In this document: positions 1 to 64,000 of the stretch, one piece after another
Layout: each line of letters begins with the position of its first letter
Position numbering within the stretch: position 1 is the stretch's first letter
Assembly (NCBI GenBank): GCA_017499595.2
Contig: CM039005.1
Span: forward strand, 2,852,001-2,916,000
Source of the DNA: Psilocybe cubensis
Taxonomy: Eukaryota
Length of the DNA: 64,000 nt
Direction: 5' to 3'
The notes under the pieces: generated by a model
What the model was told of the DNA's origin: nothing
Database searches by the model: none
Seen by the model: only the letters and a program-made list of their open reading frames with translations
Position numbers and translations under genes: made by a program

Positions 1-394
1 TTCCTCCTTCAATCTCAAAGTAATCCCATTCTCTGCATAATCTCCCGCCCGCCCGTCAGAAGCACTTCCATGCTACGACCAGCCCCGAATTCCCCCGAAG
101 CATGCATGCAAATGGGGGTCTAGGCAGCTGTAGCTCCCGGAATGCCGCCATCTGTCGAGTGGGCGGCGATCTATCTGCACTCCAAATCCCAATCATGGCT
201 GGCGACTATGCTTGCTCTTTTCCGTATCACACTCGCTCACAGTTTTGCACAGTAGCGACTCGCAAGGACGCGGGGGCGGACCAGGGTAAGTAGGCATTGT
301 GGTCATGTTACCCAATAGAAGCTTCGTTGAAAAAGCCCCGCCTTTGCACGCTGTTATTTCCCATCAACCTACCATGTTTTTATCCCTCGTCTAC

Positions 395-530
395 TCTAAT
401 ATCCTCGAACTATCTCGAAGGAGCGACGTTGAAGTAATATGACTCTTACATACGTGCTCATTCTAATATCCTCGAACTATCTCGAAGGAGCGACGTTGAA
501 GTAATATGACTCTTACATACGTGCTCATTC
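395..530. repeat. Perfect tandem duplication of a 67-bp unit (2 copies)
   Basis: tctaatatcctcgaactatctcgaagg...catacgtgctcat occurs identically at 395-461 and 462-528. Confidence 0.95.
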
Positions 531-1640
531 CTTCTCGCTAGCATCCTCAAGTCCCATATCTGTCTGTTAGAAACACCTTCCAAGGAGAATCATAACGCGC
601 GCAATAACGGATACAAAGAATCTTTATTTATCCAGAAACATTAAATACAGATGTTATCCGATTTTTCACGACGAATTGATATCATCACCTGGTTCACCAT
701 GTCCTTCTTTTTCACTTACGTCGCATCTTCTATCATTCCTTTGATGGGATAAGGACGCATATGTCCAATTAACGTACATATAGTCATTTTCTATCCATCA
801 CTATGTCAACATGGAACCCCTGTGCACTGCAAGGGGAGTGTTGGATCCGTCATATATTGGACTCTGCTGCTCGCCTTTGCCTTCGCGCATCTGTACACGC
901 GTCTGTTGATCTCATAAAGTACATCTATATTTTCGTGCACCGTTCCTAATTTCAGACGTTTTCCTGCCATTTTACTACCTGCCTTTTTATTTTCATCGTC
1001 ATCTGTGTATCACAGGCGTCTGATGATCACTTTCGTGCATCAAAGCCATACAATTGACCCATCCCTCCCGTAGACCTCATTCCGAACTCCGAAAGAGTAT
1101 TTATAAGTTCTGAATTAACATAGAAGGCTGGTATTATAAGTCTTTCGGTGATTTCCTGATTCCTCTTTCCTTTCCTCCTTTTTTGAATCAATCAATCGAT
1201 ATTCGTTTGTATTTTTGGGTGCAGTGTCAAGGGCTATACGCTTTGGAGCTTTCTTTGATAGTTTCTGCATTGCGCCGCGGCAAGAGCATCATCAGAAGTA
1301 CACAATATCAGAAACGTTCAACAGCTTGAAGAATAGCAAGGCTTCGTAAGGCATCGTGTGTTTCTTTATCACAACCAGGAGTATTGATTAATCAAAATGT
1401 TATCTTTATCATCTTTCATAGCATTCACAGTCCACACTAGGGATGGGAAACTGATGTCCTGAATTACACTACTATTACCCACATTTCTCGCATTCCTTCT
1501 GAGGGAAATCATGATGGTTAAAGATGAGATATCCGATATGCCCTTCCATGATACATGTAAGTACCGCATGCAATGGAACTTGGTCAAGTATAAATCACTT
1601 TTACCCAAACTCCCTCAGGATTAGTGACGCCCTCACGGAG

Positions 1641-3344
1641 ATGACATCCTCCACTGTCCCATCTTCTTTAGATGAATACATTCAAACGTTGAACATTGCG
1701 CAGTTCTACAAGATTACAGAATGTAAGCTGTTCCATATTGATCCCGTACAGAGCCTCTCATTTGCCACGATTCTTTGATAGTGTCAGCATATTGCATCAT
1801 CTTATACGACTATGGTGAGCAATATCATCCGCAAACGTCATTTTATAATGTATACTGATGTTAGTTTTGGGAAGTCATCACCCTTGATAAGGAGGCAAGT
1901 CCACAAACTTACCGTTGCAGATTATCGCGTATTCACTATGTTCATTGATACAGAGAACATTCCTATGGGTACGTGTTTACACGGCACTAAAAGATGGCAT
2001 TCCTAACCTAACACGTGGTTTACGGATACACAACTTTAGAACAGGCCAGTTAATTTCGCAAAAGTTGTGTTCTTCTTGGTGAGTAACCGAAATAACACAA
2101 AGAAAATGGCATTAATCATACATAGAATCGCTACTTCTTATTGGGATGTGTGATGTGAGTTACAAAATGTTTTCTTTCCCGTAAATTGACTGACGCCGCT
2201 TCAACAAGCTTCCTGCTTTACTGTAATGACTGTTTTGTATTGCATTTGTGATGCTCTTGCTTACGATTATCGGTTATAATTAGCCACATTTTCTCCCAAC
2301 TTCAATTCCCAGGTAGGTGCATTACTTCCAAGTACTCAGACTACATTGTAGTTCTGATTATGATTCTATGTATAGCTGTAAGGAGTTCTCTCGCAGTATA
2401 GCTTAGCATTAAAGCTGAAATCCTGACGGTTTCCAACCTTATTTAGATGTGAGTAGTGACTACCAGAGAACGTATACATGCGCACGGCAGCTGATGTTAA
2501 TCAGGCTCGCATATCTTGCCTTTGGAGGTGTGGTTATCCATTGGGGGAGCAATTCTCACACAAGGTGTGTGCTTTTTTGTGTAGCCACTATTGATTGATT
2601 CAAACCATGGCTCACAAATTTCCAGCGATCATGCAGATACGAATATACGCCATGTACTCAAAAAGTAACGCAATCCTGGCAGTTATGTTGCCTTTTTACG
2701 TGCTCTCCATCATGGCGTCAATGTGGATGACGATTAGGAGCACCACTATGGAAAACACAAGTTCGCTAGGTCTTCTCTTCTGTTGAGGTTTTTCCACTGA
2801 CTGCGGTAACAATAATTTGAAGATCACACTATCATAGCGTTACCAATTAAAGGGGGATTCTTCTGTGCCGTTGTTAACCCTCCCGTCACTCAATATACAT
2901 ATTGGCTTCCAAGCTTCATATACGTATGCTTCTTATGCGGCCTCGTCATTAAAAAGGGGATCCAGCATCTAAAATCCCACGGATCACATTACTTTACCAC
3001 CTCACGACTCATATACATTGTCGTAGGGGATTCAGTATTTTATTTCATTCTGTGAGTTGAACAATGCATTTAGAAGCAGCCTCAGCTCATTCCCACGTCT
3101 GATTTGATATAGAATTGCCATGCTATATGTAGCATGTATAGTGCTATGGGCTACTAACGTGGTAGGATTATCCTATACACATAAAATTACAGAGTGACAG
3201 GCTAATAAAATGGGTATTTAGGAGAGATTAACTGCTCCAATATCATTTCAGGTTGCAATATCCTCAACACTGTGCAATCGGATGATATTTAGACTCCACG
3301 ATGTATATGGCCAAGATCGCATATCAGTCCATTCTAGGCAGTAA
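1641..3344 (+). CDS. Multi-exon multi-pass membrane protein, DUF6533-type (agaricomycete GPCR-like family)
   Basis: Short GT-AG introns separate exons encoding AYCIILYDY, NRPVNFAKVVFFL/NRYFLLG, IMQIRIYAMY, IVVGDSVFYFI and VAISSTLCNRMIFRLH...SRQ* (TAA 3342-3344). These match the LYDY..W..K..F..NRY, LR.YA.Y and RD...YF pattern of this family. Internal exons were not all resolved. Confidence 0.75.
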
Positions 3345-3860
3345 GAGTATTCAAGAATCATCCCTTTAGTACATCCATTTGAATAGACGATAGGTGCATG
3401 TAAAATTTCCATCGTTCAATACACAACTGGTAGATAGACTCATCACGGTGTATGTATGTCACGTTCAAAATGCCAACTTTGCAATTCAGAAACACTCACC
3501 GCTGAAGTGGTAGATAAAGGGCTTCTGATTGTATGCGTCCCGAAGCGGTAGAGAAGAAAGATAAGATCTTTACACAGGACAAATTTTGGGCTCACCGAAA
3601 ATGCCAGATGCATGTCACCGCCGTCAGAAGCATGAAATCTTTTCCGACACACCAATTAGACAGATGCCGATTGTTCAACCATCAAGATTTTTGCTCGCTA
3701 TTCGACTGAGTCATAATGATTTAGAAGTTCCTTCTACCTCCTTACCTCCATAATGAGGTTACAGAGGTTAAAATCTGCTTGATTTGAGTGGCTAGTTTTG
3801 TGAAACATGTACCCTCCGGCATCCAAGTAAGCAGCCTGGCGCTCGCCCTCCATCTTTCAT
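3294..3860 (+). repeat. Segment duplicated at ~9047-9660 (last exon and 3' flank of the DUF6533 gene)
   Basis: gatgtatatggccaagatcgcatatcag... is nearly identical at 3300 and 9053. ORFs 3443-3655 and 9201-9413 are near-identical. Confidence 0.9.
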
Positions 3861-5348
3861 CCGGACCCTCAACACCAAAACAGAACCTGAAGTTGACAAT
3901 TCCCACACTCAATGACACAAAGTAGGCATGAATGGTGAAGACACACGGGAAAAGGCAGCTTCAAGCATTCGGAACAGCTGAAGTGGTACGGGAAATGGTG
4001 GACCAAAATATATGCATCAAAAAATGAATCAAAAACCAATAAAAAGCGCATATACTTACATGTACATGCTTTCAAGTCTGTATCCAAGTGTCTGGTTGTT
4101 TGGGACCTTTCACAAGTAATGTTAGTAGTGTAAAGCACACTAAATAGAGACTAAAATACTGACCCTTCATCCAAGTGTTCAAGATAGTTGGTCCTAGTAT
4201 GTGGTGAGTACTGATGAGCACCGAGTGAGAATTATCTATTACTCACCAAAAAAGTATAATCTACTAACTTGTTTTGGTTAAAGGAAGATGTGTATGATGT
4301 TAGTTCGAGGAGGAGACATTAATTTACAAAGATGAATACACGTACCTTGCCCCCATGTATATCCGTGGGCAGAGGATTGTGGTGGTTAGAAAAAAGCAAA
4401 CAAAGTGGACGTGATTTGCTTGCAGCGGGACTTCAAGTGAGTTCAGGCTCCGCTTGATTTGATTTTGGAGCTCCGATATCTGCTGATTTTGTTTGACCGT
4501 GCACGCACACTAGTCCGATATTGCATGCGCTTTCAATGTACACACATAACATGTCCCTACTACTATACTCAAATGAATAAAAATTTAAATTGAATAATTA
4601 TGACCACTTTCTAACCTAATAAAACTATTGCTTGACATTGTAAACTGGGCCCCAAAAATTGGGTGGATTTGTAAGACTAAAAAATTATTGTATTGGTTTA
4701 CATTGTATTGTAATCTACTGCCTATTTAGTTGATGGCAACAGGGAATAGAGACCTAAGATAGAAAGTATATCAAATATATGGAAAGGAAAATAAGATATT
4801 GATAAAAAAGAAAAGAAGATAGTTGGAAGCCGGAGCCGAAGGAAAATGAACCAAAGAAGAATAGAACCGAACTCAGGCATAAAAGAGTATACCGCCAGAA
4901 GTCCTGTAGCGCGGAAAAACGGCGACAACCGAGATGATTCGCAGCAAGGTGTGATGATGTACCCGAGATCAGAGAGTCCACAGAAAGAGTGAGTAGGAAG
5001 GAGGAAAAGATCGCACATCCTGGGCCGCATTCAAGGTAGCACTCGTCAGCGCTACCTCTCATGCACGCGACTGGCCACTGCAGCGTCGGCTTTGCTGTAA
5101 TGTCCAGAATGCTCGTCAACATTCTGGGCATCACAGCAAAGCCCACCCTACAATGGACACGGCGAATCACTGTCTCGTCAGACAGCGACCCACCACAGTC
5201 AGCACCCAGGAAGTGGACAAAAGGGGTAAAGGGGGTAGTGAGAGTGGACGGTGATAATCTTGGGCACGTCGGAAGTGCTTGCTGCAAAGTCTGGTTCTCG
5301 TCGTCGTTTTGGGTCTACATTGCACTTGAGGACATTTTGTGTGATGGC

Positions 5349-7714
5349 TTAGACATCCTCAGTGGGCAGAGGCTGGGCCTGGGAGTAATCCTCAGTGGAC
5401 TGAGGCTGGGAGTCATGCACAGTAGGCTGAGGCTGGGCCTGGGAGTCGTCCACAGTAGGGTCATCCACAGTAGGCTGAGGCTGAGCCTGGGAGTCATCTT
5501 GAGTGGGCTCAGGCTCGGCCGGGGGTTGAATCTTCTTCTTGGGACGGCAACGCTTGCGGCGGCGGACGCGACCTCCATCTCGGAGCTCAATCTGGGAGAC
5601 AGAGACCCCAGCTTGATGATGGGTGGGGTCTTGCAAGGGGCGCCAAACCACCATTGTGGTGCAAGCATTAGAGGGCTGTAGACATTCACATATAAATAAA
5701 TATGTATAGCCATAACAATGTTATCAAACATACCAAAGATCCCTCGGGTACACCGACTGATCCATCGGGCTCACCGACCTCGCTGGCTTCAATCATTGGG
5801 ATCCTCAAGGGAGTATACTAATGTGAAGCAAATAATGATCAGTATATTGTTGGCCCAAAATAAAGCAAAACATACCACAACAAGAGTGCCGACCGTCGGC
5901 TCCTCTTCAATAACCTCCCGAATACCCTCGTCCAAGGCAGCGACAACCTGACCATGCTGCTCCTCCTCGCGAAGTGGAACACCGACCTCGTTGTTGATTG
6001 GGTCAAGACCAGCGAGGATATCCTGTTCATCCTCTTCCTCATTGCGGGGAACGACAGTGACAGGGTGCTCCTCGACGACTCGGTCAAGGCCCGCGAGAAT
6101 GTCCTCGCTGTCTTCGTCGACGACGGCCTCGATGTCCGCGTTAGAGCGTGCTTCGACTTTGACTTCACCATTGGCCTGCTCGAGGGTGCTTGAGACTTCC
6201 TCGACGGGGGTGAGAATGTCGATGGAGCTGGTGGTATTGTTGTCGGTCCAGAGGTCCTCCTGAGAGGCAAGGGGTGCAAGGGGTGCAAGAGGTGCAATCG
6301 GCTGGGTAACTTCCTCGGCCACAATATCCTCCAGGGACCCAACGAGTGTCGTCTCAGTTGGCCCCTCCAAGATGTCTGCAGTAAGTGTAGGACCATCAGA
6401 GATGCCCGACCTATTATCCTGCATCAATCCACCTAATTCCAATAGGTCGTTCACCTCCTCGATGAAGGCGGTGGACTCCTCTTCAAATCCTTCGACGACG
6501 ACTCCATCAAGCACAGTGAATCCCCAGAGGCGCAGCTGCCTTCGGACGAAGGAGTGCTCGTTGAAATCGAGACGAGAGAGCTCGAGGGAGGGTTCGGAGT
6601 ATTTGTCGGGCTGAAAAGGGAGGTTGGCCTCGAAGCTGGTGTTGTAGAATGTGTCCCGTTCGATTCCCGCGACCTCGGTGCTGGTGGAAAGCGTGGACAC
6701 GAGGTCCACGGCACCCTCGTTGATGTTCTTGTCTTCATCTTCATCCTTGCCATCAAGGAAAGACGCGGGGACGAAAGTCTATAAAAAGCATACTCAATAT
6801 AAAAAGGTTACATAAGAGATGTATGTCACATACCTGTTTCTTTTCAACCTTTGTCCCACAGCCGAACGCGAGTCCGTTTTTGTGCAAGAATGACATCACA
6901 GACATAACAAGTATGGTGCAGAGGGTGAACAGGAAGTTTTCAATAAGGAGGATATAGAAAATAAGAAGAATGCGGTAGACGGCATCGATGAGGATACGGA
7001 AGGCGATGTTGGTTGGAGATCGGTATGGCATTCTCGATGTAGAGGACTCGAACCTCTTCTTCAGAGTGGAACTGACAGTTTCTGAAAGTTTAGAGGCGAA
7101 ATATTGAGCCTCTTCTTCTACAGGGGAACCTGTTTCAATGAATACTGTGGGCTCTGGCGAAGGACCCAATGCCACTTCTTCGACTTGAGGTTTGATAGTG
7201 AGTACCTCTTTTGGAGGCGGGATAATTTTTTTGGTGAATGTATCGGGCCCGCCGACTGGGCACTGACTGGTGGGGAACGCATAGACTGGGCACGCGTTCT
7301 TGAGAAGCTTGATGGGTTCCCTTCTGCCCTTGTTCTTTGCCTTTCTTGCCTTTAGTCGAAGGCGGTATATGATGGCTGCAATGCCCATAGGGATTGATGC
7401 CAGTAGAAGGAATAGCCATAGCTTGAAAACCGACAGCGGGGTTGGGTCGTCGTTGACCTCAGAACCAGGCGAGGGTGGTGGCGGTGGTGGCGGGGGTGGT
7501 GGTGCATTTACTGGCTCCCCGCCTTTGCGGTTGGGAGAAGATTCTTTGAGAGAATAAGTGTTTGTGACTACAATATATATCGAAGTACTCACCACCCTTT
7601 GCATCGCCTTCGCCAATTGAGCACGGCGTTGCAGATGGCGCCTCCGACGAAGGCCAGTGGGGGGCCAACGGCGAGGTTGAAAAAGTTGGTAGATACGGCG
7701 ATGAGAGCAGCCAT
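5349..7714 (-). CDS. Multi-exon hypothetical membrane protein with poly-Pro tract, hydrophobic segments, long acidic region and C-terminal QAQPQPTVDDS-like repeats
   Basis: ATG at 7714 (MAALIAVSTNFF...). Long exon ORFs 6753-7616 and 5789-6709 join in frame across a GTATGT..TAG intron (KKQ/TFVPASFLDGKDEDE). The last exon contains ~33-bp coding repeats (5370-5510). The 3' exon phase is less certain. Confidence 0.6.
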
Positions 7715-8559
7715 ATTATCAAAGAGATGCTTGAACAATTGTTTGCGTATGAGATTGCTGAGATGGCTTGATTGTTATCATAGTGACGAAGGAGGGATTC
7801 AGCAAAAGTCCGTCTTTTATATGCTGCCCCCTTGTACGTGCGAGCGAATTTGTAACATATATATCTCAGCCACCGATCGTTACCCACCCATTTCAACCAC
7901 CGATTTCCAGTCATACTGTAAGCCTTGCGTAGCTCTTGCACCAAGATAAAGATCGACTAGATTGAGGACATTCAATTTTATAGAATGGTTCGCTGTTGCG
8001 TTTTATTGCACTGGCCATTTAACAGACAAAGATCCATCATGCGGAGCCAGGATCGCCTGCCACAATTGTTTTCTTTTTGAAGCCTATAGCATTCTAGTAA
8101 AACATAAGAGTCAATATTGTTCAATTACATGTTGTCTTGGGGCAAGGATGATGTTGTACTGCACACCTTGTTTTCGAAGAGGTGGGAAACAAAGTGAGTG
8201 AATACGCAGGTACTGCACAGTTTTATTGAAGAAAACAATAAAATCAAGAAATGTTGATGACTTACCTTGTGCAATGAAATTGTCAAGTTCACTAATAGCA
8301 GAACCTTGTTGGACATGGACATTTCGATGGAGTCGGAGACGCCCTCAGGGTGTCAGTACAACGGCTTGGATACATTGATTATTGGCATCATGGTAGGTCA
8401 ACGATAGAGAGTTCCGCTGGCACAAAGCATAGCGTTTGACATAAAAGCTGCCTGAACATCTGGCATGGCTAGGAGAAAGCTTGAAAAAAATCGTACGACG
8501 TTGAAGTTGAAGTTTTGTATTGATCACGTGTGTTTACCCCACTGCAAACCGGCATCGGA

Positions 8560-11500
8560 AAAACATGAGATTGTAGATGGTGAGCCTTTGCCGTTTAACA
8601 TTCCAGCACCGTTTCGCTATCACCAGTTCAAACCGAAACACCTCATCACTATGTCGAAAAATTTTTTATATTTGAATAATTCAATACATATGTTTTGAAC
8701 AGAAATGCTTGTTTTGAATCTTGAGTTATAGTAGGAAAACACAACTTTATTCCTGTTGGACCTCAGTTGTGTATGTTAACGCTCAGGCATTACTGTAAGT
8801 CAGCAGCTTCCAAGAGGTAGCGTTCTGAACAACCTTCACGCTATGTGCTTTAAATATTAGCAACAGAATCTGCTTGTTGTTTGTTACTACGTGTTTCAAT
8901 AGTCACAAAATCAGAGTTAGATAAAGAAGTACCTATCTGCCTTTGAGGTACGATGGGAATCCAGTACGATTTACTGTAGGAGTTCCTTAGAAACAGAGTC
9001 AACAAAGAATCTAGTCCCTTGATCGGCCATCAACCTCATCCAACACCTCCATGATGTATATGGCCAAGATCGCATATCAGTTCATTCTAGACAGTAAGAG
9101 TATTCAAGGATCATCCCTCTAGGACATACATTTGAATAGTCGATGGGTGCATCTAAAACTTTCGATCGTTCAATACACAACGGGTAGATAGATAGGCTCA
9201 TCACGTTGTATGTATGTCAAGCTCACAATGCCAACTTTGCAATTCAGAAACACTCACCGCTGAAGTGGTAGATAAAGGACTTCTGATTGTATGCGTCCCG
9301 AAGTGGTAGAGAAGAAAGATAAGATCTTTACACAGGACGAATTTTGGGCTCACCGGAAATGCCAGACGTATGTCACCGCCGTCAGAAGCATGAAATCTTT
9401 TCCGACACACCAATTCTTTTATCAGACAGATGCCGATTGTTCACCCATCAAGATTTTTCCTCGCCACTCGACTGACTCATAATGATTTAAAAGTTCCTTC
9501 TACCTGCGGAATCGGAGCATATACATGCTATGAAAACCAAAGTGACCTTACCTCTACAATGAGGTTACAGAGGTAACACTCTGCTTGATTTGAGTGGCTA
9601 GTTTTGTGAAACACGTACCCTCCGGCATCCAAGTAAACAGCCTGGCGCTCGCGCTCCGTCCCTCAACTAGAATAGCGTGCACCGCACTTCGTGGCATGTG
9701 CGTGTCTGGATTCCCCTTTAATTTGTGTGTACATTGTCGCAGTTACATTCGGAAGACGTCGGATGACGGATCTTGCACCCGAGGATGTGGAATGTGAACC
9801 AAAACCGAGGTTCCATGCCACGAGGTGTTATCTTGCGGTTCTTAGTGTGTCCTAAATCACCCAAAAGACGCAAAAATAAAATGCAGTGCAACGTCCTGGC
9901 AATGTATATAACATTCACGATCGCGTTTCGCTGGGGGGTTGGGCCAGTGTATGCCTGTAGGGAAAAGGGCAGTTGTACTTCAGGGAGTCGGATGTCGCGT
10001 GTTGTTCCACTGTTCCATTTTATTTAAAGAAAACGTCTACAAGTGACCTGTTCAAATATCATTATCCTGTATTCGAAGAATAGCGAAATGCAGCCATCAT
10101 CTTACCCATACTCGTATCCCTTGTCCATCGTTTCCCCCTTCACGGATTCCAGCACATCTAGAATGTCTGCGTTTCACGATACACCCCGAAACTACCCAAA
10201 TGATTCACATCAAGTCAACGGAGAGGACTCAAATCAACCCAACGGTGAGAAGCATGCCGGTCACTCATCGATGAGCTATTCACAATGATTTACAAGATCT
10301 GACGTCTTCTACAGATTTTATGGCATTCCTAGACTTTGGTATCAGCGACAATGACCCCAGTGTTAACCCTGAGGACATACTGTCCACAGGCCCCGCGTTT
10401 GATCCAGATCTTCTGGATTCATTGCATTCATCGCTCAACATCCCTAGTTTGAGCGGAAACCTTCATAATGAGCTGTCGTATGATAAGCCAACTCCACAAG
10501 CTGTTGCGTTCGCGCCAGCAATATTCCCTGCGCACGCTTTAAACACCGGAGTTGCGCCTGCGTTATTGAGATGTGATGATGGGCTCAGCACATGGATGCT
10601 ACAGCATCCTGCCGAGAGCACAGGGATATTCCGGGTCCCAGATATTGCTGGGGAAGCACTCAGTGAGAGGGACAGCAAAGCGGGGGATGGTTCAACCCGT
10701 CGCACTCCCAAAGGCAAGGCGAAGGCGACGTTGGTCAGCAAGAGCCGCCGCCATAATCCTTATCAAGCACCCAGGAGTCCTCCAATACCGCGGACGCGTA
10801 CGGAAGAGAGGAACTCCGACGATAGCAGCACATTTGAAGGTATGGACGTATTGGACAGGATTTTAAATCCACCGTTTAACCCTCAACATTCCCGTACTTC
10901 AGCTGTAGAGCTGGAGATTCCACAAAAATTAAATTTCCAACAGCCCAATAACAACGACAATAGCTCCGGTAATAACACCGTAGAGCGAGTCAGTCGAGGT
11001 GGGAGCCTTGCAACGGCTGTTCGAAGGTAAATTTTGTGTCTCCGGCTCTCGATGAAAGGGAATTGATGAATGGTTTATTAGAAGCAGCATCAAAAAGTCA
11101 TCACAGAATCTCGCACACTGTGATGACTCCCAGCCACATTTGAGGGGCGCAAGAAAAGGCGTTCAGACGGCTAAATGTCACAGCAGCCGCGATAAAGGCC
11201 TGAGGTATGTGGTGACATTGTTGTGCGCATGATATATATATAATTTGGTGCATTCTGCAGACTTAAACAGAACATAGGGTCACTGGACCCACTGACTGTG
11301 TCCGGAAATGGCGATGGGGTCGGGCATATACCAGGCGATAGAGGCGAAGTGAAAAAAAAGGGGAAACAGGGCAAGCGATATGATCGCCTGCTATTCCACA
11401 ACCAGGCGCCCGAACCACAGAGGAATGTGGAGCACGGAGAATATTTGAAAGAAAGAGCGCGATCTGACCAAATACTGATGTTAGACCACAGACAATATCC

Positions 11501-12160
11501 AAGTGAGTACTCACTCATGTATCCATGATCCCCGATCCTAAGCTGACTATCTCCCAAGTCATTCCATAGTCGAGGATGCCTCGGAAACAATCCAGTCGAA
11601 GGAAAGAAGGTAGGGGGGAAAGATATGGGTAGTTGTGTTATACTGGCGCGTCATCGGTATCAACAGATGTTGTACAGGATTAAAGATGTTATCTATAATG
11701 CATAATTTTTGAAATCGATTGATACTCTAAACCGTGAGACTTTTTGGATTTGAAATAGATTCCAACTTCAAGTCGGCTTGTTTGCACGCACACAATACAT
11801 TATATGAAAGCCGACTCTGACAATCCCTAAAAATCTATATGAGCTTGGAACTATGCTTCTGGGAATTTTATACGATACCATGCACCCTGCACGTCATCGT
11901 AAGTCTCGTTGGGGTAACGGACTGCAACCGGCAACCAACCGAACAGCTTGAGCCTGCCGGACGGCTCGACGTGATGAATCAATCGGAGTAAAATCGGAGT
12001 CGAGAAGTGTCAACTGTCGGATCAGCCAAGAACAGCCTGAGGCCAGCAGAATTTTGATGATCACCCAAACTCTGTGTCGAGATGGCGGCCATGCTGGTAT
12101 ATTGTTCAACTAGGCCTTCTCATATCTTCGTTGAGGGCCGAAATATCAAAATATTGAGGG
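8560..12160 (+). repeat. Tandem segmental duplication, copy A (copy B ~12450-15930)
   Basis: aaaaacatgagatt.tagatggtgagccttt starts both copies. Upstream region, gene 5' end and 3' flank align, while the central exon has diverged. Confidence 0.9.
10088..11528 (+). CDS. Orphan, probably disordered Ser/Pro-rich protein (family member 1)
   Basis: Exon ORFs 10043-10288, 10320-11030 (ending ATAVRR/gtaa) and 11298-11528 have splice signals. TATTTAAA lies upstream at ~10021. Confidence 0.55.
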
Positions 12161-12449
12161 AGAAGGGCAATGTAGAATGGTACTTGCTCAGCTATTTGTG
12201 AGATATGCCTCGACAATAACACCGGCATCTGCCCGTGCCCCTCCGGTTTCCTTTAGGGCGGATCTGTAATGGCTATCTCGACTGGATATATAATTTCACA
12301 CTACTCATGGGCAATAAACACTGTACGCCTGACGTGACATCAGCCGTCTTTATTGCACCAACCACTTTCATGCCCGTTCCTGCTCCATCCGACGACAGGT
12401 GCTTGTAAATACCAACGTATTTCCATTGACGGCCCATATTCCCTACATA

Positions 12450-15400
12450 AAAACATGAGATTTTAGATGGTGAGCCTTTTCCGTTTAAAATTCCCGCACC
12501 GTCTTGCTATCAACAGTTCAAACCAAAACACCTCATCACTATGTAGAAAAATTTGTTATATTTGAAAAATTCAATATTACATACGTTTTGAACAGAAATG
12601 CTTGTTTTGAAGCTTGAGTTATAGTAGGAAAACACAACTTTATTCCTGTTGGACCTTTGTGTATGTTAACGCTCAGGCATTACTGTAAGTCAGCAGTTTC
12701 CAGGAGGTAGTGTTCTGAACGACCTTCACGCTATGTGCTTTAAATATTAGCAACAGAATTTGCTTTTTGTTTGTTACTACGTGTTTCAATAGTCACAAAA
12801 TCAGAGTTAGATAACGAAGTACCTATCTGCCTTCGAGGTACGATGGGAATCCAGTACAATTTACTGTAGGGGTTAACAAAGGATCTAGTCCCTTGACCGG
12901 CCATCAACCTCTTCCAACACAGTGATCTCTCTTATCAGAAAGAGGCCGATTGTACACGCGGGTAGATTGATCGAGATTTTCTTTCGCCACTGGACGGAAT
13001 CGCGATTTAGAAGTGCTTCGTCCCTGCGGATTTGGATAATATACATGCTACGAACACCACAGTGACCTTACCTCCTCAACGAGGTTGCAGGACATAAACT
13101 CTGTTTGATTTGACTGGCATGTTTTGTAAAACATGTACGCTTCTGTATCGAGGTAAACAACTTAGCGCTCACGCTCTAAGCCTCAACCACACAGCATGCA
13201 CCTCACGCAGTGGAGTGCGTATCTATCTTCGCCTTTTGTTTGTGTGTGCATTGTCGGAGTTATCTACAGGAGACGTCGGATGGCGCATCTCCCACCCGAG
13301 GATGTAGAATTTCAACCGGAACTTAGGTTCCATTCCACGAGGTGTTATCTTTCGGTCTTTAGTGCGTCTTAAACCACCCAAAAGACGCAAAAAGGAAATT
13401 GCAATGCAACTTCCTGGGAAACGAGATGACATTCACGATTGTGTTTAGGTTGGAGAATTGAATCAGGTATTTCCTGGTAGGACAAAGGGCGGTTGTACCT
13501 CAGAGAACCTTAGAGAGCCTCATGTCGCGTGTTGTTATAACGTTCTTTGTTGTTTAAAGAATATATATACAAGTGACCCATTCAAGTATCGTTATCCCGT
13601 ATTTGAAGAATAGCAAATCATCTTACCCATACTCGTATCCCTCTTCCATCTTCTCCCCCATCGAGGACTCCAGCACGTCTAGCATGCCTACCTTTCGCAA
13701 TGCACCAAGAAAGTACCCAGAAAGTTCTCATCAAGCCAACGGAAAAGGCTCAAATCAAGCCAGCGGAGAAAACTCAAGTCAAGCCAACGGTGAGAAGCAT
13801 GCTGGTCATTCATCGATGTGCCACTCACAATGATTTATAATATCTGACGTCTTCTACAGATTTTATGGCATTCCTAGACTTTGGTATCAGCGACAATTAC
13901 CCCAGTGTTAACCCTGAGGACATGCTGTCCACAGGCCCCGTGTTTGATCCAGATCTTCTGGATTCATTGCATTCATCACTCTACATCCCTGATTTGAGCC
14001 GCAACCTTCATAACGAGCGATCCAAGTCAGCTCATTTCCCAACTTTAAGTGCCAACTCAGGGTTAAATATGGCGACGTATCCGACAATGGGTCGCAGCCA
14101 CACGTCACACGATACGCCGACTGTGGCATGCGCGTCAGTGGAACATCCTGTGTATGTGTATGCGTCAAGTGCTGGAGGTGCACCAACGTTTTTGAGCAGT
14201 CAGGGAGGGGAAAATGCTTGGACACTACCCATACTCCTGACAGCTTCGAAGATACGGAGTGATCCTAACGAGATCGATGGGATAGACGTAGAGATGGAGT
14301 CTGTCCCCGATGCTCGACGCGAGGAAGATATCGAGTGAGTTTCTTCCACTGCGTTTCCAGCGCTCTATCCGTCCGTTTTCTTACAATGCCACCACTCCCA
14401 CATAGCGTCGAAATGTTATACATCAGTGAAAAGATATTCGAGTATCCAGGAGGCCGTGATATTCTTACGACACCATTGGCCCGGAACCCTCTTCCATCGT
14501 CTCCCCCATCGAGGACTCCAGCACAATTAGCTCTTCTACCTCGAATAGCACACCAGATAACCATGCAACTGGTTCAGGTCAGGACATCAAGGGTGAGAAT
14601 TATGCCGGTTGTTCATCAATGTGCCACTCACAACGATTTTGCAGTGTTGACCTCGGCGGAATTTCTGCAATCGTTAGGCTTCGATATCAGTAGTCTTGAC
14701 CTCAATGGTAACATGGAGGTTATACTACTGTCAATCGCCCCGAATTCGAGGAAGCTCTTATATCGAGCACTCCGATCCAGCATATCTGCCTCCATCGAAT
14801 GCGAGTCAGGAGCTACCTATGACGAAGTATCCGACGATGGAAACTATCCAGACGTCACACGATACTCGCTACCGAGTCTCGTTCAAGGAGCCCAAGGAAA
14901 GGCGCCAGTCGGATGCCTAAAGGTCGCACCCGCGATCAAGATACGACGTATGCAGCGTTACTTTTTACACACCTGAGAATTCTCTAAAATTTGGCCTTTT
15001 TCGCAGAGATTAACGGAACCAAGGGTCACTGGACCCGTCAACCGTGTTCGGCGATGGCAATGGTGGCGGGCCTATACCAGGCGAAGTGAAAAAGGAGGGT
15101 AAACAGGGCAAGTGATATGATCACTTGCTATTCCAGAACCAAGCGCCAAAATCCCAGAAGAATGTGGGCCACCTGTGATACCTGCATGAAAAGGCGCGGA
15201 CAGACCAAATACTGACATTGGACCACAAAATAAACCCAAGTGAGTACTCACTCGTGTATCCTTCCCCAATCATAAACTGACTATTTCCCAAGTCTTTCCA
15301 TAGTCGATGATGCCTCGGAAATAGTCCAGACGAAAGAATCAACGTAGAGAGGAGAGATATGCGTAGTTATATCTTACTGGCGCGTCCTAGGAATCGATAG

Positions 15401-15930
15401 ATGTAGCACGCTGAGATTAAAGAATATGTTACCTTTAATGCACAATTTTCGAATCGATTGATCCTTTCCACCGTGAGAGTTTTTGTTATTTGAAATATAT
15501 TCAAAGCTCAAGTCGGCCTGAATGTATATACCATACTCTGCGTGGAAAATACTCTTATTATGCAAGGACATCCGCTTCGCATTATGCTTCTGGGAATTTT
15601 GTCTGATTCTGTGCGCCCCTGCACGTCAGCGGCAAGTCTTGTTGGGGTACGGCAATACTTGCCGAATAGATCATCATCATGAATCAATCGGAGCAAAAGC
15701 GGAGTTAAGAAGTCGAGGTTCAGCCGAGAAGTGCCTGAGGCCGGCATGACATGCCAAAATAATTTTGCAGTTCTCCAATGTGTCAAAGTTTAGTCTGATT
15801 CAGAACCGAAATTGTGGCTCATATTCGCTCATCTTCTATGTTGCAGCTATTTTACAACTCGAACTTGGTATAAGGTTCAAACCTCGCCTGCTCATAGCTT
15901 CTGTGACGGCCCAAAATAGTCAAATATTGA
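12450..15930 (+). repeat. Tandem segmental duplication, copy B
   Basis: Aligns to 8560-12160 but lacks the 9047-9410 insert. Confidence 0.9.
13684..15280 (+). pseudogene. Paralog of the 10088 gene (family member 2), probably disrupted
   Basis: It shares the MAFLDFGISDN.PSVNPED exon. It has an internal re-duplication of its own 5' part at ~14490-14720 and CGA>TGA at 15113-15115 in the frame that reads GKRYD in copy A. Confidence 0.5.
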
Positions 15931-17955
15931 GCGAAAAAAGTTGATATTATGATACCTACACTTGCCCCTGTCAATCTGGATTTATGGACATTTAGACATT
16001 TAACTGCGCACTACCGATACGTAGTATCGTGCACTTTGGAAAGCCAACGAGTCACGACTCGGCCCCACTCTTCCACAAATTTCCCACGATGACAATTACC
16101 GCCAGCTAATTGAAATCGCCAAGTCCCGAACGCACCCGACCTGCTTTTGACTCTTCACTTCCTTCCAATTCATCTTTGTTCAACCCTATCTAACGAAGGT
16201 CAGCCAACTTTCATGCCCATTGGTCCTCGACCGCACCACAGGATTCTGTAAAAATGGGGGTTTGGGTGGTGAGCCTGACCATCTGATATTCTAGCCCTGT
16301 CTCACCATCACCAGTTTCAAACCGACACACCACAACCCTACTGCGAAGGGAGCAACATATTTCGCTTTGCCAGTAACTTGATTCTCTGTCTCGCTCTTTC
16401 AATCCACCTCCAAGACGTGGTATCCATTCCTGATTGGTTGTTGTCTGATGGTACGCGCAGGTTTTTTTTACTCTTCGTTTGCTTGCGATACGTGATTCTT
16501 TTTTCCCTCCATCATCAGTGGGGCACGGACATTCCATAGGTTGCCTCAATCCCACAGTGTTGCACGTCGTACATGCTTCAAAGCCGCAATTTCGATTCGT
16601 AGCCTTAAGATCTTGCCTTATTCTCTGTCACCTTTATGCCTCACCACCCTCTATTCAATGTGCGTCATCGTGATGTAACCTGATCAAGTGGATATCGTAT
16701 TTCAATATTCAACAGGTAAGTGAACCATCGTGACCTTCCAAATTGAATTCGCTGTAGCACACTAGAACAGAAAAGGAACCAGTACAAATACCGGGCGCAC
16801 AATGGAGTAACGAGGACCCTGAATGAGGAAGGTAAGTGAGGGAATGTTCTTCAAAACCAGAGACAGCTCGTAAGCGTTGACTCTCTCTCGTTCGTCGCTG
16901 GTTAAGGGGACCCTCTGCGAACTTTCCTTGTCCATTTGATTACGGCGTGCCAGGAGTACCCCCATGTTCGAGTACCTGTGGGATTTTTCTTCCGAACTGC
17001 ATCTCAGATTGCTTTGGAGAGGCACTCCGTTGCTTTAACATGGTCATCTTGCGATGTTCTTCGTGTTTTCAAATCCACAAGAGTCTCCGTGCGGCCTCGT
17101 GTGCTTTACATATCTCATCTTTCGAGCTATACCTGGCAATTTCCTTGGATGAAATAAGTCACCATAACTTAACCCGCGAATTGAGAAAGTGGAACTCAAA
17201 ATCTCTACGTCAGATCTTATTGCCATTGAGCCGTTGCCCGTTTTTGGGCCCAGTAGGTTGCCGACGTGGTCAAGATAGTGGCGGGTAGAGCTTTAGTTAT
17301 TCAACTCATAGTCTTCCCAGTAGGGATCACCTGCAGGGCGTCTTCTACGAGATGGTTCCTCGAGAAAATTCAGGAATACGCTCTGAGTCCTCTGGACCCA
17401 GCGCAAGATACATTGGACACATATCTTCAAGGCTAGGAGACTTCGCCAGAGAACTTCTCGCATATTCAGTGAATGTGATGAAGTCTATTTTATCTGTCTG
17501 CAATGATATGCTAGCTGGCTCGTTGGATGACCAGCAGAATACACAGGATGGTAGAACGGAGAGCGGGAATTGAAAGGGAAAGCAAGGTAACAACGTCTGG
17601 GTTATTTGTCCCTCTATCATGTGTTAGAGCACTCCCAGCCTATGTGCAGACACGATGTCGAGTTGAAACTCTTAAATTGTATGCCCACCAATCGGAGTGA
17701 GCCTGACTCAACACACCATCAACACCGATATGCATCACCGTGACTCACCTGATCACTGGGATAATCCTACTACACGCTTGTGAGTGGATGTCAGACCACG
17801 ATGTTTTTAGCCTGAACAATGTTACTCTTATTTAAAGTCAGCAGATTAGACTGTTAGTGGCCATGGACATGAGTGCTGCTACAGATTACTAGTGAGAAAA
17901 ATATCATCGACTTGTGCGTGAAAGCTGCTTACTGGGTAAATGGTTTAAAGGGATA

Positions 17956-18447
17956 TTATCCCAGTTTTGTACACTCAAAAGACGCAATCCTTCGGTAACG
18001 GGGTGGGACACCAATTCTGGGTAGGTTGGCAACATCCCCGCTGAAAGATTGTTCGGGGCCTATGCACTCGATAAAGCTGGCAGGGAAAGTAAGTTAAAGA
18101 TGATGGACACACAGTGGCAGGAACTGACGCATAGAATGCACAAGAATAGCCAGAGGAAATTTCCAAACTCTCCGGTCTGTTTTGCCTACCGAGCGGGAGG
18201 TCGATACAAAAATCGGGGCCGGAATATATAGGAGAGTATGAAGTACCGCGGAAAGAGGTGTACTCATAAAATGTAATGGACATTTCATCGGGGTCCTGCT
18301 TTAGTGGAGTAGGCTACTGTATTAGTGAGAATAACATGAATATAGCGAACATTAACATACCCGCACAACAGTGGGAACGGCTTGTGCAACCATAGTCGAG
18401 GACAGTGCTCCAAAGAGCAGAGCAATAAGGTTAACAGTGAATTTCAT
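17956..18447 (-). CDS. Small secreted protein, beta/gamma-crystallin-like (killer-toxin-like) fold, 3 exons, intact
   Basis: Spliced product: MKFTVNLIALLFGALSSTMVAQAVPTVVR/DPDEMSITFYEYTSFRGTSYSPIYSGPDFCIDLPLGRQNRPESLEISSGYSCAFYA/FIECIGPEQSFSGDVANLPRIGVPPRYRRIASFECTKLG*. It has a signal peptide, a Y/FxxxxFxG Greek-key-like motif, 4 Cys and a terminal SFxC. Confidence 0.8.
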
Positions 18448-19212
18448 GTCCGTGAGAGCTGACAATGAAGAAATCGTTTGGGGTAGCGAGTCAAGCGATT
18501 TGCTGAGGACCTTTATGCTTGCTGGACGCGATTCCTCCAACTTTGACACAGAATGTATAAGAGTCTAATATTAATATTGACAAATCCAACATTGGAATGG
18601 AACAACCCATGAGCCGAAATCAGTGTGAAATTACAAAAATATTATTTAGTACTGATGTCGGAGGTTGTTAATTCTACGTGTTCTAACTTCTAAGCCTTAT
18701 TAGCATTCATTAAATACAAATGATTTTACTTCATAGAATATTCTAGTACAATCTCCGGGACTGAACTCCTATCCCAAGACTCCGTAGTACTTAAGGATTA
18801 GGTACACAATTAATAACAAACTTTTTGGATTCCCCTCTCGGATATAGCCTACGTCTCGCTCTCGCGCGCGCCCTCGTCGTCTTGTCCCCTGCGGTGATTC
18901 GAAGCTAGCGTGGTAGCTTACACCGCCATCTCGTCTCGTCGTGCTCCGTCTCGTTTCGTGTCTCTATCGTTTGGCTAGAAGCCGTGTGGAGCACGCTCGC
19001 TCACACACGCGTTCTGCGAGTCTTGTAGGTGTTGTTGGGTTGTTTCCCACGCCCTCAGGAGCTCGTTGAGCGTATCAGCGGCATATCTCACTGTAACACA
19101 TTCACATATTGTTGGCCAGGATGCCAGTAGACATATCCCAACTGCATTGGAGTACCTGATTTACCTTTAACCAAAACCAGTTCCAATCAATTGTGGTGAT
19201 TAGAGTGTGACA

Positions 19213-19516
19213 CAAGGGGCCCTCCCCGGAGCTTACCGAGAAATCAACCCTACCCTTGAGGTCAAGGGAGTGGCTGTGTTGCTGGTGCGGCAGAGCCTGA
19301 AGCTTGAAGGCCTGACAAGTCACAAGCAAAACTGCCATTGCACATAATTATATTGTGGTTCACGTAGACCTATGTGAACATATTGTAAGCCGACAAAGCA
19401 TGCACTTCTGTCGTCAATATTTGAGGTATAATCATTGGATTGTCGCTCAACACAGCCACTCCCTTGACCTCAAGGGTAGGGTTGATTTCTCGGTAAGCTC
19501 CGGGGAGGGCCCCTTG
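19213..19516. mobile_element. 304-bp MITE with perfect 69-bp TIRs and 8-bp TSD
   Basis: 19213-19281 is the exact reverse complement of 19448-19516 (CAAGGGGCCCTCCCCGG...). GTGTGACA flanks both sides (19205-19212 and 19517-19524). Confidence 0.93.
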
Positions 19517-19747
19517 GTGTGACATTTGCGAGTGTCAAGCTATGAAGCCACGTTGATACCGACAGGAGACCGCCGCTTAGACACTAGATATGTGACTTGC
19601 TTGTATTTCTCACAGGGCACCATAAAAATTGTTTGTTGACAGCCTATCTTATCTACTGGAGCATCTACATATTTATCTGTGCGTTTTTTAATCGCTTCGA
19701 ATTTCGAACGCATCATTTTCCATACATAATGCATAAAGGAAGATTGT

Positions 19748-19868
19748 CTAAAAGTCTCTTGTGCACACAAAGGACTTGATGTTTCGGAAAAGGACAGGGT
19801 CACCAGTTGTGGGAAGGTGGGAAACTTCCCCGCTTAGTGATCGTCCGTGGCCTTGGCATAGAACAAAG
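19748..19868 (-). pseudogene. Detached exon 3 of the second crystallin-like secreted protein gene (exons 1-2 at ~32209-32535)
   Basis: Encodes FVLCQGHGRSLSGEVSHLPTTGDPVLFRNIKSFVCTRDF*, which is colinear with exon 3 of the 17956-18447 paralog and is preceded by a TCCAG acceptor. Confidence 0.9.
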
Positions 19869-19959
19869 CTGGACACCTGTAATTACCCTGCTTATATATA
19901 AAACCCTTGCACTGCAATAAAATGCTCCATACATGGCAGCAGGCACTTGCTGCATGGAT

Positions 19960-20500
19960 AATCTATTATCCATTTACTTAGTCTGCCTATCAATTATCCA
20001 TTCCGTTATCCAAGAGCCTTGTTATCCATTATCCATTCCCGTGTGCGCCATTAACAATTGTTTCTATCCATTGTCCGCCGTATCATCCAAAGGGTACATT
20101 ATCCATAGCCCCGCTTCATGATCCAACAGCCGTTATCCATTTCTGTGCGCGCCATTAATAATCTATTCCATCCATTGTCCGCTGTATTATCCAAAGGGTA
20201 CATTATCCATAGCCCCGCTTCATAATCCAACAGCCGTTATCCATGTCTGTGCACCCCATTAATAATCGATTCCATCCATAGTCCGCCCTCTTATCCAAAG
20301 GGTATATTATCCATATACCCCTGAATTATCCAACTGCCCACTATCAATTTCCATGCAAACCATTCATGACCCGCTCTATCCATCATCTGTATTCTTATCC
20401 ATGGGTCATTTCCCCCTTTCATACCACGATATTCATTGCCCTGCGATTATCCAAGAGCCGTTTATCCACTCCCCTGCGCCTTATTCAACACTATCTTCCA
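19960..20500 (+). repeat. Left subterminal array: about 3 copies of a 104-bp unit, dense in TTATCCAT/ATCCA
   Basis: atccata recurs at 20101, 20205 and 20309. Confidence 0.9.
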
Positions 20501-20692
20501 AGAAAACAATTACAATTCCAAGAAAACATACACTATAAATATACAGAATCACTAAAAGGATGTCAAGATGTACAAGGTACGTTCTGTCTGCATCAGCTGG
20601 ATGCGAGCGCAATAAAAAGCTCAAGAGAATTGAAAAAAACAGTCTGAATGTCCAAGATCACGTGTCAAAAACAAATGCCAGCGCATCACGCC

Positions 20693-23544
20693 TCAAGCCT
20701 TCGCTTTCTTTGTTCTTTTTTCCTTCCCAGTTTCCTCCGCCGCCTTCCTCTTGTTGTTCAGTTTCGCCTTTTGGAAGGTGTTGAAGGTGTTGAGTAGGTC
20801 ACTTACTGCTAATTCCCAGAGACCATCCGAGGCTTGAGCCGAGTACCACCACTTTAACCCAACCATCACTGTCAACAGCCCATTGGGTCCACCTTTCCGT
20901 AACGAAGCCATTGAATCTTTTGCCTTCGCAGTCTCGAACGACAACGGAAGGGAATTCGGGGTTTTGGTTTGACGCCACGCCGGCTGTATGGAGTTCCACC
21001 AGGTCATCCATGACTTCTGAAATTCGTCTTGACGGATAGCTGGGATAGCGGTGTATTTGCGGGATGAGGAAAGCCATTTCCCGAGGGCTGTTGGTCTGCC
21101 TTTCGCGGGGAGCCTCAACTGCAACGGTAATCAGTATCTTTATCTGCTTTTGTGCATGATCCGGGACTCACAGAACTCGTATCCATCTCAGCAATTTCCA
21201 TTCTCTCGAAACTCTCCCATGCGCGCACACATTCCTGCCATTTTTCTACCTCGATATCTTTGAATAGATATTCACTCGCTGCCAACAGCCATGCTGTGGT
21301 CTGTGGAGCATCCTTCGAAGCTGCTGCCTTTCTGTTACGACTACGCGTTGCACTGGCGTCCAAGTTCTCGCTTTTGTCTGGAGCCGCAGTCAAAGGTGCA
21401 TGCATGCCACTCTCGGGAATAATTGGATCGTTTACTGCATGGTTGGATAGAACTCCAGCTGAGTTTGTGGCGCTGAGCACTGGCGCTGACGTCTGGGCAG
21501 GGACTATGGTGTGAGGTGCTGAGATGGAATGGTTTGGGTCCAATAGCATCGGTGCGTTTGCCTGTCCTGCCATCATATCCTGACTTTGTAACATTTGGCC
21601 ATGTAAACCAGGAAGCGTCACTGTGTTGTTTGTGTTGAGGGCAAGTGCGGTTCCCATCATGTTTGGATCCGCTGCGTACTGTTGCAGGGCCAGGTCAATT
21701 CTATCCCATTCCTCTTCTGAAAAGTTCAAGGTAAGTCCATCGCCCCTATTCGCATCACCCGCTTGTAGCCGCATCATATCCTGGCCTACAGCAGCTGTCA
21801 ACTGGTCTATGTCTTGGCCACCAACTCCATCCGTCATAGAAATGGCAGCACCATAAGGCAAGAACGCAGCAACTGGATTTGGGGCCACCTTGGCCTGTTG
21901 AGGTAGAGGATTGGCAGGCGGAAGGAAGTTTTGTGCCTCAATGGTAGCGTGGGTAGCACCATTTGTAGCTGGGTAACAAGGTGGGCTTGGACTTGCCACA
22001 CTTTGAGTCGGTTGCACCTGAGCTGGTTGGACTGTGCTTTGTGTCATGACAGGAGCCTGAGCAAAGCCGATGGCCACCGCCGGCGCCGCTGTCATAGAGG
22101 CCATTGCAGTCTGTTGTGCGGCCTCAGGGGGAGTATGAGCTGCAGTTATGGTGTTTGGAATAGGGCCAGAAAGCTGAGCGGCACTTCCCATGTGAGCATT
22201 GGTTGATGAGATGGGTACTGATGCAGCTGTATAAGTTGGATGGAAGGGCACCTGATTGATAGCAATTGGAAGGCCAGAAAGCTGAGCGACACTGCCCATG
22301 TGAGCATGGGTTGATGAGGTGGGGACCAACGCAGCTGGGTCGGGCACCTGATTGACAGCGATTGGAAGTGCATTGCTCTGAATCTCTGGTTGTGTAGTCA
22401 CAGGGGGAGTTGTTTCCGACAAGACATTTTCTTGCCCTGCGTCGCCGGTTTCAACTTTGCTGGTACTGGCAACTTGGTTCTCTTCTGGCTTTGCCTTTGA
22501 GCTATTGAGAGTTTGTCGGTCGCGATCCTCTTGCGCTAAAGAAAATGGTTGATTAGGTCACTATGTGTTAGAAATACAGATAAATTGCTCACAGAAAACA
22601 TTGTATAAAAAAAGTCTGAACGGCGATAGCACATGTTGGTAAAAATGTTCATTCGCAATAGAAAACAGTTGTTCATATTTGTCTCGACCGTTGTGGACAG
22701 CGACAGTACGAATTTTGCCTTGATCAGCAGGCTCAGGTCCTCCAGCAATTACTGTGAAAACCCATCCGGTACGACTGCTCATTTCATCTATAAACGCTTG
22801 GATAGTTTCCGGCAATGTCAAGAGATTACTAACTTTGTATCAGTAAGACTTTAGCACAAAGAATAGATCACTTACATTGCGCATTCTTCTGGAGACATGA
22901 CTTCCGGCATGTCAGGAATTTGTCCCTTCAGCTCCTTGAGCTTTGCCAACTCGGCACGAATTTCCGCCTTTACCTCATCAGACTCGTCATTCCAGGCCTC
23001 CCCGGTGCACTTGTTGATGATTGCAATTCGGTGACCTTCAGGATTGGTGCGGAGAGCCTCTATTACTCGTGGCCTAATGCGTTCATCATAATATTTCTTG
23101 GAATACAAATTTGTTTCCGAGAGAAGTCGGGGAGCGTTGTTGCCACCAATAACAATGGTCGGACCTCGCCGATGTTGGGTGCCGGCCCCACGATTATTAA
23201 ACCAATTAACAATTTGCTGTTACAAATATGACCTCGTCAAAGAAACTCATACACTAAGTATGAATTGTGCTTACGTTTTTCCGCAACTTAACCCATTCTG
23301 CATGAGAAAGTTCGGTTTTCGTTTGAGGCAAAACAACAGGTGCATTTTTCTTTTTCTTCTTCTTTTTTGGAACAGTCATTGGTCTAACTTCAGCCTCAGG
23401 CGTAGGCCACAAGACAAAAAATTCTTGGTATATTTTTGTCCAAAAATTGGGGGTGGTTTTTGTACGCTGGGACGCCTGGAACTCAGGAACCTTGGCGGAT
23501 AGAAACTCAATTTGTTCGGGAGTCCCCCACGGTAGCGGCGGCAT
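20693..23544 (-). CDS. Transposon accessory protein 1 (about 5 exons): homeodomain-helix-like and HMG-box-like segments, low-complexity middle, Trp-rich C-terminal domain
   Basis: Colinear exon ORFs 23254-23544 (FWTKIYQEFFVLWP), QIVNWFNNRG, 22872-23108 (YSKKYYDERIRP...EAWNDESDEVK), 22561-22821, 21115-22422 and 20693-21124 (WWNSIQPAWR...GGPNGLLTVMVGLKWW). Confidence 0.75.
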
Positions 23545-23846
23545 TTTGATCTAAGTATAGCAGTTGTTCTAAGAATAAATGAATGTCAAATTGTTTGTTT
23601 TTTAAGCGCACGCAAACTCACCTCAAATAACAGAGTTAGACTTAAGGTCCAGAAAATGCAGTAAGACCTTCTAGCTACTTCTTCGATTTGACGGCAATAG
23701 CTTGCTTACATTATTGAGAGATTCACCGCAATTTACCGTGTAACTGTACAGTTGCTGATGCTTCTTTGGACTCTGCATATAAAGATGCTCCTATCTGCCG
23801 CAATCTTATCCTTAACTCCCTACTCGCAAAAAAAACCTCTCACAAA

Positions 23847-24916
23847 ATGGCTCAACAAAGTACACCTCCCCCAACTCTCCCTAATTCTACCGTCCCTCCC
23901 TCTACCGCCCCTGCAAGCCGTATAATGTCTACCCGTGTTGGCGACGTTATCAATCTCCTTCTTGCACTAAACAATGCTGGTACGTGCCCATTTTTGAGTT
24001 TCATGTTAATTTCAACTTGTTTACATTTAATCAGGATTAGAAGTTGTTCGTACACCCGATGGCGTTGATCATGCTTCAGGGTTGGAAAACCTTGCCATGG
24101 GGGAGCTTATCTTGATTCTCCAAATCATGGGCATTCATGTCAAGGGTAATCGCGCTACTGCTGCACCCCCTCCTCCTTCTGATAGTAAGTCATCTTCGAC
24201 TCCCTTTAACCTAATGTTTTATTTAATTGGACTGTAGGCCGTGATCCCTTGGTCCAAGAGATTGAACAGATGGTTATTTCATCTGCTCGTCGTCAGGCTA
24301 TTAATCTTTTCTTTAGGCTTACCAATGGGCCGTTGAGTAAGTGAACACTGTTCATACTATCATGCTCAGCACAATCTAATTAATTTTAGCCGTCCCACCT
24401 GTCATTCTTGAAGAGTTATCATCAACTGTGGCTCCCCCTCCTTCGTCTGTTGAACCACAGGCCACCGTCACTGATCCTGCCCTACTTCCTCCAAAGTCCC
24501 AGTCTGCCTCCGACACTGTCATGCCCAAAGGCTTTGTGTGCATGTCCTGCAACACGTATAACCCTATTCGCCCATCTGAAAAGCCAGTCTACGTTGTGTT
24601 TTGTGGTACAGATGTGGGGGTCTTTGACCATTGGTATGTTCCACATTCTTTTGAGATTGCATTTTGCTCAATTTAACACATATTTAACAGGAAAGATGCT
24701 CAGAGCCTTGTTTCTGGCATATCTCATGCTTGCCATTGTCGTTATAATAGTCGCGAGGAGGGTGAGAGGGCGTTCCAAGCTGCTTTGACTGCCGGAAAGG
24801 TTCGCATACTTGGTAATCCTATTGCTGCGCCTGGAGCTATTGTCTCTTCCTTGTCCCCAAATGCCCCCAATGGCACCTCTGGCTCCTCCAGCGAGGCCTC
24901 TAGTAGCTCGGATTAA
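23847..24916 (+). CDS. Transposon accessory protein 2 with CxxC motif and RNase H1 N-terminal (Cauli_VI, hybrid-binding)-like domain
   Basis: MAQQSTPPP start. The spliced C-terminus reads GFVCMSCNTYN...VYVVFCGTDVGVFDHW/KDAQSLVSGISHACHCRYNSREEGERAFQAA, matching YxVxxGxxxGV(F/Y)xxW...V.G.......(F/Y).S.EEA. Confidence 0.75.
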
Positions 24917-25266
24917 TGAGTAGACTTACTCCACCCTCGGGGTTTTTCCTTTTCCGTTCAATATCGTGTAGACAGCACCATTTGTCACCGCGTATGAAAA
25001 GTTTCCCCGCACTTTTAGTAGCACCACTTGTATCTCTTGTACATCTCATTTTGATTTCTTGTCTGTGTTTCCGAATATATCTTGAACTTGTGCTGCTCTC
25101 CATATCCGTGTGAATGAAATCTTCAATAATCAAATAAAATATTATTGAATGTCTCTTTTGTAGAGTCATTATATTATGCCATGTACCCCCATGCACCGTA
25201 GCTTCAATGTCGAACGATATACAATGATGTTTGTACTATATTAAAAGTCCAATAGAAGTAATAACC

Positions 25267-25960
25267 CTATTGCGAAACCTTTTGAAATTCAAAGGATTTA
25301 GCATTGTAGTTGCGTTCAACGAATTCAAGGTCTTCCATTGCAGTCAATTCAATCTCTTGCAACCAAGATTGTGTCTTCTCTAGCAGTTTTGCAAGAGCGA
25401 CTGTCTTATTCCACTCTGGGCCAACTCCTGAACACATATATATATGGTTTTTATATCGGGAAATTGGCCCAAGAAAGTGCTCTATCTTGTCAACCGATTC
25501 CGATAATTCGTGCATGTCTTGATTGCTGATAAACTGGAGGCAGATTGCCTCAGTATGTGCAATAGGATCCGATTTGATAAAGGTGTTGAAGCGCCGGTAG
25601 ACTCGAAGAACTTCGTCCAACCAAGTGGCCGCCGGTGGCTTTGACTTGGAGACAGGCTCTTGTTCAACAGCCTGTGCTTTACGTGCCGTTTCAATTCTAG
25701 AAATGAAGATTAATTCAATCTATAGAGATTATGCACATTCATAATCAGCAGGAATACCTTTTTTGTTGGATGCGAGCATATTTTCTTCTGCGACGTCGGT
25801 TTATGCTATCCTTGCATCTAAAAAACATTATAAAACATGTTTGTAACCAGATTTATGGGAGGAAAACAACTGAATGCTACTTCTCATAATATTTCTTGCT
25901 CTTCTGCCTATTTGCGGCAAGTTTCTCAGCTTCAGAAAAATACTTGCGCTGTCGTCCCAT
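25267..25960 (-). CDS. Transposon accessory protein 3, basic N-terminus and helical C-terminus
   Basis: ATG 25960 MGRQRKYFSEAEKLAANRQKSKKYYEK, then introns, then last exon ORF 25267-25620. Confidence 0.65.
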
Positions 25961-26540
25961 TGGTAAAGGTGAAAGCCAGGTAGCGATTTATTAGAAACTT
26001 TGCATTACTTACACGCCATTTCAGGGCTTCGTCTGACTTTTTTAACTACCAGGTAAACCCCCCCTCCAAAGGGTACCAATTGAAACATTGAATTAATCTA
26101 CACTCAACTCTCGTCATCCAGAGCTTTACAACCATCTGTGCCGATGTTCTATGGTTTTTGAACTCTGCAAGATAAGTTTTCAGGCTATGTCTAGACTGGG
26201 ATTGAAAATGTAAAATAATAATAGAAGACCTTACCGTCATCCATTTGTTCGTTGGCTATCAATGGCTGGCAGCACCCTAATGTCAACCTTCAGCTTCATT
26301 ATCCATTTACTAGTCCTTTATTGATTGGGACTTACTTTACCGTCATCCATTCATTCAATTGTTATCCATGAGTTGTTTGCAACACTCTTGTCCTCGTTGT
26401 CCATTTCCTTGCCTGTTATTGATCAATTATTTTTGCTGACTCGCTGCTTATAAGTTGGGATGAACGCCACAAAACTCATCTGCATCACCTTTGACCTGCC
26501 CATAGACACCACTATCGCGTTTATCAGCAACTCACAACCA

Positions 26541-27069
26541 ATGGCCAAGGTTAAGCAAAGACGCCGTCGTACAGATAATTTCAAAGGTCCATCGGTGAGT
26601 AGACTTGAGCCTGATTGTTATAAAATGTGATCATTTTTACTAAATTGTCGTTCAAATTTGTAGGCAGTCACAATAGAGCCCGGCATTAGACCAGTTACAT
26701 TGGATACGAAGTCCAAACAAGACAAATTTCTCGCCGATGCTGGCCCATATTATCGCCAGGCCAAGTCTAAGGGAGAAAAGGAAGAGTTTCTTCACGAAAT
26801 CAGCCAACTTTGGTTTAGAATTTGGCCGGAGGATCCGTTGAATACGGCAGACATTGATTTTGCACGTCACAGACAAAAGAATATTATGAAGGTGAAAGTT
26901 GTGTTTATATTTTTGTATGCCGCTAACTAACGTCTATATGTTACAGAAAATCAGAACAAGGCTGTTACTCCTCGGTGCCTTTGGGATTGTGGAAGGAGAT
27001 ACGTTGTGGAGGGACTTTATTGCTGCCAAAATGCACGAGCTCCATCCTGACAAGCTACCCTCTGTCTGA
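26541..27069 (+). CDS. Transposon accessory protein 4 (3 exons, small)
   Basis: MAKVKQRRRRTDNFKGPS/AVTIEPG...FLHEISQLWFRIWPEDP...NIMK/KIRTRLLLLGAFG...DKLPSV*, with canonical GT-AG introns. Confidence 0.7.
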
Positions 27070-27144
27070 TCTAGCCACTGTTTTGTTCGGCTTAATGTAC
27101 CTACTACATAGTGGTCCAGATTTTAAATTTGCACAAATTATACT

Positions 27145-30100
27145 CTAGTGACACTCAACCATTTTGTATGCATTACGGCCTTCTGACATGGTCGTCAACT
27201 TCTCTGTTACACCATCCCATTGTTTCGCACAACGGTCACCTATATCACGTCGTATATCTGCCTGTTTCTTTGCATAAGCAATCTTACCAGAATTGATAGC
27301 TTGTGCATCTCGGTTAGGTACATCCGTCGAGTCGATGATATCCTGTGCACGAGAATCCCACTGAGCGGCTTGCCAAGCAAAAAAAGCAATAACACGGCGC
27401 ATCTCCTCTGCTAATAATACACACTCCTCTTGCCAGCGATGTGCGCGTGCACGGGCTTTGCACCATTCGATACGAAGAGCTGGACACTAGCATTTGTTTG
27501 CATTCAATTAGGTAAGGTAAAGACAACACACCTGCCTGTGTACACTTTTCGGCGTCTTCGCCCATACCGTGTACCTTCCATATCCAGGACAGTTTCTTGC
27601 GGCCTTCACTTCCAGAGTCGTCCATAGAGCTCAGTCCTCTAACATCAGTGTCCAGCAGTGGACGAAGGATATCACGCCACGTGTAGTATACCGTTGGCGT
27701 TGAAAGCAAATCAAGAGCTTGATACGCAACATTGTATCGCGCTGTTGCAAATTTAATCTTTTCTTCAACAGCTGCGAGCAACGTCAAGCTTCTTGTCTGC
27801 ATACGCTGTCCTCGTGAGTGTCGCTTTTTTGAGTTTAGCATATGTGAGCGAAGGAGTAAGAAAGCACGGAGGTTGTTGAGGCAATCTTCAGCCTGGGCAT
27901 ATCGGTACTGCGATTCGCATTTTAGCAATATGTGGGATGAAAATCGGATGGTTTCTGTGTTGTAGGAAGGCAAATATAGCTTGATATCCTGTACCGCTAC
28001 TGGTGTCTCAGCCTGCAAGTTTTCGCGCGCACGCAGAGCTGCAACTGCAGGCATATAAAGGTGCTGTATATTTATCCAAGCATCAATGCGTCGTTTTAAT
28101 GAGTTTGATCGTTCGAGAATTTTAGTCTGTTGGATGTTCGTAGAATGGGCTCCAAGTTTGGAGATGTCAAGCGCAAGTCGTGCTCTAGTCTTGTTTGTAA
28201 CCATGTAAAAAATAGCCTATAAACGACGTACTGTGATTCCTCAAGCTGTAAGCCCTGTGATATCAAGACACTCGGAGTTACTTCCTCATGTAAAGTAGTC
28301 ATCTCTCCGCGTTTTAATGCATCTGAGTCCTCACGAGCTAATTGAAGACGAACATCGGATTCCTTGACAGAACCTAGCAATGCACCATAAACAATAGAAC
28401 AAGAATCAGAAAAATACACGTACTATTCTTCGGAATCACATAGGGATTCGGTTGACTGGAGTCCTTTTCCCATGTCAAACACATCTGGGTCCATTCCGAC
28501 GTCGATTCTTCTGGCAATGCAGCGTCAAACTCAATGAACGCCTCGACCTGTTCTTGTCGCTCTTGAATAGCTTCCTTCGCTTTCCGTAAAAATGTTTCAA
28601 CTAAAGTGCTTGTCAATATATGTGCATAGATTGCAGAATATTACGACGTACCAATCGTGATAATTTTTCGCCAGTTATAATCTCCAAAATGGTCATCCAA
28701 TGTGTCGTTCCGAGACCCTGGCCCCATTTCCTTTGTGCTGCTGGCTATACCGTTTGCCGTTGCCCATCCTCTCTCTGGTGCCTCCCCATCTGTGCGCCCA
28801 ACTCCCGGAGTATAGTTGAAAGAGAAAGACGTTTGGCATTTCTGAATATGAGCAGCAAGGTGGAATTTTGGTACGAGGTAGACAATGGAGAGATTTGATG
28901 GATCGGAGAGCACATTCTTAGGATATAATTGGCACCTTTTCATGAGATTGATCCACCATTGGCAGGCAATGTCGTAGGAGACAACAAGACGGAGTAAAAG
29001 TGTGGCTGCGATTGTTGATAAGAAGAAATAATCCATATTAACGTATCTACGGCATCATGTGAGTCATGTTGACATGCAAGCATGTGACTGAAGACCTTAC
29101 CTTTCACCCTTTTGTAAGTCTCCTACTGCCACGGGTCGCTTCATGTCGTGTCGACTACATTCGGCTGTACCAAGTCCACTTGCTGCTGTCCCATGTCCAC
29201 CTCGTGAGTTAGCCGATTTGATAGCATCGTGGTTATTGCATGAGCTCTTTTCATCTGCAACTTGACCATCGTAGTTTGCCAAGTAGTTTTTGAATTTGCA
29301 ACTCTCAACCATATAGGCATATCCATGATTAAGCCCAGGGTCTCGCTCATCTGTAGATACGTTCATTCGCTTCAAACGAAAGTTGGCATCAATAGCTATA
29401 AAAAGAGAATAAAGCCATCTATTTTTGGACGTGACAATCAGACCCAATTGCCAGTGGACAACACCAACGAGTAAAAATTGGTACGTACTGTTCTGATTCT
29501 GGCCTCTCCTTCCAATTGTCGGGTAGATTGATGCCCGGGTGGGGACATGCAGGACATAGAACAGCACATTCACCCTCTTTAGTCCCATTAACACCGGTCT
29601 CAGAGTGACCTCGACCCATCCGTTTGAGGAGACGTACATGACGCCACTCACGTATGATCCTCAAGAAGACAGGATATCTGTCCTACATATTGAATATTAA
29701 AGATAGCAGGATAATAGAAGAAATGGAAGAGCTCACTGGTGGTGCCTTTGTGCCGGTGTTGTCTGTCAACCGTGATAATGTAGAGTAATACTCGTATCCC
29801 GAGACCTTCGAGTTAAATGAAAGGAGCTGAAAGTGTTCCAGCACATCAAATGTAGCCGCTGTTTTGGGATCGCCTACTGTAGAAGGAAATAAGCGGGCGC
29901 GAAGAAGTTGGATGGGCTTGGATGGTGCAGAAGGGCACCCGCAGTAGTCTAAGGCAATTTCATGGATTCCTGTACGCGCAATGACCACAAATTCGTCGTT
30001 GAAAGCTACCATTGGTATAGGACAGTCATCATGTCCCAGCTGCACTCGCATTCCAAGTTTCTTGAGGCTGGTCCTGCGAAAGTAATGTCCAGTCCAGACC

Positions 30101-30845
30101 TGCAAATTTGTCAATAATTCAGTATCATCATAGCCAACCCCACTCGCCTCGATTCTATGAAATGGGTTGACCGAATGAGACCGGAGAACACAAGCGAGAC
30201 ACAACAGAGATCCGCTCCAACAGTCTTTGCAGCGAAACGCGCCTGCTTCGAGGTCCGAAATACACCCAATTTCAGAGCATTTCTGGAGATTTGCCTGCCC
30301 ACCAATACCCTCCAGCCGGAGAAACTCTTCAACGTAGGTGTCAATATGCGGAGTCCAGAAGTGGATGGGATGTGTCTAATCGAATATGTGAGTGGTAGGT
30401 GCTGAAACACACATCTATTAGAGCAGGAAACTGTACGTACCGATTGTGTTTTTCGTTTTTTCTGTGGAACCTCTTCTTCAGGATCAGCTTGAACCTTATC
30501 TCCAGTCTTCAAGTTTGGCTTGAGATAATTCTTTAGCCCCAATGCCTCCAATTCGCATTCTGCCATTTCTTCCAACTCAAGATCACCATCAAAAATCCTA
30601 TACGGAGATTCTTCGCTCAGCACCCAATCAAGTCGAGGAGTAGGCGATTCCACAGAGCCTAGAGGAGGGGGTGTGGGAAGCATAGGCTGAATTCCTTGCG
30701 GCAGCGGCATCCGTATGGTATGGTGCGTGCGTCCATGGTATTCAGTGTGAATGTCGCCAAACGATGCTGTTTTCGCGTCTCGTTCATCAGGAGAGATATA
30801 TTCGTCATAATAAACCTTTTTCTTGCGATTCACTCGGCGTTTCAT
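27145..30845 (-). CDS. KDZ transposase with CxC2-like cysteine cluster
   Basis: Exons encode FRCKDC...CLACVLRSH..NPFHRIE, QLGHDDCP, TGIHEIALDYCGC, CAVLCPACPHPGINLP, AIDANFRLKR, ECSRHD...GDLQKGERY, SYDIACQW, VPKFHLAAH, GRTDGEAPERGW and LDDHFGDYNWRK. No stop or frameshift was noticed. One GC-AG intron lies near 30147. Confidence 0.93.
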
Positions 30846-30969
30846 GTTGTAAGTTGAAAGAACCTGCGAGCTAAGTGTATACACAAAAGAGACAAGGAAG
30901 CTTTGAACAGAAACGTCATTTCCAAGGAGACTAGAAGCGGAAACAAGAGGATGTATAACTCATACTGAT

Positions 30970-32065
30970 ATGGATTATTAGCTCAGAGTGGTTGATGGAT
31001 ATTTTACAAGGAAATGGATAGACTTCAAACATTGATGGACAGTAAGGAAAGGTATCAATGACAGTGAATGATGGGAAATGTTACGGGGAACCAAATTAAT
31101 AAGTGCCTGATCTTCACGGGTGACAAGCGGGATGGATTAACGGGAGGCCATGGATGACAAGGGCATTCAATAATCAACGTTGGTATGGATGGAGACTGCG
31201 CACTGCACGGGTGTCAAGAGTGATGGATAAGTAGAGGGGCAATGAATGATTAGGGCAATAAATGAGCGCGATGGATAATGAGAAGAGAAATGGATGTTGA
31301 GGGTGATGAATAATGAACGCACATATCGATAGGCGCCTGCACTACGCGGGTGTCAAGCCTGATGGATAATCAGAGAAATGGATGTCGAGGGCGATCAATA
31401 ATGAATGTGGGAATGGATGAGGGGCAGCCTGTGCAATGGTGGAGGGCGATGGATAATAAGAAAGGCAGTTGATGTCGAGGATGATGAATAATGAACATAG
31501 ATATCGATAGGCGCCTGCACTGTGCGGGTGTCAAGCCTGATGGATAATCAGAAAGGCAATGGATGTCGAGGGATATCAATAATGAACGTACATATTGATA
31601 GGCACCTGCACTGCGCGGGTGTCAAGCGTGATGGATAATCAGAAGGGCAATGGATGTTGAGGGAGATCAGGCTGATGGATAATTATATGGGCAACGGATG
31701 ACAAGGGCAATGAATAATGAACGTACATATCGATAGGCGCCTGCACTGCGCGGGTGTCAAGTGTGATGGATAATCGGAAGGGAAATGGATGTCAAGGGAG
31801 ATCAGGCTGATGGATAATCATATGGGCAACGGATGACAAGGGCAATGGATAATGAACGTACATATCGATAGGCGGGTGCACTGCGCGGATGTCCAGCGTG
31901 ATGGATAATCAGAAGGGCAATGGATGTTGAGGCCCATGGATGACATACTAGTTATGGATTACGAAGGGGTATGAATGACAGCGTGGGTATTGAATAATGG
32001 CTCAGCAGTTTGGGGAATACTATGGATAAAGTTCTAATGTATCTATCATAAAGGCGTTGGATAAT
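30970..32065 (-). repeat. Right subterminal array, ATGGATAA-rich, higher-order repeat of a ~45-bp monomer
   Basis: gataggc recurs at 31328, 31506, 31597, 31732 and 31867 (spacings 178, 91, 135, 135). Confidence 0.9.
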
Positions 32066-32157
32066 TATTGATGGGGAATGCATTGCCGTGGCTCATATAT
32101 GAGGTATGCGCAAGGTCTTCTGGAGGTTGATATATAAGAACGACTGCTACGCCTCAG

Positions 32158-32535
32158 CTGGAAGGGAAATTAAGTTAAGATGTTATATAAGCAGTGGAAG
32201 GAACTGACGCGTAGAAGGCACAAGAATAGCCATTGGAGATGACCAAACTTTCCGCTCTGTTTATCCATTTGGGCGGGAGGGTGATACATAGATCAGGACC
32301 AGAATATTCAGGAAAGTATGAAGCACCGCCGAGAGAGGGTTCGTCAAAAAATATAATGGAGAATACATCGGGGGCCTGGTTTAGTGGTGTGGGCTACTGT
32401 ATTAGTACGAATAACATGAATATAGTAAGCATTAAGAATTTAACATACCCGCGCAACAGGGGGAGCGGCTTGTGCAACCATAGTCGAGGACAGTGCTCCA
32501 AAGAGCAAAGCAATAAGGTTAACAGAGAATTTCAT
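32158..32535 (-). pseudogene. Exons 1-2 and intron 2 of the second crystallin-like secreted protein gene, interrupted by the KDZ element
   Basis: MKFSVNLIALLFGALSSTMVAQAAPPVAR/APDVFSIIFFDEPSLGGASYFPEYSGPDLCITLPPKWINRAESLVISNGYSCAFYA. Intron positions match the paralog. Confidence 0.9.
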
Positions 32536-33663
32536 GTCCGTGAGGGCTGACAGTGAAGAGATTGCTTGGGGTAGCGAATCAAGCAATTTGCTGAGGACCT
32601 TTATTCTCAGCGCTGGCCTCGTTTATATATGTGGATGCAGTCTAGTATTTGATAATACTGCTCATGTTTGACTTCTTAAACATCTCCGACTTCGATAAAG
32701 AATATTCTAGTCTCAGCAGAGCCAACGCATGGAATGGAAGAAACCATGAGCCGAAATTAATATATAGTATTGAATTTTCAATCCTGGGAACACGAACAAC
32801 ACAGAGTTATATACATCTTCTAATCGGGTACGCCACCCTCCACCGTGAAATTTTTCTATAGCATCAAAGATCGTAATGGCATGGGCAACATTTGAGCAGA
32901 AGGCAGATGGTTGAAAGTGCGAAATAGGGTGGTAAGCCTGGAGGTGGAACTGAACTGAGAAAGGTCCTTTCTAGGGAGACAAATATTCTTTGATGCACTG
33001 TGTCGTGTCAACTTTCAAGCGCACTTCTCCTACTGAGCCGCACTACCTTAGGTTAGACTTGGGTTAAATACTGGTTTTAAGTAACACCTCCATTATTCGG
33101 CTCCGGGGTGCCTTAGCGAAAAATAATTTGCGGTGACTAAGCCAAAATAAGAACGCATATTTGCGCACTAATAGACATACTATTTGCAGTGATATTGTTC
33201 CGTACTCGCATGGCAAGACGTCCTGGAGGTGACAAATAGAAGGGTAGCATGAAGCTACCTCGTTTCTTACGAAGAAGCTATGGTGAAGCCATGGAATTTT
33301 GGTTGTAGTACGCGGAAGCGCGTGTGGTTAACAAATATCAAAGAAACGACGGGATACAAAGGATGTAGTGTACCGACTGTTGTCAATACTTTGAATCGAT
33401 AATACTCAGAAGAATCTTTAATACGTAAACGAATATACCTTATGTTATTTCAAGCATGGTCTCATCGGAGGCTTTGGAATGTAGTCTTCATTACAGTCGA
33501 CGATTGTCTTTTGATTATGGCCAGGTATGCTGATACAATATAGTCAGAAATACGTGAGGAATACGGGACAGCGAACGCATGAAAGGAGCTCATACATTTT
33601 CAATAGTCCTCAGCTCATTGCTCCAGTCTCTACTGCACAACAAACCACTCACAAACCATCAAC

Positions 33664-34048
33664 ATGAAGTTCACCATCAGCATCTTCTCCCTGGTCTTTG
33701 CAGCTGTGTCCTCAGCTCTGACTGTCCAAGCCGCTTCCCCCATTGCTCGTGTACGCAAATATCTTCCATTTCAATAGGAAATCAATACCATCCACTATAT
33801 ACAGTTAACATGACTTTTAATAATAAGCAACGATTGAACTATACGCCATATCTTACAGCAGTAGTCCTACGAGCATCAATTTAGTGCCATCTAATATACT
33901 GGCAATTTACAACGGCGTCAGATTTGGAGAAATATGCACCATCTGCGCAACGGACATACCATGCTACGAAATAATTACGCTCCCGGCCCCGAACACCTAC
34001 ACGGGCACGAACACATACATCCTCCATGTAACCCAGCTCCCATGTTGA
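33664..34048 (+). CDS. Possible third, divergent or decayed small secreted protein of the same family
   Basis: Signal-peptide exon MKFTISIFSLVFAAVSSALTVQAASPIAR followed by a GT donor at about the equivalent position. Downstream LAIYNGVRFG resembles ITFYEYTSFRG, but the rest does not align. Confidence 0.4.
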
Positions 34049-34519
34049 TCCTCAGCTTTGCTCGAGGAACCCTCGACGCAAATCATTTGGGCGCTTTCCG
34101 CTGCCGAAGAATCCTTGTGAGGAATTAAGCACATTGAGTAAACGTGAGGATTTCACGGCCTCTTACGTCTGCGATGTGCTCCGGCTTTGCAACCCCAAGG
34201 CGTTACGATATGGAATCTATCAAGAAACTGAATATAATACTGCGGCGAGCTGTTTTGTAGTACGCACCGGTGTTGAGAGAGTAGCGAGTAAAAAGAAGAT
34301 GTATGAGAGCATATATATGCAGATTGTAGTTAACCTTCGGACGTCTAGATACGGAGGTAGTTGAATGGCGGTATCGTTGAACCACCTCAGTCGATGTTGG
34401 TAGTGGTATCGTGCGTGTTGGTGCACGCTGATCTGGAGGAGAAACGCGCAGTGTTTGAGGTGATATACCGCCAATGAATCGTAGTAAGTCTACCACCCAC
34501 AAGGTCTTAAACGTCCAGA

Positions 34520-35517
34520 CAGGGGAACATCAGCGTACCGCCGGGTGTGGTGGTGCGGCAAGCCTCTTAACGTCCATATGCTGAGAGATTCTAGTGTTGA
34601 GGTGCCCTCGATGGCTTTGGGGTAGAGTTATATGCGCTGTGGCGAAGCGGTCGAGTCGCGTAGAAGGGCCCGATATGTATGCACGTTTTGAATGCGCCGT
34701 CGAACCCTACGAGGCGAACTGGGGTGACGAGTTCTAGTTCTGATAAACTGGACATGGGCCGTGCTGGAGTCAAACATCCATCAGAATGGGAACCTGGGAC
34801 GCGTTTTAGAGGATTTCACAAGTGGCTTAAACGAATAGTCATGGATGACAGTGCGAACGGTGGTAAATCGTATGACGTGTGACTGGGTTTGGACGCAAAC
34901 GAGGGTTGTTGATATATCAGTAGTTGATATAGGAAGGAGGCTTTCAGATTGGTGCATAGATAGGTAGGCAGATGTGCAAAACGGGGGGGAGGCGGAGACA
35001 GGTCAAGGTTCGGGGTGAGGGTGACATTGTGAATGTAATGATGCATCCCAAAGGCCTTCTATCGGCCAATTAAGACAGTACAGAGTTGGGGATCCGGGGG
35101 AAATATGGTATGTCATCGAAATGGGATGGGCAGAAAGTGAATAGGGTAACTCTGTATGAAAGCAGAGGAATGAAGTGGCAGATGGACAGTGGATCAGGAG
35201 TTCCTGGAGCACCATATAGCGGAAGAGAATCAAAAGATAAATGAGAAACGCACCTGGAATGGCCAAATACCTCTCCCGAGAACTTGACAGCCATGGCCTA
35301 TTTTGCCCTTTAGAGTTGCTGTCGAAACGATGCAGTCACCCTCACCCTCACTTCCTGATCGCCCGTGTTGATCCGATGGAGCTCCGAAGTACAGTCTATG
35401 CGAGACAAAAGTTGGGAGGGGAGCTGGGGTTTGGTTAGCTCACATTGACTGCGTTCGAAATTCACGTTGAAGTTTGATTTTCCCGATCGCGGAGTTTAAT
35501 TTTTAAAACCGCGCAGT
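34520..35517. repeat. Diverged ~1-kb direct repeat, copy 1 (copy 2 ~38975-39908), flanking the MFS gene
   Basis: Shared blocks ctcttaacgtccatatgc, ctggagtcaaacatc, aacttgacagccatggcct and gatcgcggagttt.atttttaaaacc.cgcagtt occur in the same order. Confidence 0.8.
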
Positions 35518-35744
35518 TTACATGTCCACTAGAAGGCGGGGAGAACATTCACAAATTTGCCGTGCTTGTAATTTAAATACGCTATTTAGAGGACATTTTA
35601 CACATATCAACCATGGATTTAAACTCAGGCATAAAGGAAAAAGGGGTGGAAGAAAGTCAAGGCTACCCATTACCGGTCGCCGTATTCTGTAGATATATGG
35701 TAACATGTTACAAAAGCTACGAATATCCAGAGGCGCAACCAAGT

Positions 35745-37863
35745 TTAAACTTTCTCTGTTCCCCGCTCACGTACAAGGATGTACCGTGTCACGAGGAAGA
35801 CGATGGATGTTACGGTAGTGAGGGTCTGCGGCGTTGAGAAACGGTTAAGGGGACCTGAATTACTAAGGGTTATTGAACTCACTGCAGAAAATATTATAGG
35901 CTTTTTCCAATCAAATTCTGGCCCTAAAAGCGCCCCTTGAACAGGCGCAGATCCTAAAGTTCCGAAACTAACTATGGCCAAACCAAGTCCAGTACGTGCT
36001 CTATTCTCTGTTCAAATCCTATGTTTTGAAACATTAGGTAAGGGTGGATGCACATACCCCACTTCGTTTGGATGGCGAGAAAGAGAAGCGAGACAGGTTA
36101 CAGCCAGCGATAGCCCTGTCAATTGTGTCAATTTCTTGGAGAATGAGAAATATTTTCGTGTCTTACAGGCCCCAGACATAATCCCGTAGAAAATGCTAAC
36201 AATAACAAGCGACTTGGAGTCATGGCTTTGTGAATGGAGGTATCATGAGAAGATAGGATTTCACTGTACAGGACCGATAACTCACATTCCAAAGATCGAG
36301 AATATACTTGCACCAATGAGTAGTGTACATGGGATAATGACGTTGAAGGGTCCGTGAACGTGAGCAAGATAGTTCCCCACAAGCCGACCAAGGGTACTTG
36401 CACCGTTGAGAATAGCGAGCTGATGTATATAGAGGCGTCAGTCAAGACTCGTAATAAGACTACAAATCATCCTTACCGAGTAGAACGACAAAGTGAGATT
36501 AATGCCATGAGTAACAGCATAGAGCTGCAGGTAGATGACTTGACTTTTATTCAATACCTCTTTGAACGTATCCCCAAGATGTAAAGACTCACGAGGAAAA
36601 TAGAACCCGAACATCGTTCCCATAGCACTGATCCACTTAGCGATCAATATGCGACCCATAATCTAAGATACTAGATAGTAATCACCCAATGGAGGCCAGA
36701 ATATACGGCAGATCTTTGAAAAAGCCGAGAATGTTAAGTTGAGGAACTTTGTCGGCACTCTTTTTGTAAGCCGTTCTCATCAAACAGTTTCCCAGCACCA
36801 ACAATCCGCAAACAATATATGCACTGTTGCGGACGGCTTTAGGAAACCCTACTGACTTTATTTGAAGGCTAATCTCGGGGTATCAGGTCAGTGACTGTAG
36901 TGTGAAAAGGTAAATAAGAAATCTCACTTGAGCACTACAGAATACTCGTGAGTCGTGTTCCAATAAATTAACAGCAAGATACTCACTGATAGGAAACATA
37001 ACGGCTCCAATAGAGCTCCCACTCATTACGATTCCAGTCACAAGGACCATTCTACGACGGAAATGATGGACGGTCAAGCTGACAGCAGGGACAAACGTGA
37101 GCCCGAGCCCAAGGCCAACTCCTAATCCTTGGCAAAGGAAAACGTGTGCGTAAGTCTGCGGCTTTACCAAGGATAACATGAACAACCTGTTGGTCGAAGG
37201 ATAATCAGTCAATCATGGTCGCTAAAACCAGAAAGCATTAACGACATACGAAAAAGTAAACAGCGCTGATCCAGTGATTTCAAGAACATGGAAATAACCA
37301 GCATCGAAAAGCTTTCCAGAAACAACCCCAAAGACAAAGGGCATCATAAGCTGAAAGCTTCCAATCCAGCTAAAGTATCCAAATTCATTAGACCTGAATG
37401 AAGATGGAACTTGGAGTACATACGCAATTTTGCTTGTACTATGGTGCGAAAGGAAGATCCTCGTGTAAAAATCTGTATGATTTCATTAGATTGGATAACT
37501 GATCATCGATTAATTGTTACAATTGACTACTCACCTTGATACACTCCAAATGAATAAGTGTAACTGAAAGTTGACTTTAGCTGTCTTAACGAAAAATAAA
37601 ATGTCAATGGCACGCTGTCGGCCAAGCTCACCCAAAAGTTACAAAAAGAACAATCCAACTAAAGATCAAAGATGTAAATCACTTTGAGCACATTCAACTG
37701 GGTACCGTAGCATTCAATGTACTTACACTCCAACCATACTAATCCAGGCTTTTGTTCCGCCATCCTGGACAGATTCGAGCTCGTCGGTGCCCTCTGTTTG
37801 AGTGCCGAGTGGCTGGATGGTGTCCGACTCTCTTTTGATGAGTACAATATCTTCGTCCAGCAT
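35745..37863 (-). CDS. MFS transporter, monocarboxylate porter (MCT/MCH-like) family, multi-exon
   Basis: QDGGTKAW, FGVYQ, WIGSFQLMMPFVFGVVSGKLFDAGYF, QGLGVGLGLGLTFVPAVSLTVHHFRRR, GIVMSGSSIG and GSAPVQGALLG motifs across many short introns. Confidence 0.9.
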
Positions 37864-38974
37864 GAGTGATGTTAGTTCTAGCAGTTTTCCAGGGCCGTCT
37901 GGCAGCTCAAGTTGAAGAAACGCTCTTCTTTTATATCGAATTTTCAATAATTTATACCATGACGGTAAGGTTTGTTGTCTGACCAAAGTTCAGCTAAACT
38001 ATCATTGGCATCTCACATTGATATCAAATGACTCGTTTGCCCATCCAATTGCCTTCTCAGCTAGCATAAGATAAGTTTGATACCTACTTAAATTAGTGTA
38101 GGCCTGTATGGACCTCGCTTCCCGGTTGAGCAAATAGAGATAAGCCCACGGCAGAAGACAACTCTGCGATGTATAGCTGCATCGTGACTGAGTCTAAGGT
38201 TATAAATGTTCACTGCACTTTTCTGAATAGATTGGTATCCGTAATATTTGCAATCAGATTTTGAGACTATAGCAGTGACATATGTATTGGCTTTGATGTC
38301 AAAAAAGGCTCGTTTACTCAATTAGAAAGGGAAAACACCGTTCAAAATGTATCTAGGAGCTGTAATCCAAATATACTTTATCAGTAATGGGATCATATCG
38401 GTTTAGTTTGTCATGTTTCTAGCCCTTTCTACACAGACGTCATATAAACTCACAAAATAGGTCCTGGGATCATATCAATTTGAGGTTGCTAATTGCCCCA
38501 GTCTTTCCTAGCCAGAACTCTTTCAACAAACATGTGGTGTGTTCGCTGTCTCATGTGGTCCTTTCGTGTTGGCTCAAACATCTCAGACTACCAGTATCTA
38601 ACTTGGCCAAAGTGTAAGCCACTCATGGTCACGCTAAGGGCCGAGCTGATATTCGGCGCAATGATATGCGGCATTACGTTTGCACATCTCAGCTTGCTGC
38701 GATATTCATACTGACGAGACTCCTTTGCACCGCATGAAAGATACTGCGATTGGAGTGTTAAAATTCGCATAAATTTACTTTAAACACTGTGTGCGTCTGC
38801 GGGTCGCTTGAACCAACGAGAGAAATTTCAGAGTATAATAATCTTCCACTGTATCTGCCATTCCATGTCTTAAGATATTTGTCTGCAACCTAGAATGTAA
38901 ATTATTTATCTTAAGCTCGGAGTTGTCTAGATGCAAGAGGTGAGATTACCACCCAAAAGGTCTCAGAAATATAG

Positions 38975-39908
38975 GCAGGGTAACAGCAGCGTACCATGTG
39001 TGGTGGTTGTGCGGTGCGACTCTTAACGTCCATATGCATGGACTGGGTTAATGCTGTCTGATTCTGATAAAGTCCGTCGACGCTTCACGTTCACGCACTG
39101 GAGTCAAACATCAGTCATCATTGGAGCCATAGAAATGCTTTAGAGTGTCTCACAGTAGTTTCAAGTGTCAGTATGTGAACGAGTGAATATCAGTGCTGAC
39201 AGTGGCAAGGAATACAACGTGTAACTGGGCTGGGAAGCGAACAAGGTTTGTCGAACAATATGTCGATTGAGATTCAGTAGAAGAATGAGAGAGGTGGTGT
39301 GTATTGGGCTAGTGCACCAAGGTGTAAGGGATCTTGGAAATACGCTGGAGCTTGAAATGTGTCCAGATAGGTGAGCGATTGGTTCAAGGGACGAGTGGAG
39401 GGTGGAGATAGGTTATAAATGATGCATCTCGGAGTCTTGAAATTTGCCGAAGCAAGCGGTTCAGCATTAGGCATCTTGGGGAATTGTGGTGTGTTATTGA
39501 AATGGGTTGGGTTGGTCGGGAAAGTAAATGGGGTATCCGCTGCCTGAAAGAAGAAGAAAGTGGTGGCGGGTGACAGGCTTCAGAGGAGTTCCTGAGGCGC
39601 TACACCGCATTGAATAGATCAAAGGCCCCAAGAGGATGAGAAACACACCTGAAATGGTCAAACAATCCTCCCGAAAACTTGACAGCCATGGCCTGTGTTT
39701 CCCCCTAGAGTTGCTATCAAGAAAAATGGTCACCCTTACCAACCCTTCCTGTTGGCCCGTTCCGATCCGACGGTGTTCCGTGGTAGTCGCACCTATAAAG
39801 ACCAAAGATGGGGGAGAAATCAGTCAGCGGGGCTAGCTCATATTGAACTAATTCACGTTGAAGTTTCAACTTCGAGATCGCGGAGTTTTATTTTTAAAAC
39901 CACGCAGT
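38975..39908. repeat. Diverged ~1-kb direct repeat, copy 2
   Basis: Aligns to 34520-35517. Confidence 0.8.
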
Positions 39909-42253
39909 TCAACTGGAGCTGATTTCCTTCTTATTATTATCGTCACGGAGACAAAAGGACATTATATAGTTATGCTTTGAGTTTGAGTCAGTTTACTCGA
40001 CTTAATTACGCTCATTATCCATGCCGGGATTTTCTTGCCGGAATTTGACGGGCTTGAGAAAGCCCCTCTTATTGCTCATTAGATGGCGCCTGTGAGAGAA
40101 AATACACTCGCAAGGCGGTCAGCTGAAGCATGCAAAAGTAAGCACTCGTCTACAATGCGTTATAAATGATGTAATATCTCCACCGACTTAGACGGCCTTC
40201 ACAAATGTAGAGCAACTTTCTCATGTAAATTGTAATAAGAATTGTGTTTGCCTGGTAAAGATATTATATACACCACCCACAAGTCATGTTCTCTTCACAG
40301 GAATGAAAAACTGGCGTATATAAAGAGACTCTTTTGTGGAGTACAAGTACCAGGAGATGTTTGGGTTGGTGCACAGGTCCCTGGCACCTACTCCGTCCAT
40401 AGGAAAGATGGCATGTTTTAATTTAGGATATCTAATACACTTCGCGGTTGAATAAACCATTCCAAATATACATCGGTTGTTAGCGTTGTTGTCACCACCG
40501 TCCATTCCTAATATAGTGAAGGCCGTGTTTATCTGAACGCTTCTGTCAATATACATGTATGTAAGTTAATAAGCGACCGATGGTGACTGAGTACTTGGTC
40601 ATTACTGTAATGAATCAATTGAATAAATAGACAATGTTGACAGGAAGAAATGAATTCAAAATCTTTGTTGTACGTGTACCTTTCCCACTGCCACACATTA
40701 TGATGGAATATATTGACCTCATTATAAAGCTCAACGGCAGCATGGACAGGCGTGGGTACGTCGAGATAACCCAGTACCATGGGTTACTGTCGCTATCGGA
40801 AAGCCAAAGGAATGGATGAGATAGATAATGCTAATCAGCTGGTAATTGAGACTGAGATGCATGTTTGACAAAACTTGTAAGTGATAGACGCCCTCTACAA
40901 TGAAGAAAAGTCTGAAGAATAGTTATCTAGTAACTTGAGAGCTTTGGTCCACTCGTTTCAGAAACTCAGGGCTCCAAGGGCACTTTCAATTGCTTAGTTA
41001 TCCATCTTTATGACATTTCCCGATATAGAGAGTACAGACCTTATTAAACTTTCAATCCAGTTCCTTGTCTCTGGGTAAGATGTAACCGTTGCTCCGGGTT
41101 TAATCATTGACATACCCTTATCTTGGGTCACCTGTAGTGTAAGACATGAATCAGAGACTAGCCCTTAGACCAATTAAACTAAACAGAAACGTGAGTTGTC
41201 AGCCGACATTAGGACCTGAATGTAAAGTATGTACTCGCTAACACGTTGACCGATCACGGTGACATTCACATAATACGCTCACCTGTTTCGGTATATGTTT
41301 TCTCAAGGGTATTCTTGTGCATCAAAAAAAACTTCAGCTCCAGAATGTAGTGGCGTCACAAACCGGTGTGAGAATTCCAAATCGCGTGATTCGTCCCTAT
41401 AATTTTTCTAAATTATCTTGAACCTCATAGTAGCGGCTTAATGACAGTGCCGCAGTCTGCACCAGTATAGTGGATGTGGCCCCGGATTGAATGTTAAATA
41501 TTTCAATTCCGGAGAATTTTTGTTTAAGCCGACGAACACTTTGTGATTAATACTTAAATGTACCCAACCAATTTTTTCCCAAGCTTTTTCCTCGCCCCCA
41601 ACACCTTTTCCCACGCATCTCACAGGTAAGCGCCAAGCCAAGCACAGACAAATACTTCCCTCCTGCCGTTGATTGCCGATGGAGGACACCGTCCCAGGTG
41701 TCGGCGGGCATGATGAGCATGCGATGCCATATCACAAATTTATAAGTTTATATCCTGCTCTGAGCACTGAATATATCCGACGTGGTCGCGTTTTGGATTC
41801 CCTGTTAATTAAACTCAATCCCATTTGACAATTTTGTATTTATACATCAACAAACTGAGTCCATACACGCAAATTGCATAAACTGGGCAGCTTCTCTATT
41901 GAATTACACGATATGCAAGGGGGATATTTATGAAGGAAGACCACATGGCTTCCAGATTGTCCATGATTATATTCTGCTCAGAAATAGATACAGTACAAGA
42001 TCATTCCGTCGCGTTTCAACGTGCACCGCGAGCTGCTTACTTAGGTTTAGTCATAGCAAGTTAATGATAGAGCCCACCATCACGGACAATGTCCTTTTTT
42101 GTGCTCTAAGTACCCATCCTTGAAAATGAACGAATTTGGAAGGTGGTCGTCTGATACCTACCCCAAAGGTCAAAATTCGAGTCCCATTAAGATACATCCA
42201 ACTGTATAAAGGGAAGACCAAGGGAGCAGAATCCAGTAAACTCATCTTCTGAG

Positions 42254-45036
42254 ATGCTTTTCTTCACCTTGGTTCTCTTATTCTCAACATATCTACCTGA
42301 CTCTTTGTTCCGTGCAGTCAGTGCAACGGATGTCAATATTGTATTCGACATCGACAACTCCGTCGTGGCGCCCGACGGGTTCTCTCGTGCGGGAGTCATC
42401 GTCAACGGCATATTTCCTGGATCGCTAATTCAGGCAAACAAGGACGACGTGCTGCATATCGCAGTCAACGATATGCTGACGGATCCTTTAATGAGGTATT
42501 TCTTCCACATTATACCTATGAGATTTTTGGATTGGCTTGACTGACTCCTCGACAGACGCAGCCTCTCCATTCACTGGCACGGACTGGTAAGACGAACTCT
42601 CTGAATTTTCCAATCAATCATCAGATAAAATTTAACGTGATTATGTGTCAGTTTCAAATGAGGACTGCCTCTGAAGATGGACGTACGGCACTTGTAATGG
42701 TTTTTTCTGTTATCGTAGCTCAACCTTTCATAATCAGCGGCTATGGTCAATCAATGCCCAGTTGCACCCAATCATTCCTACACGTACGACAGTGCGTACA
42801 TTAATTCAATTCTGTGGAGAAACCATTCTGACAATCCATGCATGCATATACAGTACCGCTCAACGGGCAAGCTGGGACATTCTGGTAAGCGAGGTACCTA
42901 TATCTGCACACGATACGAGGTTGATCTGACATCAAAATTGTAGGTACCACAGGTGTGTTCTAAGGTATGTATCTTGAGATAGACAGCAAGCTGAAAATGT
43001 TAGCCATCTTTCATCTCAATACGTTGACGGATTGCGAGGGTACGTATTTATTAGCTAGTAAAATATGCAACGCGTCATGCTGAGCGACCTATAGACCACT
43101 AGTTATCTACGGTGAGAAAATGACATGTTACCCGTGCTGAAGAGGTTAATTCACTACAATGTTGAACTGATAGACCCTGAGGACCCCCACCTATCTCTCT
43201 ATGACGTAGACGATGCATCAACCGTAATCACGCTGGCAGATTGGTACCACAATGTCAGAACTATTTCCAGTCGCAATGTTGTCCACAACTGACGGGATAT
43301 TTCTATTCCACTTTCCCACATCACATCACGTAGCCCGCGCCGGGAATGGAAGAGATCTTTCTTCAAGGAAACGACGAGCCTGTGAGTTTATTCCATCAGT
43401 TATAAATGAAACAATCCCATGCTAAGTATCTTCCAGATCCCAGATTCTGGGCTTATCAACGGTGTTGGTAGGTATAATGGAGGACCTCAGGTAGTCCGCG
43501 CCCGTATCAATGTGATTGCCGGGAAACGATACCGCTTCAGGGTAATCAACATCTCCGCATACGCCGCATTCACATTCTCAATTGAAGGGCATGACTTGAC
43601 TATCATTGAAGTACGTCGAAAGCCATTTTCAGCCCCTTTAACAAAATGTGGAAGATTCTGGATAGGTCGATGGGATTAGCCACGTACCGCACACCGTCGG
43701 TGGATTCGATATCTACGTCGCCCAGCGCTACTCTGTCGTGCTCAATGCAAATAAACCCGTCGCGAACTACTGGATCCGCGCACCTATGACGCTCCAACAC
43801 TCGAGCGACAACGAGAACTGTGCGTGTTACTGCTGCAATAGTGTGGACTCGTAGCACGTCTTGCCATAGGATGCTGATCTGTCTCTTCATATATGATGTT
43901 ATCCATAGTGGACACGCGCAATGTTTTTGCGGTGCTTCATTACATTGGCGCGCCGGATGCAGAGCCCACCACGCAGGCGGATCAAGGAGCGCAAAATCTT
44001 CTACAGGAATATCAGCTGGCGGCTCTAATTAACCCCGGAGCACCTGGGGGGAGTGCGCCTGCAGATCGCTCTATTGACTTAGATTTTAGTATGGAGGTTA
44101 AGAACGGAAGATTAATGGTGAGACAAAAATACCTATAGATCAAAGCCTTATTTTATAATTGATGGCCGGACCTGTCTTAGTGGGAGATAAACGGTATCTC
44201 ATACCTTCCTCCTGATCTTCCGACTATGCTCAACATCATCGCCAATGGCTTTTCTTCTCCGAATAACTTCACAACCACGGAGCACACCTTCGTAATCGAT
44301 AGGAATGAAGTCATCGAGCTTGTTATTCACGGCTCGCCAAATGGTAAATACTGTAGTTACATGTGGAAATTGTAGCTAACTGAAAATTATTAGGGCATAT
44401 TCAGTGCGTAGATCAAACCCGTCCGCGCGAGATAGATACTGAATTCTCTGCATGGTTTATGCAGTCCATTCCAGTGGGTATCTGGATAGCTTCGCACAAC
44501 GTAATCTGATGAAAATTCTCAGCCTACACGGTCATGCATTTGATGTCGTTCAATCGATGCAGGGACCCGCCAACTATGTCAACCCTCCTCGAAGGGATGT
44601 CGTGGGTGTTGGAGGTGTGTGCATCACATACGTCAAGAAGTTCACTTCAATTAATATTATGCAGGCTCCACAGTGATCATTCGATTCCAATCAGACAACC
44701 CTGGGCCCTGGTATGACCCTCCTTGTCCAGCCATCTGACTCACTGACATTGATATCCAGGTTCTTCCATTGCCGTAAGATTCTACTCAAAGGAAAATTGA
44801 TTGTAACTCACCGTAAACCGACAACACATATCATTCTAGATATCGGTAAGCGAATAACAACATACTCCATGGTGAAGCTAATGATAGTTATAGACTGGCA
44901 TCTGGAAGCCGGACTAGCTGTTGTTTTTGCGGAGAGGCCTAACGATCAGAGAGTCGGTCCACAGTCCGAGATAATCAAGCAAACGTGGCTCGACCTCTGC
45001 CCAATCTATAAAGCGCTTCCAGCTGATCAACAATGA
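42254..45036 (+). CDS. Secreted laccase / multicopper oxidase (CAZy AA1), 21 exons
   Basis: Signal peptide plus spliced copper motifs [35 protein letters not shown] and [19 protein letters not shown]. Also NPPRRDV and C-terminal WLDLCPIY. 20 GT-AG introns were traced by eye. Confidence 0.96.
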
Positions 45037-45868
45037 GGTAAAGTGATGATGAACTGGTTTATATATATATGCATATCTTGTATTGTGAATTGTAACCCTT
45101 GCTATACAAACTTGATGTTTACCCAATCCGATCGATGAAGTTGTCTCGTCTAAATATTTAAATCCCGCTCAAGGTACCATGCAGATATTCAGTCTCCCCT
45201 TGGATTTTCTGATGACTAGTGACTCCATAACGCATACCTTAGGCCTCATGTCAACCTCATGCCGTACAGTCGCCACTGCTAGATAAAGGTCAAAACACAG
45301 TCTCCATCCCTTAGAATTACCCCCTCATACACACCTTCAGATGCACTGCACTGCGCTGCGCACCGATCGCATCCTTGCCTCAGCGTGTAAGCAAACATCG
45401 TTTAATAGTCTCGAGGCACTGTCAGCCGTACACATTGTTAAATCCTCTTTGAATCCCAACTAGATCATGCTTGTTAGCTTAGTAGTAATGGTACCAATTC
45501 CTGGATTCAGCGTGGAACGCGGGATCGAATTCGTACAGGTCCGGCTCCGCCAGCTGGCTTGCATGAGGTTGGTATTCTATTTTTGTCGTTCGACGGAATG
45601 TATCCTCCATTCAATGAGGTTAATCTGTTGCTTTCGTTTGTCTCTGAACATATCCTGGAGTGGATCAAGAATTAATGCGACACGGATCCGCGATGTTTGA
45701 TTCATGGATACGCGCCGGTGTAAATGTTGTTCTAGGGCACAATTTCAGACAATTTCCACGGGTGTCAAGGCAATGACTTTGGACTTTTAAGACAGACAAA
45801 TAGGAAGCGAGTTGTTAGAAACAACCATCACTTTTTGCATTTCACCGCCCTCGTCTTCTCTGCTACTC

Positions 45869-47330
45869 GATGTCAAACTCAAACGTCTCTCAATCTGGCC
45901 TGACCGCTAGCGAATATAATGAGTTTTAGAATCCTTATTCAAGCCGCACGATGTTGATTTCGGTACATAAGCTTCCCAATACCCGCGTACCGAACAATCT
46001 GTCTAAGAAGATACCGAGAACGTTCAGCAAAACCCGACACTGGACATCCTTGAAAGCAGAGGCTGGAATGGTAAGAGCGTATGCTAATTACTGTAATCAC
46101 AGAAGTCGGAGTTGATGATCATGATTACCAGCTACTCGAGACCTATTTGGACGAGCTAGAATTACCTCTTAGTATCCCTAACCATGCCAATCCATGTATT
46201 AGTACTCCCGCACATGAGCCTTTGCAATTTTAAGAGTTAACCTCTCAAAGAATGCCGTTGTCTCATACTATTAGACCAACAACGTTTACCGAATCGTCCC
46301 TATACGGTTCCCCTTGCCATGGGATTGTTCCGGCTGCCCGTGAAGATGTCCTGAATTTCGTCGGGGAAACATTGCACCCTGGAGAACACACTCCTGGCCT
46401 CTTCAGTCCGGGAATAATTCATTTCAGAATCTAGGGCTTGATCCATTTGGCAATACATCTTTGCCCTCTCAACCTATCCCTCGAGCACCTCAAGATTTGT
46501 TCCCACATATTGATGCGCCCTCTGTACTTCTGGCGCGTGATCATGTCGAACTCTTAAAATAAATCCCCGAATTAGACCCAGTGATAGAGAGATCGATTGA
46601 CCCTCTACTAGAATTCTACGTGGCAACGGGCACAATTGATCCTGTATTGCTGGCGCTGCCCGTTAGAACCCCACATTTACAAGAACCTCCTCATCGGCGT
46701 AAAACAGATCGGGAATCGGGGATATACGCCCCGTAGAAAAGTGTTAAAAGGCACTCCAGGGAGTATGTTCGCAGAAAGATTCAGAGTGCAAACAAAAGTC
46801 CTAGCAAAGCAGAACAAGAGCACAATACCATCCCCAAAGAAGATAAACATGCTCGTCATACTCGTTCCGTCCATCTGCAGAGACGGAAACACACTAGATT
46901 TAACGCATTCCAGCACATGGAATATAATGAAGCCATGGGCTCCAGGTATAATCACGTTGAGCAGTCAACTTCAGGCGGTGAAGACTCCAATCATGCTCGA
47001 AGGTATATTCTAGTGCTCCGTCTCTGAAGAATTGGAATTGAGTGTCAATCTCATACCCTTGATTTACAGTGGAAATACTGCACCAAGACGAGAAAGAGGA
47101 GGCAGGGCCTCCAAAAACGCTAGATCTTCCAGCGATAGCACAACGAAACGCGGACGGACCGCCAGCGATGGTAGTGCGACGCAGCCACCTGTATTGGCCG
47201 CATTCGACGACGAAAGCTAGTTTACCGCTTAGGCCTCGAGCTGTAGTGCCGCGCTTGGACTTCGTTACAAAGGAGGTAATGACCCAAGGTAAACGAACCG
47301 ATCTAAGAATTCGCCAAAGATCGTAGGGGT
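45869..47330 (+). pseudogene. Decayed Leu-rich gene, possibly F-box/LRR-like
   Basis: ATG and a splice donor, then frame-hopping fragments (LLETYLDELELPL, LSLEHLKIC, APSLKN/ELSVNL) with stops. Confidence 0.3.
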
Positions 47331-49889
47331 GAGCGCATCTATGACAAAATTGAGACACCGTCTAATCTTATCAGACATCATATATATGGATTGTAAAATG
47401 TGACTAAAGGGCAGATTGTAAATTACTTGATGATTTGGGCTATCTATTGAACTTTTGAGTGAGTCTATCTGGGGATTAAATGTTTCCTCAAATGTATCCA
47501 TCGTACATCTTACAGCTCAAAATCTCCTGTTTAACGCTCGACGTTTACAATTTTGGTATCCCCGTCGGCTTGACGGCATGATCCAGAGTACAGCTGCCTA
47601 TTGAAACTCCTATTTTTCACGGATGTGGACTCAATTTGACACGGTGACTTGCACCACGTACTAGAAACCTGTTTCCCTATGCTTCCAGCCACATCGATTG
47701 CGTTACGCCCTTCAAGAATCTTTTATACGCCTACCCCTATATCAGTCACGATGTAGATGCCCGTCAGTAATCTTCTTTGTGATTTCCACGGTTTACAAGA
47801 CATCGTGTAGGTGAGTCGCGGTTGTCTATTCCTGAAATCCAGCTCATACTGCTGTTCTCCGGAAATTATGTACAGGCCATAGGATACAAAGCAATAGCAA
47901 TACGATATTCTTTGGGCAGACATCGACACGGACGTGGACACGGACAGAGGCGAACACAACGTCATGGAGCGTGTGTACAACCCACGCTCACCCTACTCAC
48001 CCTACGCACACATTTCTAACACGTACATCCCCCCATTTCTTAGAACTTCCCCGTGTTCATTGCTATACTTCTCCGCGGAGTTATTCACAGGCTTGGGGTG
48101 GTTGTTCTACAGATGTATTCAACTTCGGTTATGGGTGGCCTTAGTCGCGAGAGATCCTGGTCGGATGAATGGGGAGGCCGAGGGGTTGATCGCAGGGGAT
48201 GGACAAGGATAGCAAGGAGGAGCAACGTCGGAGGGTGGCACCTGTCGCAGGTGCGTAGTCACCAGTCAAAGCTCAAGGAAGGTGTTTAGGTGCTGAATAC
48301 GCTTTTTTTACTCTCGCATTTCCTTGTATCTTTTGATTTCGGGGTGTGTTGGTTTTAGATCTTCACCACAGCAGCCCGCGTTGTTTTCCGTAACCAGGCA
48401 AAGACAAGTGTTGCAAAAATGCAGCAATTCATGGGTCTCATCCAATTTCTATTTGCACCTTCGAACCTCACCACCTCCACCGCCCAAACCCAAACCACCC
48501 TCTCCACCTTTTCCTCCCCACCCAAGTTCCCGACTTCATCCACGTCGTCTCACTCAGAAGCGCATCCCTGTATGTCTCGCCGACTGCCAAGCGTCTATAT
48601 GGATACAACACGCGTGAGCTGGTGAGGAGGGCCGTGGGGGATGTTGCGCATTGGGTGGATGTGGTACCGCTGATTAGGGAGTTTGGTTGGGTTGGTGTTG
48701 GAGTGAATGGCGGAAAAGGTGCTGTAGGAGTGGCTGTAGATGTGGATACAGCGGAGTCACCCCTTCATCTCCACCAGCGTCTGCTCTTTCCGAATTCATC
48801 AGCGCCCCTGCCTCTGCCATCCATCATCACCACCCAAACCCGGGGAGAGAGGGAGAGGGAAGACAAGCTGAAAGGCCAAGAACGGTAGTCCGATGTTAAA
48901 CCGAAACCCTACGCCCATCCCCACCCCCACAGACCAGTACACCATGGAATGTGGATCCACCTCGGCGCGAAGACCGTATACGACACTTTACAGCGCCGAT
49001 ATGAGTTTCGCGGATGTGTCGAGTTAGGCCGCAGATGAGGTTGTTGGGCGGGGTGTTGGTGTGTTTGTTGGAATTCTAATGGTTTTAGCAGCACATTTCG
49101 GGTGACAAACAAGGAGACCACAGCTTCTGCTGATCCCTGGAGCGGAAACGGAATAGTGCTGTATCTGGTGGTAAAAGTCCACTAACGTACAAGGATATTT
49201 CTCGCTCAACTCTACAGAAGCACCTAAACATTGTTTTTTGGTACTATTTCTTTTTTCGAAGCTGGTGCGTGTCTTTTCCGTGTTCAAATACACATTTCAA
49301 TGATTTCATAGATCCTCACGTTATCGCCTCTCTTATGTCTTTCTTGCTGCTTCAGCTACTTTGCCATATTCAATCGCATCATCGGTGAAATTGGATATTT
49401 ATATTGACGATAAATGCACTGAACACCGACCATCAGAGCTTCTCACACCCCGAAACTGACCTTACCTTCGATCCACCACCCAAATCATGTACAAGAGGCA
49501 ACCGACCCCTCGCTTCCTCGCACAATCCACTCTGAGGGTTTGTGATACAGCCACTGACTGACTCTGACACTACTGCTAGTACTTGCTAGTCTAATTCTCT
49601 ATGGCAAATTGCACACCTTACCACCGAGTTGCTTGCCGGGTCAGAGCGATAGCCCCGCCCCGGAGTAAGATGCAATTGCTCCTCATCTGTAGCGTTAAAG
49701 CATGCTACTCCTTCAACTACAGAGGGTGTCTGGTTGGTCATGTTTGTTATGTGGCGCAATTATGCGCAGATAAAGTTCGGTGAGAGACAAACAAATGTTA
49801 AGGCAAAGCCATTTGAACGAGACTTTAAATAGTCAAAATTGGATTACCATCTTGTGTAGGACGTGAGTTTGTAGTCCCACACCAGTTAC

Positions 49890-51960
49890 TTGAATTGATT
49901 CAATGGATGACGCATATTTTTTACGCGCAGTGGTGAGCGCTGTTCACCTCAAAGTGAAATGCAGTGCTTGAGCGCAGGCCACTGTGGAACATGATTCTAA
50001 AATCTATCTTGCTTGCTCAAAGACCCTATTTATATACTGACTCGAGGTCTGAAGGTCACTTTGAGACATTCATATATTATCCATCTAACCGCTAAAATTC
50101 CGGGTGCGTAAGTTTGAAGGGCAGTCCACACCAAAACATGTTTTCATTTATCAAAAGTCTTTTTTTAAACTAAACAATCTTTAATAGATATTCCTCGAGG
50201 CAATGTTGTGGTACAATAAGATAAGCATATTAATTATATAGTTCGTGTGATTGATTGATTATCTCGGACTATACTCGGACTCTTTCCAACTCGGACCCAT
50301 GCCTTCCATCGATGTCGTCTCGTCAACCTATCAAGCCTCCTAGCTCACTCGTATATCTCACAAGCGCGTCAGAATCCATAATGAAACAGTTATAATCGCC
50401 TACGTTCATGGAAAACTTGTTAGTGGAGTCTAGTAGATCATTTTTCATGAATATGTGCTCACTGTCTACGAGCCTTAGGCTTATATCCGTCACAGTCGGG
50501 TCGTCGACCTTGACTCATTGGTCTTCCCGTTACTGTGTCCAAGCGCGTTCTCGCAGCTTGGCGTCAACGCCGTCCATCAATCGTTGTCGTCTTTCTCCCT
50601 ACTCTTTGCAATTCTCCAGCTTCCCTCTCAAACACCACCCCGTCTCTTTCCTTTCTTGCCTCCGCATGTAGAGGGGGAAGATCATGCGCATCAACCATTC
50701 CCCTGACCATATCTTCTGTCAGCCACACTGGTATGAAAGATAGAAACAAACATATTACCTTCGAACTGCTGTTGCGGCAGATGTGCCATCATTCTGCTCA
50801 ACGGGACTTATCCCGGAAGCTGAATGTTTCTGGCAGTCTACGTGATCGAATATTGAATGGTTTATTTCTGTCTTTCCTTCTTCTGTGTGGCCAGAATATG
50901 GATGTACAGATAATCGTGTGTTGGGATACCCTCCAAGAACTGTTTGGTTCGATACTTCTTGGAATGGCGGAATGGTAGGGTCTCCAGTGGAGGTTATCCG
51001 TGGCTCTGGGTAGATTTGATGCGCATCATAGTCATGGTGAAAGATGTCCATGTTTTGGTTAAGTGATCCATTCAGCACTTCTGGGAATACCAATGGCTTA
51101 TCAGTTGGAAATTGGCCTACAGGAATGTCGCATCCAAAGTGATCTGTATCAGGATATTCGACGCTGTTTGAGCCTGAAGCTCCCTCATGCTCAGCATGGT
51201 ATGTACCACGGTATGCTTCTATGTCATCCAAAGAACTATTTGCCCCTTCAGAGTCGGATAGGCGCTGTTCTCCGTGACTGTTTGACGGGAGCGGAACTGG
51301 AGGAGGAGGAGGGTGGTGTGTATTGGGTGTGATCGGGACGTATTCTTCCCAATTCAATGGCAATGTACTGCCAAAAATCTGTTGGAAAAGGTTGTCGGGG
51401 ATGAACCATATACTGGGATCAATCATGGTGCCCCCGCTTTCCGATGAGGAACCTTTGTAGACTCCCGATAAGCGTGTATCTTACAAGATCATAAATGCGC
51501 TCACCTTCAAGGTACGTCGAGGTTAGCTGAATGGCTGAAGTCCCTTGCGCCGGTGTAGCGGCATCGGCAAAATCAAACGTGTTGGAAGACATGGGATACA
51601 GTGCTTGAAGAGCTTAGAGAGATTTACAAAGACAAGCAAGCTTTATGTGAACAAATTTGGATCTGTCCAAGCGCTTTTATAAAGGAAGACCACTCATATT
51701 TACACGCGTAAGTCTCATGTCTGAATACAAGCCCGTAATCCACGCAATACAAACCTGTCGATCGAATTTACACAGTTCCTTACCTCGCCCGCTCTCGCAT
51801 TCAAGTTCTGCAAACACATCTCGGAAACATCTGATTGCTATAACAGTAAAATGACCTCATGGGTCTCCGGAAATGCACTTCCGGTGAAGTTGCCACCTCG
51901 TGTCTTTGTTTTCCGCAGTTCACCACATATTCTCATGCATTTCATAGCCGCGGAGTGGCT
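49890..51960. repeat. Direct segmental duplication, copy 1 (copy 2 ~56215-58620)
   Basis: ORFs 51657-51854 and 58262-58459 are near-identical, as are 50408-50671 and 56872-57126. Flanks align. Confidence 0.9.
50564..51592 (-). CDS. Orphan disordered protein (family member 3)
   Basis: MSSNTFDFADAATPAQG, an intron, then a long exon 50755-51426 ending ATAVRR/gtaat. The 3' end is uncertain. Confidence 0.55.
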
Positions 51961-53687
51961 TTACAAGCTTCGGTGTAAAGTGATACGGTAGGTCTCTATA
52001 CTACCGGACCGCTGAGGAGAAATTTAGGCAACGAGAACCACATTCAATGTACCCGTGATACCGGTGCACAAGACGCCAAATTGTAATCTTATTACTTACC
52101 ATTCCTTCAAGATACGTCAGAAAGTTCAAACAGATCAAGGTCGTGGACACCTTGATGTTTAAGAGATGGGGTATTTGTTTCAAACGTCAAGTGTCAATGC
52201 AAAAGGTTTCTCCTGTTTCACAGCTATTGGCGGTAGTGCACAAAAAGACACTATCACGCTGCCTACACAACCGAGCCTGTGAGTTCACTTAAACCACAGA
52301 CAATATAACCCACTTCCGTATGAGTATGCAAAGCATTAGTTGCGATAGACGGTTTTCAGGTTTTGAAGCTACCAAGAAAACAAGGGATTACAGAAGACAC
52401 CAAGGCCGAGGGGTACGATGTCAAGCAGTGTAAGTGAGGAGAAACATTGGCCATTCAAAGACGCTGTAGCAATAAAGATAGAGGATAGCTGAGTGGGTAT
52501 CGACTCGAAACCCAGTGTAGCGAGCTCATCGAGGGCAGTGGGACGGAACAAGGGATGGATACTCTCAGTGGCATTAAGTGCATTGGCTTCAGTTCCGCAG
52601 GCCGTGGATCTGGGTGATGGTCAGAAAGGCCTAACAGAACAGAACTTGATAATCATATGCCCAGCTTAACTCAGGGAGGGAATACGGCGCAGTTCGTGAT
52701 CAGGGATGGTTGACATGTGTTCAGCCGTTGGCCCTTACGCTTGCAGACAGGATATGCTCAGTAGTATGGGTAGAGCGGGATAAAGAGTGGAACATTAAAA
52801 ACGTGAATGTGTTGGCCACCCAGCGTATTTCCATGCCTGAAAATTTCTGGCAACCTAGCACCAGCTGAAAGGAAAGTGACAATAAAAACAGGGGACTCAA
52901 CTGTTTCAACACCAAGCAGATTAGCGTCAATGAAGGTGTAACCAACGAATTTCAGGCTTCATAAATTGTTCATGAGAGTTACACGTGCGATGCGAATAGC
53001 ACTCACCGCGGTTGTAGATTCTTACATTCCATTTCACAAGCTTTGTCACAGGTGGTGAAAGGTACGCAAGCTACCATTCTGTTGGAGACAAAACTGAGTA
53101 TAGACGAGTCAAAGGTGTGTAAAGAATTACCTGAAAGCAGGCCAGCTCCAAAATACAAAGTGTACTTGAGCTAGACTCACGAAGATGGGGCAAAGTGGAA
53201 GTATGAATAGATACACGACTCGCATCATCGCGCAATTAAATTCCGATATGATCCGATGACAGGCTGAGCTCGGAATAATTTACACTCCGCTATCCTCACA
53301 ACTGGTCTACGGCTGCTGAATCAGCATGACCGTTCCCGACCAGCACCGATGCTCAGCGCTGTGGATCGTACCCCACGCACAATTGTACTGATAAGTGAGC
53401 ACATGTGTTCATGTTGATTGATTGGAATCGTATTTTTTATCGAGTTCCAGATTTATCGCAGCGGCAGAACGGAGCGTTGTCTGGTCTAGTTTCTCCTACT
53501 TCTCAATCACATCATCGGAGAAAATTGGACAATTAAGTATTCATGATATATATATACTGCAAAGCCATCGTGCTTCTCAGACAGAACCCTCCTTTCTATC
53601 AACTACGCTCCCGTAAAAGCGGGGTGGCTCCTCCATCTCTCCTCCAGAAGAACCCCCACTCCTTAAGGACGCCAACGAGAGAGTTGT

Positions 53688-55045
53688 TTACTCTACTGCT
53701 CTATGGCATAGCATGCACTTCTTTGCCCAGTTATTTGCCAAGTCAGAGCGATGACCTTGTCCTGGACTCTTTGTTGGCCCCGTGTAGGTCTTCACCGGTT
53801 CGCCCCTACCATCGACACCGCGCTTCTGGCACACGCATACCTTGTCCTTGGCCGCCGTATGGCTCTTTCCCGACTTCTTTCGGGATTTGGTAGACCTAGA
53901 GGCGCAGAACACGAGATATTGTATATTAATGTTGAAATATTCTCTGCACCAATTCATGACTCGTACCTCGGATTATGGTCCCTTGTCATACCTCTCTTGG
54001 GTTTCCCATTCGCTCCTTGATCTACATCCATTTTCATGGGCCTGTCAATTTGTGATTAGCCAATGTCTACGAAGAAGGGGGGATGGAACCAAATTCCACA
54101 TACCTTTGAACGTGGGTTGGTGAATACCCCAGCATCACATTAGGGAGTATCCCGCTTACCGGGATGTCTTCCAGCTCTAACGTTCTTTGGTTTATCCTTC
54201 TTTCTTCGTCATTTGTGCTATCGAGTGTCAGCTCATGGTGATGACGTCTACGCAGATGTGTCACATCACTGGCCACGGGGTACAAATCCTGTTTTTGCTG
54301 CCCATACTGTGACCTGTAGAGAAGCCTTGCTGTATGTGGGGGCGAATACCTAGGAGAGAAAGGCAGATACATAGGCGATGTGCGCTCCAGACCTGTACTA
54401 CCCCCGATGCCAGAGGTGTACCTGTTACCGCGATGTTCATCAATGATAGGCTCCGCAAAATTTGTTCCAGATATTAGGGTTTGCGGGGGGTGAAACACAT
54501 TGGCTTCCATTGGCTTTGGCGCATAGCTAATACAATATGCGTTATCCAGATCCATAGTGTTATTGGTACGAGAGGCATCGTTGTTGTCATAACCTGCAAT
54601 AGAAAATTCACTAAATCTTGGTTCGGAATGGAGATCCTCGAATGAATTGTCATCCACACTGGGCTCAAACGTGTTCAGTTCGTCTCCAGTTTCAGTTCCA
54701 GAGAAGGAATTTCCAGTGCCATATCTGCCGGTCAGAGTCAGCCCCTCATCTGAAAGGGACTGTGGTTCTTGTGGAGATGGAAATAAATCCAGAGGTATAA
54801 TGGGATCGGTTCTAGACGGATACTGAAGAATCATGTTCGCTGGAAATATAAAGTCTGACGAAGCGGACGTGACTGGAGGTTGACTTAGTGACGTTGCGAC
54901 GTTGCTTTGACTTGTATGTTCGGGGTTGACTGTGGACGGTGCTGCGTTGGGTGAGTAAAATCTTTGAATTGAGATTCAATGACGCTCTACCTGTAGGGCT
55001 GATTCCAGATACTCCTTCATTTACAGATGCTGGACGGCTTTCCAT
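53688..55045 (-). CDS. Orphan disordered protein (possible family member 4)
   Basis: Exon ORFs 54812-55045, 54067-54834 and 53688-53957. The upstream block 55130-55350 is homologous to 49820-50045. Confidence 0.45.
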
Positions 55046-55850
55046 GATTATTAGCTGGTGTAATTGTGCGAAGAGTAGAGGTAATAGATGTGATAAGACG
55101 AAGAAATATGCAGGAGAAGCTATTGGAATAAGGTTTTAAATAGTCGACGTTCACTACAACGTCGTGGAGGACGTGAGGTTACAAGGCCTGCATTCACTAC
55201 TCTACTTGACTCAGTGGCCGACACAAAAATAGACGCGGTGGTTGGGCGCTGTTTACCTCAAAGTGAAATGCAGTGCAAGTGAACAAGTCATTACTGTACA
55301 TGAATTCATAACTGCACTTCTTGCTCAACAATTCCTTTTTTATACTGACTCCAATTCACAAGTCCACAGCCAGGCTTTTGATTAATGGTTTTTCGATCGT
55401 GGCAGGAGTGGTGCCGTAGCTTGAACTCTCCTTTTGGCTAACCTCAAGGTGCAAGTGAGGTCATCATATATTATTAGCTTTCCAACATACTCTGGATGAA
55501 ATGTCGAGGAGCATCAGCCTCAAGAAAGTTTTGCAGAGGATCTTCTAAGAAATTGTCCTTCTGATGTGATAGAAAACGGAGCCGACTCCTAGGTCTTTGC
55601 GAAGGAGCGTGAGTGATTGATCTTGAATCTTTCAGCACGTCTGGGGAATTTTAAGATCTACCGGAATAACGCGGAGCCGACAGGCTGAGCTCGGAATAAT
55701 TTACACTCCGCCATCCCCACGACCGTTGACGGCCGCTTAATCAGTATGACCGATCGTACTCTGCACACGATTCTACTGATAGGTGACCAGATGTGTTCAC
55801 ATTTATTCATTGGAATTGTATTGTCTGTCGAGTTCCAGTCTAGTCGATTC

Positions 55851-56190
55851 ACAGGCCAAGACAATCAAGGAAACGAGGATCGACCTTTGCCCAATCTACA
55901 AAGCACTTCCAGCTGATTAACAATGAGGTAAAGGCATGATGAAATGTTTCTTATGAATATATTATGGTGTGATTTTCATCCGATGCTACACAATATGTTT
56001 ACCCAATGAAATCTCTTTGTCGTCTACACATTTAAATCCCGCCGGAGGCGACATGCAGATATTTAGTCTCCCCTTGAATTTACTGATAACCATTGACTCC
56101 ATAACGCATGCCTAAGAACAGGCCTCATGCCAACCTCATGGCGTACAGATGCAAATGCTAGATAATCGTCAAAACACTGTCTCTAACCCA
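55851..56190 (+). pseudogene. Orphan fragment of the laccase last exon plus 3' flank
   Basis: cgacctttgcccaatctacaaagcacttccagctgattaacaatgagg matches 44991-45040 ([12 protein letters not shown], with CAA>TAA) and the match continues to ~45310. Confidence 0.88.
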
Positions 56191-56883
56191 GAGTGCTACA
56201 CTAATCCAGAGTGCTACACCAGTTAATCGAATTGGTTCAATGGATAATGCATATTTTTGACGCGCAGTGGTGAGCGCTGTTCACTTCAAAGTGACATGAG
56301 CGCAGACCATTGTAGAACATGATCCCAAGATCTACCCTTCGGTCTCAAATATTCTATCTTTACATTGACTCGAGGTCGAAGAGTGGCTTCGAGGTATTCG
56401 ATCCAGAGGCAAAAATTGGTGCCAGTGAGTTCTATCATGGTCACTTCGCGGCATTCAAATATTATCTATCCAGATGCGAAAGTTCATTCAACGAGCCTCC
56501 AGGCGCGAGGAGGTTTGCCAAATATTAATCTGACATCACATTTGCAGTGCTAGTAAACAGTCCACGCCATAACATTTTTTTCATTTATCAGAGGTCCTTT
56601 TTTATACTAGGCATTCTTTAATAGATCTTCCTCGAGGCAATATTGTGGTATGATAAGATAAGCACAGTTTTAATTACATAGTCCATGTGATTGATTGATT
56701 ATCTCGGACTATACTCGGACTCTTTCCAACTTCCATCGATATCGTCTCGTCAACCTATCAAACCCCCAGCTCACTCGTATATCTCACAAGCGCGTTGGCG
56801 CCAGTGCCGAAACAGTTACGAACGCCTATGTGAATGAATAACTTGTTAGTGGAGTCTAGTAGATCAATTCCTTGAATATGTGC

Positions 56884-58197
56884 TCACTTTTTACGAGTCT
56901 TAGGCCTATATCCGTCACAGTCGGGTCGTCGACCTTGACTCATTGGTTTTCCGGTCACAGTGTCCAATCGTATTACCGCAGGTTGACGGAGATGCGGTGC
57001 AGTAATCACTTTCCTCCTTCCCACTCTCTGTGGTCCTCCGGCTTCCCTCTCAACAGCTGTTCCTGGCACAATTGGATCCGGGTTATGACGGGTATCCAAT
57101 GTACGCCTGGCTGGCTCAACTCCTGATACTGAAATAGGGGCCCTTTGGTTTGTTTCCTGTGGTAAGTTACTTGACCTTCATCGAAAAATGTGTTCATGTA
57201 CCTTGTATGTCTCTTGACATACCTATCGCTCGGTGTCCCATGTATACTGCCTCCATCGACCCGCACTTCACTCTCATTGTTTTGCATTATGCTAATTTGG
57301 CGACCTCTCCTCCGGCTACTATATTTTTCATCACTCACAGTTGTATGAAGGATGGAAATAGGAATATACCTTCGAACTGCCGTTGAGACAGATGTACCTG
57401 TACTCTGCTCAACGGGACTTGTCCCGGAGGCTTGACCTTCCTGACGGTCTTCATGGTCGAATGTGTTCTTATTATCTGTCTTTCCTTCTTCTGGTTGTTC
57501 AGAATATAGTTGTAAAGACAAGTGTGGGTCGGGATACCCTCCAAGAAATATTTGGTTCAATGCTTCTTGGAATGGCGGAATGGTAGGGTATCCAGGGGAA
57601 GTCATCCATGGATTTGGGTAGATTTGATTCGCACTATAGCCATGGTGCAAATCGTCCATGCGTTGGTTAAGTGATCTCTGGAGCTCTTCTGGGGATACCG
57701 TTGTTTTATTGGTTGGAAAATGACCCAGACGGACGTCGCATCCAAAGACATTGGCATCAGAATATAAGACGCCGTTTGAGCCTGAAGCTCCCCCATGCTC
57801 TGCAGTGTGTGTACCACGAGATGCTTCTATATCAACCAAAGAGTTCGTCGCTTTTTTGGAGCTGAATACATGTTCTTCTCCTCGACTGTTAGGTGGGAAC
57901 GGAAACGGAGAAGGAGGGCGGTAGACGTTGGGTGTCTGCGGGAAGTATCCTTCCCAATTCCACCCCAGATTACTGCCAGAATTCTGTTGGAAAAGGTTGT
58001 CGGGGATGAACCATATATTTGGATCAATCGTTGTGCCCCCGTTTTCCAGAGAGGAACCTTTGCAGACTCCCGATAAGCCTGTATCCTAAAAGATCATAAA
58101 TGCGCTCACCTTCAAGGCCCGTAGGTGTTAGCTGAAGGGCTGGAGTCCCTTGCGCTGGGGTAGCGGCATCGGCAAAATCAAACGTATTGGAAGACAT
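56884..58197 (-). pseudogene. Paralog of the 50564-51592 gene (family member 5), frameshifted
   Basis: Same start exon. One extra base near 57960 shifts the frame after IWFIPDNLFQQ relative to the paralog. Homology resumes in ORF 57006-57839. Confidence 0.65.
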
Positions 58198-61100
58198 GGG
58201 ATACAGTGCTTGAAGAGCTTAGAGAGATTTACAAAGTCAAGAAAGCTTTATGTGAAGAAATTTGGATCTGTCTAAACGCAGTTATAAAGGAAGACCACTC
58301 ATTTTTACACGCGTAAATCTCATGTCTGAATACAAGCCCGTAATCCACGCAATACAAACCTGTCGATCGAATTTACACAGCTCCTTACCTCGCCCGCTCT
58401 CGCATTCAAGTTCTGCAAACACATTTCGGAAACATCTGATCGCTATAACAGTAAAATGACCTCATGGGTCTCCGGAAATGCACTTCCGATGAAGTTTCTA
58501 CCTTATGTTTTGTTTTGCACAGTCCACCGAAATACTTCCGCTGAAGTGGCTACCTCATGGCTTTGCTTTGCACAGTCCACCACATGTTCTCACGCATTTC
58601 ATAGCCGCGAGGTGGGAGCACTAAGAAAAGAGCGTGGCTAGCCAGCGTGCGACCTATTTTTGCGGTGTACGCATGAATGCCATTCGGTACAACTGCCTGA
58701 CTTTTTGTTGACCTTGCGTACAAATTGTCTATATTACCTATCTCGTTATAAATCATAGGCGAGATAAAGCATGTTATACGGCTTCCTTTTCATGGGAATA
58801 GGACTCCAGACCAAGTCGTTTAGAGTTTGGTGATGTACTCGTCCATTAAGAGAGAACTGATTCATGTATAGGAATGCTCGCTGATTCGCTGGATGTGCAG
58901 ATAGCCAACTGGTGTCAAAGGTCAGAATATCGTTCAACTACTTTCGCCTCTTTGCAACTCACCTGACTCGATAAAGGCTTCGGTGTAGCATATGTCCCCA
59001 TATCTGTTAAATCCATCAACAAGATCGTTGTGACAAACCAGTAGCTATTGTCCCATGAACCCTTGTTTTGATATCATCGAAGTACATGGGATTCAGAAAC
59101 CTGCATACAAAATATACCAACCTGAAAATTGGCAACGAGTAGAGCATGTCCTGCAAAGATATATCTGTTATTTTCATGCGCATACATCGTGTTGAGGTAG
59201 GCCAACTTGGCTATGGCGGTACCCGCATAGCTGCACTGTAAAATGCGGGTCATATCAGAAGAGTGCTATATATCCTTGTCCTTAGTGATAACTTACCTGC
59301 GTTCCAAAAGAACAATCCTTCCGTCCTTCCGTCTCTAGTCACAGTTTCTACAGGGTCGTAGTAATACACGACGTTGGTGAACAAGAATGAAGGGGCCGCT
59401 GCTACCAAAGACCCGCCGAGTGGCCAGGGTTACTCACGTTCGTCCGTGAACAGAGTGAGATGTCGTGGGCCGATGTGAGCGTGAAGCCGATTCATCTTGC
59501 CGTGGACCACCAGCAACGTTGCAGGTAATTCAAGAGGCTTGTCTTTGACAGCTGAAAGAGGTTTCCGTGGTTTATTTCCAAGGGATGTGAGGTCGTATAA
59601 AGCGGGAAGTGATTGGTGTAACGGGAGAGTAAATGAAGAGCGGTCTGGAAGGGATGCTGTACAATGAAAGTATTGGCACGTTGGACGCGGGGAGGGACTA
59701 AGTCAGAGGATTACATACCTATTTCAGACTATCTTACATATTAAATCATCTCAATGGCCCGGACGCTCTCTCCTACTACGCGATTGGTCATCCTAATACG
59801 TCGGATGAATAGCTTTGTATAGAGCATAGAGCTGGGGAAGACTACAGGCCAATGACCTTGACGATGCCCAAATAGGCCGGCCTGTTTTTCAAAATTCGTT
59901 AATCGAAAGAGAGGATGGAGGGTCTACCTACCAAATATGGCCACAAACAAATCGCTGGCCAGCGATGGCACCCCCCAAAAGAGCGGAGTGGAAGATACTC
60001 CACGCCCAAGGTAGTCTTGATCAGAAACCCAAACGGCCTGGGTCTTCTCTTTGATTTAAGAATCAATCACAAGGGAAAAAACACATTCATCGAATGACCG
60101 CGTCGTCGTTTAGGACTCCGCTTAAAAAATCTCCCACAGTTTGGGTGGCACAGACCATTGTGGGAAATTGAACTCGCAACAGTGTCGGTGTAGAAGCGTA
60201 TGGAAATAATCACTTATTCGCAATACGACAGTGAGGAAGTTATGTAATATGTGGACCACCGGATTCGTAGCTTCGAATGAAGGTTCGTATCCCAATGCCA
60301 TGGAAGCGACCACAGTGTTCTGGAAACACCTCGATACATGATGAGATATGTTTAACAATGGATAAATAGTGGCCCACTCACGAAGTAAATAATGGAAGTG
60401 AGTGGCTCCGATACATCTCTGTTGGCCGATCTCAACATGCCCGCATTTTATAATGCGTGGAAATTCCATCACAATCAAATTCCCGTGTATTTCTAATCAA
60501 GGTGCCACAGGACACTCAAAAACATATAAAAAACCACAAAAATTTGGCTACATTCATATTCATATTCGCACCCCAGTACCGAGCGTACCACCACAGCCAG
60601 TCTAAGCAACTCGTTTATTCGTTGTCAATATGCATCGACAATTAAGCCATTACACGGCTCCCATACCGAGTCCAAGCCAAGCATCTTTCCAGGAGGTTTA
60701 TTCCAATGTCCCGAGTAAGTCTCCCCATTATCAATACATCGTTCAAACACTATTTTAACTCGCATCATCTATTATAGAGTTGATATAAGCGCCATGCGCG
60801 CTAGCGAGGAGATGGAAGGTCACCATCTACACGCCAGAGGAGAAGAACCTTAGTTCTACATCCCACCTCCCCCATTCTATCGTTCCTCCCGCCATACCAA
60901 TCCTCGGCGGCACACTACGTCCACAGTGCGTCAGAAATAGCGTATGGCGTCGAAAGTGTCGTCAAAGAACACGTCGACGCCTCTATCCATTCCCTGACCC
61001 TCTAGGCCGGCGCCGGGCGGGATGCACAATCCGTGCATCTCAAACACCTCATCCGCCCGGTTTCCTGGTAGACCGAGATTCAGTGACCTGGTACTGGGGA

Positions 61101-61939
61101 AGATGGATTTGGAGGAGGGGGCTTAAACCGCCCATAGATCCATGGAGGAAGTCGGCACTAAAGACCTTCAGCTTCAGCCTCCATTAGAGATCATTTCAAG
61201 TTATTATTCGAAAGACTCTGAACAGATAACCAATAGGATATTGTGTGTTGATGTAGCCATTCCCTGACCCTCTATTATAGTATTCAATCAATGAATATGT
61301 TTGTTATTCTGCAATTATTAATCAGTATATGTGCAAGAGAAGAAGTTATAAGCCTTGCCTTCATTTGGCACTGAGTATACAATTCTGACAAGGCATTCAC
61401 AGCTTCCGCCCCTATCTTATCAGCAATTGAACTGACCTGAACCCGTAAAAACTCCGACCACACAAAAAGTGAATGCATGATAAAATTTTACCCTTAATCT
61501 AATCCATCAACACAAATGAGTCAGGCATTGATTTTGAGCGTCCATTGAGGAGGGACTTGCAAACCTCTTTCTCCAGAGAAATTACAATTCCGTTGACAGC
61601 ACATCGCCAAAGAGCAATACATCAAAATTCCATACAAATACATTCCCAAGGCATTGGACCATCCGACTGTCGAGACTCCAGCATCACGACCCGCCGAGAG
61701 GGAAAGAGAGCTCCCTCCTCCCAACCGTTTTGGATGTGCAGGTTGGGGTCGGCCGACGTACCCGGGACCCTGCATATACTATGTCATCGAGGTTAAATGG
61801 TCTCATCCTTACCTTCCTGAGGTGAATTGGAATACGAGGATAGGAAGAACCCAGGAAATACGATTGTGCTATGCAGGGGAGGAATCCTGCACGTCGATGA
61901 AGGCTCGCTCATCCGTTGGTGGGCATACAGAAATCAGCG

Positions 61940-63540
61940 TGGCTGCTCGCGTGCGTGCGTTTTTGCGTGTGCCTGCGTGACAAGCATTTTTGCGCAACAA
62001 CTATGTTCTGCACGCATATTGCTGTGTTCTGCACGCAATGTCACAACGGTGTCACACATAGGGTTGTATCATTTCTCTTTAGTACTCTTTTATTTCGTGC
62101 GTAAGGATGATGGTGGATGCTGTTGTACTGTATTGTTTCAAATGCAATTGATATATCTTTAATGCGCTGCGGCCACACTTGCCTAATTCTTGCCGTGATT
62201 GCATTTGGATTAATTACTAGTCATCTATTCAGCAATCTATGACACACAGAGGTCATTCCTGTGTTCTTTTGACTCCGGTATTAACAAACTGCAATAAAGC
62301 ATTACTAGTACTGCTGGCACGTCCTAAAACACAAGATGGCTTGGCATGCCGTTTTTCTCGGCGTGTCCCCCGAACCAATCTCCGACAGACAAAGCAACTG
62401 TCGGCATTGCAAGTTGTAACCGGCAACCGTTTATGTTCGGTGATGTCCGATCACGTCACCAAGCCTGTGAACTTGGGCGAAAAAAAAAACTGGACATACA
62501 TTTTGCGTCAGTAAACAACAAAGAGCGTGACAACACAGCACGCTAATCGCACTCAGATGTACGCATCCGACACGCAAGCAGCACGCGACCTACTTTCCCA
62601 CGTGCACGCGAGGACGCGCGATGACACGCGATGACACGCGACCCTATTAAATGCGTGTAATTGACACGCAAAAACTTGTAGTTTGCACGCAATGGTCCCG
62701 CAGGTAAGTTCTTCTCGCACGCCAGTACGAACTTAGGCGTTTTCGAGTTGAACCACTTTTGTAAAATATATTCAATCAAAATCTCACTGCAGGTCCCAGA
62801 GATGTTTGCGAAGAGACAATGTTAGAGCGGCTTTCACCCACGTAATGTATCAATGGTGTAGTTTAGTTGGACAACAATTTATATCCACAAAACATTAAAT
62901 ATTGCAGATTTCGAACGTCACCGATTGAGTTTGTGGTTTGGTGTGAGACTTTCCCATACTCAAACCTTGGATGGAGTGGTGGTGGCACCCTTTATAACTG
63001 TGTTAATGCTGTTTGAATCCAAATGTGTTATGGGTGTCCACATGAAATAATATATTCCAGAATTAAATGAGAAGGGATCAACTATACGACGCCTGTCTAT
63101 GATGTTGTTTCATCAGGCCCTTAAAAATCTGCACAAAGCTCGTGAGGAAGACCACTATTGACAATCAAACCTGTTATCAAGTATGAGAAGCAAATTTTAA
63201 TTGACGAGTATAGTACCTTAATAAACTCTAAACGACTTTAGAACAAAGTCCCAACCCAATGCTTATTATAACTAGATAGGTAATATGTAATACTCCTGGC
63301 AGTACTTAGTATACCATGCTAGATGTGAAATTTATGCTGAAATATGCACGCAAAGAACACGCTACATCAATGACGCTGCACGTATTTCAATTACATGCAC
63401 ACGCAAGGTTTGACAACTTGCACGCAAACTCATAAGAAAGTCACGCAAATTTACCGAATGCCATTTATGCGTGCCACGCAAAAATAGGTCGCACGCGGGC
63501 AAGCCACGCTCTTTTCCTGGTGCCCTCCGTTGGTCGTGCA
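61940..63540 (+). mobile_element. Probable decayed DNA transposon remnant with CACGCA-rich arrays
   Basis: CACGC(A)/TGCGTG clusters at 61945-62040, 62520-62725 and 63345-63510 surround broken frames such as DFPILKPWMEWWWHP and MLFESKCVM. Confidence 0.4.
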
Positions 63541-64000
63541 AATCACCTAACAGTGTCAAGCGTCAGTGTCATTTACTGTTTAAGTGCCAAATCCTAGTCC
63601 GTTTAATGGGACTCACGTCGCTTGCCTCAGGCTTTGCTCTTAAATCTGTCAATGATTTCGTCTCACTGGAGAAATAGCTCGCTTACCGTGGAATTTAAAA
63701 CGTATACCTCATGAACCGTTCGTACCATGAAAGAATATACACACTTCTCCTTGCGCATACATGGTTCAAGCGACATATACCTAGCCAGATACAAGGTCAG
63801 GAACGTGGTGTATAACCGTGAACTTGGCGATATTATACCCGTCGTTCAACCACCACGCTTCGGCGCGCCCGTGCCCTGGTACCCGCCTGCCTCCATTCCA
63901 AAACTCTAAGTCGAAGGAGGCAGCTGAAGAGCTGGTCGTGATAATAAACGTCTCAAAGTTCACTCCTCAACACCCTACTTTCCAATCACCGCCGTTACCT

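Follow-up and report, generated by a model that had tools for sequence, protein, structure and literature searches.

A very recent insertion of a Kyakuja-type KDZ transposon across a 3' splice site of a Psilocybe cubensis gene, with probable loss of function

Introduction

Kyakuja elements are described, in the part of the source used here, as having 7-bp target site duplications (TSDs), no terminal inverted repeats (TIRs) and the termini 5'-CA..TG-3' (Kojima 2025, PMC12730594). The KDZ1-3 elements of Cryptococcus are mobile KDZ elements of 9-11 kb which insert in introns as well as exons and knock genes out, and for KDZ1 an antisense non-coding RNA is annotated (10.1101/2024.08.15.608186; PMC12810828). 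Insertions of KDZ2/KDZ3, 9-10 kb in length, were recovered in introns and exons of Cryptococcus FRR1 as loss-of-function mutants (Huang 2024; PMC12810828). It should be borne in mind that the FRR1 mutants were selected, and therefore cannot reveal tolerated insertions.

Removal of a transposon at the RNA level has been described or considered in other systems. In introners and TSD-assisted intron gain the acceptor AG lies inside the TSD (PMC11282704, PMC12130899); maize Ds1 carries donors and acceptors of its own, located no more than 35 bp from its ends (PMC5432752); and SOS splicing removes DNA transposons from RNA, including cases beside host splice sites, by a process that needs base-paired inverted terminal repeats (PMC12779559). 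Fungal splicing has been inferred to proceed mainly by intron definition, with a mean intron of 64 nt in C. neoformans (McGuire 2008, as far as consulted). In the literature searched, whose coverage left most subscription journals outside, we found no report in which splicing removes a KDZ element as an intron.

Here we describe an element lying in a 64,000-nt window of P. cubensis DNA (assembly GCA_017499595.2, contig CM039005.1, positions 2,852,001 to 2,916,000), to which all coordinates refer. Our reading, to which we assign a probability of roughly 0.86, is that a Kyakuja insertion very recently broke its host gene, through splicing to the proximal copy of a duplicated acceptor and consequent loss of function.

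Results

The element and its borders

The element and the duplicated target comprise the following features.

19874..32155, minus strand: Kyakuja-type KDZ DNA transposon, 12,282 bp, ends GAG...GTG (from termini, TSD and domains)
27145..30845, minus strand: transposase gene in 10 exons, open over 1069 aa, with CxC2 and KDZ domains (modelled, not RNA-confirmed)
26664..26930, plus strand: accessory ORF (exon) recurring beside KDZ transposases (13/80 related loci)
25267..25719, minus strand: accessory ORF (exon) recurring beside KDZ transposases (11/80 related loci)
24380..24788, plus strand: accessory ORFs (exons); 24380-24673 matches 7/80 loci, 24390-24785 matches 0/80
20693..23550, minus strand: multi-exon accessory gene with a long low-complexity middle; exons match 8, 6, 5 and 1 of 80 loci
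31146..31927, no strand: 5' subterminal tandem repeats in two families with units of 135 and 45 nt (repeat scan)
20026..20337, no strand: 3' subterminal tandem repeats, three units of 104 nt (repeat scan)
32156..32162, minus strand: proximal TSD copy TCCAG/CT, forming an in-frame stop with the first element bases (sequence)
19867..19873, minus strand: distal TSD copy TCCAG/CT, candidate for the far acceptor, with 8/20 pyrimidines and lacking a strict YTRAY (sequence)

The 12,282 bp of the element (32155-19874, minus strand) are bordered on both sides by the 7-bp duplication TCCAG|CT, the longest at the element borders, with minus-strand copies at 32162-32156 and 19873-19867. The duplication covers the acceptor of host intron 2 together with two exon bases, exactly as the initial annotation had proposed, and the borders match those of the empty site described below. 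In a blind scan of a 21-kb control stretch, this pair ranked 1st of 46 candidate TSD pairs, with 17/30 terminal matches as compared with 13 for the next candidate. The in-register match of the termini peaks at shift 0 (17/30, against 6-12 at other shifts), which favours a 7-bp TSD over the formally possible 6-bp TSD plus a terminal T. Apart from these 17/30 in-register matches, the repeat scan found no inverted repeat between the element ends.

The transposase gene lies on the strand of the host gene, and its exon model includes one GC-AG intron (30147-30100). Matches above cut-off were obtained for PF18758 (KDZ; E 2e-18 and 3e-40 on two exons) and PF18803 (CxC2; E 4e-40), while the accessory gene at 20693..23550 gave only a weak HMG-box match below cut-off (E 0.0096) and none of the element ORFs scanned matched TET/JBP. 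As judged from its sequence, the element is an intact and presumably autonomous cut-and-paste KDZ transposon of Kyakuja type.

When compared with the first 400 letters of each of 14 of the 38 Kyakuja rows of Table S1 (PMC12730594), the element resembles Kyakuja-1_LB, -2_LB and others in its KDZ transposase, its 7-bp TSD, the lack of true TIRs, its 3' TG end, its subterminal repeats and its size, which falls within the 9-23 kb of the 14 rows. It begins with GA instead of the stated 5' CA, as do 6/14 of the consensus rows examined. Like Cryptococcus KDZ1-3 it is a large KDZ element inserted in a gene, but in the sources consulted those elements carry CxC1 rather than CxC2, long TIRs and 8-bp (4-8) TSDs (Huang 2024; PMC12810828).

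The host gene

The host gene and its tandem paralog are organized as follows.

32449..32535, minus strand: host exon 1, ATG at 32535, signal-peptide-like N terminus (RNA contig 32448-32581, run X11)
32376..32448, minus strand: host intron 1, 73 nt, GT..AG (RNA joint 32374->32448 in X11)
32209..32375, minus strand: host exon 2 (RNA, and 100% match to P0001 residues 30-84)
32158..32208, minus strand: host intron 2, proximal form, 51 nt, complete (sequence)
19748..19868, minus strand: host exon 3, 39 codons plus stop (similar to the C-terminal third of full-length relatives)
17956..18447, minus strand: intact 130-aa paralog in tandem with the host gene, introns at matching positions (P0002 = JR316_0009366)

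The proximal form of intron 2 has a donor GTCAGT starting at 32208, two YTRAY branch candidates, 16/20 pyrimidines and a CAG, its acceptor ending at 32158. The RNA set the acceptor of intron 1 at 32376, a correction that yields product sizes of 85 and 124 aa for the two splice outcomes of the initial annotation (immediate stop or full protein), both of which could be reproduced. Use of the proximal acceptor gives GCC TGA and an 85-aa product; use of the distal acceptor, which ends at 19869 and defines a 12,340-nt candidate intron from the donor at 32208, leaves the frame open to the stop ending at 19748 (124 aa), as does the empty allele. The public entry JR316_0009372, which represents a gene model instead of a measurement, corresponds to the 85-aa truncation.

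At least three full-length relatives of the host gene are present on the same contig, and the paralogs JR316_0009366, JR316_0009302 and JR316_0009355 are 122-130 aa long. Exon 3 aligns to the conserved C terminus of the full-length family members, and the paralog intron matching host intron 2 is 52 nt long. A homologous-protein search with exon 2 as query gave no match. PF08964 (Crystall_3) was matched below cut-off in 5/10 proteins scanned (E 2e-4 to 0.04), P0001 and P0002 being without match; the Atlas scores for this beta/gamma-crystallin-like lead were under 0.9, and the structure model of the paralog (pLDDT 41) was too poor for a fold search. Most likely, the host gene belongs to a multi-copy family encoding small secreted proteins, and its filled allele is null.

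Empty alleles and age of the insertion

DNA runs X2, X12 and X5, three out of 12 runs listed besides two presumed RNA runs, were examined, and the insertion site is empty in all three. The empty-site joint, 19866->32156, skips 12,289 letters with 7 shared letters, and thus confirms the borders independently; it is supported by one contig each in X2 (depth 20) and X5 (depth 23.8), and by 37 reads with 31 starts in X12. Depth over the element is essentially zero in X12 and X5. Over 719-731 nt, 0 letters differ between the window flanks and the contigs that span the site in X2 and X5, and two further junctions of the same element, with unrelated flanks, were found in X2 and X11.

The absence from 3/3 DNA runs, the identity of the flanks with the empty alleles and the intact 1069-aa transposase bear out the earlier suggestion of a very recent insertion, which is probably confined to the lineage of this isolate. 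The open exons had also been taken as a hint of retained function; since they are identical to those of the empty alleles, no decay of the filled allele would be expected yet, and the open frames show recency only.

Discussion

Which acceptor is used

The 7-bp staggered cut usual for Kyakuja would here have happened to straddle the intron-2 acceptor, and for this reason the acceptor is present on both sides of the element. On the proximal side the 51-nt intron remains complete, from the donor through branch and pyrimidine tract to the AG, so that a spliceosome pairing nearby sites would be expected to join exon 2 to the proximal copy, with a stop two bases later. The filled allele would then give an 85-aa fragment without the conserved 39-aa C-terminal third, or its message would be degraded or silenced, and would be null either way. 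Such a loss may be tolerated because the insertion is new and full-length relatives lie on the same contig. The duplicated acceptor is most likely a by-product of the normal 7-base target duplication, and not a sign of splicing-out or of targeting.

Alternatively, the filled allele could be rescued, if the donor at 32208 skipped the proximal acceptor and the 12,340-nt intron were removed to restore the 124-aa protein; part of the host transcripts in the carrier strain would then be freed of a 12.3-kb transposon as one intron, across the introns and gene ends of the element itself. This path is in frame and seamless, and TSD-derived acceptors are a documented route from transposon to intron (PMC11282704, in the part consulted). 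In addition, in X11, the one run examined of two presumed RNA runs, the sole intron-2 joint is exactly 32209->19868, with GT..AG ends and a contig depth of 19.6, the element family is transcribed, and the proximal, truncating junction was not found, no X11 contig lying on 31582-32208. The initial annotation had proposed precisely this exon 2-exon 3 junction (32208->19868) as a check, and the junction was indeed found, but the check is confounded because an empty allele, such as those of all three DNA runs, yields the identical junction. In X11 the 3' end of the element adjoins another flank, and at 22204 the element transcript does not agree with the window copy. The simplest view is thus that this strain has the element at another site, and the junction is probably the product of an empty allele.

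The architecture of the locus also argues against rescue. Between the donor and the distal copy there are 53 acceptor-like sites (counting the proximal one and not the distal one), 52 of them besides the acceptor of the intact proximal intron, and a decoy is found close to the distal AG:

19877..19882, minus strand: decoy acceptor TTACAG/G in the element terminus, 8 nt upstream of the distal acceptor, giving an out-of-frame product of 98 aa (sequence)

Of 16 local introns, 6 were observed in RNA and 10 are modelled; they measure 47-73 nt, and the distal path would require one 169 times the longest. Genes of the element on the same strand should end the transcript, and pairing of the element ends is no better than in shuffles (-23.6 against -22.8 +/- 3.8 kcal/mol, 115/300 shuffles being as good). 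Most introners, moreover, are non-autonomous (PMC12130899, in the part consulted). An argument against the distal site from its branch point is weakened, as a relaxed motif lies 15 nt upstream and strict YTRAY is also absent from 6/16 local introns. On balance, we consider removal of the element as a 12.3-kb intron unlikely. If true, a mushroom would hold a seamless transposon-intron the size of a gene, and the limits of intron definition could be probed on a natural example.

The described splicing systems, as far as their sources were consulted, differ from this case. The element shares with introners an acceptor AG inside the TSD and a seamless removal that is possible on paper, but it creates no donor: the acceptor pre-existed, its proximal copy keeps the whole native intron and competes, and the donor for the distal copy is the old host donor (PMC11282704, PMC12130899). 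It is also autonomous and 12 kb long, its removal is a candidate only, and its other copies lack the same signal, YAG being found on the element strand at 0/2 other element junctions and 1/10 related ends. As with maize Ds/Ds1 (Wessler 1991 cited in PMC5432752), a DNA transposon lies in a gene and RNA-level removal is conceivable, but this element starts with GAG and has no donor before the stop; a Ds-like route through a donor inside the 5' end can be discarded, since the first two element bases, GA, already complete the stop. SOS splicing relies on inverted terminal repeats that this element lacks, its end duplex being no better than shuffles, and the account consulted (PMC12779559) describes it in nematodes and human cells, with fungi unmentioned.

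Possible misassembly

A second alternative is that the filled site is an assembly chimera, with a repeat copy misplaced into the gene. Among the matches listed, the filled site appears in 0/3 DNA runs, and X2, a possible source run, spans the empty site at normal depth in a single continuous contig of 731 nt. A mis-join would not, however, produce a perfect 7-bp duplication, the length published for Kyakuja, at the exact termini, and independent junctions agree with each terminus at single-base precision (19874 in X11; 32155/32156 in X2). The same data are accounted for by a fresh transposition in the culture that was sequenced, and a chimera appears quite improbable.

Target preference

The initial annotation had also raised, from this one site, a target preference for acceptor-like sequence. 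In such a case Kyakuja transposases would favour a YAG in the 7-bp site, and insertions would tend to duplicate 3' splice sites. We compared 12 other target 7-mers, of which 2 come from junctions of this element and 10 from related 3' ends at metagenome loci; these 7-mers are one-sided and mostly from other families. The 10 ends are those on the transposase strand among 13 motif matches; the three on the other strand (L032, L062, L071), whose 7-mers contain no YAG in element sense or complement, were dropped, and one weak extra blast end (L027) was left out of the tally. For 6/10 of the related ends, confirmation came from an abrupt fall of the in-family match, which is 29-37/40 within the end and at background level beyond it. 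The motif search of the metagenome loci gave no paired 5' ends, and a blind search for complete elements with a TSD on both sides, which covered 16 of the 80 metagenome loci, recovered the window element as a control but yielded no convincing pair, the best reaching 15/30.

Besides the present site, a single further end (L076, followed by GTTGCAG) has a YAG on the element strand, that is 1/12 with 1.5 expected; on either strand the count is 3/12 with 2.9 expected, and at positions 3-5 it is 0/12. A preference of 50% has P = 0.003, with a 95% upper bound of 38%, and on these 12 7-mers acceptor targeting can be set aside as very improbable. YAG occurs on a given strand in 13.3% of window 7-mers outside the element, and an insertion would duplicate a real acceptor at about 2% of positions in the 499-bp host gene; the coincidence is thus uncommon per insertion, yet expected somewhere in a genome-wide scan.

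Significance

For insertions of this kind, the junction test is uninformative unless the genotype of the RNA donor is known. The filled allele suits the measurement of acceptor competition, at 51 nt versus 12,340 nt from the same donor. For a little-studied group of transposons, the analysis adds 12 one-sided target 7-mers without splice-site bias and a conserved 3' end motif. The locus appears to be an ordinary but clean case of a live Kyakuja element knocking out a P. cubensis gene, documented with its exact ends, empty alleles, other insertion sites and an intact transposase.

The interrupted gene and its surroundings

The gene that hosts the element starts at 32535 on the minus strand and has three exons, its intron-2 donor (GTCAGT) reading from 32208. 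The minus-strand 7-mer TCCAG/CT occurs twice, with 12,282 bp between the copies, as a target site duplication (TSD). The relevant features are:

32535-19748, minus strand: host gene
32162-32156, minus strand: proximal TSD copy
32155-19874, minus strand: Kyakuja-type KDZ transposon
19873-19867, minus strand: distal TSD copy
18447-17956, minus strand: tandem paralog of the host gene, same exon plan, intron 2 of 52 nt

Splicing to the proximal copy gives GCC TGA, an immediate stop, and splicing to the distal copy (a 12,340-nt intron) leaves the frame open until the stop ending at 19748. These two outcomes, as well as the TSD copies and the donor on which the initial annotation based them, were re-read in the sequence and hold. 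The RNA run X11 relocated the intron-1 acceptor to 32376, so that the predicted products have 85 aa (proximal) and 124 aa (distal); the public gene model (P0001, JR316_0009372) is the 85-aa form, and the named protein records give Psilocybe cubensis as the host. The exon-3 segment and its two cysteines are common to full-length relatives of 109-130 aa, three of which lie on the same contig. Profile matches in these relatives, all below cut-off, provide a lead that the family may be beta/gamma-crystallin-like, and loss of the last 39 of 124 residues would most likely destroy the domain. On the plus strand, a signal-peptide type exon (33664-33750) is 48% like host-gene exon 1, is followed by no exon-2 match, and may be either a further paralog or a remnant.

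Local gene duplications abound here: several tandem blocks in 3294-15409 and 50443-58206 (spacing 3.5-6.6 kb, 70-95% identity) contain ORFs that gave no Pfam matches. A 304-bp MITE (19213-19516; 69-bp perfect terminal inverted repeats, 8-bp TSD GTGTGACA) sits 230 bp past the host-gene stop. In the DNA runs X2, X5 and X12 this MITE is deeply covered and joined to many other flanks. Another repeat lies at 18750-19077, where depth is raised, many letters vary, and contigs of X12, X5 and X11 break off as loose ends at 19014 and 19077; it may be an LTR or a small mobile element. Inverted arms at 58618-58839 and 63212-63523 (112 nt, 82%, about 4.7 kb apart) are possibly an old TIR element.

Can the element be spliced out?

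Removal of the element as a 12.3-kb intron would restore the full protein, and exon 2-exon 3 junction reads had been proposed as its signature. Such a junction is indeed present in X11, which contains spliced joints and was taken as an RNA run: one 350-nt contig (depth 19.6) joins 32209 to 19868 with GT..AG ends. The host gene is thus expressed, and exon 3 is confirmed as its true final exon. However, the same junction is the ordinary product of an empty allele. Nothing in X11 lies across 31582-32208, the bin depth of 0.22 being fully accounted for by 7 exon bases. In X11 the element 3' end (19874) continues into a different flank, and the transcript of the element departs from the window copy at 22204. 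Both points are most simply explained by an empty allele together with a copy of the element at another place. Since either allele could yield it, the junction counts neither for nor against removal of the element by splicing.

The local signals argue modestly against the distal acceptor. The proximal intron is complete: it measures 51 nt and offers two YTRAY candidates as well as 16/20 pyrimidines. A strict YTRAY is missing at the distal site, whose 8/20 pyrimidines match the single poorest of 16 local introns. Of two AGs a short way upstream, the nearer (TTACAG/G, in the transposon terminus) is out of frame. The argument is no more than modest because strict YTRAY is also absent from 6 of the 16 control introns and a relaxed branch motif lies 15 nt upstream of the distal acceptor. 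Distance is the stronger argument: the 16 local introns range from 47 to 73 nt, and between the donor and the distal copy there are 53 acceptor-like sites. McGuire (2008; PMC2397502) inferred that fungal splicing proceeds mainly by intron definition. The element ends do not base-pair, so that neither looping nor SOS-type excision (PMC12779559) is favoured. Cryptococcus KDZ2/3 in FRR1 introns and exons gave resistant loss-of-function mutants, obtained under selection (10.1101/2024.08.15.608186; PMC12810828). A search mostly outside subscription journals found no published case in which a KDZ element is spliced out like an intron. Rescue by splicing appears highly improbable.

Excision leaving both TSD copies (19867-19873, 32156-32162) would give acceptors 7 nt apart, the second restoring the frame. 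Such an allele, which might keep partial function, was not found in X2, X5, X12 or X11.

The transposon

CxC2 (PF18803) and KDZ (PF18758) domains were found above cut-off in the element exons. A model with nine canonical-looking introns, one of them GC-AG (30147-30100, needed by the frame), yields an unbroken 1069-aa transposase on the host-gene strand; no X11 contig covers this gene. The ends read GAG...GTG, with subterminal tandem repeats and weak in-register likeness (17/30). According to section 3.2 of Kojima (2025; PMC12730594), Kyakuja elements make 7-bp TSDs, lack TIRs and end in CA..TG, and 6 of the 14 Kyakuja rows examined from its Table S1 start with GA. By domain, TSD and ends, the element is thus assigned to the Kyakuja type. 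Of eight accessory ORF pieces, six are found again next to KDZ transposases at 5-13 of 80 related metagenome loci, and the other two at 1 and 0; no TET/JBP domain was found among the element ORFs scanned.

X11 also contains a spliced transcript antisense to the 480-aa minus-strand ORF of the element:

20757-22590, plus strand: antisense transcript
21127-21191, 21552-21611, 21731-21791, 21981-22052, plus strand: its GT..AG introns (X11 RNA)

Its longest ATG-started frame is 64 aa, and its depth (24-64) is the deepest regional RNA signal. Another copy of the element is the likely source of this RNA, which is probably non-coding. An antisense RNA is annotated for Cryptococcus KDZ1 as well.

Age of the insertion

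Of 14 listed runs, three DNA runs and one RNA run were compared with the window. All three DNA runs contain the empty site, at which 19866 is joined to 32156 and 7 letters are shared. It is seen in one X2 contig at depth 20, in 37 X12 reads with 31 starts and in one X5 contig at depth 23.8. X2 is marked as a possible source, which leaves X12 and X5 as the independent runs. Element depth is practically nil in X12 and X5. In X2 it is about twice the flank, with the element 5' end joined to another flank. No filled junction appears among the rows displayed, but X2 may have one among 77 further loose ends and 145 further pieces. The contigs spanning the joint, 731 nt in X2 and 719 nt in X5, differ from the window in no letter. 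Since the three runs are empty and these flanks identical, the insertion is polymorphic and very young, and is possibly private to the assembled isolate. It follows that the three open exons, previously read as fitting either a very recent insertion or retained function, carry no information on function, the empty-allele contigs having the same letters. An assembly error, to which the empty runs might point, is slightly less probable than rescue, since a mis-join would not produce a perfect 7-bp duplication exactly at the element ends.

Target sites and the conserved terminus

In the 80 loci, 13 matches to a terminal motif, CACC..ATRTAT (read inward), were counted, where shuffles gave 1.7; 10 of the 13 are on the transposase strand. 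Six of these ten ends belong to two families, whose similarity is 29-37/40 up to the terminal GGTG and drops to background right beyond it. The ten ends and two other junctions of the window element provided 12 one-sided target 7-mers, most of them from other families than that of the window element. YAG was found in 1/12 on the element strand (1.5 expected), in 3/12 on either strand (2.9 expected) and in 0/12 at the position it has in the TSD of the window element; it was also absent from the three motif matches left out. A 50% preference gives P = 0.003, while a weak bias may exist (upper bound 38%). The suggestion that the element seeks acceptor-like sequence, raised by the single site, thus found no splice-site enrichment to sustain it and is hardly credible; chance would duplicate an acceptor at about 2% of positions in the host gene.

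L003:13230, L008:6517, L042:4542, L050:6612, L070:3054, L077:11886 (metagenome loci) and window 19874: conserved Kyakuja-type 3' terminus

Across fungi, this terminus has an ATAT-rich block that lies some 19-26 nt away from the terminal GGTG, and in the window element the block is also present at equal offset from the 5' end. In a group described as lacking TIRs, it is a candidate binding signature for the transposase.

We conclude that the insertion is genuine and recent, that the transposon is of a known kind and its normal TSD covers an acceptor by coincidence, and that the host-gene allele is very probably (roughly 0.86) truncated or silent.

Follow-up and report, generated by a model that had tools for sequence, protein, structure and literature searches.

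A 12.3-kb insertion in the Psilocybe cubensis stretch analyzed here (64,000 nucleotides of contig CM039005.1, hereafter the window) has two ends that are unlike over their outermost 17-18 bases, followed at the same offset on both sides by a shared AT-rich box, and the same layout recurs in related elements. We favor, with moderate confidence, reading the insertion as a young, multi-copy, Kyakuja-type KDZ cut-and-paste transposon with this end layout, whose transposase would read the inset box.

The boundaries are defined by the target site, a paralogue of which is present uninterrupted in the window:

19867 to 19873, no strand assigned: target site duplication, left copy AGCTGGA (read off the sequence; single copy in the empty allele)
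32156 to 32162, no strand assigned: target site duplication, right copy AGCTGGA (sequence, paralogous empty site and empty-allele joint)
17982 to 18520, forward strand: in-window empty site, an uninterrupted paralogue of the target (blastn and alignment)

The insertion is precise (19874-32155, 12,282 bp) and flanked by the 7-bp duplication. Both flanks, the left at 19781-19873 and the right from 32156, align onto one continuous paralogue, which reads ...AAAGCTGGCAGGG and carries AGCTGGC (18075-18081) at the site equivalent to the duplication; the right flank at 32156-32607 matches 18075-18519 at 82.8% (blastn). The empty allele is exact in four public runs (X1, X2, X7 and X5), with 7 letters common at the joint. 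Contigs of X2, X1 and X7 pass from 19866 to 32156, skipping 12289 bases with 0 other letters, and X5 has the same 19866-to-32156 joint in 37 raw reads (31 starts). Depth is zero across 20082-26997 in X7 and X5. In X1, the element-interior contig, which spans 20194-31654 with 0 differences, has a depth of 38 vs. 8-11 in the flanks. The 7-bp duplication boundaries drawn in the first-pass annotation are thus exact, according to both the paralogous empty site and the empty allele, and the element appears to be young, recently mobile, multi-copy, polymorphic and apparently intact.

The element carries a transposase and further conserved reading frames:

27148 to 30959, reverse strand: transposase gene, about nine open exons (Pfam, exon homologues, synteny)
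20696 to 25719, reverse strand: accessory gene(s), several exons (tblastn conservation)
26664 to 26927, forward strand: ORF X (conservation in relatives)

In the transposase, Pfam identifies CxC2 (PF18803, E = 4.4e-40; 29686-30375) and the KDZ domain (PF18758, 2e-18 and 3.3e-40 in two exons, above the gathering score; 28644-29660), and exon homologues occur in up to 80 of 80 metagenome loci. Relative to the synteny of these relatives, the transposase block of the window element is inverted with respect to the accessory gene and ORF X; ORF X is kept in 13 loci, where it shares the strand of the transposase and immediately precedes it. The accessory ORFs (20696-21130, 22564-22839, 22875-23219, 23257-23550 and 25270-25719) are collinear and kept in four relatives (L004, L015, L033 and L013; tblastn), and none of the accessory gene(s) has a Pfam match above the cut-off. 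This region also includes a low-complexity 480-codon ORF (21115-22557) with no homologue at E ≤ 0.001 in the "near" length class searched.

The PF18758 domain with a CxC-type cluster (CxC2) N-terminal to it places the element among KDZ transposons. Within this group, a 2025 paper (PMC12730594, Biology 2025;14:1741) described Kyakuja elements that have 7-bp duplications and lack terminal inverted repeats, and the window element resembles them in its KDZ transposase, its 7-bp duplication (AGCTGGA on both sides, one copy in the empty allele), the "No TIRs" condition and its large size with a second gene. Of the Kyakuja termini, 5'-CA..TG-3', it has CA at one tip and GA at the other. The Kyakuja-type label is based on duplication, tips and domains. 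The element differs from TET-carrying Kyakuja in that Pfam finds no AG-type TET/JBP dioxygenase (Tet_JBP) in any element ORF or in the accessory exons of relatives. The Zisupton pattern of 8-bp duplications and terminal inverted repeats does not fit, as the duplication here is 7 bp and the tips are unlike; nor does CACTA/EnSpm, as there is CAC at one tip only, a 7-bp duplication and a KDZ transposase.

The ends of the element are organized as follows:

19874 to 19890, forward strand: type A outer segment, CACCTGTAATTACCCTG, which differs from the opposite tip (sequence)
19891 to 19902, forward strand: left inset box, CTTATATAT plus AAA, element positions 18-29 (window search, relatives)
32127 to 32138, reverse strand: right inset box, CTTATATAT plus CAA, positions 18-29 from the right tip (window search, relatives)
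32139 to 32155, reverse strand: type B outer segment, GAGGCGTAGCAGTCGTT in the inward reading (sequence, relatives)

Read inward, the left tip from 19874 is CACCTGTAATTACCCTGCTTATATATAAAACCC and the right tip from 32155, reverse-complemented, is GAGGCGTAGCAGTCGTTCTTATATATCAACCTC. A terminal inverted repeat is absent, the tips being identical at 7/18 positions over bases 1-18. Both tips have GTA at 6-8, CTTATATAT at 18-26 and AA at 28-29, so the matches at equal offsets that had been described previously (GTA at 6-8 and a box region at 18-29) are present as quoted. On both strands of the window, CTTATATAT has only 2 matches, at 19891-19899 (forward) and 32130-32138 (reverse), compared with a mean of 0.49 in window shuffles. 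Aligned end against end without a shift, the two ends are identical at 21/40, 30/60 and 45/100 positions, vs. 16-33/100 at 24 other shifts (−12 to +12); with the box excluded, identity is 36/91, which 459 of 200,000 random pairs reach. A second TATA-like match at 32183-32195 (reverse complement CTGCTTATATAAC) was treated as a coincidence because it lies in the flank and is missing from the paralogue.

Inward of the boxes lie subterminal arrays, all located by motif search:

19954 to 20469, forward strand: left subterminal array of ATTATCC(A/T) motifs
31223 to 32064, reverse strand: right subterminal array of ATTATCC(A/T) motifs
26200 to 26430, forward strand: small cluster of ATCCAT-type motifs in the interior, with the accessory gene on one side and ORF X on the other

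The left array has 16 copies facing inward, one reversed at 19954, and 104-bp tandem units at 20029-20315; the right array has 13 copies, all inward, with 91- and 135-bp tandem units. The two arrays are thus inverted, with the motif ATTATCCAT. The form TTATCCAT has 33 matches vs. 3.2 expected, including 11 at the left end (10 on the forward strand) and 12 at the right (all on the reverse strand), and on the left the first forward array copy stands at offset 92, on the right at 91. The arrays have the consensus ATTATCCAT..CCCT, vs. TTATATAT(AAAA)CCCT for the box; as the two differ at two central bases, one protein domain may not read both. The internal cluster (26200-26460) was considered as an old left end and ruled out, since its order of box and array is wrong.

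Among the relatives, 80 metagenome loci, tips were recognized in 15; in the other 65, box-less tips fell outside the search. The recognized tips form two conserved types, A (CACC[T/A]G…) and B (GAGGC…TCGTT), each followed by a box with the subgroup consensus T[G/T]ATNNAT[A/C]AA from position 19. A-type CACC[T/A]G heads occur in L015, L033, L004, L037, L044 and L068, with CACCAC in the L050 family, and the B-type signature GAGGC..TCGTT is common to the window element, L013, L014, L015, L021, L026, L033 and L051. Both types are kept between families with no more than 57-71% transposase identity. The box sequence varies between families. The closest relative, L001, has 78% amino-acid identity and the same array motif (TTATCCAT, 20 copies). 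At either end of the window element, and likewise of L015, L033 and L004, array polarity is strict.

Two families fix a boundary without use of the box. The five copies of the L013 family share one B-type boundary in different flanks, and this boundary, GAGGCCAATACGTCGTTT/TGATTAAT, is found in L013, L015, L021 and L026, again in different flanks, with a variant in L051. The four copies of the L050 family (L050, L043, L073 and L074) share the A-type boundary CACCAC…GGCAGTA/TGATATAT; the left-hand BLAST boundaries of this family were rejected as tips, as they are fade-outs in coding sequence. Where the boundary is box-independent in this way, position 19 is the first base of the AT-rich box T[G/T]ATNNAT. 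Both tips are known in only four elements, namely the window's, L015, L033 and L004. The tips of L015 are alike at 6/18 positions over bases 1-18 and at 11/11 over 19-29, those of L033 at 6/18 and then 9/11; in both elements, tips that are unlike for 18 bases give way at base 19 to an inverted repeat that opens with the box (in L015, 1309-1441 and 12928-13060, 89.6% over 134 bases). The A end of L004 is identical to the window's left end at 21/22 bases around the box, and its own two tips are 1-2 bases out of register, with 4/11 identity when aligned without a shift. The interior orientation of L004 is opposite to that of L015 and L033, with the box-to-tip distance unchanged. No 7-bp duplication was found at the assigned tips of L015, L033 and L004, and around the L004 ends the 7-mer search was swamped by TATA-rich repeats. 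For L009, L051 and L049, the contigs stop short of the partner ends.

The ends of L004, L009, L037, L044 and L068 were found with box-containing queries or patterns and thus give no independent support for the offset. Matches to the head-to-box pattern are most frequent at a spacer of 12 (10 matches, vs. 0-2 at each of 21 other spacers from 4 to 25), and a looser version gives 5 matches at spacer 12, 4 at spacer 19 and at most 2 elsewhere. With head-only signatures, 6 of the 7 matches to GAGGC.{7}TCGTT have AT..AT at 21-26, and 7 of the 18 matches to CACC.{6}TGGCA have the full box. Overall, the core AT..AT lies at 21-26 in 18/20 ends, some of which were found via box-containing queries. The published 5' head expression [CG]A[CG]N6CAG[TC], searched upstream of the transposase in the loci, returned mostly coding sequence and no tips.

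The test proposed in the first-pass annotation, alignment of the termini of related KDZ elements, comes out in favor of a conserved box for the relatives with recognized tips, where it starts at 19, but not for the 36 published 5' ends of TET-carrying Kyakuja (PMC12730594), none of which has it at 19-26 (0/36, by eye, 5' ends only). In the ends compared, the box sequence is specific to the subgroup. Other features of these 36 ends are closer to the window's B end: 10 start with GAG or GAC, as it does, and most have CAG(T/C) at 10-13, as in GAGGCGTAGCAGTC. Subterminal repeats are also visible in the published 5' stretches, while the window heads, CACCTG and GAGGCG, are different from the published CACATAATTCAGT-type heads. 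The parts of that paper compared here make no mention of subterminal repeats, of two types of end or of an inset box common to both ends, and "subterminal" occurs 0 times in its main text.

Taken inward, each end thus consists of an unlike outer segment of 17-18 bases, a box from position 18/19, and several hundred bases of inward-facing, family-specific arrays. From this layout we infer a transposase that binds the box and cuts at a distance of 18 bp. Among the copies of a sequence-specific motif bound by the transposase, the box would be the outermost, and a protomer on it would set the catalytic domain at the phosphodiester ~18 bp away, at the tip. Further protomers would be loaded by the arrays, and the unlike outer segments would mark end identity, with pairing of one A and one B end. 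Since the same layout is present in relatives from other genomes, the box probably helps the transposase to find the ends; since the outer 17-18 bases are conserved as two types between families, the tips are probably recognized as well. The earlier proposal of internal-box recognition with a cut at a fixed distance is therefore supported in part: the fixed box position in relatives favors it, but it needs qualification, as the box is specific to the subgroup and the outer bases are conserved too. A more tentative version, which we consider possible but doubtful, is that this subgroup needs A+B end pairing, with a true inverted repeat inset by 18 bp, a transposase positioned from inside, and an interior that can flip by recombination between the repeats. 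Because the repeats are inset, such recombination could turn the interior relative to the tips with mobility unharmed, which would explain both gene orientations relative to A and B.

Alternatively, the box may be a relic, the best-kept piece of an ordinary terminal inverted repeat or of the first copy of the subterminal repeat, with its offset inherited and recognition achieved by tips and arrays alone. The weak in-register likeness over ~100 bases (45/100), as in a decayed inverted repeat, the resemblance of the box to the array motif and its differences from family to family would all fit. We nevertheless consider this unlikely, as the outer 18 bases do not drift freely (A and B are each kept at 57-71% transposase identity), the repeat start is always 19 in boundary-defined cases, and the AT..AT core is at 21-26 in 18/20 ends, including some found via box-containing queries. 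It is less probable still that the box is read not by the transposase but by a host architectural protein (HMGB-like) that bends or melts the DNA there, a fixed distance away from where cleavage occurs. Its AT-rich, flexible TATATA-type sequence and fixed distance would suit such a protein, and one accessory exon (22875-23219) has a weak HMG_box match (E = 0.0096, below the cut-off); however, this hint was dropped, as it is not repeated in the L004 and L033 homologues, and the box co-varies with each family's array motif, for which an element-encoded reader is a better fit. The idea that the boxes are TATA-box promoters driving transcription into the element from both ends has even less in its favor. 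Both boxes point inward, and the left one reads TATATAAAA, which we take to be close to the TATA consensus, but the right box is ~1.2 kb from the first transposase exon, the gene next to the left end runs toward the tip, so that an inward promoter would be antisense, and the box-tip distance is kept despite the turned interior (L004 vs. L015 and L033). A chance coincidence of two AT-rich 9-mers is highly improbable: although the 9-mer occurs at least twice somewhere in 11/100 window shuffles, only 70/200,000 random window pairs have a same-offset run of at least 9 in inverted orientation within the first 100 bases and 2/200,000 reach the 45/100 in-register identity, and the recurrence of the layout in relatives already contradicts this reading.

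A transposase that reads an inset box would have parallels elsewhere. In piggyBac, the P element, Tn7 and Mu, transposase sites lie inside the tip at defined distances, there are several internal sites, and the left end differs in function from the right; both ends retain a short terminal inverted repeat or a terminal CA/TG at the least, and the spacers differ between ends. By contrast, the window element has equal spacers (18), unlike tips and a transposase of an unrelated family. En/Spm (CACTA) has polar short-motif arrays inside both ends, with a 13-bp terminal inverted repeat and 3-bp duplications, and in RAG/Transib signals, a heptamer, a spacer and an AT-rich nonamer make up two unlike ends that pair by rule, with the same heptamers and different spacers. 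We regard the likeness to both as analogy and claim no homology. Dileera/Zisupton-type elements (Cryptococcus KDZ1-3 and KDZx1, bioRxiv 10.1101/2024.08.15.608186 and 10.1101/2025.05.19.654958; Zisupton as described in PMC12730594) share with the window element the KDZ domain and CxC zinc cluster, a size of ~10 kb, extra genes and recent mobility. According to the parts of these reports compared, they differ in having 8-bp (4-8 bp) duplications, true terminal inverted repeats of 139-241 bp, and CxC1 or CxC4. KDZx1, reported there to have no detectable inverted repeats, might conceal a similar layout.

KDZ elements, large transposons that carry cargo, abound in mushroom-forming fungi and are mobile in Cryptococcus; Kyakuja are on record simply as lacking terminal inverted repeats. 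That absence, with 7-bp duplications, is already in print (PMC12730594); the fixed-offset inset box and the pair of end types do not appear in the papers compared. Together, they offer a concrete, testable model of end recognition, as well as an annotation signature missed by repeat-based finders: a head motif, then the box after a spacer of 12-13 bases, then polar arrays. As a polymorphic, multi-copy and apparently intact element, the P. cubensis insertion may serve as a starting point for a transposition assay.

The two tips of the 12,282-bp Kyakuja-type KDZ transposon at 19874-32155 read CACCTGTAATTACCCTGCTTATATATAAAACCC (left end, from 19874) and GAGGCGTAGCAGTCGTTCTTATATATCAACCTC (right end, reverse complement from 32155), as quoted in the first-pass annotation, and its observation that both carry the same box, a short AT-rich motif inset from each tip, at offset 18 is borne out. 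Across the 64-kb window, CTTATATAT is present twice (19891-19899, +; 32130-32138, -), and both copies begin at tip position 18. The symmetry of the ends extends past the box: at shift 0 they are identical at 45 of 100 positions, compared with 16-33 of 100 at the 24 other shifts tried, and 2 of 200,000 random pairs reached this level. With the box left out, identity is 36/91, which 459 of 200,000 random pairs reach. A manual count along the ends puts the first forward ATTATCCA at left offset 92 and right offset 91. Just beyond the right tip, the flank at 32183-32195 reads, in reverse complement, CTGCTTATATAAC, which agrees with CTGCTTATATA of the left end over 11 bases; it is missing from the paralogous flank copy and was treated as coincidence.

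The boundaries, with the 7-bp target site duplication proposed earlier, are fixed by two independent empty sites. AGCTGGA flanks the element on both sides (19867-19873 and 32156-32162), and an unbroken paralogue of the target at 17982-18520 matches the left flank in its first part and the right flank in the rest, with AGCTGGC in place of AGCTGGA. In public sequencing runs (X1, X2, X5, and X7), position 19866 is joined directly to 32156, leaving out 12,289 bases, at a junction where 7 letters fit either side. X1, X2, and X7 each have a single contig with this joint and no other letters, and X5 shows it in 37 raw reads with 31 start places. X1-X4 may be the window's own source and so are not independent of it, while X7 and X5 are other samples; both of the latter lack the element, as depth is zero across most of it. 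Filled and empty forms are both present in X1 and X2. An X1 interior contig (20194-31654, 0 differences) has a word depth of 38 vs 8-11 in the flanks, and two X2 contigs agree with the element from 19874 on but have unlike letters before it. We take these observations to mean that the element has burst recently and exists in several identical copies. X2 also contains a relative of the element, approximately 16% diverged, with several internal deletions (joints 20029 to 20496, 21294 to 21829, 26203 to 26534, 30169 to 30434, and others). The target itself belongs to a repeat at least 540 bp long that is present in two copies, ~83% identical to each other (17982-18520; 19781-19873 plus 32156-32607). 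Nearby, a short, high-copy element at 19014-19518 has inverted arms that match perfectly over 69 bases (19213-19281 and 19448-19516), depth several-fold above its flanks in all four runs, and many loose read ends (at 19014, 19077, 19213, 19292, and 19516-19518). It resembles a MITE adjoining the insertion site.

The element contains the following features.

Features of the element
20696-25719, minus strand: accessory gene region, multi-exon, left of the transposase, exons conserved
26664-26927, plus strand: ORF X
27148-30959, minus strand: transposase, about nine open exons (CxC2, E = 4.4e-40; KDZ, 3.3e-40 and 2e-18)

The accessory exons are collinear and conserved in four related metagenome-contig loci (L004, L015, L033, and L013), and a Pfam search of the region returned neither a family scoring above cut-off nor a TET/JBP domain. 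Going by the hosts in which such elements have been described, the window probably derives from an agaricomycete. Inside both ends, arrays of ATTATCC(A/T) read inward, with 16 copies on the left (first 600 bases) and 13 on the right (first 933). The gene order is accessory (-), X (+), transposase (+) in all five relatives with synteny (L001, L004, L013, L015, and L033). The window element departs from this order: its transposase block is flipped with respect to the accessory gene and ORF X, placing transposase and accessory gene on the same strand. This is not obviously a misassembly, since the X1 Logan contig spans 20194-31654 with 0 differences.

Relatives came from a search of metagenome contigs in which the KDZ C-terminal exon was the query; it found 191, and 80 loci (55-78% identity) were retained. 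No tip was obtained from 65 of the 80, many of them short contigs, where the search covered tips that carry the box. The alignment of related termini proposed earlier places the box at a fixed offset also at ends bounded without its use. By comparison of copies, the B (right-tip type, GAGGC...TCGTT) boundary, GAGGCCAATACGTCGTTT followed by T(G/C)ATTAA(T/A)AAATCCC, was located against four different flanks in L013, L015, L021, and L026, with a variant in L051. The A (left-tip type, CACC[T/A]G...) boundary, CACCAC…GGCAGTA followed by TGATATATCAC, was likewise located against four different flanks in L050, L043, L073, and L074. In L015, the A tip at 1291 reads CACCTGAGTATGGCAGAC then TGATTAATAAACCC…, and the B tip at 13078 reads GAGGCCAATACGTCGTTT then TGATTAATAAATCCC…; the two are identical at 6 of 18 positions over bases 1-18 and at 11 of 11 over 19-29, and the inverted repeat beyond is 89.6% identical over 134 bases. 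L033 has the same layout (6/18, then 9/11). The tips of L004, GAGCC… at 78 and CACCAG… at 13230, are off register by 1-2 bases, and the latter agrees with the window left end at 21 of the 22 bases surrounding the box; L004, L009, L037, L044, and L068 were located by queries or patterns that contain the box. No 7-bp duplication was found at the assigned tips of L015, L033, and L004, which could have arisen if multi-copy repeats were joined into chimeras during assembly or if copies exchanged sequence. Directly outside the A tip of L033 (~860-930) is a palindrome with two head-to-head CGTCGTTCTTA-like copies, resembling positions 11-21 of the window B end, that may be left over from the ends of another element.

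The interior occurs in two orientations relative to the end types: L004 (78..13230) is ordered B-accessory-X-transposase-A, and L015 (1291..13078) and L033 (938..13164) A-accessory-X-transposase-B. The end downstream of the transposase is A in 6 loci and B in 8 (L014 counted). Such a flip could result from recombination between the inset inverted repeats.

AT..AT occupies positions 21-26 in 18 of 20 tabulated ends. A refined head-plus-box pattern matched 10 times with a spacer of 12 and 0-2 times with each of 21 other spacer lengths; a looser one matched 5 times with a spacer of 12, 4 times with one of 19, and at most twice with any other. When the box was ignored, GAGGC.{7}TCGTT had 7 matches, 6 with the core, and CACC.{6}TGGCA had 18, of which 7 have the full box and the remainder mostly looks like coding sequence. 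Within each family, the box is similar to the array motif: ATTATCCAT in the window element and its closest relative, L001, TTATACAT in L004, CATTTACAAAT in L015, and ATTATGAAT in L033. That the box is a relic repeat is unlikely, though the most credible of the alternatives; a host bending site is more doubtful still, and a TATA promoter somewhat less probable again. A chance match, in whose favour 11 of 100 window shuffles had at least two matches to CTTATATAT anywhere (mean 0.49), is highly improbable; against it, 70 of 200,000 random window pairs had a same-offset run of at least nine within their first 100 bases.

The family, including its TIR-less ends, has been described before: Kyakuja elements were reported with no TIRs and a 7-bp duplication (PMC12730594), so these properties of the window element are not new. 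Among 36 Kyakuja 5′ ends published there, 23 start with CAC, 10 with GAG/GAC, 2 with CAG, and 1 with CGC; most share CAG(T/C) at 10-13 with the window right end, and none, by eye and for these 5′ ends only, has T[GT]AT..AT at 19-26. Cryptococcus KDZ1-3 carry terminal inverted repeats of 139-241 bp, and their duplications measure 4-8 bp (10.1101/2024.08.15.608186; 10.1101/2025.05.19.654958). The fixed-offset inset box, two end types, and two interior orientations were not found in print, although Figure 1 (termini) of PMC12730594 may show part of this; the word "subterminal" does not occur in its main text.

Overall, the element combines precise insertion and a 7-bp duplication with tips that differ from each other, each of a conserved type, a shared box at fixed distance, and polar arrays. 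The KDZ transposase is of the DDE type (Pfam family description). We infer that the box may be the outermost transposase binding site, where the bound enzyme would be positioned for cleavage 18 bp away, that the arrays may recruit further protomers, and that the A and B segments would confer end identity.

Follow-up and report, generated by a model that had tools for sequence, protein, structure and literature searches.

A stand-alone RNase H1-type hybrid-binding domain gene carried by a KDZ DNA transposon of Psilocybe cubensis

Results

A KDZ transposon inserted in a host gene

The window, i.e., the whole 64,000-nt stretch of Psilocybe cubensis DNA that was analysed, contains a DNA transposon that interrupts a host gene and carries a gene for a hybrid-binding domain (HBD) protein (Table 1). 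The genes of the element lie on alternating strands. Its transposase, P0157, matched PF18758 (E 1.2e-64) and PF18803 (E 3.8e-39). The initial annotation had placed the HBD gene within a KDZ DNA transposon, which is confirmed by the CxC2 and KDZ domains of the transposase and by the 7-bp duplications found at all five copies of the element in the genome. Based on the domains and the duplication length the element was filed as Kyakuja, the trees containing no reference Kyakuja transposases.

Each of the five copies has its own 7-bp target-site duplication, as do the elements at three related loci (L052, L055 and L063), giving 8/8. The five copies are 100% identical across the 1,601-bp HBD gene region, and the stretches compared at their ends, about 1 kb on each side, are likewise identical; the element is recently mobile. 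No TIR was found, as no terminal arm pair occurred among the 25 longest inverted repeats, and the only word common to the two ends is CTTATATAT, about 18 nt in. The termini are GA..TG in the window element and in L052, and CA..TG in the sister families L055 and L063. Immediately to the left of the element there is a perfect 69-nt inverted repeat (19213-19281 and 19448-19516, 166-nt spacer). Farther out, the duplicated blocks at 3294-15409 and 50443-58206 (70-95% identity) are probably tandem gene families, and an inverted pair lies at 58618-63523.

Table 1. Features of the transposon, its HBD gene and the insertion site, in window positions
Feature	Position	Strand	Remarks
Transposon filed as Kyakuja (CxC2-KDZ), 12,282 bp	19874-32155	-	ends GAGGCG...CAGGTG in transposase orientation
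Left 7-bp target-site duplication AGCTGGA	19867-19873	+	
Right 7-bp target-site duplication AGCTGGA	32156-32162	+	contains splice acceptor of the interrupted gene's last exon
Interrupted host gene, 5' part	32157-32535	-	small protein, signal-peptide-like start; paralogue ~17950-18519
Interrupted host gene, last exon	19748-19868	-	
Left subterminal repeat array	19965-20500	.	ATTATCCA words, 104-nt units
Right subterminal repeat array	31146-31970	.	TGGATAAT words, 44/91/135-nt units
Transposase P0157	27145-30845	-	CxC2 and KDZ domains, 1085 aa
Accessory gene g2	26541-27069	+	no Pfam match; kept in related elements; ends read from sequence
Accessory gene g3	25267-26050, 5' end approximate	-	no Pfam match; kept in related elements
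Accessory gene g5	20693-23544	-	weak HMG-box match, E 0.0096, below cut-off
HBD gene	23847-24916	+	5 exons: 23847-23979, 24035-24184, 24238-24336, 24390-24633, 24691-24916; 283 aa
N-terminal helices, residues 31-43, 66-75, 98-123	23937-24318, approximate	+	AF2 model, alignments
CxxC (C178 M S C181)	24539-24550	+	in predicted beta-hairpin; 13 residues before Y195
Cauli_VI / RNase H1 HBD, residues 194-233	24587-24763	+	Pfam, Foldseek; divided by intron 4
Intron 4 of HBD gene	24634-24690	+	phase 2, within the W209 codon (TG/G)

The insertion point is in the last exon of a small secreted-protein-like gene, 2 nt from the exon edge, and the genic insertion noticed in the initial annotation is thus real. 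Because the target duplication includes the splice acceptor, both halves of the interrupted gene keep an acceptor. The other four copies sit in a copia pol frame recognized by Pfam, at the start of a frame that is probably hAT-like, judged by a motif only (no Pfam match), in an open reading frame (ORF) without a Pfam match, and outside long ORFs. The GC skew of the five target sites ranges from -0.14 to 0.17, which is unremarkable.

Gene model and domain identity of the HBD protein

The HBD gene and g5 are arranged head to head, about 300 bp apart. The introns of the HBD gene are all GT-AG and 53-57 nt long, and the spliced frame is open over 283 aa. The model is identical to P0001, an annotated NCBI protein of Psilocybe cubensis (283 aa) retrieved with exon 4, and the coordinates given in the initial annotation were exact. 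Two sequencing runs guessed to be RNA had no cover over the HBD gene and are uninformative on its expression. The same runs gave four GT-AG joints without a long frame on the plus strand antisense to g5 (21127-22052), possibly from an antisense RNA.

A Pfam search with the spliced protein revealed PF01693 (Cauli_VI, currently named RNase H1 N-terminal domain) at residues 194-233, with an E value of 7.5e-7 and 29.7 bits against a gathering cut-off of 21. No Cauli_VI match was obtained when the two HBD-coding exons were scanned separately, so the match depends on the splice, in agreement with the pattern reported earlier for the spliced C-terminus. Cauli_VI was the sole Pfam family reported on the 283-aa protein, and the gene ends at 24916 after about 40 low-complexity residues that follow the HBD. 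Pfam found no catalytic RNase H domain in the chain, as the initial annotation had also stated.

The AF2 model is confident only at about residues 170-250, where the block has a pLDDT of 95-98 over the domain. The predicted elements (E194-200, E204-206, H209-216, E223-227 and H230-242) form the three-strand, two-helix HBD fold. A Foldseek search ranked the human HBD-hybrid complex (PDB ID 3BSU) first, with a TM score by target of 0.88, an rmsd of 1.0 Å and an E value of 7.8e-3, which exceeds the tool's 0.001 mark. VIA ranked yeast 1QHK first with a Z score of only 4.2. These scores on a predicted model are modest for a 45-residue domain, yet they agree with Pfam, and a profile of 15 relatives matched 1QHK at 6e-6 and 3BSU at 0.0035. 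Both the HMM match and the structural match proposed as checks were therefore obtained, the nearest fold being that of the human HBD, and there is very little doubt that the protein contains an HBD and that its gene is transposon cargo.

The CxxC directly precedes the HBD, as had been noted. It is invariant in alignment A4, whose members were selected for CxxC. Two chains may pair through their single CxxC motifs; a homodimer prediction with zinc scored 0.04 and has no weight either way. The N-terminus contains a short L-x-x-L-x-x-A-L-x-x-x-G-hydrophobic motif that recurs across the family. No known fold and no usable Atlas match was found for the N-terminal helices, and TAF10 was rejected as a relative because its match was not significant.

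Distribution of the HBD gene and its linkage to KDZ transposases

The 96 KDZ matches in the genome were collapsed to 40 loci by score and position, and the 39 loci other than that of the window were inspected over 9.5 kb downstream and 5-8 kb upstream. A clear CxxC-HBD gene was present at three of them (L052, L055 and L063), whose transposases are 51-56% identical to that of the window. The gene order transposase, g2, g3, HBD gene, g5 is common to the four families in the genome, and the HBD gene and g5 are head to head in all four. A divergent HBD that lacks the CxxC is located at L122, upstream of another transposase; it has the same intron, lost the first conserved Gly and scored 10.6, against 12.5 for the top control. 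The other 35 loci had no HBD in the DNA inspected (9.5 kb downstream, 5-8 kb upstream).

A genome-wide Cauli_VI search returned only the two RNase H1 genes. Because it missed the transposon copies, its counts represent minimum numbers. When residues 160-255 served as the query, a word-based search for homologues returned nothing but the protein itself, and an exhaustive search gave 167 representatives at E <= 0.001. Among the 150 of these that were listed, 147 had Cauli_VI, five also an RNase H-type domain and one a PIF1 helicase. A CxxC within 30 residues upstream of the HBD was present in 32 of 127 motif-matching relatives among the matches listed, and all 18 CxxC-HBD proteins looked up were named from Agaricales. 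Pattern matches below 16 bits (17 of 29) were dropped; L137, an arginase, was a false match. Several family members are already labelled 'Ribonuclease H1 N-terminal domain-containing protein' in UniRef.

Linkage to KDZ proteins extends beyond Psilocybe. In Pholiota molesta three HBD proteins are 1-3 accession numbers away from KDZ proteins, on contigs of equal size, and among the matches listed two Hypholoma proteins and one Ephemerocybe HBD protein lie on contigs that match in size those of KDZ proteins. At least 6 of 19 HBD records are thus putatively KDZ-linked when set against the 120 listed of 1,613 KDZ matches. In metagenomes, an HBD scored above the reversed-sequence control in 11 of 77 KDZ loci, most of which are too short to cover the HBD position; two of the 11 are near-identical. 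Among the 11 metagenome contigs with the whole g5-to-transposase interval, six have the HBD and five do not. A metagenome scan with the HBD alignment, whose one pattern spans the intron, found nothing, and a pattern-limited scan of viral contigs found no relative.

Intact HBD frames occur across transposases that are about 32-61% identical. The orthologous gene at L232:4835-5555 retains the N-terminal helix and the CxxC and stops before the HBD, a natural deletion variant. In the metagenome relatives (L167, L181, L184, L205, L211 and L232) the cassette lies upstream of the transposase; relative to these, the four Psilocybe families therefore have an inverted transposase. At least six gains or losses of the gene, four of them forced by well-supported branches, are required by a quick tree of 53 rows (three left out for low cover). 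The CxxC form occupies one well-supported clade, with the domain in 9 of 10 rows. Because of these gains and losses and the presence or absence of the domain in metagenome contigs, we regard the HBD gene as old, widespread and optional. A distribution limited to a single clade, with no HBD gene at any of the 36 other loci, was ruled out by the metagenome contigs and the tree.

The co-occurrence with KDZ transposases that the initial annotation had proposed to measure thus holds as linkage in Psilocybe, Pholiota molesta and the 11 metagenome loci, and does not hold for every element, as some relatives lack the gene; its presence in three further families, Pholiota molesta and the metagenome loci shows that it is not absent from related elements. 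A literature search found no description of an HBD gene in KDZ elements; Iyer 2014, which reportedly defined these elements and their neighbours, was outside that search and may mention the domain. The gene is a conserved helper gene of a known transposon class and is apparently undescribed.

Binding surface and selection

In the available parts of PMC7261153 and PMC10639055, the binding surface of the human HBD consists of W43, K59 and K60, and W43A abolishes binding while lysine changes lower it about tenfold (PMC7261153). The W43 equivalent (W209 in the window copy) is kept in 28/28 CxxC-HBD proteins. The K60 equivalent is basic in 28/28 and the K59 equivalent in 26/28, and the Y29 equivalent is kept in 27/28. 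The R57 equivalent is lost in the transposon family (Cys in 23/28), and first-loop basic residues number 0.54 in CxxC-HBD proteins versus 1.62 in RNase H-linked domains. Judging from the conserved residues, the HBD family probably binds duplexes, gripping RNA:DNA hybrids and perhaps dsRNA without cutting.

In the window copy, C225 occupies the K59 position and R226 the K60 position, leaving one of the two basic; its first loop has no basic residue, and residues 194-237 contain 4 basic versus 6 acidic residues. The domain is net acidic, and with C225 and R226 its predicted binding surface ranks among the weakest in the family.

For L055 versus L063, dN was 0.056 and dS 0.31, giving a dN/dS of about 0.18 over 59 codons (12 synonymous and 7 non-synonymous differences), and this one pair is under purifying selection. 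The window copy versus L052 gave a dN/dS of about 0.31, near saturation. L052 versus L055 and L063, which are distant families, gave values near 1, but these are saturated, and the most distant pairs are uninformative.

Origin of the HBD gene

The TG/G intron in the Trp codon is found at the same place in both host RNase H1 genes, which Pfam found independently, in the three paralogues (L052, L055 and L063) and in 10/10 metagenome HBDs checked. In the available part of PMC9194440, exon 2 of human RNASEH1 starts at c.129. By our codon arithmetic this is the third base of codon 43, i.e., of W43 in the binding surface. Because this Trp codon is interrupted by an intron in the RNase H1 genes too, the HBD gene is nuclear-derived, not viral. 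Its descent from a nuclear RNase H1-type gene is well supported by this shared position, and the direct donor may have been RNase H1 or another HBD-bearing host gene. The shared intron makes the gene a clear example of a host repair domain that was captured and then retained in distant elements.

The two host RNase H1-like genes are located at G000:C1:1603255-1606335 and C8:1016087-1019302, and in the second of them the catalytic motifs seem to have changed. Two other kinds of HBD genes were noticed in the genome. A single-copy two-HBD gene without CxxC (G000:C8:2686500-2687400, L133/L134) is found some 6 kb beyond a Plavaka transposase (PF18759), and no bounds were found for that Plavaka element. 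The gene resembles a class of two-HBD proteins whose named members come from Mycena and Schizophyllum. Another gene (G000:C2:2400354-2400671; L089, L113 and L114) encodes an N-terminal HBD with a long low-complexity tail and is surrounded by housekeeping genes; no transposase was seen in its vicinity. In its class of 17 proteins both lysine positions are lost. One Atlas structure row for P0001 is a plant cluster in which 100% of the members have Cauli_VI and 45% have DUF8039, a domain known from transposon-related proteins.

Discussion

Possible roles of the HBD protein

We propose that the HBD gene is an old, optional helper of CxC2-type Kyakuja, built from the HBD exons of a nuclear RNase H1 gene. 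Its product would bind RNA:DNA hybrids, perhaps also dsRNA, without cleavage, and the N-terminal helices and single CxxC would probably serve self-association or partner binding. The protein could cover hybrid or duplex RNA from the element's own alternating-strand genes, and such a cover would exclude host RNase H1 or silencing factors so that the element stays expressed. The helper would then be an RNA-level counterpart to the TET cargo of other Kyakuja elements. Such a protective role, in which a non-cutting duplex binder would shield the element's RNA from host control, is in our view the most likely use, with a probability of roughly 0.4, and it corresponds to the second suggestion of the initial annotation, the countering of RNA silencing. 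The indications are indirect: the genes of the element alternate in strand, the joints opposite g5 hint at an antisense RNA, and TET genes occur in another Kyakuja clade and in none of the HBD-bearing copies. Patchy retention, with at least six gains or losses, fits a host-conflict gene rather than core machinery.

A conserved hybrid-binding helper is unexpected, because cut-and-paste transposons have no RNA intermediate. To our knowledge, no transposon-encoded R-loop-handling factor is known from cut-and-paste elements, and the HBD helper, if it is one, would be the first. If the protein does protect the element's RNA or R-loops, it would represent an RNA-level counter-defence beside the TET route of Kyakuja and would point to how mushrooms silence transposons. 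A bolder version, to which we give less credence, is that Kyakuja encode a non-cutting R-loop reader taken from host RNase H1 and acting as a dominant-negative decoy or silencing shield, with a zinc-CxxC dimer presenting two HBDs, and that Plavaka elements and transposons of plants may have acquired this domain in parallel. Several points speak against the protective role: TET and HBD elements are laid out differently, and caulimovirus P6/TAV is reported not to act via long dsRNA (PMC3509663, in the part available). Further points are C225 and the net acidic domain of the window copy, the loss of the R57 equivalent in the family, the five of 11 complete metagenome intervals that lack an HBD, the truncated gene of L232, and the dN/dS near 1, though saturated, between distant families.

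A less probable role is that of a targeting factor, which would anchor the transposase complex to R-loops or transcribed DNA, so that insertion is biased towards such sites. Three repeats of the HBD make a proven R-loop reader (PMC10639055, in the part available), the window copy lies in a host exon, and four of the five copies touch an open frame. However, ORF hits are to be expected in so gene-dense a genome, the HBD is on a separate protein with no evidence of transposase contact, two of the five sites are in other mobile elements and the target-site skew is weak. The suggestion of the initial annotation that genic insertion fits R-loop or gene targeting therefore does not carry over to the copies as a group; five sites are too few to show or refute targeting, and R-loop targeting has no support from them.

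It is unlikely that the protein aids transposition itself by binding hybrids at the G-skewed element ends or at the break and promoting excision or repair. The outward-reading strand is G-rich at both ends in the window family and L052 (skew 0.35-0.45), and in each of the four families the gene and the HMG-like g5 are arranged head to head. However, L055 and L063 each have one end with a weak skew (0.10-0.11), related elements lack the domain, and similarly skewed windows surround KDZ loci without the gene, which rules out G-skewed ends as an HBD-specific feature. Reuse of the fold for protein contacts, either as a decoy for RNase H1 partners or as a scaffold with g2, g3 and g5, appears equally doubtful. 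It would suit the net acidic domain of the window copy and L232, which keeps only the N-terminal part and the CxxC, and the host family of 17 N-terminal-HBD proteins without both lysines indicates that the fold can shed its surface; the transposon family, however, has retained W43, Y29, an F58-like aromatic residue and the two basic positions.

It is improbable that the gene is a neutral captured fragment or, as was suggested for the PF01693 gene of a Pleurotus Helitron, the remnant of a virus: presence is patchy, some elements carry a truncation and L122 lost the first conserved Gly, but frames are intact across transposases about 32-61% identical, dN/dS is 0.18 in one pair, the spliceosomal intron common to RNase H1 opposes a viral source, and the pattern-limited search of viral contigs returned no relative. 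Whether the HBD protein shields the element's RNA should be easy to test, because the protein is small and the family includes natural gain and loss variants.

Comparison with known systems

The transposon domain shares with the eukaryotic RNase H1 HBD (PF01693; 3BSU, 1QHK) its fold, Pfam match, W43, Y29 and K60 positions, and the intron in the Trp codon. It differs in lacking a nuclease and in its position, being C-terminal whereas the HBD of RNase H1 is N-terminal. It is also preceded by a CxxC and short helices, its second helix is longer, R57 is replaced by Cys in the transposon family, and K59 by Cys in the window copy.

Caulimovirus P6/TAV, to which the Pfam name points, has the same Pfam domain without a nuclease. 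P6/TAV is a viral multidomain protein, whereas the fungal HBD gene has a nuclear intron. P6/TAV suppresses silencing, and a review citing unpublished data states, in the part available, that this is not via long-dsRNA binding (PMC3509663).

Kyakuja elements, as described in the accessible parts of Kojima 2025 (PMC12730594), have 7-bp duplications, CA..TG ends (stated for two Laccaria families) and no TIR. The window element agrees with them in its KDZ transposase, 7-bp duplication, absence of TIR and Agaricomycete host. It differs from the families described there in having one GA terminus instead of CA and in carrying no TET/JBP gene, which those families carry (PMC12730594). The words 'Cauli', 'RNase' and 'ribonuclease' are absent from the accessible text and supplement (PMC12730594). 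TET genes occur in another Kyakuja clade of the genome; 25 of 33 TET hits lie 3-5.5 kb past a KDZ start on the opposite strand, and none of the 33 TET/JBP (PF12851) matches in the genome falls within the eight HBD-bearing copies. This exclusion amounts to about one comparison, because TET and HBD elements belong to different clades with different layouts. The idea that the HBD gene occupies the same slot as TET is weakened by that other layout.

The nearest published parallel is capE in the long helpo1.3 Helitron copy of Pleurotus ostreatus, which was read as endogenised plant-virus sequence (Castanera 2014, PMC4289320, in the part available). Like the HBD gene, it is a PF01693 gene inside a mushroom DNA transposon, in this case in a 10.7-kb extra segment with a putative transposase; it is a single case and was interpreted as viral (PMC4289320). 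The descent of the HBD gene from a nuclear RNase H1-type gene calls the viral reading of the Pleurotus gene into question, and the capE segment may be a nested transposon of the HBD-bearing kind.
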